Positions 1 to 64,000 of a stretch of DNA of 64,000 nt are shown in pieces. A program made the translations under genes and the position numbers. The notes under the pieces were generated by a model, which ran no database searches, was not told the origin of the DNA, and saw nothing but the letters and a program-made list of their open reading frames with translations. The number at the start of each line of letters is the position of its first letter. Positions within the stretch are counted from its first letter, which is position 1. Source of the DNA: an uncultured delta proteobacterium (GTDB lineage: Bacteria; Myxococcota_A; Polyangia; Haliangiales; Haliangiaceae); NCBI GenBank assembly GCA_963848295.1, contig CAWKDB010000010.1, positions 416,001 to 480,000 of the forward strand. The letters run 5' to 3'.

Positions 1-810
1 GCGGTCACCGAATACGTTGCGCACCGCCTTCGCGAGTGCCTTCGACCCGTCGATCACGACGAGGGTCGGACGGTCGGTGCGGAGACCACGATCGCGCAGA
101 TCGGCGAGCAGCGCCGTGCACGCGGCAGCGTTCTCGGTTGCGCCCTCGCGAACACCGAGCACGTGCTTCTTGCCGTCGGCGTCGATGCCGAGCGCGACGA
201 GCAGCACGTGCTCGTCGATGTGCACGCCGTCGATCATGAGCACGCCGAGATCGAGCGCGCCGAGATCGCGACCGAGCCACTCGGCCATCTGCCGCTCGGT
301 GGCAGCGACGAAGCGACGGCTCACCGCACTACGGCTCGTGCCACGCGACGGCAGGTCCGCCGGCAGCGGCTCCAGCGATCGAGCGTAGCGACGTGTCGTG
401 ACGCCGACGAGCATCTGCTCGACAGCCCGCTCGCGCAGCGGATCCTCGACGCCGAACGCCGTCCACGAGGGCAATTGCACCTCCTGACCGTCGAGCGTAC
501 GTGCACGCGGTCGTCGGACCTGCACGCGTCGACCTCCCATCACCAGCTCACCCGGAGCCGATCCCGATCGTCGAGCTTCACGCGTCGGCAGATGCGCGTA
601 CCGCGGCCCGACGATCTGAGTGCGCTCCTCTTCGAGCATTGCGGCCAGCGCGGCGGTCCCAGCGCCGATCACGAACTCTCGCAGGTTCTCGCGCACGAGG
701 TTCCTGAGCCCGAGGGCGAGCTCCGCGTCGCGAGCGACTTCTCCGAGAACGGTCCGGAGCTGAGGGCGAGTGGCTTCCGCGGGGCGTCTGTTCCTGGCAA
801 TCTTCTTCAT
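1..810 (-). CDS. IS256-family (Mutator) transposase, 5' part (runs off window)
   Basis: Manual translation from ATG at 810: MKKIARNRRP...RGTSRSAVSRRFV...LMIDGVH...LGVREGATENAAACTALLADLRDRGL...VVIDGSKAL, typical IS256 motifs. Absent from the ORF track because there is no stop in the window. Confidence 0.9.
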   Translation of the reverse strand, partial: MKKIARNRRPAEATRPQLRTVLGEVARDAELALGLRNLVRENLREFVIGAGTAALAAMLEEERTQIVGPRYAHLPTREARRSGSAPGELVMGGRRVQVRRPRARTLDGQEVQLPSWTAFGVEDPLRERAVEQMLVGVTTRRYARSLEPLPADLPSRGTSRSAVSRRFVAATERQMAEWLGRDLGALDLGVLMIDGVHIDEHVLLVALGIDADGKKHVLGVREGATENAAACTALLADLRDRGLRTDRPTLVVIDGSKALAKAVRNVFGDR

Positions 811-900
811 CGGCGGTTCCTTCCGGTTTTTGAGCCCCGAGAATTCTCTCGGGGTCGGTTGGACCGCCACCTCAATGTCAACAGGGATCGGGACTACGCC
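1..900 (-). mobile_element. IS256-family insertion sequence (one end in window)
   Basis: Transposase plus an IS256-like terminal sequence CCTCAATGTCAACAGGGATCGGGAC near 870-900; exact end uncertain. Confidence 0.75.
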
Positions 901-1104
901 CAGACCCAGATCGGCGGGACTCGACATACGTTACGACCCTCGTGCGGACCGCGCTCCCTAGTGTGCGACGGTCCCGTCGAACGACGCGCTCGACTCGTCG
1001 CTCTCGTTGTAGCTCGTGCCCGAGATGTTCGCCGCGACTTCGGTTTGCGGCGACGACGTGACCGTGATCATGCAGGTCGGCGACGGCATCAGGTTCGTGT
1101 GGAT

Positions 1105-1229
1105 GCTCACCGCCGTCGAGATGCGCGAGCTCAAGATCGAGCGCACCCCTTTCACGGCGACTGGAACTATACGATTCACCCACGACCGATCGTCGCGTGA
1201 CGAATCATGTTATCCATTCGAGCCCCTTA
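1105..1229 (+). pseudogene. ISAzo13-family transposase C-terminal remnant and element end
   Basis: Frameshifted VEMRELKIER/HPFHGDWNYTIHPR matches the ISAzo13 transposase C-terminus; followed by GTTATCCATTCGAGCCCCTTA. Confidence 0.7.
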
Positions 1230-1267
1230 CCGGAACTCGCACGTCGCCCTCACGCGAGGACTTCAGT

Positions 1268-1600
1268 TCAGTTTAGCTTCCGTGGCTTGGTGAATTCGGT
1301 GGTCTCTGCGCCAATCTTGGCGCGCTGCTCGTCCGTCATGAGCCTCTCGCAATCGGCTACGCCCACGGTTGTGTGTTTAAGCGCGGTCACACAGGCGATC
1401 ACCGCGTCCGACCAGTTGTCTTTCATACAATGGGAAACCACGGAGCCGAGTGCGTAGTCGCCCGCACTGCCGGGAGTGCCGGCCTTCAACCCATCTCCCG
1501 CATGGAGGCACCTCGAAGCGATCGTGGGAGCGACATCATCGGCATTCTTGCATCCAATCATGCCCAACGCGATCACGACAAATAAACACAAAATTTTCAT
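1268..1600 (-). CDS. Small Cys-containing lipoprotein
   Basis: Signal peptide with lipobox (LGMIGC); C..D.WS...C...C..LMT.EQ pattern; visibly lower GC. Confidence 0.7.
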   Translation of the reverse strand: MKILCLFVVIALGMIGCKNADDVAPTIASRCLHAGDGLKAGTPGSAGDYALGSVVSHCMKDNWSDAVIACVTALKHTTVGVADCERLMTDEQRAKIGAETTEFTKPRKLN

Positions 1601-1810
1601 ATTAAACTCCGTCCATTCAATAGATGGCGCTGCAGGTCCGCTTGGTGGCGCTCCCCATTCAGGTTGGGACGAGCATGCGTAAGCGCCGGTTCGGATCGTG
1701 TCGCGACGATCGTTTCGATCGCTACGCCGGACTTCCGAACGCGGCTCGATCGTTTTTGCGATTCGCGGCCTCTAACTTAACTTAGTGAGCGGCATTGACC
1801 CTAATTCGAC

Positions 1811-2287
1811 TCACCGCTCGTCGAGACGATGGGCGCTACGCTCGTCGATCGCTTTCTTGAGATCGTCGGGTTTGTCCTTCGGCGTGATCGTCACCGTGAT
1901 GCCATCTTTCTCATGTGTGGCCTTGGCGGTTGCGTCCTCTGGTACGTACAGAGGGCATGGTGCGATGGCAGCCCCATGCGGACCTTTGACGTTATACATA
2001 TCATCAGATTTCATTGCGAGTAACTCGTCAGTGCTTGTCTGGATCGCTGCGATAGTGTCCTTATCGTCGGAGGTGATCTTCACGACGACGTCCGAACCTG
2101 TGACAACGACCTTCGTGTGCGCGCCGGTCATCATGCCGGGACACGGTGGACCGAAGCGCAGGAGGCTCGTAGAAGCTGAACCAACAGTGGTCGATTCGGT
2201 TTCGACTTTCCGAGCGGAGTTGGCGTTCTTCCTGCACGCCGTGGTCACCGCCAGCAGCATAGTCACAAGTACAAGTGTGATTTGCAT
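1811..2287 (-). CDS. Hypothetical lipoprotein
   Basis: MQITLVLVTMLLAVTTAC lipobox; internal duplication (CP...V.ITS/TP.DK); lower GC. Confidence 0.7.
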   Translation of the reverse strand: MQITLVLVTMLLAVTTACRKNANSARKVETESTTVGSASTSLLRFGPPCPGMMTGAHTKVVVTGSDVVVKITSDDKDTIAAIQTSTDELLAMKSDDMYNVKGPHGAAIAPCPLYVPEDATAKATHEKDGITVTITPKDKPDDLKKAIDERSAHRLDER

Positions 2288-2538
2288 GAAATATTCTCCG
2301 TCGTGAGTAGCGACTTGTTTGATCGCAGCGACATGCAGCGACGACCACGATGCGGCGCGCTGGCCAGCTCACTTGTCGGCGACCACGTCGTCGCGACAGG
2401 CACCTGGCGCTCCTTGACCTCGGCGCCCGTCCGCGTCTCGACGTAGCTGGTGATCGTGCAGTGGTGGTCCTGCCGCGCCGCGACGGCGAAGGCGGCGGTG
2501 ACGACCAGAAACGCGATGATCGAGAGCTTGGTCAACAC
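2263..2538 (-). CDS. Small secreted hypothetical protein
   Basis: Signal peptide MLTKLSIIAFLVVTAAFAVAA; upstream AAGGA; the C-terminus overlaps the next gene and is doubtful. Confidence 0.5.
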   Translation of the reverse strand: MLTKLSIIAFLVVTAAFAVAARQDHHCTITSYVETRTGAEVKERQVPVATTWSPTSELASAPHRGRRCMSLRSNKSLLTTENISCKSHLYL

Positions 2539-2617
2539 GGTCGGTGTCCTTCAGGGAGTTACGGCGCTTCACACGCAGCACGTCGCGGTGTGGTCTATCG
2601 CGCAAATGCTGATTGCC

Positions 2618-3394
2618 TCATCGCTGCTTGCGCCCGCAAGTGTCGGCGAGCAGTGCCGGCTGGTTGCCTTGACGGAGCAATTGCTCGGCGCACGCGCCGT
2701 CGACGTTCTTGCACGACTCGAGAAGCGCCGGCTGGAATCCCGCGTCGAGCAACGCAACCGCGCAGCGTTCGTTGGTGCCGCGGCACGCCGACCATAGCGC
2801 CGGTGAATACCCCTTCTCACCCATGACGCTGAGACACGTGCGGCGCGGCGGTGGCGAGGTCGACCCCGACGTGTCGTTCACGGCACACTGCGAGCCGTCC
2901 CACGTCGAGCCGTCCGGGCAGGTCGCGTTCACGGCACACTGCGATCCGTCCCACGTCGAGCCGTCCGGGCAGGTGGCGGTAGTCGTATCTTGCGGCGCCG
3001 CTTGATCCGCGGTCGCGCCGACGCACTGCGAGCCATCCCATTGCGTGCTGTCGGGGCACACGCATAGATTATCGCCTGGTACGGCACCACCGCTGCACTG
3101 CAGCGGTTGGCAGGAGCCGCTGCTGTCGACGGTGTTGCCGAGCATGCAGTGGCACTCGACCGCGCCGGCCGGCCCGAATGGGTACGCGCCGCCCTGGCAC
3201 GGGCCCGGATCCGGCGTGCCCTGACAGGTTTGGCCGTTCCACAGCATCCCGTTGGCGCAATAGCAACCGCCGGCGACGAGCTCGGCGCCACCGCTGCACT
3301 GAACGGGCTGAGCGAACATCGCGCCTTTGCACCCCGCGAGACCGGCGAACAGGATCCAGAGGTGAGCTGCCACGAACGTGACACGTGGGACCAT
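2618..3394 (-). CDS. Cys-rich repeat lipoprotein
   Basis: Lipobox LAGC; repeated CSGGA...C.C and CPDGSTWDGSQC motifs; C-terminal CA..LL..G.QPALL repeats. Confidence 0.75.
   Translation of the reverse strand: MVPRVTFVAAHLWILFAGLAGCKGAMFAQPVQCSGGAELVAGGCYCANGMLWNGQTCQGTPDPGPCQGGAYPFGPAGAVECHCMLGNTVDSSGSCQPLQCSGGAVPGDNLCVCPDSTQWDGSQCVGATADQAAPQDTTTATCPDGSTWDGSQCAVNATCPDGSTWDGSQCAVNDTSGSTSPPPRRTCLSVMGEKGYSPALWSACRGTNERCAVALLDAGFQPALLESCKNVDGACAEQLLRQGNQPALLADTCGRKQR
2875..2976. repeat. Tandem 51-bp repeat x2 (coding)
   Basis: CGTTCACGGCACACTGCGA(G/T)CCGTCCCACGTCGAGCCGTCCGGGCAGGT.. twice, encoding ATCPDGSTWDGSQCAVN. Confidence 0.9.
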
Positions 3395-3544
3395 CACGCT
3401 ACGATGCGGCGACTCCGCGGGCGTTGCATAGAAATCGGGTCTCATGCATCGCGCGAAACGGCGGCTACTTCACCGTGCAACGCTGCGCGGCGCCGGGCCC
3501 GCGTGGTCGATCACGTTCGATAGACGCTGCCTCGCGGTCGGCGA

Positions 3545-3660
3545 CGTGCTGCAGTTGGTGTGTTCCACACGTGCGAGCGGTAGCTGTTGCTGCCGTCCGC
3601 GTCGGCGGTGATGAAGATCTCGCGCGCCTCGGGATAGCGCTTCACGCCGACCTGTTTCCT
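3545..3660 (-). pseudogene. ISAzo13-family transposase internal remnant
   Basis: VGVKRYPEAREIFITADADGSNSYRSHVW resembles the conserved RYP.A..LLITAD.GGSN.YR..LW motif. Confidence 0.7.
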
Positions 3661-3813
3661 TGCGATTCTCGACGAGCGCACCCACCGGTCACGCAACGCC
3701 GACGGCGTCGTGCTGAATCCGCTGCGCTCGCGCGGCTTGCATCTACGGCTCGTCGAGTGATCGGAATTGCTCCGGTCGAGCGCGACCTGAAAAAGCCGCA
3801 CCCACATAACATC

Positions 3814-4299
3814 ATGAATGTGGCGCGAGCGCGGCACTACATCGCGCACCACCTGGGCGATTCGATGTACTTCTCGAACGTCGAGTACCTTGAAGCGGAT
3901 CTGCGCGCGATCCTGGAGCGTGCGCCCGAGTCCGGCGAGTTGCGTTTGCTCGAGATCCGGTACGTCGAGAACAGAAGGATTCCGTTCGGCATCTTCGAAC
4001 CCGTTACGGGATGGCCGGTGCGTGACGTGATCGGCCTTCTCCACTGTGAGGTACCGCTCGCCGCCGCGACCGCGCTGCAGATCTATCGCGCGTACGGCGG
4101 CGGGCCGAACGTGGTGACGCCGAAGGGAGCGCTCGTGCGCCAGGTGGTCCCGCACTTCAACCAGATCTGGCGGAGTGAGAACGGCAGCTTCATCGGCAGC
4201 GAGCCCGACATCTCGATCCACGACCAACCGTCGTCGGGCACTCGTCGCCGACGTTTGCCCGACGACTATCGAGCGCGCGATCGCCTCGATCGATGGTGA
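3814..4299 (+). CDS. Hypothetical protein
   Basis: Globular-looking composition from ATG 3814 (MNVARARHYIAHHLGDSMYF...); no recognised motif. Confidence 0.5.
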   Translation: MNVARARHYIAHHLGDSMYFSNVEYLEADLRAILERAPESGELRLLEIRYVENRRIPFGIFEPVTGWPVRDVIGLLHCEVPLAAATALQIYRAYGGGPNVVTPKGALVRQVVPHFNQIWRSENGSFIGSEPDISIHDQPSSGTRRRRLPDDYRARDRLDRW

Positions 4300-4463
4300 T
4301 GATCGCTTCGTGAATGATGCGGGAGTGGACGAGGCCACGACCACTCGTTATAGCGAGCCGAAGTCACACCTCTCGCGTCGACACGCGCTGGCGGGTTCCC
4401 GGCTGAACATAGTGCGCAAGCGTGACTGCCGGCGACGTGTGCCCAAGCGCTGACGCGCAAGGA

Positions 4464-7214
4464 TCAGGCTACCGCGATCGGCCGAGAACCGTCCCCGCGG
4501 CCGTGCGGCACGGAACTCTTCGCCACCGCTTCGGCGAACGGAAACACGACGCGCACGATCGTGCCGTCGCGGTCGGCCAGTTCGACCCTGCCGTTCAGTT
4601 GGTGAGCGAGCGTCCGCACGATCTGCAGTCCGAGCGTTTGCGCGGCTTCGAGGTCGAAATCCGGCGGCATCCCGACCCCATCGTCGCGGACGTCCAGCGC
4701 GAGCTCGCCACCTTCCTGCGCGAGCCTGACCCAGATGCGTCCGCGGCGCTGGCCGGGGAAGGCATGCTTGAACGAGTTCGTGACCAGCTCGTTCACGATC
4801 AAGCCGCACGGAATCGCGCGATCGATGTCGAGGCGAATGTTCGGCACGTCGACCGAGATCTCGATCGGACGGTCCGGTTCGCCGCCGTAGGCCTGGCTCA
4901 GCCGCTGCACGAGGTCCTGCACATATTCGAGCAGATCGATATGCGAGAGATCCTTCGAGCGGTACAGCAGCTGATGAACGAGCGCCATCGATTGAATACG
5001 GCCCTGGCTCTCCTCGAGCCTGTTGCGCGCTTCCACGCTCGCCACCGTCAAAGCCTGTAGGTTGAGCAGGCTCGAGATCACCTGGAGGTTGTTCTTCACG
5101 CGATGATGGATCTCGCGCAGCAAGACGTCCTTCTCGCGCAGGGCCGACCGGAGCTTGGCCTCGCCGAGCTTCTGGTCGCTGATGTCGCGCACGACCTTTG
5201 ACATGCCGATCACGTGGCCCTCGTGATCGACGATCGCAGAGGTCGTGACCGAGGCGTCGAACCCAGTGTTGTCGCGTCTCACGTACACGAATTCGTAGTG
5301 GTCGAGATGCTGACCGGCGCGCACCGACGCCAGCACTTGCTCCAGCTCCCCGGTGCGGTCTTCAGAAACGAGCAACCTCGCGGGCTTCCCGATCACCTCG
5401 GCAGCCGCGTAGCCGAAGATCTTCTCCGCGGCTCGGTTCCAGCTCTCGATCGTGCCGTCGATCGACAACCCGATGATCGCGTCCTCCGACGATTTCACGA
5501 GCTCGCCGAGCCGGTGCGAGGCCTCTTCCGCGCGCTTGCGCTCGGTTACGTCCTGCGAGTAGCCAGTCACGCGCAACACGCGACCCGTCTCGTCGGCACA
5601 GACCCTGCCCTGCGAGTAGAGGGTCCGGATCGTCAGATTGGGGCGCACGATGCGCATCTCGAAAGCGAACGGCAGGCGATCCACGCGGGAGCGTTGGATG
5701 ATCAACGCGACGCGCGCGCGATCATCGGGATGGATGCACGTGACAAAGCCATCGTGGGGAACGAAGGTCGCAGGATCCTGTCCGTAGATCCGGTACATCT
5801 CTTCGGACCACTCGAGCCGATCGCGACCGAGGTCGCGCTCGAAGCTGCCGAGGTTCGCGAGCGCCTGCGAGTCGCGAAGCAACTCGCCCTTGTGCTCCAA
5901 CTCTTGATTCGCCGCCACCAGCGCGATCGTCCGCTCGCGCACCTTCTGCTCGAGCAGTGCGTGAGATTCCTGCAGCGCGCGCTCGGCGGTGAGCTCGGCG
6001 GTGATGTCGCGCACGAATCCCGTGAACAAGCGCTGACCCTTGATCGGAACGACCATCGCCGTAACTTCTGCCGGAAACTCGCTGCCGTTCGCGCGCTGCA
6101 ACGAAAGCCGTCGTCTCCCGATCAAATCGCTCGTCCCTGCGCATACGGCTTCGGTCAACGCGGCCCGAAACGGATCGCGTAGTGATCGAGGGATCAATAG
6201 CATCGCAACATCTTTGCCGACGGCCTCGCGCCCGGAAACGTCGAACAAGCCCTCGGCGGCCGGGTTGAATTCGACGATGCGGCCATCACCATCGATCGTG
6301 ACGATCGCGTCGAGCGCCCCGGTCAGGATCGCGCTCTTGCGTTGCAACGCCGTGAGGCGTTCGACTTGTAACGCCGAGAGCGCCAGCGTCATGACCGACG
6401 AGATCGAGACGAAGATCTGAAGGAAGTGCGGCAGGTGTACGAAAGGACCATAGCCGAACGTGGTCGCGAAGATCGCGAGGGCGCTGACCGTGAACGTCGT
6501 GGCGGACGCTCCGCGCGGCCCGAAACGGAGCCCGGCCCATAGCAGCAAGACCACCAGCACGTACGGCATCGGTGCGCCAGTCAGCCGCTCGGGGAGCGAG
6601 GGGGCGAACACGCAACTGCAAAGCACGAGCGTGGCGACACCGAACGCGACCACCTCGAGTGCAGACGCGCGGCGCGCGATGCCACCGTCCGGCGTTCGCG
6701 TACCCCATGCCAGCACGAGGGGGGTCACGACCAGGCTACCGGCGAGGTAGCCCCACCACCACGTCGACAACACCGACGTGAGTCGATTGGATGGAATCAA
6801 GCCCGTGGCTGCGAGCACGCAACTGTCCAAGGTCGCGGTGACGAGCGCGAGCACGACCGACAACCCGACGAGAGCGAGTACGTCTCGCACGCGATCGAGC
6901 GGCGTGCGAAAGGCAAATGCACGACGCAAGACCCACGCAGCACCCACCGCCTCTAACGCCTCGATCGTCCCGATGCCAATCCCAGCGAGCGCCGAGTGAT
7001 TGCTCGCCTCCATCGAGACGAACACGCCGAGCAGGATGCCGAGCGCCACCCGATCTCCGAGCAGCAAAACCGCAGCGAGCCCGATGCTGGTTGGCACCCA
7101 GATCAAGGACTCGAACCCGTTTACCAAATGGATCGCGAAGCTGAGCCCTGCCGTCGCGAAATACACGACGGCCACGATGGCGATCTCGGCGATATGTCGC
7201 GCGCGTTTCGACAT
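4464..7214 (-). CDS. MASE1 - 3xPAS - HisKA_2 sensor histidine kinase
   Basis: N-terminal multi-TM MASE1-like region; PAS motifs; LLREIHHRVKNNLQ H-box; ELVTNSFKHAF, DDGVG and LGLQIV boxes. Confidence 0.93.
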   Translation of the reverse strand: MSKRARHIAEIAIVAVVYFATAGLSFAIHLVNGFESLIWVPTSIGLAAVLLLGDRVALGILLGVFVSMEASNHSALAGIGIGTIEALEAVGAAWVLRRAFAFRTPLDRVRDVLALVGLSVVLALVTATLDSCVLAATGLIPSNRLTSVLSTWWWGYLAGSLVVTPLVLAWGTRTPDGGIARRASALEVVAFGVATLVLCSCVFAPSLPERLTGAPMPYVLVVLLLWAGLRFGPRGASATTFTVSALAIFATTFGYGPFVHLPHFLQIFVSISSVMTLALSALQVERLTALQRKSAILTGALDAIVTIDGDGRIVEFNPAAEGLFDVSGREAVGKDVAMLLIPRSLRDPFRAALTEAVCAGTSDLIGRRRLSLQRANGSEFPAEVTAMVVPIKGQRLFTGFVRDITAELTAERALQESHALLEQKVRERTIALVAANQELEHKGELLRDSQALANLGSFERDLGRDRLEWSEEMYRIYGQDPATFVPHDGFVTCIHPDDRARVALIIQRSRVDRLPFAFEMRIVRPNLTIRTLYSQGRVCADETGRVLRVTGYSQDVTERKRAEEASHRLGELVKSSEDAIIGLSIDGTIESWNRAAEKIFGYAAAEVIGKPARLLVSEDRTGELEQVLASVRAGQHLDHYEFVYVRRDNTGFDASVTTSAIVDHEGHVIGMSKVVRDISDQKLGEAKLRSALREKDVLLREIHHRVKNNLQVISSLLNLQALTVASVEARNRLEESQGRIQSMALVHQLLYRSKDLSHIDLLEYVQDLVQRLSQAYGGEPDRPIEISVDVPNIRLDIDRAIPCGLIVNELVTNSFKHAFPGQRRGRIWVRLAQEGGELALDVRDDGVGMPPDFDLEAAQTLGLQIVRTLAHQLNGRVELADRDGTIVRVVFPFAEAVAKSSVPHGRGDGSRPIAVA

Positions 7215-7223
7215 GGCGTGCCG

Positions 7224-8945
7224 TCACGGCGGGCTCGGCAGCGAGAACGCAAACACGGTGCCGACGCCGGACGTGCTCTCCACGCAGAGCTTGCTGCCAT
7301 GCGACGCGATGATTCCATTGGCGATGAACAAGCCGAGCCCTGCTCCTCCGCGCCGGTTCTGCGCGCGCCAGAAACGCTCGAACAGGTGCGGGATCTGATC
7401 TGGCAGGATGCCGCAGCCGGTGTCGCGAACCTCGAATCGCACGGTCGTTGCTTGCAGCTCGGCGCTCACCCTGACGGTGCCATGCTCGGCTGTAAACTTG
7501 AGTGCGTTGCCGATCAGGTTCGACAGCACCTGTAGGATCCGCTCTCTATCGCAAATCACCCGAATGGTGTCATCGCGCATGTCAGCTGTGAGGTCGATCG
7601 ACGCCGCGTCGGCGTGCATTCGAAACATCTCGACGGCCTCGTCCACGAGCTGCGCCGCAGAACAAGCCCGAGGGTCGATCGCGAGCATGCCGCCGTTGGC
7701 ATTGACCGCAGACGCATCGAGCAAATCACCGATCAAGCTATTCATCCGCTTGGCCGAGTGCACGATCCAGTCGCCGGTCTCTCGTACCTCGGGATGCGCG
7801 AGCAGCGACCCCGCGCGCAACATGATCGCTCCGAGAGGAGAACGCAGATCATGCGACACGATCGCGAGTACGTCGTCTCGCATGCGGATCGCCTGCTCGG
7901 CCTTGCGATAGAGCAGCGCGTTGTCGAGCGCCATGCCGAGACGCTGCGCAAAATCCTCCGCGAAGGAGAGGTCGGCGGCGCCGTAGGGTGCGCGTGATCG
8001 TCCTGCGACCAGCACGAGCCCGCCGAGCCTTCGATCGCGTGCCACCAAGGGGACGCTCAGCAACGAACGCAAGTCGAGCGCGCGCAGCACGGCGCGGTGA
8101 TGGTCACAAAGCGAGTCGAGGAGCGTCTGGCCCACATGCTCGATCTCGATCACGAGCTTCGAATGCTCGAGCGCGTCGAACAGGCGCGTATCATGGCACG
8201 GGCAACTCGCACGGTTGTGGTCGCCAAGGTCCGGGTCGGGGTACGCATGCGTGAACGACTCGAGCTCGTCGCCGGTATCGGCAAGGTGGACGAGGGTCCA
8301 ATCGGCATAGCGTGGCACGAGTAGCTTTGCTGCTCCGCGCGCGACAGTGTGATAGTCCAGCGATGCCGCCATGCGCGCCGTGGCGTCGGCAAGGAACTGC
8401 TCGAGCTGCTGTCGCTCCGAGCGCAGCCTGTCGGCGGTGTGGTGGTGCAGCGCCATCGTGATCGCGGCCGTGAGCTCGCGCTCGCGGAACGGCTTGACGA
8501 CGTAACCATAAGGCTCCGTGACGCGCGCGCGCTCGAGCGTTCCGTCGTCGGCGTAGGCCGTCAAGAAGATGATCGGAACATCGCGCACCGCGCGGATCGA
8601 TCGCGCAGCCTCGATGCCGTCGACGTCGCCGTTCAGCTTGATGTCCATCAGGACGAGGTCGAAGAGGCCCGTCATCGCACGATGGACCGCTTCCTCGCCC
8701 GAGTACGCGACCACCGCGACATGGCCCATCCGCGCCAGCACCTGCAAGATGTTGAGCGCGACGAGGTGCTCGTCCTCGACGACAAGGATCCGATCGGTCG
8801 TCGGTGTCGCACAAACCACACCAGAGCGCGCGGGCAACAACGGATCGAGTAACGGGGATGGCGCGGCACCGTGGCTCAGATCTGCCGCGCCCAACCCGCA
8901 GCCGAGCTCGTCCCGGAATGTCGTGACGAATGATCTGGTCGTCAT
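7224..8945 (-). CDS. Hybrid receiver-GAF-histidine kinase
   Basis: ILVVEDE...DLVLMDIKL receiver; GAF (ALDNALLY); SHDLRSPL H-box; NLIGNALKF, DTGCG, GAGLGL. Start uncertain. Confidence 0.9.
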   Translation of the reverse strand: MTTRSFVTTFRDELGCGLGAADLSHGAAPSPLLDPLLPARSGVVCATPTTDRILVVEDEHLVALNILQVLARMGHVAVVAYSGEEAVHRAMTGLFDLVLMDIKLNGDVDGIEAARSIRAVRDVPIIFLTAYADDGTLERARVTEPYGYVVKPFRERELTAAITMALHHHTADRLRSERQQLEQFLADATARMAASLDYHTVARGAAKLLVPRYADWTLVHLADTGDELESFTHAYPDPDLGDHNRASCPCHDTRLFDALEHSKLVIEIEHVGQTLLDSLCDHHRAVLRALDLRSLLSVPLVARDRRLGGLVLVAGRSRAPYGAADLSFAEDFAQRLGMALDNALLYRKAEQAIRMRDDVLAIVSHDLRSPLGAIMLRAGSLLAHPEVRETGDWIVHSAKRMNSLIGDLLDASAVNANGGMLAIDPRACSAAQLVDEAVEMFRMHADAASIDLTADMRDDTIRVICDRERILQVLSNLIGNALKFTAEHGTVRVSAELQATTVRFEVRDTGCGILPDQIPHLFERFWRAQNRRGGAGLGLFIANGIIASHGSKLCVESTSGVGTVFAFSLPSPP

Positions 8946-9131
8946 GGATTTGTTTACTCCTCTGGCTTCGCACGACAACGCCTTTGGTTTCGAATGACAA
9001 CGCAGGCACTGCGGAAGCCGCCACTCGCGACATTCAGTCAATTCATCACACCGTATTGTTTCCGAACACCGATGTGAGCTCCTTGCGCAGGTGCAATTTC
9101 TTGGCCGCGACCCGCGTGTCAGAATGCCAAA

Positions 9132-9518
9132 TCATCGCGCGATCCCCTCGCTGGTACGCGCCCCGATAAGCGAGTCGACCGTACGGGCGAACACGTCGAT
9201 ATCGAACGGCTTTCGCAACATGCGCACGCGTCGACCGAGCCCTGCAACCTGCGCGGCGATCGCGTCGTCGCGCAGTGCGGTGATCACAAGAATCGGCGTG
9301 GCTAGCCCGGCATAACGAGCGGAATGACTTGCCTGTAGCCCGGTCATCCACGGCATCGAGACGTCGGTGATCACGAGATCGAAGTCCTCGTCGGCTAGCG
9401 CATCGATGAGCTCTGCGCCGTTGACCGCGGTTTCGACGTCATAGCCCCATTTCTCGAGCATCTCGACCAGCCCGAACAGCAGGTCCAGATCATCATCGGC
9501 AATGAGTATTCTGAGCAT
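9132..9518 (-). CDS. Single-domain response regulator
   Basis: ILIADDD, LVITDVSMP, LRKPF. Confidence 0.9.
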   Translation of the reverse strand: MLRILIADDDLDLLFGLVEMLEKWGYDVETAVNGAELIDALADEDFDLVITDVSMPWMTGLQASHSARYAGLATPILVITALRDDAIAAQVAGLGRRVRMLRKPFDIDVFARTVDSLIGARTSEGIAR

Positions 9519-9530
9519 GTGCGGATCGAA

Positions 9531-9546
9531 TGCAATACTCGCACCC
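9531..9546 (-). promoter_or_regulatory. Putative sigma54 -24/-12 promoter
   Basis: GGGTGCGAGTATTGCA (GG-N10-GC), 12 nt before ATG 9518. Confidence 0.5.
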
Positions 9547-9659
9547 TCCAGCTATTGATCGACGCTCCGAGCGTTCCGCGCACTCACTGCGTCGCGCGCC
9601 AAATTTGCGGCTCTCGACTCGGGCCGCGGCCCGAGGTGGGAGAGATGTCGTCGACATCT

Positions 9660-10772
9660 TCATAGCCGATAGTGGAACTGGAACAACGCATAGCCCGACG
9701 TTCGGCCACCCGAGCCGAGCGCGGTGGTCTGGATCCGATTCGTGAGCAGCAGTTCCCAGTGCGAGCTCGTGAACCAATGAAGATTCGCGTCGAACGCCTC
9801 GAGATCGACGTTCCTGACGTGGACATCCTCATCGTACTGGGAGAGTCCGATGTCGAGCATCCACGCGTCGTGGAAGAACCACGTTCCCATCAAGTAGCTC
9901 ACCAGCTGATCCCGCACGCCGCCTGCCGTGAATGTTTGATGGACCACTTGGCCCTCGAGCTGGAACAAGAGACTTGCAGGCTCGAGCCACAGCTTAGCGG
10001 TCAGTCCGCCGGCGGTTCGTGCGTCATCCGGGCTCTTCGCATAACGACCTTCAGCGCCCAACGAGAATATCTTGCTGAGCCGGGCTTCCGTATATAGCGC
10101 TGCGCCGTTGCCATGCTCGACGACGTCCTGCATCGGATCGTGGACGAATGCGGTGAAGTGAGCTTCCCACTTCGGATCGACATACTCGAATGCAGCCCCG
10201 TACGTCTCACCGTACAACGGCGTCTGGCCGTACTGGCGCGTGAAGTCGTTGTGCTCGGCGAAGCGCAACCCGAAGACGGGCATGAATCTGCCGACGCGAA
10301 TGTACAAGCCGCTCGAGCTGTCCGGGGCCTGTTGCCACATCAGGTAGTGCTCGCGCAGTTGCAAGTAGGTCAGCGGGCGGCTGCTGTTGCCTTCTTGCAC
10401 GCCGAGTGTGGCGTAGAACGAAAACGCGCCGTCGCGCGCGTCCGCCGCGCCCTCCGCCTGCATCGGAAACGCGCCGAGATGCGGCCCGAGGTCGTCGATC
10501 AGTCCGAGGCCGCCGCGGAAATCAGCACTGACCTCGAGCCAGGTCGGCCCGACCAACTTACCGTGTCCCGCCTCCGGCGCGCCGCCATATGTCGATCCCG
10601 TTTCGGCGACCGCGAGCCCGTTCTCGCCGAGCAGACCGCCTCCCGCGGGCGAGATATGACAACTCGAGCACGTCTGATCCTTGCTCAGCTGAAATTGCGG
10701 ATACGCGACCGCGATTGTCGGCGCTGCGACGATCCAGCAGAAGGCAATGACCGCCGCGAAACGCGCGGGCAT
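9660..10772 (-). CDS. Monoheme c-type cytochrome fused to an outer-membrane beta-barrel
   Basis: Signal peptide (..IAVA|YPQFQ); CSSCH right after cleavage; amphipathic strands ending LFQFHYRL; TAATG overlap with the upstream gene. Confidence 0.8.
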   Translation of the reverse strand: MPARFAAVIAFCWIVAAPTIAVAYPQFQLSKDQTCSSCHISPAGGGLLGENGLAVAETGSTYGGAPEAGHGKLVGPTWLEVSADFRGGLGLIDDLGPHLGAFPMQAEGAADARDGAFSFYATLGVQEGNSSRPLTYLQLREHYLMWQQAPDSSSGLYIRVGRFMPVFGLRFAEHNDFTRQYGQTPLYGETYGAAFEYVDPKWEAHFTAFVHDPMQDVVEHGNGAALYTEARLSKIFSLGAEGRYAKSPDDARTAGGLTAKLWLEPASLLFQLEGQVVHQTFTAGGVRDQLVSYLMGTWFFHDAWMLDIGLSQYDEDVHVRNVDLEAFDANLHWFTSSHWELLLTNRIQTTALGSGGRTSGYALFQFHYRL

Positions 10773-11149
10773 TACTCTAGACCTTCGGCGCCGGCTGCGA
10801 TCCAGTTCGTGATCAGATCGATATCGGCCTGAGGCAGCGGCGCGTCGGGCGGCATGATGCGCGCCGAGTCGGTCAGGACGGTCACGAGCTCCGAGCTCCC
10901 GGCCAAGCCTGGCGTGACCAGCGGCTGACCGCGTTGCTGAGTCTTCAGCGAGGCGATCGCAGCATCGATCGTGTCGAACGCGAGATTGTGCGCACGCGTC
11001 TCCGATGAATGACACGCTGCCCGACCGCAGCTCGGGACGAGGATGGCCTCGATAATGTAGTCCGCGGTTTCCGGTCTTGTATCCGGCCCGCTCGCGCACG
11101 CAGCGATCGCACCGATCGCGCCTACGGCAAGTACGTCTCGGAGGTTCAC
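10772..11149 (-). CDS. Monoheme cytochrome c lipoprotein (CX4CH, planctomycete cytochrome c-like)
   Basis: Lipobox IAAC; CGRAACH; V.PG...SS.L and distal-Met motif IMPP...WI..GA. Confidence 0.8.
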   Translation of the reverse strand: MNLRDVLAVGAIGAIAACASGPDTRPETADYIIEAILVPSCGRAACHSSETRAHNLAFDTIDAAIASLKTQQRGQPLVTPGLAGSSELVTVLTDSARIMPPDAPLPQADIDLITNWIAAGAEGLE

Positions 11150-11320
11150 GCCGGCGACTCTAGCTGCTCGCCGAAACAACCCTCGACAGGATCTCGCGCA
11201 CGGATGATTAGCAATTCGTAAACGATCCGGAGTTCGCCACGTCTAGGCCGGCCGTGCGCAACATGCGCAACGCTGGCTTCCGTTCCATCACGTCCGCTAT
11301 TCGATCGATCGTCGCGGAGG

Positions 11321-11807
11321 CTACAGGTGCGCGATGCCCTGAGCTCCCCCGTGGCACGCGGCGGAGTTGCAATCGCCCGTCGCCGCCGTCGAGACCATGA
11401 ACTTCGTGCTTGGACAAAGGCTCGACTCGACTTGGATCGGAAACGCGGCCGGAAGATACGAAAAAATTTCCGTTCGTACTGACGATGATCTCTTGCTTGC
11501 CGCCGTTCGCGTCGGCGATCGTGACGGTCGCGTTGTTCGCCGGCGTAACGTTGTCTGCAAGGTTCAGTGTGCCGGCGATCGAGAAGCCGTGGTTGTGGCA
11601 ACTGCCCAGGCAGTCTTGGCCGGGATTGTGGTGACCATCGCCGTGCAGAATGTTGGCCGGCGCGCAGGTTGGCACAGCGTCGGTGATCATCGACGCGTCG
11701 CGCATCACGCCGTCGAGACTCGCATCGTGGGAGCCAAGCGCATCGCCGTGGTGCGTTTCGCTCGCGTCGGCTTCTTCGTAGACCGTCGGCTGCCGACATG
11801 ACACCAC
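11321..11807 (-). CDS. Diheme cytochrome lipoprotein paralog A (frameshift at ~11465)
   Basis: GHHNPGQDCLGSCH...AGTL...NGNF continues in another frame as SYLPAAFP...CNSAACH...AHL; break lies in a 6-nt homopolymer; colinear with 39753-40274; start uncertain. Confidence 0.75.
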
Positions 11808-11859
11808 GATTACAGCACGATCACCGTAGCAATTCGCGCCGCTGCCGCGGCGACGCGGC

Positions 11860-12657
11860 TCACCATTGCCCGGCGATCGCGATCCCGTCGGTCGTCGGCG
11901 CGATCACTATCGAACGAGGAAGCGTGCCCAAGAGTCTTGGCACGAAATGGCCCGCGAGCGCACCGACCGCGGCACCTACAAGGACATCGCTCGCGAAGTG
12001 CTGGTCGGCGGCGATCCTCAGGTACCCGGTCGTCGCAGCTAGGGTCAGGCCGATCGCCCAGATCGCCGGCTCGTAGCGCGAGTGGCGGCGGTGCGCGACC
12101 TCCCCCGCGCTCACGGCGAGTGCGAAGCCAAGCGTGGTGTGGCCGGAGAAGAACGAGAGATGACTATCGACCGTCGGGTTGATCGGGGACGTCGCAAGAG
12201 CTGCATACGGACGTTCGCGAGCTGCGGTCAGCTTCACGGCCTGATCGAGCAGCGCGCTGTAGGTCGCCGCTTCGAGGATAGGAAGCTCGTCATCGATCAC
12301 GCGTGCCCAATGCAGGTCATCGTCGCTGTACGCCGACAGGAGCGTGAGCCCGACGGCAGCCAATGGCGCGGCGACATAGCCGCTCGCGGTACTCAGCTCG
12401 GCGGCCCGCGTCGGCGAGCTCCAGACGAGGTGCTCGCGGACATCCTCGTCGAAGTCCGGCACGGCGCACCATCGACACGCGGTCGGCCCCGTCGAGCTCT
12501 CGAGCGCGACCGAGCCCGCGTAGATCGCGGCGCCGGTCACCACTGCGATCAGATGATGAATGCGTCGGCGACCCTCGGGACCATCGGTCCAACTGTCGGC
12601 GTGCACTGCGTGCGGCGAGATCAGCAAGAGAGCAAACGCGAGGACCAGACTGCGCAC
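11860..12657 (-). CDS. PAP2-family phosphatase
   Basis: K...ARERP, SFFSGH and LRIAADQHFASDV motifs. Confidence 0.9.
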   Translation of the reverse strand: MRSLVLAFALLLISPHAVHADSWTDGPEGRRRIHHLIAVVTGAAIYAGSVALESSTGPTACRWCAVPDFDEDVREHLVWSSPTRAAELSTASGYVAAPLAAVGLTLLSAYSDDDLHWARVIDDELPILEAATYSALLDQAVKLTAARERPYAALATSPINPTVDSHLSFFSGHTTLGFALAVSAGEVAHRRHSRYEPAIWAIGLTLAATTGYLRIAADQHFASDVLVGAAVGALAGHFVPRLLGTLPRSIVIAPTTDGIAIAGQW

Positions 12658-12909
12658 GCTTCACCGTAGGCCCATTCGTCGAGAGGTCGGGTTAAGCGCC
12701 GATAAAGCAGCGAGTTTGCCGAGCTCGCGCCGTGCGCGCGAACATCAAGGAGTCGCGTCTCGCCAGTACTTCGTGCCGCGTTCTGCCGCGTTGCGGTCAG
12801 CTTGTTAGTTACGCGTGTTATGTGCCCGAACATAAATTCGCCGACGGTGTACTGAACTTGCGCAGTCGGATTTCGTTTTTGCAACGGCGACGTTCACGCT
12901 ACGGTGCTC

Positions 12910-13148
12910 GTGTGTTTTGCAAATCTACGCGGCGCGGTCTCGGTCGCTGGTTGATCGCGCTCTGTCTTACCGTCGGCTGCAGTCATGTTCGACCAACACA
13001 GCGCGCTCGGCTCGCGAGCCCCGCGATGCAGTTCGAGATGGACCCTGTTGCCGACGGGCAGCGCGCCGGCATCCTCGAAATCACCGAGGGCGCGACGTTC
13101 CCAACCGCGGGACCTGGCGCCGCTGGCGCGGGTTGCGGCTGCAATTGA
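12910..13148 (+). CDS. DUF4266-family small lipoprotein
   Basis: VGCSHVRPTQRARLASPAMQF...EGA...GAGCGCN C-terminus; start uncertain. Confidence 0.85.
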
Positions 13149-14554
13149 AACTCGCGATCGCGATCGCGGTCGGCGCGGTGATCGTTCACGCGCCACATAT
13201 GGCAGACGCCGATCCACCACCCGACGCGTCGACCGCCGATCCCGCTTCACCGCCGCTCGCGCCACCGGGGGCCACCGCGCCGTCGACGCCCGCACCGTCG
13301 GCCGCCGCAGCGACGACCGCGCCGAGTGCGACGAGCGGACCACCCGGCGACGACGCGACGACGGTAACCCCCGAGGAGATCGAGCACGGGCTCGACGGCC
13401 AACCACGGACACCCGCGTCCGATGCCAGCACCCCGACGACCGGCACGATCCGCGTTGGCGGGTATCACGACAGCGATCAGACGACCGTCTACCGTGCGCT
13501 CGGCGCGCTCGCGCATGATTTCGGTCGATGGTCGTTGAACAGCAGCTTCGGCGTCGACGCGGTCACGAGCGCGTCTGTCGACGTGCGGTCGTCGCCGGCG
13601 CTCAGCAAAGTCGATGTCGTGACGAGCGCGTCGGGGCGCAGCTCGAGCTCTGGCGGACAGATGACCGACACGCGGTATCAGCTGACCGGTGGAGCCGGAT
13701 GGAATGACAGCAAAGGCGCCACCGCAAGCTTCACCGGCGCGGTCGCGAAGGAGAACGACTACGCGAGCGTGAGCGGAGGGTTCAACGGATCCTACGACGT
13801 ACTCGATCGAACGCTGACGCTACTCGGCGGCTTCACGCTCACCGACAACTGGGTTTCGAGCGTGCTCGACCCCACGCTGCATCACAAGATGGTCGCGGCC
13901 GGGTGGTCGCTCGGCATGGCGCGCGTGCTCACGCCCGACGACGCACTCCGCGTGCGCTACGACGGCAAGTTTGGCGACGGCTACCTCTCCTCGCCGTACC
14001 GCGACGTGCGGTTCGGCGATTGGACTGCGGTCCTCGGCATGCAGCAGATCACGTTCTCGAACACGCTCGGTAGTGCCGCCGGCTTGCCGGAGCACGAACC
14101 CGAGACGCGGCTCAGCCACGCGGTCGTATTCGAATGGGTGCATTCGCTCGCGACCGGCGTCGCGCTCCACCCCGAAGTCAGGCTGTCGCACGACAGTTGG
14201 AACTTGAATAGCCTCGGGGCAGGACTCGATCTGCGGCTAGCGAGACCGACCTGGCGTTTGCAAGCAGGCTATCGCTTCTACCTCCAGGGCCACGCCGACT
14301 TCTTCGAAGACAAGTACACGCTCGCGCCGAGCGCGTACACGTACTACACGTCCGACAAGGAGCTCGGCGACCAAGTCGGGCACATCGTGCGTTTCGACTT
14401 TGCTCACGTCGTGATGGACGCGGACGGCCCGAATGACAACCGGCTGCTGTTCACGTTTCAGCTCGACCTGATGCACTACAGCTACCCGGGCTTTCTGCTG
14501 CTGTCGTCGCGCGACAGCGTGTTCGGCTCGATCGGGCTCAGCTGGGAGCCATAG
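13133..14554 (+). CDS. DUF3570-family outer-membrane beta-barrel
   Basis: MRLQLK start overlaps the GCGCN end of DUF4266; VDAVTSAS, ENDYAS, GYLSSPYR, E..P.TR, YRFYLQ..ADFF, TSDKEL motifs. Confidence 0.85.
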   Translation: MRLQLKLAIAIAVGAVIVHAPHMADADPPPDASTADPASPPLAPPGATAPSTPAPSAAAATTAPSATSGPPGDDATTVTPEEIEHGLDGQPRTPASDASTPTTGTIRVGGYHDSDQTTVYRALGALAHDFGRWSLNSSFGVDAVTSASVDVRSSPALSKVDVVTSASGRSSSSGGQMTDTRYQLTGGAGWNDSKGATASFTGAVAKENDYASVSGGFNGSYDVLDRTLTLLGGFTLTDNWVSSVLDPTLHHKMVAAGWSLGMARVLTPDDALRVRYDGKFGDGYLSSPYRDVRFGDWTAVLGMQQITFSNTLGSAAGLPEHEPETRLSHAVVFEWVHSLATGVALHPEVRLSHDSWNLNSLGAGLDLRLARPTWRLQAGYRFYLQGHADFFEDKYTLAPSAYTYYTSDKELGDQVGHIVRFDFAHVVMDADGPNDNRLLFTFQLDLMHYSYPGFLLLSSRDSVFGSIGLSWEP

Positions 14555-14958
14555 GCTCCAGACGCCTGCGCACTTCGCCGTCGGGCCCTCTCTTCGCGCC
14601 CATCGGCGCCCCGATCGTGAACTGCGTGCCACATCGGTGCGCAAATCACGGCCAGCGGTGTCGGGTCGCTTCCTGCTCTCGACACGCTCCGATCTCGGAT
14701 TGTCGTCGAGGACCGTATGCCCCACGACTCGCGCCTGCGCGCTGCGCCCAACGAGTTGCGGCTGCAACATCATCAAGCTTTGACTGAAATCGAAACCGAA
14801 TATCATGTCTGGATCGCGTGAGCCGTGCCGGCTCGATCAGAGTCAACCGAGTCAACCACCCACCGCGATCACCGCTTGGAGCAAGCCTCAACTGGCGCGA
14901 GCAATGCAAATCGAACTGCGCGGGTGACGAACGCACGGTTCGCCCCCCAAGGAGCCGC

Positions 14959-15462
14959 ATGTTGCAGCTGAGCGATGACGAGGACAACGGCTTTGACAGC
15001 GAGCCGACGGACGTATCACTGGCATTACCTCGCGCGCGTATCCTCGTAGTCGACGACGAGCCTGTGTCGCGCGACGCGATTGTCACGAAGCTTCGCTTAG
15101 ATGGATACGATGTATACGTGGCCCGCTCGGGCGACGAAGCACTCGTCATGCTCGCAACGATGCGGTGCGATGGTTCGCCCACCGGCGACGTCGATCTCCT
15201 CGTGCTCAACCCGCACATGCATGGACGATGCGGAGTCAACGTCCTCCGCGAGCTTCGAAGTGAGCAATCAACGATCCCTGCATTGTTTATCGCCGACGGT
15301 CCAGATCCCGGGCTGTTCACGATCGCCGCTTTGCTCGGCGCACGCGTCATGTTGAAACCGATCGATCTCGACCGGCTAGGCGACGCTGCGATCAAGTTGA
15401 TCCTGGCACGACCGCCAAGTCTTCTTTGGGCCACGCTGGAAACCCCGCGGTCGAGAACCTGA
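14959..15462 (+). CDS. Atypical response regulator (phospho-Asp replaced by Asn)
   Basis: ILVVDDE...DLLVLN...LKPID; AAGGAG RBS. Confidence 0.75.
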   Translation: MLQLSDDEDNGFDSEPTDVSLALPRARILVVDDEPVSRDAIVTKLRLDGYDVYVARSGDEALVMLATMRCDGSPTGDVDLLVLNPHMHGRCGVNVLRELRSEQSTIPALFIADGPDPGLFTIAALLGARVMLKPIDLDRLGDAAIKLILARPPSLLWATLETPRSRT

Positions 15463-15723
15463 TCGGCTCGCTCCGTGGGCTGCATGAATCAGTCGGTCCG
15501 ATTCTCCGTTGCGGAGCGACTCAGTATTTTGACCGTCACGCCGATCCCGACGTTCGTGCCGGTGCGCAATCTAGCGGAGACCGCGGCGGGTTTCATGTGC
15601 AGATCGGGGAAGACCTCGACGTACGGAACCTGCACAAGACGTGCGGCGAACCGGCTCAGACGAGTTATCCGCTGTAAGCAGCCGAGGACAGACAGTGACA
15701 AGGCGCGGTGGTTTGCTACCGCG

Positions 15724-15894
15724 ATGAGAAGAGCGGACGGGCTCTACGATATCTCGCGGCGCAAGTTCTGTGCGGTCGCGGGGCTGACGCTGGTCGTCGG
15801 CTGTATCGACAGTGATGGCAGCGTCGTCCAGACCGGCCAGCTCGGCGACAACCTATCGCAGACCGTCGCCGCGTCGGTGAGGTTGAATTCCTGA
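15724..15894 (+). pseudogene. Truncated twin-arginine lipoprotein remnant
   Basis: SRRKFC twin-Arg motif and LVVGC lipobox, then a stop after about 30 residues. Confidence 0.4.
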
Positions 15895-15923
15895 TGCCGC
15901 TCCTCGCCGGAGCTGGAGGTCGT

Positions 15924-16424
15924 ATGAAGTCCGTCACAGCTGCTGTCGCGATGCTCGCCGTGATGGTGCTCGGCGAGGTCGCGCGTGCCGAGGTCAAGCA
16001 AGGCGATCACTTCACCGAGCTCGACGCGGTCACCGCCAAGGGCAAGAAGTTCCGGCTCAAAGCCATGGCCGGCAAATGGGTCTTGTACACGTTCGGCGCG
16101 AGTTGGTGCCAGCCGTGCCACAAGGAGCTGCCCGCTTACGACCGGATCTCGCCCAAGCTCGCGGGCAAGGTGCTGTTCGTGGCCGTGAACATCGACGAGA
16201 AGGTCAAGGACGGCCAAGACTTCCTCGACTCGCTGAAGCTTCACCACATGTTCCCGGTGTTCATGTCAGACGGCTCGAGCGCCGCGCTCAAGGCGTATGA
16301 CCCCGACCACATGCCGTCGACGTTCGTGATCGATCCGACCGGTATCGTCCGCTATGTGCACTACGGCTTCGAACCGGGCGACGAGGACAAGGTCGCCACT
16401 GCACTGCTCGGTCTGACGAAGTAG
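15924..16424 (+). CDS. TlpA/ResA-family exported thioredoxin
   Basis: Signal peptide; ASWCQPCHKELP; MPSTFVID; GGAGG RBS. Confidence 0.92.
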   Translation: MKSVTAAVAMLAVMVLGEVARAEVKQGDHFTELDAVTAKGKKFRLKAMAGKWVLYTFGASWCQPCHKELPAYDRISPKLAGKVLFVAVNIDEKVKDGQDFLDSLKLHHMFPVFMSDGSSAALKAYDPDHMPSTFVIDPTGIVRYVHYGFEPGDEDKVATALLGLTK

Positions 16425-16434
16425 GAGTCGCCTC

Positions 16435-17778
16435 ATGCGCCGCGTTACCCCCTGGCTAGTCCTCGTGTTCGTCTTGCTCGTCCCCGCGCTTGCGAGTGCG
16501 GATGACGGCAGCTTCGAGAAATACCAACAACGCGGATACTTGTGGATGTTCCTCGGCTCGTTCGGGGCCGGGTTTCTAACGTCGCTGACCCCGTGTGTCT
16601 ACCCGATGATCCCGATCACCCTTGCGATCTTCGGTGCGCGGGGAAAAGACGTGTCCAAGAAGCGCGCTCTCGGCCTCGCTACTGCCTACGTCAGCGGGAT
16701 GGCGGTCACGTATGCCGCACTCGGCGTGGCCTTCGCGCTCCTAGGCAAGGGCGCGAACTTCGGCACCCAACTCTCGAGCCCTTACGTCGTCATTCCGCTC
16801 GTACTGCTCTTCGTTGCCCTCGCGCTCTCGATGTTCGGCTTGTACGAGCTCAACCTCCCGTCGTCGATCCAGCAGAGGCTCAATCGGATCGGCGGCAAGG
16901 GTCCCGGTGGTGCATTCGCGATGGGGCTGGTCGGCGGGTTGATCGCCGCGCCATGCACTGGACCGTTTCTCGCCGGACTTCTCTTGTTTGTGTCGACGTC
17001 GGGCAGCGTTGTCACCGGCGGTTCACTGCTCTTCACCTACGCGATCGGCATGGGGGTCCTGTTCTGGGGGCTCGCCGCGTTCTCGCTCTCGCTACCAAAA
17101 AGCGGCGCATGGATGGAGCATGTCAAGTCGATCGCCGGGCTCGGCTTGCTGTTTGCCGCGCTCTACTACCTGCGACCCCTCTTCCAGCCGATGCGGACGT
17201 TCGCCTCCCCCGAGCCATGGTTCCTCGTCGCGTCGCTCGCGACCATCACGGTCGGGCTCGCGCTCGGCGCAGTTCACAAGTCCTTTCACGGGTCGGGCCG
17301 AGAGAGATGGCGTAAGGCGAGTGGGGCCGCGCTCGTGATCGTCGGAGCGTTCGCCGCGTACACATGGACGCTGACTCCGAAGCAGCACTTAGGATGGATC
17401 GTCGACGACGAAGAAGCCGCATTCGCGAAAGCTGCGGCCGAGGACAAGGGCGTGATGGTCGACTTCGGCGCTAGCTGGTGCAGACCATGCGAAGACATGG
17501 AGCTCGTTTTCGACGACGACGATGTCCGTGCGGCGATCACGGAGAGCTTCGTACCACTCAGGTTCGACGTCTCCGACGGCAACGACACCGATCTCGAGCG
17601 CAAGTCCCGTTACGGTGCGGACACGCTCCCAGCCGTCATTTTCATGTCGAAAGAACATGTCCTGCTCGCGCGCGTCTCGGAGGAGATGAAGGCGGACCAG
17701 ATGTTAGACGTTGTTCGCCCGGCAGCGGCCCGGACCAAGGGCCGGCCCCCGGTCATGCCTGCATCGAAGCAGCAATGA
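16435..17778 (+). CDS. dsbD: DsbD/CcdA-type disulfide interchange membrane protein with C-terminal thioredoxin
   Basis: SLTPCVYPMIP and AAPCTGP TM cysteines; LPKSGAWM; DFGASWCRPC. Confidence 0.9.
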   Translation: MRRVTPWLVLVFVLLVPALASADDGSFEKYQQRGYLWMFLGSFGAGFLTSLTPCVYPMIPITLAIFGARGKDVSKKRALGLATAYVSGMAVTYAALGVAFALLGKGANFGTQLSSPYVVIPLVLLFVALALSMFGLYELNLPSSIQQRLNRIGGKGPGGAFAMGLVGGLIAAPCTGPFLAGLLLFVSTSGSVVTGGSLLFTYAIGMGVLFWGLAAFSLSLPKSGAWMEHVKSIAGLGLLFAALYYLRPLFQPMRTFASPEPWFLVASLATITVGLALGAVHKSFHGSGRERWRKASGAALVIVGAFAAYTWTLTPKQHLGWIVDDEEAAFAKAAAEDKGVMVDFGASWCRPCEDMELVFDDDDVRAAITESFVPLRFDVSDGNDTDLERKSRYGADTLPAVIFMSKEHVLLARVSEEMKADQMLDVVRPAAARTKGRPPVMPASKQQ

Positions 17779-17813
17779 ACCGCCCGACGAGCTCCGGCCG
17801 ATGATCGTTGTGG

Positions 17814-19955
17814 CTAGAGCCGGGTCAACGGAGCAGTCAGCCCGAGCGCGATCGCGATGTGAACGAGCATCGTGACGAGCAACACGACGGAGAACGGGAT
17901 GTGGACCTTCTTCCATGACCGCAACAGCGCCTTGCCGCGCGGCGCGAGGTCGTTGCGCCGCTCGAGGAACACCACGCGATCGATCCGCCTGGCGATCTGA
18001 CGCGCGATCGCGCGTGGGGCAACCGAGCGCAGACGCCGGCGATAACTGCCGCGTTTCCACCATCGGCGGATCTCGTCGGCCATCACCCACGCTAGGAGCC
18101 GCACCAAGCCGAAGTTCCACGTGCGCTCGCTGTGCTGGGTCTCGACGTCGAGGATCTCGTACGCGAGGTTGCCGGCGGCCGGATGGTCTTTCGCTAGCTC
18201 GGTGATCGCACGGCGACCCTGAAGAATCGCGAAGTCGTTCTTGTTCGAGATCGAGGGCACGAACGTGTAGAGGTACCGACCGATGAGGCCGGACCCGACG
18301 ACGGCTACCATGCTCCAGAACGGAATCGACACCCACGTGGTCAATCGCATCGCGGAGTGCAACACGATGAACATCGGTCCGACGATGCCGGTCATGATGT
18401 GGACGTCGAGCCAGAACTGATTCGTCGCGGTTCGCTTGAACCACCCGAACCGCCGCTGCAGGAGATACGCCATCGATAGCACCATCAGGGCCGTACCGAC
18501 GTAGCCGCAGGTCAAGGCGAGCTTCGAGCCGGCGAGAAAGCTGATGTTGAGCCGCGCGATCTCCGGCTCGATGTTCTCGTAGTGCGTCATCAGGTAATAG
18601 CTGGCCGACCAGGTCGGGTGCCACCAGCGCAACGCGATCTCGACGGTGACGACGAGAAGCGATCCGAGTCCGAGTAACCACAAGAGCAAGCTGAGCTTGC
18701 GGACACGAACGCGCGCATCACCGGAATCGTGAACGCCGAGGCCTTCGACGAACGGCGCCTCGGGCAACACGACGAGCTTGCGGCCACGCTTCGTCGGGGC
18801 GCCCGGTTCGGGCCGCTCGCGAAACAGCGTCGCCGGCGACAGCTCGATCAGGGACCCGGTCGGACATGCTGATACGCATGCTTGGTCGCCATAACCGGCG
18901 CAGTGATCGCACTTGTTCGCGATCCGTCGCGCTGGCGCCTTTCGGCCCTTGCCCGGGCCGAACGCGAGCGAGTTCTTCTTCTCGAGCCGCGCCTTGAACT
19001 GCGGGTTGAAGCTCGGCATCTCGGGTTCGGCGACGTTGACCATGTCGATCGCGCCGTACGGGCAAGACAGCGCGCACAGGCTGCAACCGATACACTTGTC
19101 CTCGATGATCTGGATCTCGCCGGTCTTCGCGTCGCGTTTGATCGCGTCGTGCTCGCACGGCGACAGGCAACGCGCGTCGGTGCAAGTGCGACACGTAAAT
19201 ACGAAATCGAGCAGCCCGAGCTCGTAACCACCTAGCGTGAGCCGGCGCGCGCCGTGACGCTCTTCGCACGCGTCTTCGCACTGCTTGCAGTCGATGCACA
19301 GGTCGAGCTGGCGGACCCGCACGATCGGACCCGCGACCGACATGCCGTTACGCGTGTAGAAATCGAGGATCTCGTGCTTGATACCGGTGATCGAGCGCAG
19401 CCGTGCATTCGTCAGCGCGACCGCTGCCGCGATCGACCGATCTGTGCCAGGAGCATGCTGCGCGAGCCAGGCAACCGCCTCGCCTCCGATCATCATCGCG
19501 ATGGCGCCGGTGATCGAGAAAGCGTGAACGCGGTCGTCGCTGGTCGCGCTCGCGATCGCTTGATAGTTGAACAGCTCGCCGGCGTGGAACAGCGCGAGGT
19601 TCTGCTTCGCCGCGCGCGCGAGCGGCCCCGGGGGCAGCAACGTACCTTCCTTCTCGCCGATCGCGGCGTCGCGTTGCGGGCGACCGCGCTCGGCGAGCGT
19701 CGCCGGATCGAACACGCCGATCGAGATCTGGCCACTGACGACAAAACACAACGCGCTGGTCAGCGCCGCGGGTGGCTCGAGGACCGTGTCGCGCGCTACC
19801 TCCAGCCGGCAGACCAAGCCGGCGGTGACGAGTTGGCCGAGCACGCGGTCCGGCACTTCCGAGAGTAGGCCGATCGCGCGCAGCGCCGCATGCGTTGCAT
19901 CCAACGGCGCGGCCGTGTCGCGCTCGCGCGCGGCGGGTTCGACCGTGACCGCCAT
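17814..19955 (-). CDS. Fusion: cNMP-binding-like domain + 4x[4Fe-4S] ferredoxin + 4-His membrane domain
   Basis: FVVSGQI...AGELF; CIDCKQCEDAC, CRTCTDARCLSPC, CIGCSLCALSCP, CDHC..ACVSACP; TM His in WLDVH, IVLH, KKVHIP, MLVH; SGLIGRYLY. Confidence 0.85.
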   Translation of the reverse strand: MAVTVEPAARERDTAAPLDATHAALRAIGLLSEVPDRVLGQLVTAGLVCRLEVARDTVLEPPAALTSALCFVVSGQISIGVFDPATLAERGRPQRDAAIGEKEGTLLPPGPLARAAKQNLALFHAGELFNYQAIASATSDDRVHAFSITGAIAMMIGGEAVAWLAQHAPGTDRSIAAAVALTNARLRSITGIKHEILDFYTRNGMSVAGPIVRVRQLDLCIDCKQCEDACEERHGARRLTLGGYELGLLDFVFTCRTCTDARCLSPCEHDAIKRDAKTGEIQIIEDKCIGCSLCALSCPYGAIDMVNVAEPEMPSFNPQFKARLEKKNSLAFGPGKGRKAPARRIANKCDHCAGYGDQACVSACPTGSLIELSPATLFRERPEPGAPTKRGRKLVVLPEAPFVEGLGVHDSGDARVRVRKLSLLLWLLGLGSLLVVTVEIALRWWHPTWSASYYLMTHYENIEPEIARLNISFLAGSKLALTCGYVGTALMVLSMAYLLQRRFGWFKRTATNQFWLDVHIMTGIVGPMFIVLHSAMRLTTWVSIPFWSMVAVVGSGLIGRYLYTFVPSISNKNDFAILQGRRAITELAKDHPAAGNLAYEILDVETQHSERTWNFGLVRLLAWVMADEIRRWWKRGSYRRRLRSVAPRAIARQIARRIDRVVFLERRNDLAPRGKALLRSWKKVHIPFSVVLLVTMLVHIAIALGLTAPLTRL

Positions 19956-19957
19956 GG

Positions 19958-21904
19958 CTAACCCGGCGAGCTTTCGTCGAGCGCGGTGACCGCAGTTCGC
20001 GTGTCGCCGGTATCGAACGGGTTCGGGCGCTTCGACTCTCCGACCGCGAGACGATCGCCGAACGCTTCGATCTCGCCGGTATCGAACGCGAACTGCTGCG
20101 CGATCGGCCGCTTCGGTGGTGGCGGTGGGACGCGCCGCGGCTTCGCCGAGGTCGGCCGCACCGGGCCCGCACCAACGAACGTGCTCTCCGGGGCGAACCG
20201 ATTGCCGCGCGTGACGCTCGTCGTCGCGGAGTCCCCGAACGGATTACCGGTGATCGCGGGAACTGCGCCGGTGGCGCGCCCCAAGCTCGCCGACGACGGC
20301 ACCGCACGGCGGGCGAGCCGGTTCACCGGAATCAATGGATCGGTCTTGGTCTTCGGCTTCGTCGCCGGCTTCGCGCTCGAGACACGCTGGAGGTCGGAGA
20401 TCTTGAACACACCCGAGAGATCGCTGACCGCATCACGCAGCTCGTCGCGAATCTGACCGACCGCGGCCCGGACCTTGCGCGGTGACGGTCGCGCGCTCGT
20501 CTGCTGGGTGCCGCGCACGAGTGCGATCGATTCGTCGGCCGTGCGCGGACACTCGCTCGCGTCCGGAACCAAGCGACGGACGACCTCGTCGGACGCGCCG
20601 AGCGTGTAGAGGTGCGGTCTCTCGACGAACCGCACGCCGATCGCTTCCAGCCATGCGACCGGAGTATCCGCGCCGATCAGCACGAAGGCATGCTGGTTCG
20701 CGATCGCCGAGGTCGAGCCGTCCTTGAGCTTGATCTCGACACCGTCGCCGGTGAACTGCTGCACGTTCGACTCGAGAAGCACGTCGAGCTTTCCGGTGCT
20801 CGTCATCTCGGCAAGTCGCTTCTGATTGCCTTGTTTGCACCGCTTGAACCCGTCGCCGCGATACGACAGCGTGACCCGCGCCCCGACATCAGACAGCGAC
20901 AGCGCCGCTTCGACCGCCGAGTCGCCGCCGCCGACGACCAACACGTCGCGATCCGCGAACTCGGCCGGATCGTCGAGCAGCGACTGCACCTTCTCGAGGT
21001 TTGCTCCAGGTACGGCGAGCAGTCGTGGCTTGCCGCGCAACCCGGTCGCTAGCACGACGCGGTGTGCGCGATACGTCGCGACCGTAGTCTTGATCGTGAA
21101 CATCCCGTCATCGCCACGCACGACGCCCTCGACCGCCTCGCCGAGCTTCATCGGCAGCCGAACGCCCTCGACGACCTGCTGCCACGCGGCGACGAGCTCC
21201 TCTTTCGAACCATCGAACACCGGCAGATACGACGCATTCACCGCGGTCGACGGCTCGGCCATGAAGTGTTTGCCCTTGGGATAGCGCGACACCGTCGAAG
21301 AGATCACGTGCTCTTTCTCGAGCACGACACAGCTCAGCCCGCGCTTGACGCAGGTCAAGCCGGCCGACAATCCACCCGGGCCCGAGCCGACGATCACGAC
21401 GTCGAGCACGTCTCCTCTCGCGCGCTGCGGGTCGAGCTGACCCGCGATATGCTCGATCACTGCGCGTCCGAGATTGGCCGCGTTCTTGACGAGCGGCTTG
21501 CCTGCGACCTCACCGATCAGGTATTGGCCCGGCACGCCGGTCTGGAAGTGCTCGTCGAGCTCGGGCACGGTCAGCATGCGCGGTGTGCTGCCCGCGCGGT
21601 ACATGACGAGTGCCATCGTCGGACACGAGTTCGCGCACTGCTCGCACTGGACGCAGTCACTGAACCGGCTGACCTTGACCACGTGGTTGACGAGGTCGAG
21701 CACTTCGGTCGGACAGACGTCGATGCACGCCTCGCAGCCGATGCACCGGTCGTCGTTGATCGAGTGGAGCAGCGGGATCGCGGCCTCGACGTTCTCGAAG
21801 CTCGCGAGCCTGCGATAGCGCGCGCGCCGGTCGTCCATGATCGCGCCGAGCCCGAGCAGCAGCACGGCGACCGAAGCGATGGCGATGGGGATGATGGGAT
21901 CCAT
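19958..21904 (-). CDS. Membrane-anchored 2x[4Fe-4S] FAD/NAD(P)H oxidoreductase (TrxR/YpdA-like fold)
   Basis: N-terminal TM; CIGCEACIDVCP and CVQCEQCANSCP; GSGPGG FAD motif; ATG motif; VVGGGDSAVE..SYR NADPH motif; low-complexity tail. Confidence 0.9.
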   Translation of the reverse strand: MDPIIPIAIASVAVLLLGLGAIMDDRRARYRRLASFENVEAAIPLLHSINDDRCIGCEACIDVCPTEVLDLVNHVVKVSRFSDCVQCEQCANSCPTMALVMYRAGSTPRMLTVPELDEHFQTGVPGQYLIGEVAGKPLVKNAANLGRAVIEHIAGQLDPQRARGDVLDVVIVGSGPGGLSAGLTCVKRGLSCVVLEKEHVISSTVSRYPKGKHFMAEPSTAVNASYLPVFDGSKEELVAAWQQVVEGVRLPMKLGEAVEGVVRGDDGMFTIKTTVATYRAHRVVLATGLRGKPRLLAVPGANLEKVQSLLDDPAEFADRDVLVVGGGDSAVEAALSLSDVGARVTLSYRGDGFKRCKQGNQKRLAEMTSTGKLDVLLESNVQQFTGDGVEIKLKDGSTSAIANQHAFVLIGADTPVAWLEAIGVRFVERPHLYTLGASDEVVRRLVPDASECPRTADESIALVRGTQQTSARPSPRKVRAAVGQIRDELRDAVSDLSGVFKISDLQRVSSAKPATKPKTKTDPLIPVNRLARRAVPSSASLGRATGAVPAITGNPFGDSATTSVTRGNRFAPESTFVGAGPVRPTSAKPRRVPPPPPKRPIAQQFAFDTGEIEAFGDRLAVGESKRPNPFDTGDTRTAVTALDESSPG

Positions 21905-21911
21905 GGGGCGC

Positions 21912-22427
21912 TCAGAGATGGACGCGGAAGTCAGACGTGTGGCACATGGACGTGTTGCAGTTCGCGCCGGTCTCGCTGTCGACCTGGTCGAGCATCGGCA
22001 GCACGGTCGGGCACAACGACACGAACGCATACGCGGGATACGTGACGAACCCGTCGGTCGTGTAGAAGTTGCCGCTCGCTCGGCTGATCGCGGTCGCGGC
22101 GTTACCCATCGTGTCTTCGACGTAGATCGTCGCGCCGGTCGCCACCGTCCGCCCGGTCACGTCGGTGTAGATCGTGCCCGCAAACACGAAGGGCGTCCCT
22201 GGCCCGCTCTGACTGTGGCACGCGAGACAGTCGTCCCCGGCCGAGCCGTTGTTTCCAGCCGGTCCGCTGCACGTACCGTCGCTGCCATCGGCCGGCATCG
22301 CTGGTTGATCGCACGCCGGAATCGGAACGCGTGACGCCGCATCGAGATCGGACTGGCCGCTCTTCTCGGTCAGGTCGCCGGAGCAGCCGCAGAAACCGGA
22401 CACGCAGATGATGACCAACCTGTTCAC
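21912..22427 (-). CDS. Diheme cytochrome lipoprotein paralog B
   Basis: GTG start, MNRLVIICVSGFCGC; CLACH and CNTSMCH; AGTIY...GNFY. Confidence 0.8.
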   Translation of the reverse strand: MNRLVIICVSGFCGCSGDLTEKSGQSDLDAASRVPIPACDQPAMPADGSDGTCSGPAGNNGSAGDDCLACHSQSGPGTPFVFAGTIYTDVTGRTVATGATIYVEDTMGNAATAISRASGNFYTTDGFVTYPAYAFVSLCPTVLPMLDQVDSETGANCNTSMCHTSDFRVHL

Positions 22428-22443
22428 TGCGCCTAGCGATTCG

Positions 22444-22460
22444 TGCAACCGCCGTTCCGG
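22444..22460 (-). promoter_or_regulatory. Putative sigma54 promoter of the leftward redox operon
   Basis: CCGGAACGGCGGTTGCA (GG-N10-GC), 16 nt before GTG 22427. Confidence 0.65.
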
Positions 22461-22576
22461 TCGCCCGCACCGCGAACCCATCGTCTGATCGGCCTCGGAC
22501 TGTACGTCCTCCACACAGTCGTGCGGGGGCCGCACGATCGCTGACCGCGAATGTCGAGCAATTCCCGTTCTTGGTG

Positions 22577-22592
22577 TGGTGCGCATTCTGCT
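22577..22592 (+). promoter_or_regulatory. Putative sigma54 promoter of the rightward porin-cytochrome operon
   Basis: TGGTGCGCATTCTGCT, 13 nt before GTG 22606. Confidence 0.55.
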
Positions 22593-22605
22593 AGGGAGCC
22601 AGACG

Positions 22606-23904
22606 GTGAAACTCCCGTGGGGGCTAGTCACGCTTGTTGGCGCGCTGTCGGTAGCCGGTATCGCGGTCGCCGACACGCGCCACACGACCGAGCCGGTCGT
22701 GCTGCGCAAGAAGGCGGGGGAGAGAGAGACCGCGGTCGCGAACCTCCCGGCGAATGCTGCGGTGACGGTGTTGTCGGAGCAAGGACGGTGGGTGCGAGTT
22801 CGCTATGGCTCGGTCGAGGGCTACATCACGCGCACGACGATCGACGAGCCGGTACCCCAGCTGACACCGACCGCGGGGTGGAGTGCGGCGCGCCACCCCG
22901 GTGACGCCGGCGAGGTCACCGATCTGTTCGTGCAGACCACCGTAGCGAGTCGGTTGTTCGCGTCGCCTTCGACGGGGTCCGCCGCCATCGCCGAGCTGCC
23001 GAGCGGGACCAAGCTCAGCATCGTCGACGCGGCGAGCACGCCGGGTTGGATCCACGCTCGCGATGACGGTGGCCACGACGGTTGGGTCGCCCGCGCCGAG
23101 GTCAACGACACGGGCAGCGGTGTTGTCGTCGACGCGAGCAGCATCCACACCTCGAACGTCGGCGCGCCGTTCGTGCGCGCACTCACGCGAATGCACGGCG
23201 AGCTCGGCGTCGGTTATCGATCGCTCGGCATGAACATGACCGCGAACCAGGTCAATGGCTTGACCAACTATCTCGCCACATCCGACGCGATGGCCGCCGT
23301 CGGCGCGGTCGAGGCGTCGTGGACGATCGCCGGGCGGATCTACGTCGGGGCCGATGCGCGGGTGGAGGTCAGTCAGTCGTCGCCCGGGCTGGACTATCCG
23401 GGCCCGACCAACATGCCCGGCAAGATCCCGTTTGACACGTTCGAGGCCGACGCCGGCGGCGAGCTCGGGATCCACGCGAACGAGCTCGTCAACGTCGCGG
23501 TCCACCTCGGCGGCCACTACGATGCGTTCCTGCCGGACGACGTCAACAACGTCGGGATGCTCCCGCGCGAGAGCTTGGTCGGTGCGACGGTCGGTCTGCG
23601 CGCCGCACTCGTGCCTCCACACAGTCGCTTCGCCGCAGCCGCGCGCTTCGATGTGCTCGCGATCGGCTCGCGCGCCCAAACGACTGGCCTGCAAGACGGA
23701 ACCGACAGCCGCGCACATGCCGTGTGGGGGGGGGCGACGCTGAGCTACCTGATCGGCCGCCACATCGCGATGTTCGCGGGCTTCGATCTCGGCTGGGCGT
23801 CGACCCACTGGAACGGCCCATCCGCGCGCGAGCCCGGTGTCACGAACGCGCATCGGGTCGACACGTCGCAGCTCGTTCAACTCGGAGTCAGCGCCGCGCT
23901 GTAG
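22606..23904 (+). CDS. Tandem bacterial SH3 domains + C-terminal beta-barrel
   Basis: Signal peptide; VTVLSEQGRWVRVRYGSVEGYI and GWIHARDDGGHDGWV SH3b-like motifs; alternating strands ending QLGVSAAL; stop abuts the next ATG. Confidence 0.75.
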   Translation: MKLPWGLVTLVGALSVAGIAVADTRHTTEPVVLRKKAGERETAVANLPANAAVTVLSEQGRWVRVRYGSVEGYITRTTIDEPVPQLTPTAGWSAARHPGDAGEVTDLFVQTTVASRLFASPSTGSAAIAELPSGTKLSIVDAASTPGWIHARDDGGHDGWVARAEVNDTGSGVVVDASSIHTSNVGAPFVRALTRMHGELGVGYRSLGMNMTANQVNGLTNYLATSDAMAAVGAVEASWTIAGRIYVGADARVEVSQSSPGLDYPGPTNMPGKIPFDTFEADAGGELGIHANELVNVAVHLGGHYDAFLPDDVNNVGMLPRESLVGATVGLRAALVPPHSRFAAAARFDVLAIGSRAQTTGLQDGTDSRAHAVWGGATLSYLIGRHIAMFAGFDLGWASTHWNGPSAREPGVTNAHRVDTSQLVQLGVSAAL

Positions 23905-26217
23905 ATGATGCGGGCAGTCCTCCTCACGTTCGTCGCCCTGTTCGGGCTCGTCGCGGCTTCCGGCCGCGCCTACGCCGATATCTTGAAGTCGTCTCCCGGC
24001 GAGCTCGCGAAGAGCCACGCGGATCTCGATAGCCAGGACAAGTGCACGGCGTGCCACGAGCCCGACAACTCGATCTCCGCGAACAAGTGCCTCGGCTGTC
24101 ACGACCACCAGAACATGAAGAAGAAGATCGACGCGGGCGAAGGGTTCCACGCATCGCCGAAGGTGAAAGGTCGCGACTGCAAGCTGTGCCACCAAGAGCA
24201 TCGCGGTCGCGGCTTCGACTTGATGGGGTGGGCCGGTATCGGCGGCCAGAACGCGTTCGACCACAAGCTCACGACGTTCCCGCTCGACGGCAAGCACGCC
24301 GCGACGAGCTGCACGAGATGCCACACGACGACGAACCGTCAAGGCCTGCGCACGTTCCTCGGCGCCGACAAGCTGTGCGGCTCGTGCCATGCGAAGGACC
24401 AACCCCACGGCCAGGTCCGCGCGCTCGTCATGCAATGCGGCCGGTGCCACACCGAGGCCGAATGGAAACCGCAGAAGGCGACGCTCGACTTCGACCACAA
24501 CGACAAGAAGCAAGCCGCGATGGCGCTCGAGGGCACGCACGCCGATGTCGCTTGCTCGAAGTGCCACACGAAAGCGGCGTTCAAGCTGTCGCGCCCGGGT
24601 GACACGTGCGAGCAGTGTCACAAGAGTCCCCACGACGGACAGCTGTTCTCGACGAAGGCATGCTCGCTCTGCCATTCGCCGGTGCTCAAGTCGCTCCGTG
24701 AGGTCCAGTTCGATCACAAGAAGAACACCGGCTATCCACTCGTCGCGAAGCACGCGGCGCTGGCGTGCGAGACCTGCCACACCAAGGCGCTCGCGCTGAG
24801 AAAGCCGAACGGCGCGTGCGAGAGCTGTCATCAGAAAGACAACAAGCACGGGACGCGGTTCTCGAAGTTCCCCGCGTGCGCGACCTGCCATACGCAGCGC
24901 TCGTGGACCGCGAGCTATCAGTTCAACCACCGGACGAACACCGCGTTCCCGCTAACCGCAAAGCACGCGACCGTGAGCTGCCGCGCTTGTCACCGCGGGT
25001 CGCGGCCCGACGACTTCGAGCGGTTCGACATCAAGAACGGCTGCATGAGCTGCCACCAGCACAAGAAGGCGCACGGTGGTCAGTACAAGGAGAACCAGTG
25101 CCTGACCTGTCACAAGGAGGCAGGCAGCCCCGAGATCCGCCGCGAGCAAGCGATCGAGCAGTACCACGGGCCGAGCTCGAAGTTCCCGCTCGTCAACGCG
25201 CACGCGACGGTGAAGTGCGAGATGTGCCACATCAACGACGTCTATCAAAACACGCCGCGAGAGTGCGGCGTCACGTGTCACGAGGACTCGCTGCACAAGG
25301 GCACGCTCGGCCAGGAATGCTCGCGCTGTCACGAGCCCGGGCAATGGCCGGCCGTGCGCTTCGATCACAAGGACGACACGAAATGGCCGTTGAAGGGCAA
25401 GCACGCGGAGGTCAAGAACTGCGAGTCGTGCCACCCGGGGCGGGTCTATCACGGCACGCCGACGACCTGCGCCGCCTCCGGCTGCCACAAGAACGACGAC
25501 GTACATCAAGGCCAGCTCGGCACGGCGTGCGAGCGGTGCCACGACGAATCCGGCGCCGTGCTGTTCAAGCACAATCGCGATTCCAAGTTCAAGATCGACG
25601 GCGGCCACGTCTCGCTCGTGTGCGGGGCGTGCCACAAGACCGTCGCGTTCAAGCCGGTGCGGTCGGACTGCTTCGGCTGCCATCCCGAGCCGGCGATCCA
25701 CAAAGGTCGCTACGGTACCGAGTGCGAGCGGTGCCACTCGACCACGAGCTTCGGCGACATCAAGGCGCAGCACGACGTGGGCGACTTCTCGCTCGACGGT
25801 GCGCACGATCAGGTCCCGTGCGCGAGTTGCCACCCGCACGGCGAGAAGCTGCGCGGCTCCGGCAATTTGTGCGTGAATTGCCATCGCCGGGACGACATCC
25901 ACCAGGGCGCGCTGTCGCCGCGCTGTGGTGAGTGCCATACCCAGCGCGCGTTCGCGCCGGCGCGGTTCGATCACCTCAGCGTCGGTTGTTCGCTGATGGG
26001 GTTGCACTCGACGTTGCCGTGCGCGGACTGTCATCGCAATGGCAACTTCGGCGCGGTGTCGCCGATGTGCATCAGCTGCCATCGCAACGACGCGTTGCGA
26101 GTCGCGCAGCCCGATCATCGATCGAACGGTTACTTCGATTGTGGGTCGTGCCACAACCCGACGGCGTGGCTGCCCGCGCGAGCCAAGCCTCTCGGGCGTG
26201 AGACCGTATGTCGATAG
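23905..26217 (+). CDS. 30-heme periplasmic multiheme cytochrome c
   Basis: Sec signal (AYA); manual count 28 CxxCH + CGVTCH + CAASGCH, in ten 3-heme units mostly led by FDH..T.FPL.G.H. Confidence 0.95.
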   Translation: MMRAVLLTFVALFGLVAASGRAYADILKSSPGELAKSHADLDSQDKCTACHEPDNSISANKCLGCHDHQNMKKKIDAGEGFHASPKVKGRDCKLCHQEHRGRGFDLMGWAGIGGQNAFDHKLTTFPLDGKHAATSCTRCHTTTNRQGLRTFLGADKLCGSCHAKDQPHGQVRALVMQCGRCHTEAEWKPQKATLDFDHNDKKQAAMALEGTHADVACSKCHTKAAFKLSRPGDTCEQCHKSPHDGQLFSTKACSLCHSPVLKSLREVQFDHKKNTGYPLVAKHAALACETCHTKALALRKPNGACESCHQKDNKHGTRFSKFPACATCHTQRSWTASYQFNHRTNTAFPLTAKHATVSCRACHRGSRPDDFERFDIKNGCMSCHQHKKAHGGQYKENQCLTCHKEAGSPEIRREQAIEQYHGPSSKFPLVNAHATVKCEMCHINDVYQNTPRECGVTCHEDSLHKGTLGQECSRCHEPGQWPAVRFDHKDDTKWPLKGKHAEVKNCESCHPGRVYHGTPTTCAASGCHKNDDVHQGQLGTACERCHDESGAVLFKHNRDSKFKIDGGHVSLVCGACHKTVAFKPVRSDCFGCHPEPAIHKGRYGTECERCHSTTSFGDIKAQHDVGDFSLDGAHDQVPCASCHPHGEKLRGSGNLCVNCHRRDDIHQGALSPRCGECHTQRAFAPARFDHLSVGCSLMGLHSTLPCADCHRNGNFGAVSPMCISCHRNDALRVAQPDHRSNGYFDCGSCHNPTAWLPARAKPLGRETVCR

Positions 26218-27818
26218 CGCGGGTCACAACGCTCGCGCTTGTCGCGCTTCACGGCGTGGCGCTCGCCGACGGCGACGCGACGACGACCGGCGTGACCACC
26301 ACGGCTCCGGACACCGACCCACTCGACGTCCGGCTGACGCTGTCGTCCTTCCTTTATCAACAGAGTGGCAAGGACGCCGCGCCGATCGTCGACTCCGGCT
26401 CGACGCTGCAGAATGCGAGTCCGGTGCGCCGCGTGTTCGGCGACATGCGCGGCGAGATCTCGGACTCGGGGTTCGCGCTCGACGGCCGCGTGCGCGAGAC
26501 GACGACCGACGACTATCAATCGGGCGCGGTCGGCGGAAGCGAGTACGAGATCCGGACGCTCGACTACCGGCTCGGCTCGCGCGCGACAAACCTGACGATC
26601 GGCCGGCAATTCATCTCGTCGGTCGGCGAGACCAAGGTCGACGGTCTGTCGTTCAACCACGAGCTCGCCTCGGCGCTGTCCGCGACCGTGTTCGTGGGCG
26701 CGTTTCCGCAACTCGGCTCGCGCTCACTCGACACCGACTACATCCACTTCAAGGATCCGATCACGGGCGGCAACGAGGCGTTGATCGTTCCAGTCGTCGG
26801 CGGCGTCGGCATCACGTATCAGACGCTGAACTATCACGGCGACCTCGGTGCGGCCGGGCTGTACGCGCCCGAGTCCCTGCCCGACGCCTCGGCCGACGAG
26901 AAGTCGCGCGTATTCGCGGCCTCGAGCGGTTACTGGCGCCCGGCTTCGATCCTCGACATCTATCACTTCGCACTGCTCGACGTCGTCGGCGCCGACGGCG
27001 TCAACTTGACCGACGGCAGCGTCGGCATCGACCTACGCCCGATCTCGAACGTCGTGTTATCGGCGAGCGCGATCCACATCAGCACGGACCTCCTACAGAT
27101 CGACGCGCGCAACTACCTCACCGACCCGGACCCGAGCGCGATCGGTGTCGTTCAGAACAACGTCGCGCTGCTCAAGATCGCGAACGATATGGTACGGGGC
27201 TCGGCCAGCGTCTCGTTCGCGGAGCGGCGGTTCGAGATCTCGGGCTCCGGCGGTCTCCACGTGCGGCCGAGCGTGACGGTGCCGCTCCCGCTGTCCGACG
27301 GCACCACCGGTGAGCTCGTCATGCCGGAGGAGCGTTCGATCGACGCGACCGTCACGATCCTCGATCGCCGTTCGATCGCCGGCCTGCGAATCGCGGTGTC
27401 CGGCAGCATCATCGATCCGCTCGGCACGAAGACGCCGAATCGCTCGCGCGGCACGGTCGGTCGGTTGTCCGCGAGCCGGACGTTCGCGCTGCAACGCGGC
27501 CAGATCGAGGCCGACGTCATGGCCGAGTCGTTCGACGACATCGGCAGCGCGCAGCAATGCTCGACGTATACGAACCCACTCGCATGCTACGGCACGGCGC
27601 ATACGACCGCAGGCCAGGCCGGCGCGCTCGGCTCATGGCGCGTCGGTCGCGAGTGGCTCGTGCTCGCCGACTTCCACGTCGGGTATCAAAAGATCGGCTC
27701 GACGTTCGTCACGATGGACCCGACCGATCCGTCGTCACCGCTCGTCGACATGCCGATTCACTGGCCGGGAGTCATCTCGGTCACCGCGTTCGCACGTGTG
27801 CAATGGCGGTTCCGCTAG
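26208..27818 (+). CDS. Outer-membrane beta-barrel (porin of a porin-cytochrome complex)
   Basis: Signal peptide; LTIGRQF...KVDG; many amphipathic strands; terminal ARVQWRFR; lies between two multiheme cytochrome genes. Confidence 0.8.
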   Translation: MSIARVTTLALVALHGVALADGDATTTGVTTTAPDTDPLDVRLTLSSFLYQQSGKDAAPIVDSGSTLQNASPVRRVFGDMRGEISDSGFALDGRVRETTTDDYQSGAVGGSEYEIRTLDYRLGSRATNLTIGRQFISSVGETKVDGLSFNHELASALSATVFVGAFPQLGSRSLDTDYIHFKDPITGGNEALIVPVVGGVGITYQTLNYHGDLGAAGLYAPESLPDASADEKSRVFAASSGYWRPASILDIYHFALLDVVGADGVNLTDGSVGIDLRPISNVVLSASAIHISTDLLQIDARNYLTDPDPSAIGVVQNNVALLKIANDMVRGSASVSFAERRFEISGSGGLHVRPSVTVPLPLSDGTTGELVMPEERSIDATVTILDRRSIAGLRIAVSGSIIDPLGTKTPNRSRGTVGRLSASRTFALQRGQIEADVMAESFDDIGSAQQCSTYTNPLACYGTAHTTAGQAGALGSWRVGREWLVLADFHVGYQKIGSTFVTMDPTDPSSPLVDMPIHWPGVISVTAFARVQWRFR

Positions 27819-27884
27819 TGCGGCAAGCGCACGGTGCGCGCACAGGTCGTACACGCCAGGGATGCGCTGGCGCGGGCTTTCGCC

Positions 27885-27900
27885 TGGTCCTTCGTTTGCT
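27885..27900 (+). promoter_or_regulatory. Putative sigma54 promoter
   Basis: TGGTCCTTCGTTTGCT, 13 nt before GTG 27914. Confidence 0.6.
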
Positions 27901-27913
27901 CCACGCCAAGGCT

Positions 27914-30900
27914 GTGCGCGCGTCTACAGCATTCGGCGTCGCGACGCTCGTTGTGCTCGCGGCGTGCAACCTGGGCAACCACGAGCCGTCCGAAGCCGGC
28001 GTAGGTCAGCTGCCTCCATCCGACGCCTGCTCCGGCGTATGCCACGGCTCCGGGCCGAGCATCGCTCCGCCGCGCGATGCTGAAGGCAACAGCCTGACCT
28101 CGGCGAAAGGCGTCGGCGCGCATCAAGCCCACTTGCTGGCCTCGTCGCCCTGGCACGCGACGTTCACGTGCGTGACGTGTCACAAGGTGCCCGCCCAGGT
28201 CGGCGACCCCGGCCACATCTTCAACTACGGCGCCGATGGCACGCCGATCCCGATCACCGGTCCGGCGGTGCCCACGTTCACCGGGCTCGCGGTCGGCGCG
28301 CTGTACGACGAAGACAGCGGGACCTGCACGAACACGTACTGTCACGGCGACACCCTGCACGGCACGAACGCGACGACGAACATGGTGATGGGCGACGGCG
28401 GCGGAACGCTGACCAAGCCGGTGTGGACCCAAGTCGATGGCACCGCAAACCAGTGCGGGTCGTGTCATGGCCTGCCGCCGCCGGCGCCGCATCCGCAGAA
28501 TCAGGACTGCGGTCAGTGCCACCAGTCGATGAACCCCGGCGACTTCGCGGCCGGAAAGATCTCCTACCCCGCGCTCCACATCGACGGTGTCGTCGAGGTC
28601 GCGTCGTCCGAGGCGTGCGATTCGTGTCACGGCGGGAGCGGCCAATACGCTCCGCCCAAGGATGCCCACGGCAATACGCTGACGACCGCGCCCGGCGTCG
28701 GCGCACACGCGCAGCACATGACGACGTCGTCGACGTGGCATGCACCGATCGACTGCAACGAGTGTCATCAGGTGCCGGGCAGCACGACCGACTTGACCCA
28801 CCTCGACGGCATCGACGAGGTCTATCTCGATCCGACCGTCCCGGTGCCCGGTTCGACCACCGGGACCACCGGCGGCAAGCTGCAGATTCCCGGCGCGGTG
28901 TGGAACGCGAACAACTACACGTGCTCGAACACGTACTGCCACGGCGGCGGGACGACGACTCCGCTGACCGGCGGCGCGACCGTGACGCCGTTGTGGACCA
29001 AGGTCGACGGCACCCAGAGTCAATGCCAGTCCTGCCACGGCTTCCCGCCACCGACGCCCCATCCGCAGGACTCCGACTGCGGCAAGTGCCACCCGACGAT
29101 GACGGCGGGCGACAACACGACGATCACGTATCCGGCCAAGCACATCGACGGCAACGTCGACGTCATCAACGATCAACCCTGCAACAACTGCCACGGTGAC
29201 AAGAGCGCGACGCCGGTCGTTGGCGACAACATCGTCAACGCTCCGCCGACCGATACCCACGGCAACACCGCGACGAACCTCATCGGCGTCGGTGCCCACG
29301 CGTCTCACATGCAGGCGTCGAGCTGGCGCGCTGCGATCGCGTGCACGCAATGTCACACCGTGCCGACGTCACTCGAGTCGATCGGCCACATCGATCACCC
29401 GCTGCCCGCGTACGTCCGGTTCGGATCCCTCGCCGGCTCGACCGCGGTCTGGAACGAATCGACGTGCAGCAACACGTACTGCCACGGTGCGACGCTGAGC
29501 TACATGGGCGTCGGCGCCGGCGGCACCGCGACGACGCCGGTGTGGACGAAGGTCGATGGCTCGCAGAGCACGTGCGGATCCTGTCACGGCTTGCCACCTC
29601 CATCGCCGCATCCGCAAGACGCCGACTGCGGCAAGTGCCACAACACGATGACGCCCGGGGGCGGCTTGGTGATCACCGATCCGACGCGTCACATCGACGG
29701 CAACCTCGACGTCGACGACGACAAGCCATGCAATTTCTGCCACGGCAACGCCAGCGCCACGCCGAGCTCGAACAGCGACCCGGTCAACGCACCACCGCTC
29801 GATACGCTCGGCAACAGCTCGACCGCCGATCGCGGCGTCGGCGCGCACCAATCGCACCTCTCGCCGTCGAATCTATTCTTCAAGGCGATCGTATGCAGCG
29901 ACTGTCACACCGTGCCCGCGACGGTGAACTCGGTCGGTCACATCGATCACGCGCTACCCGCGTACATGAAGTTCAGCGCGCGCGCCGGCTCGAGCCCGAC
30001 GTGGAACGGCGCGATCTGCAGCAACGTCTACTGTCACGGCTCGAGCCTTACCGACGGTAGCACCGGCGCCGGCGGCTCGGCGACGTCGCCGATCTGGGCG
30101 AAGGTCGACGGCTCGCAAGCACAGTGCTCGTCGTGTCACGGCAACCCACCGCCCGCGCCGCATGCGCAGGATCCCGACTGCGGCAAGTGCCACAACGACG
30201 TCACGCTCGGCTCGCCGACCGTGTTCAGCGATCCGACGCGTCACATCGACGGCAACCTCGACGTCACCTCGGATCAGCCGTGCAACACCTGCCACGGCGA
30301 TAGCACCGCCACGCCCACCGGCGGCGGTGACCCGGTCAATGCGCCGCCGACCGATACCACCGGCGGCTCCGCGCCGACGCTGCGCGGCGTCGGCGCGCAC
30401 CAAGCGCACCTCACCGGTGGATCGACGTGGCACGCGGTCGTGAACTGCGTCGAGTGCCACGCGGTGCCGACCTCGGTCGAGCCGCATGCGAGCCAGCCGC
30501 TGCCGGCCTCGATGGCGTTCAGCGGCGTCGCCGCGACCGGGACCGGGACGACCTGGGACGGCGCGAACTGCAGCTCGTATTGCCACGGCTCGACGCTCGC
30601 CGCCGGTGGCGCCGATACGTCGCCGGACTGGACCCTGGTCGATGGCTCGCAAGAGCAGTGCACGTCGTGCCACGGCAATCCGCCGCCCGCGCCGCACCCG
30701 CAAGATGCGGCCGACTGCGGCTCGTGCCACATGGACGTCATGCTGGGCTCGCCGACCGTGTTCACCGCTCCATCGATGCACATCGACGGCATCGTCGAGG
30801 TCAGCCAGGTTCATCCGGCCGGCTACGACCAGGTCGCGATGCACGGCTACGACTACGACAAGCAGGGCCAGACCAACTGCGCGACATCGGGCTGTCACGG

Positions 30901-31648
30901 CACGACGCTGCTCGGTGGCTCGACCGGCGGCCCGTCGTGCTCGACGAACAACTATAACGGCGGCGGCTGCCACTCGACGACGATCGCGACCGGCTACACG
31001 TGGCAGACCCAGTGCACGTTCTGCCACGGCGATATCACGACGCCGTCCGGCAACGGCGCGCCACCGCAAGGCGTCGAAGGTGCCACCGCTCCGACCGATC
31101 CGACCGTCGGCGCTCACCAGATCCATCTCGGCGCGACGCTGACCCACGCCACGTGGGACTGCACGATGTGCCACGTCAAGCCGACGTCGGCGACGAGCCC
31201 TGGGCACATCAGCGGCAACGGCACCGACACCGCGAAGATGACGTTCTCGACGCTCAACCCATCCGCGACGTACAACACGACGGCGTATACGTGCGGCACC
31301 ACGTATTGCCATGGCAACGGCCAGACGACCGCCACGTCGCCGGCGTGGACCTCGACCACGGCTCTGACCTGTAACTCGTGTCACAAGACGCCAGCCCCGG
31401 GCGGCTCGGCGTCGGGCATGTCGGGCGAGCACAGCACGCACATCGGGGACCAACGGATGAAGTGCTCGCAGTGCCACTCGACCGTGGTCGACACGACGCC
31501 GAACATCATCAACGTGCTGCTTCACATCAACGGTACGAAGGACGTCAACTTCTCCGGGGGCGGCACGTGGACGCCGTCTGGTACGAGCGGTTCGTGCTCC
31601 GGCCTCGGCGGCAACTGCCACGGAACCAAGAGCTGGAATGGAGGGTGA
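27914..31648 (+). CDS. 33-heme lipoprotein multiheme cytochrome (CxxxxCH/CxxCH repeat type)
   Basis: Lipobox VLAAC; manual count 23 CxxCH, 2 CX3CH, 6 CX4CH, 1 CX6CH, 1 CX9CH; ~200-aa 5-heme repeat. Confidence 0.95.
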   Translation: MRASTAFGVATLVVLAACNLGNHEPSEAGVGQLPPSDACSGVCHGSGPSIAPPRDAEGNSLTSAKGVGAHQAHLLASSPWHATFTCVTCHKVPAQVGDPGHIFNYGADGTPIPITGPAVPTFTGLAVGALYDEDSGTCTNTYCHGDTLHGTNATTNMVMGDGGGTLTKPVWTQVDGTANQCGSCHGLPPPAPHPQNQDCGQCHQSMNPGDFAAGKISYPALHIDGVVEVASSEACDSCHGGSGQYAPPKDAHGNTLTTAPGVGAHAQHMTTSSTWHAPIDCNECHQVPGSTTDLTHLDGIDEVYLDPTVPVPGSTTGTTGGKLQIPGAVWNANNYTCSNTYCHGGGTTTPLTGGATVTPLWTKVDGTQSQCQSCHGFPPPTPHPQDSDCGKCHPTMTAGDNTTITYPAKHIDGNVDVINDQPCNNCHGDKSATPVVGDNIVNAPPTDTHGNTATNLIGVGAHASHMQASSWRAAIACTQCHTVPTSLESIGHIDHPLPAYVRFGSLAGSTAVWNESTCSNTYCHGATLSYMGVGAGGTATTPVWTKVDGSQSTCGSCHGLPPPSPHPQDADCGKCHNTMTPGGGLVITDPTRHIDGNLDVDDDKPCNFCHGNASATPSSNSDPVNAPPLDTLGNSSTADRGVGAHQSHLSPSNLFFKAIVCSDCHTVPATVNSVGHIDHALPAYMKFSARAGSSPTWNGAICSNVYCHGSSLTDGSTGAGGSATSPIWAKVDGSQAQCSSCHGNPPPAPHAQDPDCGKCHNDVTLGSPTVFSDPTRHIDGNLDVTSDQPCNTCHGDSTATPTGGGDPVNAPPTDTTGGSAPTLRGVGAHQAHLTGGSTWHAVVNCVECHAVPTSVEPHASQPLPASMAFSGVAATGTGTTWDGANCSSYCHGSTLAAGGADTSPDWTLVDGSQEQCTSCHGNPPPAPHPQDAADCGSCHMDVMLGSPTVFTAPSMHIDGIVEVSQVHPAGYDQVAMHGYDYDKQGQTNCATSGCHGTTLLGGSTGGPSCSTNNYNGGGCHSTTIATGYTWQTQCTFCHGDITTPSGNGAPPQGVEGATAPTDPTVGAHQIHLGATLTHATWDCTMCHVKPTSATSPGHISGNGTDTAKMTFSTLNPSATYNTTAYTCGTTYCHGNGQTTATSPAWTSTTALTCNSCHKTPAPGGSASGMSGEHSTHIGDQRMKCSQCHSTVVDTTPNIINVLLHINGTKDVNFSGGGTWTPSGTSGSCSGLGGNCHGTKSWNGG

Positions 31649-31651
31649 CAC

Positions 31652-32209
31652 ATGAACAGATCGCTGCTGCTGATCGCACTCATCGCTGGGTGTCAATCCG
31701 GCTCATCGACGAGCGGCTCTGGGCTGCCGGCGGCGAGCAGCTGGAATGCCGATCCGACGGCCGCGACCGCCGCGCCGATCGGCGCCGCGCCGCACGGGAC
31801 GATCCATACCGACGTCAACAAGCTCGGCCTGCCGCCGCCGGACCCGCACCGCACGATGGATCCGACCCACCACGTGCGCGGCGTGATCCACGCACCGCCG
31901 GATGCGAAGGTCGCGGCCGGCACCGCGGTCTTCGTCGTGGCAAAACGGACCGATGCGTCGGGCGCGCCGTCCGGACCGCCGGTCGCAGTCCGGCGCTTGA
32001 CCTGGGGCACGGGTGACTTGCCATTCGAGCTCAGCGAAGCCAATGCGATGATCGCGGGCACGCAACTCGACGGGACCGTCGTCGTCACCGCGCACTACGA
32101 CCATGACGGCGACGCGCTGACGAAGACCAGCGGCGATCTGATCGGCCAGGCCACCGTCACCGTGCCCGACGATCACGTCGAGCTCGCGCTCACGACCGTC
32201 GTCCCGTAA
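31652..32209 (+). CDS. Lipoprotein with CcmI/CycH C-terminal-like domain
   Basis: Lipobox IAGC; VFVVAK...GPPVAVRRL...LPFELSEANAMIAG...VVVTAHYD.DGDA resembles the C-terminal domain of CcmI. Confidence 0.7.
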   Translation: MNRSLLLIALIAGCQSGSSTSGSGLPAASSWNADPTAATAAPIGAAPHGTIHTDVNKLGLPPPDPHRTMDPTHHVRGVIHAPPDAKVAAGTAVFVVAKRTDASGAPSGPPVAVRRLTWGTGDLPFELSEANAMIAGTQLDGTVVVTAHYDHDGDALTKTSGDLIGQATVTVPDDHVELALTTVVP

Positions 32210-32357
32210 CGCTCGTCGCGTCGGCGGGCGCTGACTCAGCACCGAATAGTTCCGGACACGTCGGTGTTCTGACGGCCGTGTCAGCGCGCGATAACGATCC
32301 ATCATCTCGGCCGAGCCAACTGCTCGATCTCGTGTTCGCCGCCGCGCTGGAAGCGCA

Positions 32358-32373
32358 TGGCGCGTCGCTTGCT
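32358..32373 (+). promoter_or_regulatory. Sigma54 -24/-12 promoter
   Basis: TGGCGCGTCGCTTGCT, near-consensus, 12 nt before ATG 32386. Confidence 0.75.
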
Positions 32374-32385
32374 CTACGGCGCTTC

Positions 32386-33186
32386 ATGGTCAACCACTTC
32401 GCCGGTCTCGGTCTCGCGGCGACTCTACTCGTCGCGGCGGCGACCGGATGCGCGTCGCCATCAGAAGCCGGCAAGGCGTCGATCTCGGCCATCGGGGCCA
32501 CGACGTGGTTTGCGCCCTTGCACTATCCGGTCGATGTGAGCTGGGTCCGAGAGTCGACCGACTGCTTGCCCGAAGGAACCTGTCTCGAGCTGGTGCCGTT
32601 CAGGATCGACAGCCTCGACTGCACCGACTGCACGCTGTCGGTGGAGACCACCGACGACACCGGCGTGATCTACGTGCCCGCGCCGGGGCTGCCGGCCGAT
32701 ACCGTCTACAGCGAGGACGCGCCGCTGTACGGCCAACCATCCGGCACGGGCCCGGCGGTGCTCACGGCCCACCTGACTTCAGTCGATGGCGTGTCGCAGA
32801 CCGTCACCACGCAGGTCGCCGTCGATCACGTGATCGCGATCCATGCGACCTGCGAGCTCGACGACGGCTACGATGCCGGCCTCGGCGGTGAACGCTACGA
32901 AGCGTGCGGGGCCACCCGCACCGCCGACCAGGGCATCCGCATCACGCCCACGTTCACCACCGCGAGCGGCGCGGTCCTCGATCTGACTGACCTCAGCGGG
33001 TCCAGCGACCCGCTACTGGCCGTGGCCTACAACGATCTGCCAGCGATCGCCCCCGAACCATCGAGCTGGACGGGCGCGAGCGCCTGGATCGATCCGACCA
33101 CCACCGCGCCCACGGTGACGGTGAGCTGGAACGTCGACGGCACTCAGCTGTCCGGCACCGTCGTGCTCCCGACGATCGCGATGTGA
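32386..33186 (+). CDS. Hypothetical lipoprotein
   Basis: Lipobox ATGC; Thr/Asp-rich beta-like sequence with paired Cys. Confidence 0.75.
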   Translation: MVNHFAGLGLAATLLVAAATGCASPSEAGKASISAIGATTWFAPLHYPVDVSWVRESTDCLPEGTCLELVPFRIDSLDCTDCTLSVETTDDTGVIYVPAPGLPADTVYSEDAPLYGQPSGTGPAVLTAHLTSVDGVSQTVTTQVAVDHVIAIHATCELDDGYDAGLGGERYEACGATRTADQGIRITPTFTTASGAVLDLTDLSGSSDPLLAVAYNDLPAIAPEPSSWTGASAWIDPTTTAPTVTVSWNVDGTQLSGTVVLPTIAM

Positions 33187-33204
33187 CCGCCGCGGCGGTT
33201 CAGG

Positions 33205-34974
<1,770 letters not shown>

Positions 34975-34988
34975 GCCGTTCCCTCGCG

Positions 34989-35816
34989 TCACGGGGTGAC
35001 GATCCGGCCGGGAGCCGAGCTCGCGCCGTCTTGCGTGTGGCACCCATTGCAGTCGCCCGAGGTCTGGGCGCTGGCCATGACGCGCTCCTGCCCGCCGACG
35101 ACGACCTTCGCGTGAATCGGGAACGCCATCGTCGATCGCGAGTAGAAGTTGCCGGCGGAGTTGACCGTCAAGTTGTAGACCACAGCGTTCGCATCCGTGA
35201 TGACAACGGTTGCGTCGCCGGCGACGCCGTCGCACAGGTCGGGCTCGTGGCCGGTAGGATATACCGTGCCGGCCACGCCGAACCGAGGTGCCTCGCCACC
35301 GGACTGGTCGTGGCACGCGATGCATGCTTCGCCCGGATCCATCTGCGACGACCCATCGCCATGGCCGCTGTAGAACTTGCCGCTCGTGCAGGTCGGCGCG
35401 GCATTGAGCGGATCGGTCCCCGTCGTCGTCCCACACGTCCCCATCGGCGTGCCGGCGGTCACCCACGCCTGAAATGTCGCGATGTCCGCGGCGGATACCG
35501 AGGCTGAACCTGCCGGTGGCATCGGGCTCGATGTCGCGGTCATCCGCGTCAGCGCGCGCTGCGCATATGTGATGCCGGAGCTATTCGTGGCGATCAGGTC
35601 GTCATACGTGACCAAGGAGATCGGCGCCCCGCCGCTCGGCGGATCGCCGTGGCAGCCCAAACAATTGTTCGCGAGCACACTCGCGACGTCGCATGGCAGA
35701 TCGGTCTGGGCTCCTGTGTTTGTACCGCCCGACCCGATCCCGCCGGTCAACGGGACGTCGATCCCGCACGCGGTCAGTGCCGCAAGCCCGGCAACGCAAC
35801 CTAGAAAGTCTCGCAT
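34989..35816 (-). CDS. Triheme cytochrome lipoprotein paralog C
   Basis: Lipobox LTAC; CLGCH...PMPP monoheme domain, then CIACH...AGTVY...GNFY...CNGCH...APGRI diheme module. Confidence 0.85.
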   Translation of the reverse strand: MRDFLGCVAGLAALTACGIDVPLTGGIGSGGTNTGAQTDLPCDVASVLANNCLGCHGDPPSGGAPISLVTYDDLIATNSSGITYAQRALTRMTATSSPMPPAGSASVSAADIATFQAWVTAGTPMGTCGTTTGTDPLNAAPTCTSGKFYSGHGDGSSQMDPGEACIACHDQSGGEAPRFGVAGTVYPTGHEPDLCDGVAGDATVVITDANAVVYNLTVNSAGNFYSRSTMAFPIHAKVVVGGQERVMASAQTSGDCNGCHTQDGASSAPGRIVTP

Positions 35817-35829
35817 CACGGACGTGTTC

Positions 35830-35845
35830 AGCAAGCGACATGCCG
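35830..35845 (-). promoter_or_regulatory. Sigma54 -24/-12 promoter
   Basis: CGGCATGTCGCTTGCT, 13 nt before ATG 35816. Confidence 0.7.
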
Positions 35846-35947
35846 CGTGAACTCGTTGATCTGTCGTCGCTCTCGCGGCATATCCGTTGTGCGGGTCTCG
35901 CACAGTACGAGACGTGCACGAAGCAAAGTGGCGTAGACTACGCGCTG

Positions 35948-37567
35948 GTGTCCGAGGCCCAGCCACAGATCGGCTCGACCGCCAACACCTACGTCATCCT
36001 CGCGAAGTTGGCGACCGGCGGCATGGCGGAACTGTTCCTCGCGCGCAACGCGAGCGGCGCAGGCATCGAGCGCTATGTCGTCCTCAAGCGCGTGCTCGGT
36101 CATCGCGCAAACGATGCGAGCTTTGTCCAGATGTTCCTCGACGAGGCCCGCCTCGCTGCGCAGCTCCAGCACCCGAACATCGCGCAGGTCTACGACACCG
36201 GCGTGATCGGCGACTCGTACTTCTTCACGATGGAGTTCGTCCACGGCGAGACCGTGCGTCAGATCCTCCATCGCGGCTACGAACGCGAGCTCGAGCTACC
36301 GCTCGGCTGCGTGCTGACGATCGCCGCGCACACCGCGGCGGGCTTGCATCATGCGCACGAGCGAAGAGGGCTCGATGGCGAGCCGCTCGGCATCGTTCAT
36401 CGCGACGTCTCGCCGTCGAACTTGATGGTGACGTACGAGGGTCACGTCAAGGTCGTCGACTTCGGTGTCGCGAAGGCGACGGTGCGATCGTCGGAGACCG
36501 AGTCCGGAACGGTCAAGGGCAAGATCTCGTACATGTCGCCCGAGCAGTGTCGCGGGCGCGTGCTCGATCGCCGCAGCGACCTCTTCGCGCTCGGCATCGT
36601 GATGTGGGAGATGCTCGCCGGCGATCGCCTGTTCAAGCGCACGACCGACTACGAGAACATGGAGGCGATCGTCAAGGAGCAGGCGCCGTCGCTACTCCCT
36701 CGCCGGCCGGCGCTGCCCGCGGCCGTCGACGCCATCGTCCAGAAGCTGTTGTCGAAGGACCCGGCTGCGCGCTATCAGACCGCGGACGAGCTCGTCGAGG
36801 CGATCGAGTTCGCGGCCTCGGCTGCGAACGTCCAGCTGTCGACCGCGAGCCTCGGGCGGTTCATGCGCGAGCTGTTCGGGCAACGCCGGGAGCCCTGGCT
36901 CGATTTCACACCGCGCGATGCGACGACCGAGGCGGTGACGGTCACCGCCGCGCCGCTCGGTGGTGGCAACAATCTCAGCGATGCGCAGCTCGCGAGCGTG
37001 CCCGAGCTGCAAGCTTGGGCCCACGGTTCGGAATCGAGTGCGGTTGCACCGCGGGTACCGACGCGACCAGGCTCGGTGCCATCGCCGCGCGCCCATTCGG
37101 CGCCGAGAGCGCAGAGCGCAGCGACGGCGTCGCGCGTGGTTCCGCCGCCACGCACCGCTCGGCGAGTCGTCGGCGTGATCGCCCTCGCGGTCGGCATCGG
37201 CGCGATCGCTACCGCTTCGATCGCGCTGATCCGTCGTTCGACGGGCGGAGCTTCAGGCCGCACCGACGCGCGGACATCGGTCGTCGAGCAGACCGCAGCG
37301 TCATCGGGCAGTGCTACCGGCCGGGTGCAAGGCCCCAACGGCGACCCGCCGCTTGCTCACGCGATTCCGCTCGACGCGGGTGCACCGCCGGCCGACGCCG
37401 CTACGCCACTCGTCGACGCAGCACCGAGTCCGCCTCCGCACATCCACCCGCCGCATCATCCGGTGAGTCATCCGCCGGTCGGCGGACCGAAGTCACCGCA
37501 AGGCAAGCACCACGGCAGCAACGCACCCGACTGTGATGTCGATCCGCTGCGCTGTCGCGTGGAGTAG
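35948..37567 (+). CDS. Membrane Ser/Thr protein kinase
   Basis: GGMAELF, VVLKR, HRDVSPSN, DFGVAK, YMSPEQ; TM helix; Pro-rich tail. Confidence 0.93.
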   Translation: MSEAQPQIGSTANTYVILAKLATGGMAELFLARNASGAGIERYVVLKRVLGHRANDASFVQMFLDEARLAAQLQHPNIAQVYDTGVIGDSYFFTMEFVHGETVRQILHRGYERELELPLGCVLTIAAHTAAGLHHAHERRGLDGEPLGIVHRDVSPSNLMVTYEGHVKVVDFGVAKATVRSSETESGTVKGKISYMSPEQCRGRVLDRRSDLFALGIVMWEMLAGDRLFKRTTDYENMEAIVKEQAPSLLPRRPALPAAVDAIVQKLLSKDPAARYQTADELVEAIEFAASAANVQLSTASLGRFMRELFGQRREPWLDFTPRDATTEAVTVTAAPLGGGNNLSDAQLASVPELQAWAHGSESSAVAPRVPTRPGSVPSPRAHSAPRAQSAATASRVVPPPRTARRVVGVIALAVGIGAIATASIALIRRSTGGASGRTDARTSVVEQTAASSGSATGRVQGPNGDPPLAHAIPLDAGAPPADAATPLVDAAPSPPPHIHPPHHPVSHPPVGGPKSPQGKHHGSNAPDCDVDPLRCRVE

Positions 37568-37637
37568 CCCCGCCTCGACCCGAGTCTCGGCCGTCCTTGC
37601 CGCGCCGGACAGCCGAGCGATCGATCGGTCTCGCGGC

Positions 37638-38699
37638 TCAGCTCGGCGACGGCGAAATCGTTCCGGAACCGCTCTGGGTACCGAATACGTTGACGACGCC
37701 GACCCCGCCGCCCCCACCGCCCCCACCGGTTGTACCGGTGCCCGCCGAGCCCGGGCTGGCAGCGGTCGCGTCGTGACCACCGTCGCCACCGACACCGCCG
37801 TTGCCGGTCCCGCTGCCGCCAGAGCCGCCCTTCGATCCCGACATCCCATCTAGAGAATTGCCGGTCGTCGAGCCGCCCTGTCCGCCACCGCCGCCGTTCG
37901 CGATCACGGAGCCGTCGATCACAACGGTCGGCGCCTCGAGCCCGATCATGCCGCCGGTGCCACCGCCGCCGGCTCCGCTCGCTGCGGGCTCGGGTGCGCC
38001 GCCGCCGCCGCCCGAAGCGTCGATCACCCCGGCTTGGTCGACGGTGATCTGATCGACCGCGATGATGTAGACCGCGCCGCCGCCGTGACCCCGTGGTCCG
38101 GTGTCGCCCGTACCGCCGCCGTTGTGACCGGCGCACCCGCCGTGCAGCGTCGTCGCAGCGACGACCGCAGCGGCGGTCCCTTGGCTCGGACCGCCGCCGT
38201 CCCCCCCGACCGCGCCGAAGCTCCCGCCCGCACCACCACCCCCATTGCCCGCGGAGCCGCCGGACCCACAGCCGCTGTAATCGGCGCCTGGACCGGTCGC
38301 CGAATTAGAGCCCGAGCTGACATCGAGCGTGCCATCGATCATCACGCTGCCGGTAGCGACGAGCACCAACGGCTTCGAGCCGCTGAACTTTGCGATCGCA
38401 GCGCCGGCGACCTCGATCGTCTCGGCACCGACGACGCAGAGGCCATTCCCTCCCGAGGTGACATCGCCCGAGCACGGTGGCGAGCTATCGGTGTTCGGCG
38501 CTCCGCTGATCGACGTGACGCCGGTCGGCGCGGACGCGAAGCACACCATGACGAGATGCGCGCCGTAGCACGCTGCACCGCCGTCACCGTCGTGACCGTC
38601 GCCGATCGACGAATCGATCGCGCTAGCGCTGCCGATGCCGAAAACGTCTCGGCAACCGGCGAGCATTGCGATCATCATGATGACGCGACGAGATCCCAC
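37638..38699 (-). CDS. Gly-rich lipoprotein
   Basis: Lipobox LAGC; GGGGGA.GG repeats alternating with short hydrophobic strands. Confidence 0.8.
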   Translation of the reverse strand: MGSRRVIMMIAMLAGCRDVFGIGSASAIDSSIGDGHDGDGGAACYGAHLVMVCFASAPTGVTSISGAPNTDSSPPCSGDVTSGGNGLCVVGAETIEVAGAAIAKFSGSKPLVLVATGSVMIDGTLDVSSGSNSATGPGADYSGCGSGGSAGNGGGGAGGSFGAVGGDGGGPSQGTAAAVVAATTLHGGCAGHNGGGTGDTGPRGHGGGAVYIIAVDQITVDQAGVIDASGGGGGAPEPAASGAGGGGTGGMIGLEAPTVVIDGSVIANGGGGGQGGSTTGNSLDGMSGSKGGSGGSGTGNGGVGGDGGHDATAASPGSAGTGTTGGGGGGGGVGVVNVFGTQSGSGTISPSPS

Positions 38700-38779
38700 G
38701 CAACCGATGATAGGCGTCGCTGCGCAACGCGGTCAACAACGGTTGCCCGCGTCGCTGAACTGCGCAACGATCGCGCACC

Positions 38780-39731
38780 GTGCTCGGCAGATTCCTTTCC
38801 GTCGGTATCGCATGCGTGCTGGTAACGCACGCTGCCGCGCAACCCGCACCGGAGCCGGCGCAAAGTGATGCCGAGCGCCTGTTCGACGAGGGTCGCCTCC
38901 TGGCGGAGCAAGGCAAGTACGCCGACGCGTGTGAGCGCTTTCAGCAGAGCTTCGATCTGAGATCACGCGACCGGCACCGAGCTCAACCTCGGCGACTGCC
39001 ACGAGCACCTCGGGCACTTCAAGCTCGCGGTCCAGCTGTTCACGACCGCCGGGGACGAGCTCGACCGCGCCGGCAAGGCGCCCCGCGCAAAGATCGCGCG
39101 CGAGCTCGCCGCCGCTGCCGCCGCGAAGCTCGCAACGGTGATCGTCAAGGTGCCGGCTCCCCATCCAGCCGGGCTCGAGATCACGATCGCCGGCAAGGTC
39201 GTGGCGGCGACACCGGACGCGCGCGATCGCGTCGATCCGGGCTCGGTCGAGATCGTCGCACGCGCACCCGGGCACGAGCCGTACACGACCACCACCGAGC
39301 CTCAGGCCGCTACGACGGTGGTCATCGAGCTGCCACCCTTCACCGACTCGAGCGGATCGGTCGCGCCGATCGCCGCCGTGACGGAGCGCAGACGCAGCCG
39401 TGTCCATCTCGCTTGGGGGTTCACCGCGGTCGCAGGCGCGAGCGCGATCGCGAGCCTCGTCTTCGGGATCGCAGGCCACGATCGCTGGACTTCCGCGGTG
39501 AATAGCTCCGACTGCCATCGCGTCGCCAGCGGTTGGTCATGCGATCCGGCCGGTCTCGACGCGATCACCGACGCGCACCAGCTCGCCGATGTCGGTACCG
39601 GGCTCGCGATCGGCGCGGGCGTCATCGGCGCCATCGCGGCGGCGCTGTACTTCACCGCCCCACGCGATGCCGTCATCACTCCGGTGGTGAGCGGGACCGG
39701 CGCCGGCGTCTTGCTCGACGTCCACTTCTAG
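38780..39731 (+). CDS. TPR + PEGA-like exported protein (frameshift at ~38960)
   Basis: AERLFDEGR...ACERFQQSFDL resumes after one extra base as DHATGTELNLGDCHE and joins ORF 39138-39731. Confidence 0.75.
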
Positions 39732-39752
39732 ACGGGCGGAAGACCGGCGTAA

Positions 39753-40274
39753 CTACGGCAGGTGGACGCGGCCCTGGCCCGCCGCGGTGTGGCAGCCGTT
39801 GCTGTTGCAGCCGCTCCCCGCCGCGATCGGCGCGGTCATCGTTTGCACCGACGGACAGTCGCTCGCGACGACGGTCACCGGGAACATCAGCGCGCTCGAC
39901 GTGTAGAAGTTACCGTTCAGCTGGCTTACGAGATCGAGCGTCTTGCCCGCAGCGTCGAGGACCGTGATCGTGCCGCCGGCGATAATGTTCGTGCCCGCGC
40001 TCGAGTCGTACAGCGTTCCGGAAAGCGTGAACCCGTGGTTGTGACAGCTGCCCATGCAGTCCTGCCCTGGGTTGTGATGGCCCGAGCCGAGTTGAGCCGC
40101 AGCGACGCCCTGCCGGCACATCGAGCCCGCGGCATCGCCCATTGGTGTCGCGGCATCGCCGGTTGCGCTGATCGATGCAGCATCAGGTGCGTTTGGCCCG
40201 CCGTTCCCCAGCCCATCGCCGCCGCCGATCGTTCCGGTACACGCACCGAGCATGACGAACCACATGAAGCGCAT
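39753..40274 (-). CDS. Diheme cytochrome lipoprotein paralog D
   Basis: Lipobox LGAC; GHHNPGQDCMGSCH and CNSNGCH; SGTLY...NGNFY. Confidence 0.85.
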   Translation of the reverse strand: MRFMWFVMLGACTGTIGGGDGLGNGGPNAPDAASISATGDAATPMGDAAGSMCRQGVAAAQLGSGHHNPGQDCMGSCHNHGFTLSGTLYDSSAGTNIIAGGTITVLDAAGKTLDLVSQLNGNFYTSSALMFPVTVVASDCPSVQTMTAPIAAGSGCNSNGCHTAAGQGRVHLP

Positions 40275-40287
40275 GGGTCATTCATGT

Positions 40288-40303
40288 TGCAAGCAGAGGA
40301 CCG
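40288..40303 (-). promoter_or_regulatory. Putative sigma54 promoter
   Basis: CGGTCCTCTGCTTGCA, 13 nt before ATG 40274. Confidence 0.55.
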
Positions 40304-40387
40304 ACGCTAACCACGTGACCCGACAACGCATGCTGAGGTCGCATGTGCGATTCGAGCACAACCGCTGAACGCGGTTTGCGCTGCGCG

Positions 40388-41050
40388 CTACGGCGTCACG
40401 ATCGAGACGGTGATGTCCTTCTCGAGCGCGGTGCGAAAGGCAGGCATTTGCGGATCGGTCTCGCCGAGCGTGAGCGTGGCGTCGCCCGAGCAGCCGTTGC
40501 ACAGCGCGTCGAAGCTCACCGCGGTCAGGGCCTGGTCGAACGCGGCCAACACCGTCAGGTCGAGCGCGCCGCCGGCGTCGAGCGTCCCAAACGTCGGTAG
40601 CGTGACCTCGAGTTGCATGGAGCCGACAATCGTGTACGCATGGCTCACGGTGTCGACAGTCACGTGCCCGCCCAACGCGAACGCCATCGCTCCGTCGTCG
40701 CTCTCGAGCGACAGGGACAGCTGCGAGTACGTCCCCGGCGGTGCGTTAGGGAACGTGGTTTCCGGCGGTGCGGCCCAGTTCAAGTTGAAGTCGTCTGAAT
40801 GGGTGCGCGGGTCGTTCGGACCGGCGTCTCCGATCACGCGCAGATCATCGACGTGGAACGAGGCGGTCTCGACCGTGGGCCCATCGCCGCCGGTCGCTCC
40901 GATCGTCGGCGTCGCGGTCCAGCCTACCGAGATGCCCGCCCCGGTCGGCGGTGCGTCAGCCATCAGTGTCGCATCAGGTCCGCCCATGTCGGATGGGTGG
41001 CACCCGACGAGCAGACTAGCGACGGCAATGACGCGGGTGACCTCGTGCAT
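40388..41050 (-). CDS. Hypothetical lipoprotein
   Basis: Lipobox LVGC; LRVIGDAGP.D, APPGTYS. Confidence 0.75.
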   Translation of the reverse strand: MHEVTRVIAVASLLVGCHPSDMGGPDATLMADAPPTGAGISVGWTATPTIGATGGDGPTVETASFHVDDLRVIGDAGPNDPRTHSDDFNLNWAAPPETTFPNAPPGTYSQLSLSLESDDGAMAFALGGHVTVDTVSHAYTIVGSMQLEVTLPTFGTLDAGGALDLTVLAAFDQALTAVSFDALCNGCSGDATLTLGETDPQMPAFRTALEKDITVSIVTP

Positions 41051-41064
41051 CGACGCCTAACATT

Positions 41065-41080
41065 AGCAATGCCGGAGCCA
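41065..41080 (-). promoter_or_regulatory. Sigma54 -24/-12 promoter
   Basis: TGGCTCCGGCATTGCT, 14 nt before ATG 41050, divergent from the activator gene. Confidence 0.7.
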
Positions 41081-41162
41081 GCGCGTAACCCTCGGAATCG
41101 CGCGATTTTTGGTCGAGCAACGTGCGTGCGCGCCGAACACTGTGCACGATTCGTACTGACGC

Positions 41163-42887
41163 ATGGCAACTGACCCCGCGACGCAGGAGGCCGGCACCGT
41201 CGTCGGTGACGCCGACGGCCACGCGTTCCTCGTCATTCACTTCCCCGACGACGAGCGCGGATCGAAGCTGATCGCGCTCGCCGATCGGGTCGAGGTCACG
41301 TTCGGCCGTTCGCGTAGCGCCACGGTAAGTATCGAAAGCGAAAAGGTGTCGCGGATGCACGCCCGGGTTCGGCGGATCGACGACGCGATCACCATCGAGG
41401 ACCTCGGCTCGCGCAACGGCACCCGGGTCAATGGCGAAAAGATCGAGGGGCCGCGCCGACTCGAGAGCGGCGACGAGATTTCGCTCGGGCCGATCTTTGC
41501 GATCGTCGGCGTGACCACCGGGGTGCGCAGGCGCAGCACGATCGCCGACTCCGGCGATGGTGAACGCCGGCTGATCGCCGAGGTCGACCGCGCGGTGCGG
41601 TACCATCGGCCACTGACCATCGGGCTGATCCGGATCGGCAGCGACGCGATCATCGACGACATCGCGCGGTCGCTTCGACCGATGGATTTGATCGCAGAAG
41701 ACGCCGGTGACGACTACCTCGTCATCTTGCCGGAGCTCGGTCGCAATGAAGGCACGACCGCACTCGACCAGTTCGTCGACAAGGCGCGCGCTGCCGGCAT
41801 CACCGCGAAGGCGGCGGCCGCGTTATGCCCCGAAGACGGTACGACGGTCGAGATGCTGATCGGCCGTGTCCGCGCGAACCTTAGAGCCGGTCGCGCTCCG
41901 AGTGCCACTGCCGCGGCGAGCCCCGAGCCGCGCAAGACCGCTCCCATCGTAATCGACCCGGCGATGAAACGGATCTACTCGCTCGTCGAGAGAATCGCGG
42001 ACTCCGCGATGACAATGTTGATCCTAGGCGAGACCGGCGTCGGCAAGGAGCTCGTCGCTGCAGCGATTCACGAGCGTTCGAGCCGGCGGGATCGGCCGCT
42101 GATCAAGCTCAACTGTGCGGCGCTGCCCGAGACGTTGCTCGAGTCGGAGCTGTTCGGTCACGAGCGCGGTTCGTTCACCGGAGCCGAACGCCGCAAGATC
42201 GGCTTCTTCGAAGCGGCGCACGGCGGGACGCTGTTTCTCGACGAGATCGGCGAGATGCCGCTGACGCTGCAGGCGAAGTTGTTGCGCGTGCTCGAGCGCA
42301 AGGTCATTACACGAGTCGGCGGCACGACCGAGGTCGAGGCCGACGCACGACTGATCGCGGCGACCCATCGCGACCTCGACGCCGATGTTCGAGCCGGACG
42401 ATTCCGGCAAGATCTGTTGTTCCGCATCGGTGGGTTTACACTCGTCGTGCCACCGCTGCGCGATCGCCCGAGCGAGATCCTCGCGCTCGCCGAGCACGTC
42501 GCGCGAGTGACCGCGGCCGAGCAAGGCCGAACGATCCCAGCGATCTCCGACGAGGCCCGCGAAGCGCTCGAAGGTTACGCGTGGCCGGGCAACGTCCGCG
42601 AGCTCAAGAACGCGATCGAGCGCGCGCTCGTATTGTGCGCCGATCGGATCACGCTGGCCGATCTGCCCGAGAAATTGCACGATGTCGCGCAACGTACGCG
42701 CCCGCTGCCGCCGGCGGCCGGCATGCGAGGCCAGCTTGCTGAAGTCGAGCGCGCGGCGATCGTCGCGGCACTCGAAACCGAAGACCAGAATCAAACACGA
42801 GCGGCTCGTCGGCTCGGGTTGTCGCGGCGTGCACTGATCTACAAGATGGAGAAGTACGGGCTAAAGCCGCTGCCGGCGCGCGGCTAG
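41163..42887 (+). CDS. FHA - degenerate GGDEF - sigma54 enhancer-binding protein
   Basis: FGR...VSRMHA...SRNGT FHA; GETGVGKE; GSFTGA; WPGNVREL; HTH; paralog of 33205-34974. Confidence 0.93.
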   Translation: MATDPATQEAGTVVGDADGHAFLVIHFPDDERGSKLIALADRVEVTFGRSRSATVSIESEKVSRMHARVRRIDDAITIEDLGSRNGTRVNGEKIEGPRRLESGDEISLGPIFAIVGVTTGVRRRSTIADSGDGERRLIAEVDRAVRYHRPLTIGLIRIGSDAIIDDIARSLRPMDLIAEDAGDDYLVILPELGRNEGTTALDQFVDKARAAGITAKAAAALCPEDGTTVEMLIGRVRANLRAGRAPSATAAASPEPRKTAPIVIDPAMKRIYSLVERIADSAMTMLILGETGVGKELVAAAIHERSSRRDRPLIKLNCAALPETLLESELFGHERGSFTGAERRKIGFFEAAHGGTLFLDEIGEMPLTLQAKLLRVLERKVITRVGGTTEVEADARLIAATHRDLDADVRAGRFRQDLLFRIGGFTLVVPPLRDRPSEILALAEHVARVTAAEQGRTIPAISDEAREALEGYAWPGNVRELKNAIERALVLCADRITLADLPEKLHDVAQRTRPLPPAAGMRGQLAEVERAAIVAALETEDQNQTRAARRLGLSRRALIYKMEKYGLKPLPARG

Positions 42888-44464
42888 CGGCGACCTGCGA
42901 AGCTCGGGTTATAGCGCTCGATCTCGGCCGGTTCGGTGGTGCCGCCGGTGACCATGACGCTGCCGTCACAGAGCAGCGTCGCTTGGTGAAATGCCCGCGC
43001 GATCGTCATCGGTGAGGTCGGCAACGAGTAGACGAAGTCCTGGCCCGGGTTCGTCGTGTCGACACACAGCTCGGAGGCGGTCGCAACCGCCGGCGTTCCC
43101 GGCGTCGGGCTACCGCCAGTCAGCAGCAAGCAGCCGTTCGGCAGCGGCGTGACCGCGACCCCGACGAGCCCGATCGTCGGGGCGCCCGGAATCGTGCTGG
43201 GCCCTAGGTCGACGACGCACTGGGTCGGTGTCCCCGTACCGCACGTGCTACCCGGGCAGTCGGAGTCGGCGCTACAGGCTTTGCCCGCGTCATTGAATCC
43301 GCCATCGATCGTGAAGCGCTCGACCTGGGTAACCGGCGTCGAATCGGTTGCGTCGGTGAACCCACCGATGAGCAGCACGCTGTCGTCCGGCAAGATCGCT
43401 GCATGGTGATGGACACGCGGATGCAGCATGTTGCGCGAGAACGAGGCCGAGAACCCGTTGCTGAGGGGCTTGTATAGCTCGGCGGCCGAGATCGCTTGCC
43501 CGTTTTGATCCGCGCCACCGGCGACCAACACCGCTGCGCCGAGATCGGTGCCGAGCAACGTCGCGGTGTGACCGTAGCGCGCGTGAGTGAGTGCCGCTGT
43601 CGCGCCATCGATCGTGACCGGGCCACCGGCCGGCTGCTCGATCAGCGAGACCGCCGGCGAAGGCGTGCCATCGTGAGTGCGACCGCCGATCACTACGATC
43701 GGCGCATTCTCTATCGTGAGTGTTGTCGCGGTCAGCTCCTCGCGCGTCACTGCCCCGATCGTGTCGGGAATGAGCTGGACACGACGCTCGCTCGCGTTCT
43801 CGAGCGCGATCGTTTCGATGTAGGTCGCACTAGTGTTCGTTGCGAGATCGACTCCGCCAATCACGACGAGCTGCGGGGTTTGAGCCCCGAGCGCGGCCAC
43901 GACCGTGCCGTTACGAGCGCCGAGCGTTCCGCCGTCGACAGGTTGCAGCGTGAACCCCGAGGCATCGAGCTGTTCGATTGCCGATACGAACGAGCCGTCG
44001 TTGGGATCGACGCCACCGATCAGCAGTCCGGTGCCATCGTGATACGTGATGCCAGTGCCATTCATGCGGAGCGACGGCGTGCCCTCCGGTGGATACGAGA
44101 GATCAGCGAACCTCGCAGACTCGGAAAACAGCAGGTGCGGTGACGGGTTCTCGGTCGCGGTCGCGGCGAACGTGCAGGTCCGGCCGTACGCGGAGATCAC
44201 TCCGTTCTGTTTGCCGGTGAGATGAACGACGAGGTCGTCCGCGAAGGGCACGCCGCCGACCTCGAGGGTGCCCTCGCCCGGGGTCAGCGTCGCGGATTGG
44301 ATGTCGCCAGCGCTGCCTTGGTGCGCGACCTCGAGCGCGAGTTGGTCGAGCGGAAAAGCCGACGCGCTCGCATTGTCTGGTAGATCGACGACCGGCTCGA
44401 TCGTAACCGTCGCGCTGGTGCAAGCAGCGATCACACCCGCGATCGTGACGATGCGGATCACCAC
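42884..44464 (-). CDS. Kelch-repeat lipoprotein
   Basis: Lipobox IAAC; ARYGHTATLL...VLVAGG...AELY repeats. Confidence 0.85.
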   Translation of the reverse strand: MVIRIVTIAGVIAACTSATVTIEPVVDLPDNASASAFPLDQLALEVAHQGSAGDIQSATLTPGEGTLEVGGVPFADDLVVHLTGKQNGVISAYGRTCTFAATATENPSPHLLFSESARFADLSYPPEGTPSLRMNGTGITYHDGTGLLIGGVDPNDGSFVSAIEQLDASGFTLQPVDGGTLGARNGTVVAALGAQTPQLVVIGGVDLATNTSATYIETIALENASERRVQLIPDTIGAVTREELTATTLTIENAPIVVIGGRTHDGTPSPAVSLIEQPAGGPVTIDGATAALTHARYGHTATLLGTDLGAAVLVAGGADQNGQAISAAELYKPLSNGFSASFSRNMLHPRVHHHAAILPDDSVLLIGGFTDATDSTPVTQVERFTIDGGFNDAGKACSADSDCPGSTCGTGTPTQCVVDLGPSTIPGAPTIGLVGVAVTPLPNGCLLLTGGSPTPGTPAVATASELCVDTTNPGQDFVYSLPTSPMTIARAFHQATLLCDGSVMVTGGTTEPAEIERYNPSFAGRR

Positions 44465-45561
44465 GGCGACGGCAGCCCCGCCGGTCGAACCACGGCATCG
44501 GTCGGATGGCTGCCGCCGATGAGGCCGATCGTCAATGGTATGATGACCGCAGCGGCGAGCGCAGCGCCACCGCCGGCCCAGGCCCAGCGCGAATCGTACC
44601 AACGATGAACCGGCGCCGGTGCGAGCAACTCGTCGACGGCTTGCGCGAGCGGTGTGAGATCCGCGCCCACCGAGACCGTCCGGCGATCACGAACGCGGCC
44701 GTCGAGGCCGATCAGGCGCGCGCTGCCGATCTCGTTATGAACTTCGACAACGATCACCCCTCGCACGCTGCTCGCGCGCGCCTGGATCAGCACGTCCGTA
44801 TCGGACGGTGGTTGATAGGGTTGAGGGCTCAGCGGCAACATCGTGCTGCCGGCGGCGAGCTCGACGCGACGGCCGAGTGGCGCGCTATCGGGGCAGATCA
44901 CGCGAACCCAATGTGGACCGGCGACCCGATCGATCGTGCCGGTCGCAATCGTGCCATCGACGCTCACCTGGCATCCGGGCGGCGCTTGTACGGTGAGATG
45001 CGCGAGATCGCGGTGCACTGCCGTCTCTTTTGCTCGCTCGAATTGCTCGATCACCTTCGGTGGGAACCGCTGCGGATCGAGCACGCGCGTCGGATCGGTC
45101 ACCGCTGCGATCACCATATCGTCCCAGGCGCCGCTCGCGTCGGACAGCTGGAGCTTGACGAGCCCACTGTACAGGAACAGATCCGACAGCTCCCCCGCGC
45201 TGAGATCGAGCGCACCGGTCGAGTCGGTTGCCGCGATCGCGGCGAGTAGGTCCTTCGCGGCGTCGCCGTAGCGGGTGTCGTCGTAGCCCGCGATCCCGCG
45301 CTGCAGTAGCGCGGCGGTCGATGCCGTGGCCGGTGCAGTCGGCGACCGATCGATGACCGCAGCGCCGGCACGCCGTGCGACCGCTGCGATCGGCGCGATG
45401 TTGGCGCCCGGCGCCCACACGACCACGAGATCGGCCGCGGGTGCGACATGCCCGGTACGCGTTGTCGCGAGGATGATCGCGGCGGAGCACACTACGCGCC
45501 CTAGACCTCGACGGACCGTGCGCACGTCGGCGAGTCTCGGCCGGTTCGAGATTACGGTCAA
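44458..45561 (-). CDS. Exported hypothetical protein (TPR/PEGA-like, C-terminal TM)
   Basis: LD..RFPPKV and VSVDG...G.H motifs; WYDSRWAW plus TM helix; start uncertain. Confidence 0.7.
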   Translation of the reverse strand: MTVISNRPRLADVRTVRRGLGRVVCSAAIILATTRTGHVAPAADLVVVWAPGANIAPIAAVARRAGAAVIDRSPTAPATASTAALLQRGIAGYDDTRYGDAAKDLLAAIAATDSTGALDLSAGELSDLFLYSGLVKLQLSDASGAWDDMVIAAVTDPTRVLDPQRFPPKVIEQFERAKETAVHRDLAHLTVQAPPGCQVSVDGTIATGTIDRVAGPHWVRVICPDSAPLGRRVELAAGSTMLPLSPQPYQPPSDTDVLIQARASSVRGVIVVEVHNEIGSARLIGLDGRVRDRRTVSVGADLTPLAQAVDELLAPAPVHRWYDSRWAWAGGGAALAAAVIIPLTIGLIGGSHPTDAVVRPAGLPSPW

Positions 45562-45581
45562 CCGGCGCTATACTGCAATCG

Positions 45582-47258
45582 ATGGCCTTAGCGCTCGGTC
45601 GCTACGAGCTGCTCCGGCCGCTTGCTCGCGGCGGGATGGGCGAGGTCTATCTCGCGCGCCGACGTGCAGCGGGGGTCGAGAAGCTGCTCGTGATCAAGCG
45701 CATGCGCCCCGAACGCGTCGGTGACCCGCGGTTTCTCGAGTTGTTCGTGCGCGAAGCACGGCTGTCGATGAGCCTCGCGCACCAAAACATCGTCCCGGTG
45801 TTCGACTTCGGTCGAATCGACGACCAGGTGTTCATCGCGATGGAGCGCGTAGAAGGAAGGGATCTCGGGTCGAGCCTCGCGCAGGCTGGCAAGACCAAGC
45901 CGCTACCACCGTTGCTGGCGGCATTCATCGCCGCGGAGTGTTGCCAAGCGCTCGACTACGCGCATCGTCGCCGCAGCCCGACCGGCGCGCAGCTCGGCAT
46001 CGTTCATCGCGATGTCACTCCGCGCAACATGCTGTTGTCATGGTCGGGCGAGGTCAAGCTCACCGACTTCGGTATCGCGGCGCTCGCAGGCGACGAACGC
46101 AGCAAGAGCGCGGGCACGCCGGCGTATATGGCACCGGAGCAAGCGCGCGGCGACGCGGTCGATCCGCGCGCCGATGTCTACGCGCTCGGCATCTGCTTGC
46201 GCGAGGCACTGACCGGTGTGCGCGCGCGACCCGGCTTCGATCGCGACGCGATGATCGCGGCTGCACGCATTGGCCTACTCGAGGCCTGGCCCGACGGGTT
46301 CGAGTCACCGCTCCGCGCGATCGTCGATCGCGCGACGGCCAAACAGCCAGAGGATCGCTACGCCGACGCTAACGCGCTGCTCGCCGAGCTCGACTCGTTC
46401 ATCGTCACGGAGCGCGCCGCCCATAAGAGCGCGGCGCTCGCCCATCAGCTCGCCGCGTGGCTCACCAATGTCTGGATCGAGGAGCGAGATGATGCGACGA
46501 CGAGCGAAGAGATCGAGGCGTCGCACCTGATCAGCTTCGTCGACGACGGTGAGCTCGACGTCGTGGGCACCGGCACGGCACGCTCGGCGCTCGCGACCGA
46601 TCCGGACGCTGATAGTCCGCAGGCCGAGAATGCGACCCTGCCGACTCGGCCCGATCTCCCGTCGGCCCCGCGGCCACAAGTCGTCCCCGAGGTCCACGTC
46701 ACGACCGCGACTCCTGCGCCACGCCGGTGGCCGCTACTCGCGTTACTCGCCGCCGTCGCGGTCGCTGGCATCGCCCTGCTCGCCATGACCCGCAAGGGAG
46801 CCGAGCGATCCCCAGTCGTCGCTGGAGTCGCGCGCGATGCCGCGCCCGCGCTTGCAACCGCGGCGGGCCCCGATGCACCGATCCACGTCGACCCGCCGCC
46901 GACCGATCCACCGCCCGTGGCTCCACCACCCGCCGATGCACCGAAGCGCGCCGACCGGCCAAGGCTCGGCGACCCCGCGAAGGCTGCGCCTCGGGTCGAG
47001 CACCCGGTGCGAACCGGCAGCGCGGCGTTCGCTACCCACGTCGTCCGGATCAACACCAAGCCATGGTCGTACTGGACCGCCGACGGCGACCCGACCCAAC
47101 ACACGACGCCGGATCCGGTGAGCCTCAGCGTCGGAGTGCATACGATTCACTTCACCGGCAACCCGCACTATCGCGCCGACAAGACGATCACGATCGACGT
47201 GCCGGACAACGATGATTTCCGCCGCGTCGAGCAACTCGACGAGCTCGCACCGCCATAG
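45582..47258 (+). CDS. Membrane Ser/Thr protein kinase
   Basis: GGMGEVY, HRDVTPRN, DFGIA, GTPAYMAPEQ; TM helix; C-terminal PEGA-like region; TATACT 7 nt upstream. Confidence 0.93.
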   Translation: MALALGRYELLRPLARGGMGEVYLARRRAAGVEKLLVIKRMRPERVGDPRFLELFVREARLSMSLAHQNIVPVFDFGRIDDQVFIAMERVEGRDLGSSLAQAGKTKPLPPLLAAFIAAECCQALDYAHRRRSPTGAQLGIVHRDVTPRNMLLSWSGEVKLTDFGIAALAGDERSKSAGTPAYMAPEQARGDAVDPRADVYALGICLREALTGVRARPGFDRDAMIAAARIGLLEAWPDGFESPLRAIVDRATAKQPEDRYADANALLAELDSFIVTERAAHKSAALAHQLAAWLTNVWIEERDDATTSEEIEASHLISFVDDGELDVVGTGTARSALATDPDADSPQAENATLPTRPDLPSAPRPQVVPEVHVTTATPAPRRWPLLALLAAVAVAGIALLAMTRKGAERSPVVAGVARDAAPALATAAGPDAPIHVDPPPTDPPPVAPPPADAPKRADRPRLGDPAKAAPRVEHPVRTGSAAFATHVVRINTKPWSYWTADGDPTQHTTPDPVSLSVGVHTIHFTGNPHYRADKTITIDVPDNDDFRRVEQLDELAPP

Positions 47259-47321
47259 CGAAGCCCGTTCGCTCAGCGAGTGGCTGTATCGACGGGCTGC
47301 TCGCTGTCGCTCGCGCTGGGG

Positions 47322-48062
47322 TCACAATCGATCTCTTCGGGCAGATACCGCCGGCGAAGCCTCCGCCGTAGCGCCGCCCATCAGCATGTATCCGCCACCG
47401 CGGATGGTCTTGAGCAACCATGGATTGCGGGCGTCGTCGCCGAACTTCTCGCGCAGCCGGACGATCCGGCAATCGATCGCGCGCCCGAACGCGTGCTCCG
47501 TCGTGCCCACGAGGTCGAGCAAGCGCTCCCGGCTCACCACCTCCCCAGCGTGTTCGGCGAGGACTTGCAGCAATACAAACTCGCGAGACGTGAGCCGGAC
47601 GGGCCGACCGTCGAGCAGCGCGACCATCGCACGGCGATCCACGGTGACTCGGCCGATCCGAATAGGGTCCTGGCACGGTCCCACGGCGTGACGTGCGCGG
47701 CGTACGTTCGCGTGGATGCGGGCGAGCAGCTCGCGTGGATGGTACGGTTTTGCGAGGAAGTCATCGGCGCCGGCCTCGAATCCGTTCACGCGGGTGTCCT
47801 CATCTGTGTGGGCACTGACCATCACGATCGGCACGTGACTTCGCCCGCGGACGTCGCGACAGAGCGAGATGCCATCGCAGCCAGGGAGCTGTACGTCGAG
47901 GACCACACAGTCGAACGCCTCGCTCGCTGCGGTCGCTCGCCCGGTCACGCCATCGATCGCGATGATCACCTTCGCCGCATGCCGCTCGAGGTACGTCGCG
48001 ATCAGTCGCGCGAGCCGCTCGTCGTCCTCGACGAGCAGGATCCGTAAGTTCCACTCGTTCAC
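47322..48062 (-). CDS. OmpR-family response regulator
   Basis: Receiver domain plus LTSREF...LREK...TIRGGGY winged helix. Confidence 0.92.
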   Translation of the reverse strand: MNEWNLRILLVEDDERLARLIATYLERHAAKVIIAIDGVTGRATAASEAFDCVVLDVQLPGCDGISLCRDVRGRSHVPIVMVSAHTDEDTRVNGFEAGADDFLAKPYHPRELLARIHANVRRARHAVGPCQDPIRIGRVTVDRRAMVALLDGRPVRLTSREFVLLQVLAEHAGEVVSRERLLDLVGTTEHAFGRAIDCRIVRLREKFGDDARNPWLLKTIRGGGYMLMGGATAEASPAVSARRDRL

Positions 48063-48976
48063 GGATATGCGCCCGATCTAGCGTCCCCTGCGCCACGGAG
48101 ATCGAGCAGCGTATGCGCGCCCGCGCCACCCATCAACACGAGCTTTGCGCTCGGCGAGCTGGCAAACGCACGCTCGGCATCGATCTCTCGCAGACGAAGC
48201 ATCGCGGGAGTCAGGTTCGATTGGATCAGTTTCTGATAGTCCGCGGTGGCCTGGCCATCGAGACGTTTGCCGTCAGCAGCGGCTTGAGCGGCGATACGCG
48301 ACGCATCGGCTGCGCCCTGCGCATGGACGCGCGCGGCGTCCGCCTGCGCGTTGGCTTGGATCGCCTGGCGCTCAGCTTCGGCCTTCGTGGCCATCAACTT
48401 CTCTTGGTCTTCGGCAGCCTGCTTCAGGGCTTCTTGTTCTTGCGCGAGCTTGTCGGTGATCTTGGCCTGCAGTTGCTCGGGGAGCGCGACGTTGCGGACG
48501 AGCACAGCCTCGAGCTCGACGTGGCGTCCCTTGATCGCCGCCTCGACGCCTTCTCGGATCTGGCGCTCGATCACTTCGCGTTGGGTCGAGTAGATCTCCT
48601 CCGGCTTGAACCTTCCGACGACGCGGCGCGCCTGAGAGCGCAACGTGGGCCCGAGCAGCACTGCGTAGTAGTCTTTGCCTAGCTCCTGATCGAGCGCGAC
48701 TACCTCGTTTGCGATCGGATGAAACCGGATCGACGTGTCGAGCGTGATCCCGAGGCCATCCGACGATTGGACGTCGAGCCGCTCTTCACGCTCTTGCGAT
48801 CTCACGCTGTACTTCATCGCGTGGTCGAAGACCCCGATGCGCCAGTCGCCAGGTGGATAGACCTTTTGCTGGACTCCGTCGGGGGTGCGCACGACCGCGA
48901 CTTCTCCGGATCCGACGTGCGCGTACGCGCATGCCGCGGAGGTCGCGATGACAACAAGGACGAGGTGGCGGATCAT
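48059..48976 (-). CDS. SPFH/band 7 (prohibitin-like) protein
   Basis: SSDGLGITLD.SIRF; EEIYSTQRE; LVRNVALP; Ala/Gln coiled coil. Confidence 0.9.
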   Translation of the reverse strand: MIRHLVLVVIATSAACAYAHVGSGEVAVVRTPDGVQQKVYPPGDWRIGVFDHAMKYSVRSQEREERLDVQSSDGLGITLDTSIRFHPIANEVVALDQELGKDYYAVLLGPTLRSQARRVVGRFKPEEIYSTQREVIERQIREGVEAAIKGRHVELEAVLVRNVALPEQLQAKITDKLAQEQEALKQAAEDQEKLMATKAEAERQAIQANAQADAARVHAQGAADASRIAAQAAADGKRLDGQATADYQKLIQSNLTPAMLRLREIDAERAFASSPSAKLVLMGGAGAHTLLDLRGAGDARSGAYP

Positions 48977-48994
48977 GATCTCTCCTGGTGTGGG

Positions 48995-49573
48995 TTAGCG
49001 GCCGAAGCCGAGCTGAATGCCGACGGTCCCGGTCGGCATGTGGCGAATCCCGCCGTCGAGGTCGGCCATCCAATCGCGGAAGGTGACGTCGATCCCGAGG
49101 TGGCGGGTCACGAGGATCGATGCACCGACGCCGACTCCAGCGCCTAGCGACGTGCCAGAGCTATCGAACGCGGGCCCGATCAGCGCTTCGGCAAAAGGCA
49201 TCACGACGAACGGCAACGAATAGCGGACGCCGACCGCACAGAACGTGAGCGGTTCGGTTCCGTCGTTCGTATGGATGCCGAGGTCGTCGACCTGCGCTTC
49301 GACCGCGACGCCGTTCTCCCCCTCGTAGCCCGCCCGCGCGCCGAACGTCCACGCGCGGTCCTTCGGTTCGACCGGTGAGTCAGTGTGCGCGACGCCGTCG
49401 GCGTCCGAGGAAACCAACAGCGCGATGCCGGTGTCGGCGCCGAGAAACAACCCCGAGCGCATTCGTGCATAGCCGCCGGAGCCGCCGCCGAAAGCGCCGA
49501 TGGGAGAACCCGAGGCGGACGCGATCGTCCACGGTCCGACCAGTGCGAGTAACGATACGAATGGACGGTTCAT
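48995..49573 (-). CDS. Small outer-membrane beta-barrel
   Basis: Signal peptide; FGARAGY, GVRYS, PFAE strands; terminal IQLGFGR. Confidence 0.7.
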   Translation of the reverse strand: MNRPFVSLLALVGPWTIASASGSPIGAFGGGSGGYARMRSGLFLGADTGIALLVSSDADGVAHTDSPVEPKDRAWTFGARAGYEGENGVAVEAQVDDLGIHTNDGTEPLTFCAVGVRYSLPFVVMPFAEALIGPAFDSSGTSLGAGVGVGASILVTRHLGIDVTFRDWMADLDGGIRHMPTGTVGIQLGFGR

Positions 49574-49625
49574 GGCGGCCTCGCGCCGCGAGCGCTGATG
49601 AGGCTCGCGATCGATCTTCGCGAAG

Positions 49626-49641
49626 AGCAACAATCACGCCG
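49626..49641 (-). promoter_or_regulatory. Putative sigma54 promoter
   Basis: CGGCGTGATTGTTGCT, 52 nt before ATG 49573. Confidence 0.6.
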
Positions 49642-49746
49642 AGCCGTTGACATGGATCTCCGCGAACGCGCTCGCTGCGGTCGCGGCGGCGTTAAGGCTC
49701 TACGGAGTTTTTCCAGGCGACCTCGGAGGATTTCCGGGTCATCCGG

Positions 49747-50055
49747 TCACTGGCAGCTAGTGGTGCAGGCGGACGAGCTCGTCGAGCCGACAGCATAGCC
49801 GGCGCACATCGATCCGCCGGTGCCGTTGGTCTCGCGCCAGGACGTATTGTCGACGAGGCACGCCGCGCACGTGCTGGACGCCTGATCAGTGGCCGCTTCG
49901 CAAGCGTCGATGCAAGGTGTCGGATCCTGCGTGGCGCAGGCGCCGCTCGGCATACACTTGGCGGTGCACTGGCTCTCGTACGGATGCGAGCTGCTGTCGG
50001 TACCACACGCGAACAAAGCCACCGCGAGCGCGAGCGTCCAGATCCTCGTTGGCAT
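49747..50055 (-). CDS. Small Cys-rich lipoprotein
   Basis: MPTRIWTLALAVALFAC; about 10 further Cys; no CxxCH. Confidence 0.75.
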   Translation of the reverse strand: MPTRIWTLALAVALFACGTDSSSHPYESQCTAKCMPSGACATQDPTPCIDACEAATDQASSTCAACLVDNTSWRETNGTGGSMCAGYAVGSTSSSACTTSCQ

Positions 50056-50138
50056 ACGGGGGACATACCTGACCTCCCACCGAGGGTCAACCAACCAGGT
50101 CCGGCGCGGCTTTCGCGAAGCTCCGCGAAGACTGCGGT

Positions 50139-51248
50139 TCATCTCGGCGACACGCGCACGCCGGCGGGCTCACTACACGAGGCTGACGGCTGATAAAGCA
50201 TGCCTCCCATCAGCTCGACGCCATCGTTGTCGGTCGACGTCGGATGAACATCGTACTGGCCAATCACCTGCACGCCCCAGTCGCATGCGGGCTTGAACGT
50301 CGCGCTCGCCCACACCGGCAAATAGAAGCTCGCGTCGATGCCGCTCGGCGCGAACAGGCCGCTGGTCTTACTACCTACGAGCGTCCCGGAGTCGGTCCAC
50401 CATTGAAGGCCGACGCCGCTGCCGGCCTCGACGGAGACGACTCGCAGCGGGACGCGTGCGCCGATCCGCAGTTGGTTCGTCCACAGGTCCCTCGTGCCGG
50501 TAAACGCTTGCGTCATCGGCTCGTTCGTCCCGGACGTCACGCCCGAGACGTGACCGCTTGTCGCGCCGTTCGCGAACGAAGCATCGCTAGCGATCACGAG
50601 ATGGCGCCGCTCGAGCGAAGACGACAACGCAAGACCCGTCGTACCGCCGTTCGGATCGAAACTGGCCGTCTGATGGAAGACGCTGTTCGTCGTCGATCCG
50701 GCCGGTAGCGCACCGTACCAAGCGCCGAACATCATGCCCCAACCGTTGGGCGCGCCGACGGGCCCCATCAGGCTCGAATCGGAGATCTCGAGTCGCCCCT
50801 CCGCGTGCTGCGTGTGGTCGGAATAAGCATCCATGTCGAACGCGCTTGGTGCGCACCCCGGCGCGTCGATCTGGACGTGGTGCCGACCGGGCGCGACCAG
50901 ATAGCCGACGTCGGTGGGGAGCCAGAGCTCGCCTGAATCGACGTCGCCATCCACATCGGACTCCGAATAGAACGACCAACGCCCGTTGAAGCGCTGAGCG
51001 TCCAAGGTGGCCCCGTCGACCGTGAGCGAAAGCCCGGAGTCGGGCGTCGCCCACGTATCGGCGCACATGATCGAGAGCCGCAGGTTTCCCTTTCGATATT
51101 CGCGCTGCTGAAAGGTGGACGTTTCGGGTCGAACGCCCTCGACGACGGCCGGCGTCGTGGTGCCCACCACCGTATCGGTTGGTCGTGCGAAAGCAGTGCT
51201 CGGCGCGGAGACGAGCAGCCCACAGGCGAGGCGTCTGATCGTCGTCAT
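50139..51248 (-). CDS. Exported hypothetical protein (PEGA-like + probable beta-barrel)
   Basis: Signal peptide (AFA); LTVDG...PGRHHVQIDAPG; C-terminal amphipathic strands. Confidence 0.7.
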   Translation of the reverse strand: MTTIRRLACGLLVSAPSTAFARPTDTVVGTTTPAVVEGVRPETSTFQQREYRKGNLRLSIMCADTWATPDSGLSLTVDGATLDAQRFNGRWSFYSESDVDGDVDSGELWLPTDVGYLVAPGRHHVQIDAPGCAPSAFDMDAYSDHTQHAEGRLEISDSSLMGPVGAPNGWGMMFGAWYGALPAGSTTNSVFHQTASFDPNGGTTGLALSSSLERRHLVIASDASFANGATSGHVSGVTSGTNEPMTQAFTGTRDLWTNQLRIGARVPLRVVSVEAGSGVGLQWWTDSGTLVGSKTSGLFAPSGIDASFYLPVWASATFKPACDWGVQVIGQYDVHPTSTDNDGVELMGGMLYQPSASCSEPAGVRVSPR

Positions 51249-51260
51249 AGCCTCGCAACG

Positions 51261-51276
51261 AGCAACGTCTGTGCCA
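51261..51276 (-). promoter_or_regulatory. Sigma54 -24/-12 promoter
   Basis: TGGCACAGACGTTGCT (consensus TGGCAC-N5-TTGC), 12 nt before ATG 51248. Confidence 0.8.
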
Positions 51277-51491
51277 GGCGGCAACGCTCTCACATCCCGA
51301 CGTCGGCGGAGTCGTCCTTGATCGGCCGCACCGACGATGACCGAGTGATCCTATCGCACGCGCTCGAGCGTTCCGCACGAAAGAGGCCTGATCGACGACA
51401 ACTACTTCTGCCGGGCGGCGACAACTAATTTTGCCGGTCTCCGGGCCCGTCCTGAAGGCTCGTCAGACCCCCGGTTCCCACTCGGGTTCCG

Positions 51492-52970
51492 ATGGTCACC
51501 GACGAGCAGGTCAGGCTCTTGAGGCAGAAGCAGATGGAAGGCAAGAAGCAGGAAACAGCAGCAGCGGCCGCGTCGATGAGCGTGCGGTCCGCGAGGAAGT
51601 GGCAGCGCGGATCGCTGCCGACGGAGGCCAAGAAGCCAAGGACGTGGCGGACGCGGGAGGACCCGTTCGCCGAGATTTGGGATCGCGATGTGGTGCCGTT
51701 GCTCGGCACCGACGAGAAGAGCGTGCTCCAGGCGACCACGTTGCTCGGCTGGGTACAGGACAAGCACCCGGGCAAGTACGACGACGGCCTGCTCCGCACG
51801 TTGCAGCGCCGGTTGCGTGACTGGCGGGCGTTGCACGGTCCGCCGAAGGAGGTGTTCTTCGAGCAGCAGCACGTGCCTGGTCGCGAGGGCGCGTTCGACT
51901 TCACCGACTGCGGCGAGCTCGGCGTGACCATCGGCGGCGAGGCGTTCGAGCACTTGCTGTTCGAGCTCGTGCTCACGTACTCGAGCTGGACGTGGGTCGA
52001 CCTCGCGTTCGGCGAGACGTTCGAGGCGATGTCGGCCGGGATCCAGGGCGCGGTGTGGGACGCGGGCGGTGTTCCGCACGTGCTCCGCTCCGACAATCTG
52101 TCGGCTGCGACGCACGATCTCAAGCACAGCGCCGGGCGCACGCTCACGCAGCGGTACAGGTCGCTGCTAGAGCACTACGGCGCGACGTCGACGAGGATCG
52201 AGCCAGGCGAGTCGCACCAAAACGGCGCCGTCGAGCAACGGCACTCGCGCACCAAGCGAGCGATCGCCGAGTCCCTCGTGATCCGTGGGAGCAAGGACTT
52301 CGTCGACGTCGCTGCGTATCGCGCGTTCGTCCTCGACATCGTGGCCAAGCGCAATCGCCGTATCGAGGCGAAGCTCGTCGAGGATCGCGCGGCGCTCCGA
52401 CCGCTGCCGTCGTCACGGGTGCCGACGTACACGGTATTCAAGCCGCGCGTTCGTAAGTGGAGCACCGTTCGCGTCGGTCGGCAGACGTACTCGGTGCCGT
52501 CGCGGCTGATGGGACACATCGTCGAGGCGCGTCGCCACCCCGACACGATCGAGATCCTCTACGGCAAGAACACCGTCGAGGTGATGCCGCGCGTTCGTGG
52601 CGATGGTGCCGCGCGGATCGACTACCGGCACGTGATCTGGTCGCTCGTGACCAAGCCTGGCGCGTTCGCGCGCTACCGCTACCGCGAGGAGCTGTTCCCG
52701 ACGCTGACGTTCCGGCGCACGTACGACGCGCTCAAGGCGCGCACTGTGCGCGCCGACGTCGAGTACCTGCGCATCCTGCACCTGGCTGCGAGCACGATGG
52801 AGAAGCCGGTCGAGGACGTGCTCGTCGCGATGCTCGACGCCGGCGAGGCGATCAGCTTCGACGCCGTGCGCGAGCGCGTGGCGCCGATGCGTCCCACCGT
52901 GCCCGTGATCGACATCCCGCCGCCGGATCTCACCGCGTACGATCACCTGCTCGTCGGAGGTGCAGCATGA
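51492..52970 (+). CDS. istA: IS21 transposase
   Basis: WRTREDPF, FDFT, GGVP..LRSDNLSAA, NGAVE, YSVPSRL. Confidence 0.95.
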   Translation: MVTDEQVRLLRQKQMEGKKQETAAAAASMSVRSARKWQRGSLPTEAKKPRTWRTREDPFAEIWDRDVVPLLGTDEKSVLQATTLLGWVQDKHPGKYDDGLLRTLQRRLRDWRALHGPPKEVFFEQQHVPGREGAFDFTDCGELGVTIGGEAFEHLLFELVLTYSSWTWVDLAFGETFEAMSAGIQGAVWDAGGVPHVLRSDNLSAATHDLKHSAGRTLTQRYRSLLEHYGATSTRIEPGESHQNGAVEQRHSRTKRAIAESLVIRGSKDFVDVAAYRAFVLDIVAKRNRRIEAKLVEDRAALRPLPSSRVPTYTVFKPRVRKWSTVRVGRQTYSVPSRLMGHIVEARRHPDTIEILYGKNTVEVMPRVRGDGAARIDYRHVIWSLVTKPGAFARYRYREELFPTLTFRRTYDALKARTVRADVEYLRILHLAASTMEKPVEDVLVAMLDAGEAISFDAVRERVAPMRPTVPVIDIPPPDLTAYDHLLVGGAA

Positions 52971-53782
52971 CCGCCGTTGCATCGGAGCGCCTCAGCGCGC
53001 TGTGCACCGAGTTCCGGTTGCCAACACTCGCGAGCGAGCTCGTGTCGCGTCTCGTCGCCGCTGGGCACGAGGCACTGATCCCGCTCGTCGCCGAGATCTT
53101 CGAGCTCGAGGCTGGCGATCGCCGCGAGCGCCGCGTCGAACGGCTGCTGCGCCTGTCAAAGCTGCCACCGGGCAAGACGCTCGACACGCTCGACGAGGCG
53201 CGCCTGCCGCGTCCCCTGCTCCAGCAGGTCCGCGAGCTCGCGCGCGGCGAGTTTCTCGACCGCGCAGTCAACGTGCTCGCGTTCGGCCGCCCCGGTGTCG
53301 GCAAGAGTCACGTCGCCGCCGCGATCGGCCACGCGCTCGTCTCCTCGGGACGCAGCGTGCTGTTCGCGCCGACGTACCAGCTCGTCCAGGAATTGCTCGC
53401 GGCCAAGCGCGATCTCGCGCTGCCGCGTGCGCTCGCGAAGCTCGACGTGTTCGACCTGGTCGTCCTCGACGACATAGGCTACGTCCAGCAAGCGCCCGAC
53501 GAGATCGAGGTGCTGTTCACGCTGCTGGCCGAGCGGTACGAGCGGCGTAGCGTTCTGATCACGTCGAATCTTGTGTTCAGTGAGTGGGACCAGATCTTCA
53601 AGAACCCGATGACGACCGCAGCGGCGATCGATCGGCTCGTTCACCACTCGACGATCCTCGAGTTCGCCGTGCCGAGCTACCGCTCGGAGCGTGCCGGCAA
53701 GCCGACCGAGCCGCCGTCGACGTCGAAGGCGAAGACCAAGGCCGCGAGCGCTGCAGCGAAAGCGCGGAGGAAGACCAAGTGA
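52967..53782 (+). CDS. istB: IS21 helper ATPase
   Basis: GRPGVGKSH; LDDIGY; ITSNL.FSEW; AAIDRLVHH; ATGA overlap with istA. Confidence 0.95.
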   Translation: MTAVASERLSALCTEFRLPTLASELVSRLVAAGHEALIPLVAEIFELEAGDRRERRVERLLRLSKLPPGKTLDTLDEARLPRPLLQQVRELARGEFLDRAVNVLAFGRPGVGKSHVAAAIGHALVSSGRSVLFAPTYQLVQELLAAKRDLALPRALAKLDVFDLVVLDDIGYVQQAPDEIEVLFTLLAERYERRSVLITSNLVFSEWDQIFKNPMTTAAAIDRLVHHSTILEFAVPSYRSERAGKPTEPPSTSKAKTKAASAAAKARRKTK

Positions 53783-54148
53783 TATTCGACGCGCGACTCA
53801 CCCCAACGGTGGCGTCAACTACAACGCCGGCGCGGTCGCCGTCGGCGTCATTCACCCTGGGCTCGGGGACCGGCAAGAGTAGTTGTCGTATGCCGGCAGA
53901 TCTAGTTGTCGTTGATCACGGCCGGAGCTTCCGCGATGGACGAGTCGGAATTCTTCCCGGACCGATGGGAGATTCTCCGGATGTCCGCGGCGAACAAGCC
54001 GAGCCGAGCTCGGGCCCCGATGGGCAAGCGCAGCGCCGCATCGCATCGCGCACTCAAACGCGATCCATCGACATCGCATCGAGCGTTGCGAAGCCTTCGC
54101 GTTCAGCTCCGCCGCGGTCGCGGCCGCTCGCAGAGTCGGCGCGGAAGG

Positions 54149-55264
54149 TCACGGTGGCGTGTAGGTCGTCGAGCTCCACGCGCCACCGCTCCACATCTGA
54201 TCGATCCACGGCAACGACGCGGCGGCCAGCGCCGGATCACTCTCCACGACGTGGCACGGATGCGTATCGGGATCGCAGTCGGCCTCGTCGACGATGTACG
54301 TGGCCGCATTTGCATCGCCGGCCAAGCTCGCCGCGAACGCATCGATCGCGGCGGTGTAGTCCGCGGGCGTCGCGAAGTTGTAGCGCTCCGAGATCGTCGT
54401 ATCGTAGGCGTAGAGCAGAAACCCGAACCGGCTCGCGGGTTGGAGCGCGCGGGCGGCGGCGTAGACCGCATCGTACGTGTTGCACGGGCTCGCACATCCA
54501 ACGGGCGGGACGAACCCCCACACCGCGAGCGAGCCGTTCTGGGTCGCGTTCGGTGCCAGGATCGGAGGTCCCGAGTCGTCGATCGCGTCGACCGGAACGT
54601 CGAAGGTTCGTGCCACGGTGTCGTAGCCGAGCACCGTGCCATAGCCGCCCGCGCTCGCGCCGCTGAGATAGATCCGGGTGACGTTCGGGAAGGTCGGGAC
54701 CAGCCGATCGAGGAAGATCGAGAGGTCGCGTGCGCCCCAGAACCACGTCTGTGTGGGAGTCCCGCCGACCGACAGGTCGACCTCCTGCGAGCCGGCATGC
54801 AGATCACCGGTACAGTACGGGACGAAAACCATGTTCGCCGCGCGCATCGGGTTGCCCGTATTGCTGCGATCCAGCACCGGAAAAGCCGGCGGGCCCGCGA
54901 CCGCAAACTGGTTGGCGCCATAACCGGTCAGGAACGTGGCCGTCGGCGACGATCCCCAGCACGAATCCCCGGTGGCGCACTCGCCGCCGCCCTGGAGATA
55001 GATCACGAGCTCGGTCGCGCCGTCGTGCGGGTTGATCCCGATACCGGTCGGCGTGCCAGAGGCGCACTTCGAATCGGGAAAGTCGACCCACGTCCACTGA
55101 TCCGAGGGCGCGGAGATCGGCTGGGGGCCGGCATCGGTCGAGATGCTCGCGTCGGCGACCGCATCCGGGCCCGCAGCGCCGCCGTCCGCGACCGCGCTCG
55201 AATGCGTGCCGCAACCGATCATCAGCGCGCCGCCGACAAGACCGAGGTACTTGATCGTTCCCAT
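54149..55264 (-). CDS. Pectinacetylesterase-family hydrolase lipoprotein
   Basis: Lipobox MIGC; YLQGGGEC; VFVPYCTGDLH; GASAGGYG. Confidence 0.88.
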   Translation of the reverse strand: MGTIKYLGLVGGALMIGCGTHSSAVADGGAAGPDAVADASISTDAGPQPISAPSDQWTWVDFPDSKCASGTPTGIGINPHDGATELVIYLQGGGECATGDSCWGSSPTATFLTGYGANQFAVAGPPAFPVLDRSNTGNPMRAANMVFVPYCTGDLHAGSQEVDLSVGGTPTQTWFWGARDLSIFLDRLVPTFPNVTRIYLSGASAGGYGTVLGYDTVARTFDVPVDAIDDSGPPILAPNATQNGSLAVWGFVPPVGCASPCNTYDAVYAAARALQPASRFGFLLYAYDTTISERYNFATPADYTAAIDAFAASLAGDANAATYIVDEADCDPDTHPCHVVESDPALAAASLPWIDQMWSGGAWSSTTYTPP

Positions 55265-55277
55265 CGCCTGTTCGGAA

Positions 55278-55293
55278 CGCAAGGTTCGCGCCA
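55278..55293 (-). promoter_or_regulatory. Sigma54 -24/-12 promoter
   Basis: TGGCGCGAACCTTGCG, 13 nt before ATG 55264. Confidence 0.7.
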
Positions 55294-55403
55294 CGCATCG
55301 TTCGGCCGAGGCAGCCCGACCATCGCGGACACTGGTACCGCCGGGTGCCACCGCCGCGAGCTTGGCCTGATCTGGTGATACCCGCGTGTACCGCGCGCGG
55401 TCA

Positions 55404-56060
55404 TCAGCCGCGGCGAATCACGGTCGTCAGGTACGCGATGTACACCATCGACGCCCCGGCGATCGCCTTCTGCGAGATGACGAGCAGCGCGAACCCGCGC
55501 TCGCCATGCAGCTCGAACCCGAACACCACCAGCACGAAATAGCTCAGCACGAGCGCGAGATACACGACGTTCGCGGCGAGTCCCCCGGCGCGATTGCGGC
55601 CCATCACGATCGTCAAGCTGATCGCGTAGCCGAGCAGCGCGCCGAACGCCGCGACCACGATGCGGTTGTGGAGCGCGAAGTTGACGTCGACCGGAACGGC
55701 CGGGATCGCCGCGAACGCCGCCCCGCTGGCGGTTCCGAACAGCGCGCTCGCGATGCCCGCCGCTCGCGCCTTGCCGAGCCGGTACGCGAACGCGCGCCAC
55801 GTCCACGCGAACGCGACGAGTGCGCCGCCGAGCGTGACCATCGCGATCGTAAACAGCGCTTGCGAGACGTGGTTCGGCTCGCCGCGGAACACGTGGGTCG
55901 CTCCGAGGTCGCTGAGGAAGTTGCGGCTAAGCAGATAGCGCGACCCGCGGGGATCGAGCCAGGTGCCGCCCGGGTAGACGACCATCGCCACCGCGATCAG
56001 GACCACGAACTGGATCGCGGCGTAGCGCAGAAACCCGGCGCGCCGGTAACCGCGGACCAT
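55404..56060 (-). CDS. DUF998-like membrane protein
   Basis: YPGG...NFLSDLG; multiple TM helices; SQK motif. Confidence 0.75.
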   Translation of the reverse strand: MVRGYRRAGFLRYAAIQFVVLIAVAMVVYPGGTWLDPRGSRYLLSRNFLSDLGATHVFRGEPNHVSQALFTIAMVTLGGALVAFAWTWRAFAYRLGKARAAGIASALFGTASGAAFAAIPAVPVDVNFALHNRIVVAAFGALLGYAISLTIVMGRNRAGGLAANVVYLALVLSYFVLVVFGFELHGERGFALLVISQKAIAGASMVYIAYLTTVIRRG

Positions 56061-56433
56061 GCCGCATCGTACCGGGCGATCTGGTCCGGCGACAGTCCGC
56101 TACTTGTTGAGCTCGAGCATCGCGCCGAGCTCGGCCTTCGCGCGCGGGTACTTGGCATGGATTCCCGGCGTACGAGCGCCCGCGTTCGCGCCGGCGCCGA
56201 GCCCGGTCGCGATCTCGCTGCCGACATCGATGACCGCCGAGCTCTCGAGCATCATCGCGTCGGGCGACCGCCCGTCGAAGCTCGCGCAATCGGCGCTGAC
56301 CTGCGCTCGCGCCGATCGTAGCACCGCGGCCGTCGAGGACCGTGTCTAGTTTCGCGTGGTTGTGACGGGCCCTGCTTTACTCGAGTCCGTCGCCCGGCGT
56401 ACCATCAAAGCCAGCGGGTGCTCTGAGCGCACG

Positions 56434-58096
<1,663 letters not shown>

Positions 58097-58103
58097 CGGC
58101 GCG

Positions 58104-58934
58104 TCACGGCGAAGGCGGCAAGCGATAGACGAGGGTCTCCTCGGTACATACCGGTACCGGCTTGTCGATGACGTGAAACGGCTTGTAGGTCCACTTCCGC
58201 ATCGCGGCTTCGAGCGCGTGGTCGTATGCGGGGAAGCCGGTGGCTTTGATCCGGGTCACGGTCGTCACCGCACCGGCGTCATCGATGCACAGCTTCCACG
58301 ATCCGACCACGGTGGTCTTGCCGGACGCGTTGATCGCCTTCGTCATCGCGGCATCGGGCGGAATCGTCGCGGTCCCCGACAGGCGATTCTTCTCGAGCAG
58401 GCCTGGTGCGACGTCTTGTCCCGACGATGGCGGCGGTGCGGCGTGCCTCGCGCACATCGGGCTCGGATCGCCCACGGTGCCATTGAGCTCTCCCTCGAGC
58501 GGCGTGAGCTTGAGCCCGGTGATCTTGTACGGATGTGCGGCGCCGAGCCGCATCGTAAGGGCGACCTCGTAGTCTCCGACGACGAGATTCGACGTACAGA
58601 CGTCAGCCGCGACCGAATCGTCGAGCTTCTCGATCAGCGGCGGCTGCTCGACCATTAGCTCGCCGAGCTCGAGCTCGCCGAAGCACTTCGCGAGCTCCGC
58701 GAGCTGCTTCTTGTCCGTGATCGTCTTGTCGCCGGAGAACGCCTTCGTGCACGCCGAAGATCGAAACGTCAGGCCGACGGCGTGAAACGGTACTGCGACT
58801 GCCTTGGCGAGGTACGCCGTGTCCGGTTTCGCGAGTGCGATGGAAAACGCGACGTCCTCGTCCTTGGTCTCGTCGGCCCGTGCCGACCCCGGCAGCAACC
58901 CAACGAGCACAAACCACAGCCACCTACTCGTCAT
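58104..58934 (-). CDS. Exported protein with TonB C-terminal-like domain
   Basis: Signal peptide; CIDDAGAV...TGFPAYD...WTYKP...PVPVC. Confidence 0.75.
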   Translation of the reverse strand: MTSRWLWFVLVGLLPGSARADETKDEDVAFSIALAKPDTAYLAKAVAVPFHAVGLTFRSSACTKAFSGDKTITDKKQLAELAKCFGELELGELMVEQPPLIEKLDDSVAADVCTSNLVVGDYEVALTMRLGAAHPYKITGLKLTPLEGELNGTVGDPSPMCARHAAPPPSSGQDVAPGLLEKNRLSGTATIPPDAAMTKAINASGKTTVVGSWKLCIDDAGAVTTVTRIKATGFPAYDHALEAAMRKWTYKPFHVIDKPVPVCTEETLVYRLPPSP

Positions 58935-58963
58935 GGCGAGTAGCATAGCACGCGCTCGGCTGA

Positions 58964-59380
58964 CTAGCGCTTGCAGTCGCGCAGCTGGAAGTCGAGGTGC
59001 GGCGAGTCTTCGCCGTCGCCGAACGCGTACCAACCGCGCGCGTGATGGTGGCCCTTCTCCATCTCGAGCCGCACCTTGCCGCTGCGTTGGCCATCGCGGC
59101 CCTCGAACCACCGGCCCTTCATCACGATGACGTCCTCGCCATCGCCCTTCTCCTTCTCGAATACCTTCAGCTCGAGCTCGCCGTGGTGATGGTCGTACTT
59201 GATGTGAACGCGGTTGCCGTCCTGGGCGTCGACCCATGCGCGGTACCACTGCCAGCCGCCGTCCTTGTCACGCAACCCGGCCTCGAGGCACTCGTCGGCG
59301 GCGTGCGCCTGCTTCGGCGCGAGACTCAACGCAGCGACTAAGACTCCCGACGACAACACGATCTTCGCGATGCTCTTCAT
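58964..59380 (-). CDS. Secreted hypothetical protein
   Basis: Signal peptide (AHA); GGAGG RBS; charged beta-rich mature region. Confidence 0.75.
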   Translation of the reverse strand: MKSIAKIVLSSGVLVAALSLAPKQAHAADECLEAGLRDKDGGWQWYRAWVDAQDGNRVHIKYDHHHGELELKVFEKEKGDGEDVIVMKGRWFEGRDGQRSGKVRLEMEKGHHHARGWYAFGDGEDSPHLDFQLRDCKR

Positions 59381-59589
59381 AGCCAAGCCCTCCTAGAGCT
59401 GTAGCTGCGAAAGCTATCGCAGCGTCGCGCGGGTCGGCGCGCGCAGCTACGAAAAACGGCTTCTTCCCAAGCGAGTCCGCAGCGCGCACCCACTATCAAG
59501 CGAGCGCGGCTAAGCAGCGCGAGGAGTTCGAGCGCAGGGAAGAAGCGCCTTCGCGCCAGCCCGCGGTCTCGTGACCACGCCGTTCTGCA

Positions 59590-62500
59590 CTAACCGGCGA
59601 TCGTCAGGCCCATTTGGGCGCGGACCGCGAAGAACTCTTCGCTGATCGAGTACAGGACGAGCTCTTTGATCTTGTCCTTGACCTGCGGGCCGCCGACGGT
59701 GACCGGCTCGCTCGAGATCATCCGCGCCGCGACCTCGAGATCACCGCACACGACGAAGCCGGCGCGATGCGACACCGCGTCGACCGCGTGGCCCCACTTC
59801 GCGAGGTTGATCTCGGGCGCCGCTTGCACGAACCGCGAGACGACCGCGCCGAGCTGCTCGAGCGCGTGCGGAGGCATGCGCTTCTGCATCTCCGGCACGT
59901 ACTGGCCGACGAGCTGGACGGTGTCCGGCGGGACCGGGAACCGCGGCTGCAGCATCACGATCGCCGACAGCACGACGACCTTGAGCTCGGTGTTCGTCGG
60001 CAGCAGCATCTTTAAGTAATACTCCGGCCGCATGAACGCGAGCCGGCGCGCCGACAGGAACGCGATCTCGCGCTCGCTCCGGCCCTGGAGCAGATGCTGG
60101 CGCACGACGAACGACGGGCACAGCTCGCTCTTCTCCATCGCGTTCGCGAGCTGGATGTCGGCGGGCTTGTTGTCGTCGACGAAGAACACCTCGGGCAGGC
60201 GCACGTTGAGCACCTGCGCGACGTAGTAGAAGATCTTCGAGAACATCAACGGATCGCCCTGGAGCTGACGGCGGTCCTTGCGCTTGATGCCGAAGTCTTT
60301 GTGCGGCGCGCCCTTCATCGCGGCGACGCCTTCCCAACACGCACCGAAGATCGCGCTGATGTAGCGGTTCTCGTCGGTGTGGACGAGCTTGGCCCACGTC
60401 TCGCCGCTCATCATGTTCTTGGCCTTCACCAGGCCACGCGGCTTGTACTGCTCGTAAAACTGGACCTCGTCTTGGTCCGCCTTCTTGAGGAACGAGAGCG
60501 TGTTGCAGACGCACCAGGTCTTGTCGTACTGGTGCGTGTCCATGTAGATGCGACGCAGCGCCTTGTACGAGTCGTACTTGAACGGCTCGTTGCGGAGCAT
60601 TCGCATGTGCTGGGCGACGGCTTTGTCGGTGTAGTCCGGGCCCGCGACCAGGTAGAGCTCGGCGAGGATCTCGGCGCGATCGGTGCCGTCCGCGCGCAGC
60701 TCGTTGTTCGGATCTAGCTGCTGCGCGATCTCGTACGCGCCGGTCGCCGACTGGTACTGCTTGAGCCGGCTGCGATAGATCTCGCCGAGGCCGTCGAACA
60801 GACCGACCTGGAGCTTCTTGAACACCTGGTTGTTGGTCTGCTGCGGGATGCGCCGGATCATGTCGCGATAAGCGCGTTGCTGCGCGTTCCAGTCGCGCTT
60901 GGTCGTGAGGATCTTGTCGATCGCTTCGAACGAGCGCAGCGCGCGCGGCACGGCCGCATCGGTCAGCTTCTCGGGGCTCGCGAAGTAGCTATCGAGCGCC
61001 TTGTTGAAGTAATCGATCGCCTCGTCGAGCGACTTGAGCTCGTCGCGACACACCGCGGCCGCCGCGTAGTAGTACGCACCCCGCGTCGAGCCGTTCGGCT
61101 CGAGCGCGATGAACCGCTCGATCGTCTCGACCGCCTTCTTCCACTGCTTGGTCTCGGTGTAGAGGTCCAGGACCTTCTGCAGCAACTGGTGATCGTCGGC
61201 GGTGACCTCGAGAGCCTCGAGATACGCGGCGGTCGCCTTCTGTGGATTTTGCAGCTTGTCGTGGTAGATGCCGCCGATCTCGTCGAGCAGCTGGGTCTTC
61301 TCTTTGGTATCCGCGGTCTGCATCAGGCCGCGCTTCGCGTGGACGACCGCTTCCCAGTCGCCCTGCTGCTGTTGCAGATCGATGACCGCTTCGAGCGTCT
61401 CGCGATGGTGCGGATCGATCTCGAGCGCCTTCTCGAACATGTTGAGCGCCTTCTTGCGCTCGCCGAGGGCCTGCCGCACCGCACCGAGGCGGTTGTAGAT
61501 GCGGACGACTTCCTTCTCGTCTTGACCGTCGCGGTGCTGGACCAGGATCGTCTGGTAGATCTTCCCGGCGTTGTCCCAGTCCTGCATCTTGAACAGCAGG
61601 TCGGCACGGCCGATCAGCGTCGGCAGGTACGTCGAGTCGATGTCGTACGCGGCCTTGTAGTAGCCGATCGCCTTCTGGAAATCGCCGAGCTCGTCGGCGG
61701 TCTTCGCGGCGCGGTAGTACAGCTCGTTGAGCTCGCGCGGATCGGCATGGAGCTGACCGACCTTGCGCGACAGCATGTCGATCACCGGTGACAGATCCGT
61801 CCACTGCTGACTGTTGAACAGCAGCTCGGCGAGCGGACGGCCCGCTTCGACGTGCTCCGGATCCAGCGAGATCACCGCGGTGTACAGCGCTTTGGCCTGG
61901 TCGTCCTGCTGGAGCCGGAACTGGTAGATCTGCGCCGCCTCGAACAACAGCGGGACCTTATCGATCACGACCGGCGTGTAGCTCTCGGCGCGCACCATCA
62001 TCTGGGCCGCCTTCAACCAGTCGCCGCGGTCGGAGTACTGCTTGGTCAACGCCTCCATCGCGGGGACGTGCGCCGCGTCGAGCGAGAGCGCGCGCAGCAA
62101 GTTCGCCTCGGCGCCGTCGGCGTCGGCGAGCTGGCCGTACTGCAACCGGCCCATCCGGGTATAGAGGTCGACCTGCTTGCGCGGATCTTGCGCGAGCTGA
62201 ACGAGCCGGGCCATCGCGTCGGTCGCGCGGTCCCACTCGCTGATCTTCTCGTACAACCGACCGAGCGCATCGAGCGCGCGTTGGTCGTCGGCATCGAACG
62301 ACAGCACGTCGTTGTACGCCTCGATCGCGCGATCGATGTCCTGGAGCTGGCCCTCGTAGACCTGGCCCATCGCGACGTAGAGATCGACGCGGGTCGCGAC
62401 GTCCGACGTCGCCATGATGTAGTTGCGGTAGGTCTCGACCAGCGATTCCCACTTGCCGGCCTGCTGGTACAGGCGAGCGAGCTCGCGATACGCGCTGTAG

Positions 62501-64000
62501 TTGCGCTGATCGATCGCGACGATCTTCTCGAGCGCCTCGGCCGCGCGGTCGAGCTTGCCAAACCGCTCTTCCCACGCCGCCGCCATGCGCTCGTAGAGCG
62601 AGACGCGCTCGGCGTCCGAGCCCGAGACGTCGAGCTGGGCCTCGAGGACCTCGAGGTACTTCTCGGATTGCTCGGTCTTCTCGTACAGACCTTCGAGCGC
62701 GCGCAGCGCTTGCAGGTTCGACGGATCGGTGTCGAGCACCTTCTGGTACGCGCCGATCGATTGGCCGGCGTCGAACAGGCGCAGGTCCCAGATCTGGCCG
62801 ATCTCGAGCCGGAACCGGACGATCTCGCCGTCGTCGGTCGACATCTCCGCGCGCCGCGTCAGCACGTCGATCAACGGCTCCCACTGCTCGGTCCGGCGGT
62901 ACAGCCGATCGAGCGCGCCGAGCGCGGTCGCCGACGCCTTGCTGAAGACCAGCGCCTGCTGGTACGCGTGGATCGCGCCGCCGACGTCTTGCATCTGGCG
63001 CTCGAGCAGCTCGGCGAGCTGGATGTAGAGATCGGTCTTCTTGCCGGGGTCGGGCTCGACCGCGGCGTGGCGTTGCAACGTCTCGATCAGCTCGCCCCAG
63101 CTGCCGCGCTTGCGCTGCAGGTCAGCCATGCCGCCGAGCGCGCCGGTGTGCGCCGGGTCGATGCGCAGCGCTTGCTGCACCGAGTGGATCGCATACTCGA
63201 GATGCGACAGGTGATCGCTGTACCAACGGCCGATCTTGACCCACAGGTCGGCGGCCGCACCGCGATCCTCGCGCTCGAGCTCGTTGACGCGGTTCGTGTA
63301 CTCGTCGAGCAGCTCCTGCCACCGGTTCGTGGCGGTCGCGAGCCGTTCGAGCTCGGTCGCGGTCTGGTCGTGCGAGTAGTCGCGCTTGAACGCGGCTTGC
63401 AGCACGTAGAACGCGCTCTCCTGATCGCCGATCTCGGTCTCGTAGATCTTCGCGACCTGGTTGAGCATCTGGATCTGCTGCTCGACATCGGTGACGAGCT
63501 CGCTGCGCTCGAGCAAGATCTCGACGAGCTCGGTCCACTTGTACTGTTGGCGATAGATCGCCTCGAGTCGCTCCGACGCGGTCATGTTCGTCGGGTCCGA
63601 GCTGCGCACGCGCTCGTAGAGCTGCGCCGCTCGCGTCAGATCCTCGACCTTCTCTTCCCACGTCGCGGCGGCCTGGAGCAGCGTATTGCGGCGTTCGACC
63701 TCGTCGTCGAGCACGAGCGCGCGCTTCTCGAGCACGTCGATCGCCTCTTCCCACCGGCCTTCGCGCACGAACAGGCCCTCGAGGGCTTGCAGCGCTCGGA
63801 AGTCGGACGGATCGATCGCGATCACGTTGCGCCAGGCTTGGACCGCTTCGTCGACGCGGCCAAGCACGTCGCCTTCGAGCTGACCGAGCTGAGCGTACAG
63901 CTCGATCGTCTCGGACTCGCTGATCTCGTTGTCGGCCGAGATCTGGCCGACATCGATGATCCGCTTGATCGTCTGCGACAGCTCGTCCCACGACTGCGTC
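59590..64000 (-). CDS. Giant TPR-repeat protein (AgmK/GltI-like), 3' part
   Basis: More than 1450 codons of TPR repeats; C-terminus SEEFFAVRAQMGLTIAG; frame open to the window edge. Confidence 0.9.
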   Translation of the reverse strand, partial: TQSWDELSQTIKRIIDVGQISADNEISESETIELYAQLGQLEGDVLGRVDEAVQAWRNVIAIDPSDFRALQALEGLFVREGRWEEAIDVLEKRALVLDDEVERRNTLLQAAATWEEKVEDLTRAAQLYERVRSSDPTNMTASERLEAIYRQQYKWTELVEILLERSELVTDVEQQIQMLNQVAKIYETEIGDQESAFYVLQAAFKRDYSHDQTATELERLATATNRWQELLDEYTNRVNELEREDRGAAADLWVKIGRWYSDHLSHLEYAIHSVQQALRIDPAHTGALGGMADLQRKRGSWGELIETLQRHAAVEPDPGKKTDLYIQLAELLERQMQDVGGAIHAYQQALVFSKASATALGALDRLYRRTEQWEPLIDVLTRRAEMSTDDGEIVRFRLEIGQIWDLRLFDAGQSIGAYQKVLDTDPSNLQALRALEGLYEKTEQSEKYLEVLEAQLDVSGSDAERVSLYERMAAAWEERFGKLDRAAEALEKIVAIDQRNYSAYRELARLYQQAGKWESLVETYRNYIMATSDVATRVDLYVAMGQVYEGQLQDIDRAIEAYNDVLSFDADDQRALDALGRLYEKISEWDRATDAMARLVQLAQDPRKQVDLYTRMGRLQYGQLADADGAEANLLRALSLDAAHVPAMEALTKQYSDRGDWLKAAQMMVRAESYTPVVIDKVPLLFEAAQIYQFRLQQDDQAKALYTAVISLDPEHVEAGRPLAELLFNSQQWTDLSPVIDMLSRKVGQLHADPRELNELYYRAAKTADELGDFQKAIGYYKAAYDIDSTYLPTLIGRADLLFKMQDWDNAGKIYQTILVQHRDGQDEKEVVRIYNRLGAVRQALGERKKALNMFEKALEIDPHHRETLEAVIDLQQQQGDWEAVVHAKRGLMQTADTKEKTQLLDEIGGIYHDKLQNPQKATAAYLEALEVTADDHQLLQKVLDLYTETKQWKKAVETIERFIALEPNGSTRGAYYYAAAAVCRDELKSLDEAIDYFNKALDSYFASPEKLTDAAVPRALRSFEAIDKILTTKRDWNAQQRAYRDMIRRIPQQTNNQVFKKLQVGLFDGLGEIYRSRLKQYQSATGAYEIAQQLDPNNELRADGTDRAEILAELYLVAGPDYTDKAVAQHMRMLRNEPFKYDSYKALRRIYMDTHQYDKTWCVCNTLSFLKKADQDEVQFYEQYKPRGLVKAKNMMSGETWAKLVHTDENRYISAIFGACWEGVAAMKGAPHKDFGIKRKDRRQLQGDPLMFSKIFYYVAQVLNVRLPEVFFVDDNKPADIQLANAMEKSELCPSFVVRQHLLQGRSEREIAFLSARRLAFMRPEYYLKMLLPTNTELKVVVLSAIVMLQPRFPVPPDTVQLVGQYVPEMQKRMPPHALEQLGAVVSRFVQAAPEINLAKWGHAVDAVSHRAGFVVCGDLEVAARMISSEPVTVGGPQVKDKIKELVLYSISEEFFAVRAQMGLTIAG

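Follow-up and report, generated by a model that had tools for sequence, protein, structure and literature searches.

A divergent two-operon cluster of flavin/FeS, multiheme cytochrome and barrel genes in uncultured Kofleriaceae, with a likely role in transporting electrons from NADPH out of the cell

To our knowledge, the experimentally tested porin-cytochrome conduits obtain their electrons from the quinone pool; MtrCAB of Shewanella is fed by a quinol dehydrogenase. The locus described here raises the question of whether a conduit of this kind could be fed by NADPH. The window, i.e. the whole 64,000-nucleotide stretch of DNA analysed, contains two divergent operons with eight genes, which encode a flavin/FeS enzyme, a protein of the inner membrane predicted to carry two hemes (FeS-IMP), cytochromes of 30 and 33 hemes and a predicted outer-membrane barrel. 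Taken together, their products would likely take electrons from cytoplasmic NADPH and transport them out of the cell. Such a chain had been proposed in an earlier note, and all eight genes were found at the positions given there, with 30, 33 and 2 hemes as counted. The open reading frames are present, but the longest-ORF starts had to be given up for the oxidoreductase, diheme, SH3-barrel and 33-heme genes, whose likely starts are 21904, 22427, 22606 and ~27896-27914, respectively. GC3 ranges from 0.80 to 0.88 across the ORFs of the cluster. What had been overlooked are the promoters between the operons and, at the N-terminus of 17814-19955, a cNMP-binding-like domain. The features are:

17814..19955, minus strand: FeS-IMP, a degenerate cNMP-binding-like part (residues ~18-195), a HycB/DmsB-type 4x[4Fe-4S] part (residues ~210-370) and a 5-TM domain
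19958..21904, minus strand: oxidoreductase, membrane-anchored, 2x[4Fe-4S] and FAD, circularly permuted TrxR/FNR fold, variable C-terminal tail of ~190 aa
21912..22427, minus strand: small diheme c lipoprotein
22444..22458, minus strand: sigma54 -24/-12 promoter predicted for the left operon, GG-N10-GC
22501..22517, no strand: imperfect palindrome TGTAC...ACA, candidate enhancer-binding-protein site
22577..22591, plus strand: sigma54 -24/-12 promoter predicted for the right operon
22606..23904, plus strand: SH3-barrel protein, signal peptide, two SH3 domains (Pfam SH3_3/SH3_4), predicted small outer-membrane beta-barrel
23905..26217, plus strand: 30-heme cytochrome c, predicted periplasmic, ~25 aa per heme, N-terminal signal-like segment
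26208..27818, plus strand: porin, predicted outer-membrane beta-barrel of ~22 strands, plug domain absent
27896..31648, plus strand: 33-heme cytochrome, a lipoprotein rich in G/T/S/A/P with about five repeats, each of ~185-195 aa, start codon uncertain
31652..32209, plus strand: CycH/CcmI Ig-like lipoprotein

The four [4Fe-4S] clusters and the membrane domain with four His ascribed to the FeS-IMP were both recovered. Sixteen Cys lie in four groups and are unchanged in 77 of 77 aligned relatives, and two WxxxH-x13-H motifs (W515-H519-H533 and W681-H685-H699) enclose S555GxxG; both WX3HX13H motifs recur in 75/77 aligned rows, the two misses being incomplete rows, and SGxxG in 77/77. With 5 TM segments, SGxxG on TM4 and WX3HX13H on TM3 and TM5, the protein agrees with the definition of the PCC3/PCC4 inner-membrane protein (IMP), and its four His are predicted to bind two b hemes. 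Here this type of IMP is a fused domain and no free 300-aa protein. The FeS domain matched HycB (E 4e-21) and PF13247 (28.3 bits, cut-off 26.2), and the AF2 model reached a pLDDT of 81. The cNMP-binding-like fold was recognised by structure comparison (Z 13.1, rmsd 3.5, 137 aligned); PF00027 was matched in two of the 11 members, at E 0.0035 at best, and paralogues with clear cNMP domains align to the FeS-IMP from residue 138 onward at a probability of 99.9. On this fold match, the arrangement of a cNMP-binding and 4Fe-4S (PF13247) protein ahead of a membrane protein, a trait of PCC4/Ptd, is also found here. The membrane domain did not match the ferric-reductase family PF01794, though its His spacing fits, and matched PF01292 (cytochrome b561) weakly, at 19.5 bits and under the cut-off of 30.1; its profile retrieved no solved structural relative by sequence, and no named PCC3 member was among the 75 proteins returned.

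For the neighbouring gene, the reading as an FAD/NAD(P)H oxidoreductase with a TM anchor agrees with an N-terminal TM segment, two ferredoxin motifs and Pyr_redox domains (Pyr_redox_3, 144 bits, by which the likeness to PtdC is one of domain class only). Best PDB matches were Bdr/YpdA, TrxR and FNR, the motifs GGGDSA and S-x-R occur, circular permutation is evident against a Sphingobium protein, and a preference for NADPH is predicted. A bacillithiol disulfide reductase (Bdr/YpdA) was rejected on a TIGR04018 score of 167.8 bits against a cut-off of 339.9, the extra TM and ferredoxin domains and the permuted order, and TrxR on its absent CxxC. The diheme lipoprotein carries CxxCH and Cx4CH as noted before, and its lipid Cys is invariant in 22 rows.

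On the envelope side, the SH3-barrel protein has the two SH3 domains, and its C-terminal part lies nearest to the Atlas clusters of OpcA, autotransporter and OMP barrels (0.95-0.96). The 30-heme cytochrome contains 28 CxxCH, one Cx3CH and one Cx4CH, i.e. 30 motifs in 746 aa, and thereby has the very many hemes and low aa:heme ratio of the periplasmic cytochrome of PCC3; its N-terminal segment predicts a periplasmic location. Shuffled 30-heme and 33-heme proteins gave on average 0.4 and 0.2 CxxCH, with maxima of 4 and 3 (1000 shuffles). The porin, whose folding as a barrel able to hold a cytochrome had been named beforehand as decisive, was modelled by AF2 as a barrel of almost all strand (pLDDT 87.8, pTM 0.83); on this model, the cluster includes an outer-membrane beta-barrel gene like PCC3. 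The model aligns to Occ porins and, in their barrel part, to TonB-dependent receptors at Z 17-19; no Pfam/TIGR family was matched, outer-membrane barrels of several families score similarly, and the sequence profile has no solved relative. MtrB was absent among the 50 structural matches listed but may nevertheless be kin. The lack of a plug of its own in the model and the position of the barrel gene after the cytochrome in 40/40 evaluable type B loci (see below) fit a pore filled by a cytochrome.

In the mature 33-heme protein, 23 CxxCH and 10 variant motifs take up 66 of 67 Cys, and the remaining one is the lipid Cys. TIGR01904 scored 185 bits, G, T, S and A make up 12.7, 12.6, 8.9 and 8.6% and repeats are present. 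The lipobox Cys is retained in 19/19 relatives, of which 15 have Asp at +2, an inner-membrane retention signal in E. coli lipoproteins. Lipoprotein sorting in M. xanthus follows other rules than in E. coli, according to the part of the source used here (PMC3222651). The porin-cytochrome layout of periplasmic cytochrome, porin and lipoprotein cytochrome was supported. The last gene kept its identity as CcmI-like (PF23892 Ig_CycH) but lost its place as a conserved member, as only two of the 20 matches, which came from 18 of the 20 genomes searched, had it next to the 33-heme gene, and is regarded as a local add-on. A TlpA/DsbD gene (15894-17778) was likewise rejected, with no match in 80/80 loci.

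Comparison with other genomes covered 80 loci retained out of 207, of which 27 belong to the type of the window (type A); all ratios count loci with room. The suggested myxobacterial host was supported, and the cluster is conserved in uncultured Kofleriaceae (Myxococcota), where the two operons, which the proposal needed to co-occur, do stay together: in type A loci the diheme lipoprotein gene lies upstream of the FeS-IMP in 21/21 and the oxidoreductase directly upstream in 18/21, SH3-barrel and 30-heme genes are present in all 16-17 evaluable loci, the porin in 15/16 and the 33-heme gene in 14/16. In the three exceptions, oxidoreductase and 33-heme genes are paired head-to-head, in two of them ~5 kb past the porin on the same contig. 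Commoner is type B, a three-gene operon of FeS-IMP, 29-30-heme cytochrome and porin, with the 30-heme cytochrome in 47/47 evaluable loci, an adjacent oxidoreductase in 0/43 and a 33-heme homologue in 0/37; the core may therefore need neither a surface cytochrome nor a flavoenzyme of its own. Since this core operon is present in nearly all family-level relatives searched, its function would bear on the ecology of an uncultured myxobacterial group.

Synteny, co-occurrence and fusions all speak for the claimed coupling of a cytoplasmic flavin/FeS module to the heme-b protein. Porin and oxidoreductase matches were concordant in 38/40 genomes (29 both, 9 neither), a count of related genomes, hence no independent samples, which is further weakened by G026 and G029, where the oxidoreductase match is a 35% paralogue inside its own IMP operon. 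In Sphingobium, FAD domain, cNMP and FeS parts are united in one 825-aa protein, encoded directly upstream of a 10-heme cytochrome and a membrane protein of the HX13H kind, cytochrome-TM-ferredoxin-FAD fusions adjoin a cNMP-FeS-IMP in five loci, and oxidoreductase-IMP-36-heme operons occur in two. A related, plasmid-borne operon with the order IMP-oxidoreductase-23-heme-40-heme is found in the cultured Bacteroidota strain Emticicia oligotrophica DSM 17448, where EMTOL_RS21090/21095 correspond to the pair of oxidoreductase and FeS-IMP.

The divergent operons of related Kofleriaceae are predicted to share back-to-back sigma54-type promoter motifs, based on the -24/-12 consensus in the part of the source used (PMC7910581). 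The left motif occurred in 20/21 intergenic regions (shuffles mean 0.9, max 4) and the right one in 17/21 (mean 5.0, max 9). The palindrome, a pattern set after inspection of the data, was found in 12/21 (mean 0.55, max 3), and a search for FNR/CRP boxes in the intergenic region gave merely scattered matches with up to 3 mismatches.

From these parts a one-way export route can be proposed, in which the membrane-anchored flavoenzyme would oxidise NADPH and electrons would pass over its own [4Fe-4S] clusters and those of the FeS-IMP to a predicted pair of b hemes in the inner membrane. The 30-heme cytochrome would take them up, span the periplasm as far as into the predicted barrel and deliver them to the 33-heme lipoprotein; the cNMP-like domain may be a regulatory input. 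The route presumes physical contacts, heme b binding, an outward direction and surface exposure of the 33-heme protein. With electrons leaving the cytoplasm for the periplasm and protons staying inside, proton-motive force would be spent and none built. Such a line would therefore most likely shed reducing power or reduce an outside acceptor (Fe(III), humics or O2), possibly under sigma54 control. We give about an even chance to this reading, in which NADPH electrons are exported in a NOX/MsrQ-like manner into a porin-cytochrome wire, probably to dispose of reducing equivalents or to reduce something extracellular, and with no energy conserved. A barrel of 22 strands, narrower than the 26-stranded MtrB, the +2 Asp and the missing PF01794 match count against it.

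The published model of PCC3/PCC4 would make the conduit respiratory, its two-heme domain trading electrons with the quinone pool and the FeS/flavin parts serving as side entry or regulator. A quinone-active cytochrome b role was proposed for the same HX13H protein by He et al. (PMC5566968), and the weak cytochrome b561 match and the type B operons without adjacent flavoenzyme point the same way, as does ubiquinone co-purifying with MsrQ (PMC12525009, in the part consulted). The same part of that source, however, describes electrons reaching MsrQ from a cytosolic NADH oxidoreductase, redox potentials that disfavour ubiquinone as donor, and a quinone that is apparently acceptor and no donor. Quinol oxidation, moreover, needs neither a fused four-cluster FeS domain nor an NAD(P)H flavoenzyme as recurrent neighbour or fusion partner, and we consider this model unlikely for the window. 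The line from NADPH to heme may also be real and end within the envelope, as a redox buffer or for local chemistry (handling of O2/ROS, reduction of metals to be taken up), the 33-heme lipoprotein not being surface-exposed. This would suit the 37/37 evaluable type B loci whose core operon lacks the outer cytochrome, the +2 Asp, and a host with four heme-copper oxidase-family loci, which is thus probably no strict metal respirer. No convincing NrfA was found in the genome. An end within the envelope fits poorly with the barrel gene that follows the cytochrome in every evaluable type B locus, the plug-less barrel model and a 33-heme composition resembling the extracellular cytochromes of PCC3 (PMC5566968), and appears distinctly improbable.

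FNR-type enzymes work in both directions, and with PCC3/PCC4 known from iron oxidisers (PMC5566968), an extracellular donor such as Fe(II), reduced humics or partner cells might instead drive NADP+ reduction inward through the FNR-like enzyme. As this would mean going uphill in chemical terms as well as against the membrane potential, with no coupling subunit apparently encoded, it seems very unlikely. Returning to the export of NADPH electrons, a far-reaching version, conceivable though doubtful as a whole, is a NOX-like trans-envelope wire of all Kofleriaceae, bringing NADPH electrons straight to the surface without quinones, with a cyclic-nucleotide-type gate and a sigma54 switch; in the window it would be extended by the 33-heme surface part and used by a probably oxygen-respiring myxobacterium on minerals, humics or neighbouring cells without conserving energy.

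Compared by architecture and motifs, the cluster differs from the predicted conduits PCC3 (He et al. 2017, PMC5566968; Gallionellaceae pangenome preprint, PMC9900912) and PCC4/Ptd (PMC5566968; bioRxiv 10.1101/2023.11.21.568154), yet belongs to the same sort. A literature search, with subscription journals outside its coverage, yielded PCC3/PCC4, Ptd and a lake survey and no publication describing the cluster in Kofleriaceae. With PCC3, as judged from published descriptions, it shares the predicted barrel (for the Leptothrix example, 22 TM strands are predicted), a very large periplasmic cytochrome with ~25 aa per heme, a large low-complexity cytochrome with a putative outer location and the 5-TM protein, in which SGxxG is combined with two WX3HX13H motifs. 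The 33-heme lipoprotein fits the T/S/A/G-rich, repeat-bearing extracellular cytochrome of PCC3 in composition and repeats, its surface location being putative. Unlike in PCC3, cNMP-like and 4x[4Fe-4S] domains are fused to the membrane protein, flavoenzyme, diheme lipoprotein and SH3-barrel are added, and the genes, here in Myxococcota, are divided between two divergent operons.

A cytoplasmic FAD/cNMP/FeS/ferric-reductase-like module beside a porin is already published for PCC4/Ptd, where porin, FAD/NAD(P) oxidoreductase (PtdC), cNMP/4Fe-4S protein (PtdE) and ferric-reductase-like membrane protein (PtdF) correspond to the parts found here; the novelty of the cluster is consequently lower than the earlier note had judged. 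PCC4/Ptd, however, has cytochromes of 4, 5 and 10 hemes, all three periplasmic, and lacks an extracellular one, against 2, 30 and 33 hemes in the window, where the oxidoreductase further carries a TM anchor of its own together with two ferredoxin sites. Throughout the family of the window, the PtdE-like part is fused to the PtdF-like part, and He et al. reported one genome in which the FeS and IMP genes had been annotated as one (PMC5566968). With MsrQ, NOX and STEAP, as far as described in the part of PMC12525009 used, the likeness is one of working principle, from a cytosolic NAD(P)H flavoenzyme over membrane heme b to an acceptor across the membrane; the FeS-IMP differs by its lack of a PF01794 match, an extra FeS relay and a multiheme wire as acceptor.

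Periplasmic cytochrome, barrel and lipoprotein cytochrome recall MtrCAB, but the cytochromes of the window are no decahemes, the periplasmic one having 30 hemes and staying far below the cut-off of the MtrA/DmsE-family decaheme model TIGR03508 (39.7 against 192.2 bits), and the barrel is smaller. If true, a conduit fed by NADPH would differ in input and in purpose, as reducing power would be exported at an energy cost, and oxidoreductase and FeS-IMP form a pair that could be reconstituted and bears on the electron source of the membrane protein of PCC3, PCC4 and Ptd.

All eight genes that the earlier note had assigned to two divergent operons proved real and closely spaced, with intergenic gaps of 2 and 7 bases in the left operon and a spacing of 0 bases, then a 10-base overlap, in the right one.

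17814-19955, minus strand: FeS-IMP (inner-membrane protein)
19958-21904, minus strand: oxidoreductase (flavoenzyme)
21912-22427, minus strand: diheme lipoprotein
22606-23904, plus strand: SH3-barrel protein
23905-26217, plus strand: 30-heme cytochrome
26208-27818, plus strand: porin
~27896-31648, plus strand: 33-heme lipoprotein
31652-32209, plus strand: CycH-like protein

The heme numbers claimed for the large cytochromes were recovered as well, with 30 motifs in 23905-26217 and 33 in the mature lipoprotein, whose motifs use 66 of its 67 cysteines; shuffled sequences yielded at most four and three CxxCH, respectively. Since the closest named relatives are Kofleriaceae/Haliangiales MAGs (top identity 94%), we infer a host of that group, in agreement with the myxobacterium supposed before. 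Its genome (G000, completeness 85%) holds cytochrome c assembly genes and four heme-copper oxidase-family loci. TlpA-like thioredoxin and DsbD/CcdA genes (15894-17778), which converge on the left operon and could help cytochrome c maturation, were not conserved as neighbours among the compared loci (best 80 of 207).

Linkage was assessed in the best 80 of 207 loci, 27 of the kind found here (type A, 62-94% identity) and 53 of a commoner three-gene operon (type B, 39-46% identity), with only loci of sufficient sequence in the denominators. Type A formed one clade in a quick tree (13 rows, support 100), and within it the co-occurrence of both operons was borne out at 14/16 to 21/21 per gene: among these best 80 loci, the diheme gene was found in 21/21 and the oxidoreductase gene in 18/21 evaluable type A loci and, given at least 8.5 kb upstream, the SH3-barrel and 30-heme genes in 16/16, the porin in 15/16 and the 33-heme gene in 14/16. 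In the three type A loci without the oxidoreductase, a head-to-head oxidoreductase/33-heme pair sits elsewhere, in two of them about 5 kb beyond the porin on the same contig. The CcmI-like (CycH-like) gene, formerly counted with the set, is no conserved neighbour. In evaluable type B loci of the same best 80, a cytochrome lies downstream of the FeS-IMP in 47/47 and a porin in 40/40, with an adjacent oxidoreductase in 0/43 and a 33-heme gene in 0/37. Upstream, type B operons (L067-L120) usually adjoin the gene of a response regulator whose C-terminal part is HTH-like (39 loci) and in 28 loci rpe, a stable housekeeping context. Porin and oxidoreductase matches were concordant in 38/40 genomes (G010 left out); being related, these genomes do not count as independent, and in two cases the match is a remote paralogue that has a membrane protein of its own. 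Of 35 other genomes searched, 4 held a long and close homologue of the 33-heme protein (>60% identity). The cluster is real and conserved. Away from the core, an 11-heme lipoprotein, SH3-barrel and diheme genes stand together at two loci (L164, L169), at L164 with an oxidoreductase gene.

FeS-IMP, multiheme cytochrome and porin occur once more in the host genome, in a type B copy (G000:C11:493663-500167) that is frameshifted and readable in several frames, for which assembly error and decay are both possible; the genome also has an unlinked oxidoreductase paralogue. A further multiheme cluster (G000:C10:4198029-4206215) comprises an ORF resembling a decaheme lipoprotein, one with 12 motifs that is related to the 33-heme protein, a small cytochrome with a membrane anchor and more multiheme ORFs; at G000:C2:778334-782956, possibly another porin-cytochrome cluster, a 705-aa ORF without heme motifs lies between 14-heme and 16-heme ORFs.

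The reading of 26208-27818 as a barrel stood as regards the fold: the AlphaFold2 model (131 sequences) is all-beta (pLDDT 87.8), with about 22 predicted membrane strands and without plug, and aligns at Z 17-19 to Occ porins and, within TonB-dependent receptors, to the barrel. This porin family is restricted by lineage, being present in 7/251 genomes drawn evenly from the phylum and in 4/4 own-family genomes of that draw (own genome excluded). The FeS-IMP consists of three parts. Its N-terminal domain takes a cyclic-nucleotide-binding fold in the model (137 aligned residues, Z 13.1, rmsd 3.5) and is degenerate in sequence (PF00027 match in 2/11 members), and paralogues carry two clear cNMP domains; the central domain, of HycB/DmsB type, holds 16 invariant Cys; of the five hydrophobic helices in the membrane domain, helices 3 and 5 each carry WxxxH-x13-H and helix 4 carries SGxxG. 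In the oxidoreductase, a TM anchor and two ferredoxin motifs are joined to a flavin domain of TrxR/FNR fold, the best solved relatives of which are Bdr/YpdA, TrxR and FNR. It lacks the TrxR CxxC and scores under the YpdA cut-off, and both identities were rejected. GGGDSA followed by S-x-R presumably indicates NADPH. As residues 111-158 align to 284-331 of a Sphingobium protein and residues 179-432 to 1-284, the fold is circularly permuted.

That flavoenzyme and FeS-IMP act together is argued most strongly by fusions and parallel operons, in which flavoenzyme, HX13H membrane protein and multiheme cytochrome recur in other layouts. In five loci (L121-L125), a fusion of 1200-1350 aa (four FHA domains, 7-heme cytochrome, TM helix, two ferredoxins, FAD domain) lies upstream of a cNMP-cNMP-FeS-IMP, with a 15-heme cytochrome adjoining in 4/5; this layout suggests a redox wire under phospho-signalling control. 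Two loci show the order oxidoreductase-IMP-36-heme, and in Sphingobium herbicidovorans FAD, cNMP and FeS domains share one protein, followed by IMP and a 10-heme cytochrome. A plasmid operon of Emticicia oligotrophica DSM 17448 (L170, NC_018749.1:78197-90781) reads ccsA-IMP-oxidoreductase-23-heme-40-heme-hypothetical and offers a cultured test case; its terminal 538-aa protein gave no match by porin profile.

Judged from these sequences, the most likely route would lead from NADPH via FAD and 2x[4Fe-4S] of the oxidoreductase to the 4x[4Fe-4S] and two b hemes of the FeS-IMP, and on, perhaps via the diheme lipoprotein, through 30 hemes passing the barrel to the 33 hemes. MsrQ, a membrane heme protein fed by a cytosolic NADH oxidoreductase, is the working precedent (PMC12525009). 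Outward transfer would be downhill, yet cost membrane potential, which favours shedding of reducing power or extracellular reduction over respiration. This outward reading is weakened by type B, which has no outer cytochrome, and by Asp at +2 of the 33-heme lipoprotein in 15/19 relatives, lipoprotein sorting rules being different in M. xanthus (PMC3222651).

With patterns drawn up after the sequences were viewed, a leftward GG-N10-GC was found in 20/21 divergent intergenic regions (0.9 on average and at most 4 in shuffles) and a rightward one in 17/21 (average 5.0, at most 9); in 12/21 an imperfect palindrome lies between the two (average 0.55, at most 3). The 21 regions omit incomplete type A loci and four others, three with <260 bases upstream and one without a diheme match coordinate. 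The spacing agrees with the sigma54 consensus TGGCACG-4N-TTGC(T/A) (PMC7910581), and the genome encodes sigma54; the cluster is probably co-regulated. The genes just downstream (33205-35966) code for a sigma54 activator of FHA-GGDEF-like type and for a triheme lipoprotein.

Among known systems, identity with MtrCAB was rejected. The outer half of the cluster resembles PCC3 (PMC5566968; also PMC9900912) in its testable features, namely the barrel, the predicted periplasmic cytochrome with its many hemes and the motifs of the inner-membrane protein. The FeS-IMP membrane domain has the features that define the PCC3/PCC4 inner-membrane protein in He et al. 2017 (PMC5566968), where it is likened to a ferric-reductase/NOX domain and modelled as quinone-active. 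The inner half resembles PCC4/Ptd; the cytochromes of the cluster, with 2, 30 and 33 hemes, do not match the PCC4/Ptd set of 4, 5 and 10. The Ptd operon (bioRxiv 2023.11.21.568154), whose function is given as unknown, encodes a porin besides PtdC (FAD/NAD(P) oxidoreductase), PtdE (cNMP + 4Fe-4S) and PtdF (ferric-reductase-like). A lake survey (bioRxiv 2022.03.26.485925) credits Myxococcota with the most novel multiheme clusters; an account of this cluster from Kofleriaceae was not found in the literature searched, and the supplements to the lake survey, the Ptd paper and He et al. may already include members from myxobacteria or this domain arrangement. The PCC3/PCC4/Ptd-like kind to which the cluster belongs is itself only predicted; new here are the cNMP-FeS-IMP fusion across the family, the division into core and accessory genes, the circular permutation of the flavoenzyme, the motifs of sigma54 type and an organism in culture that could serve for tests.
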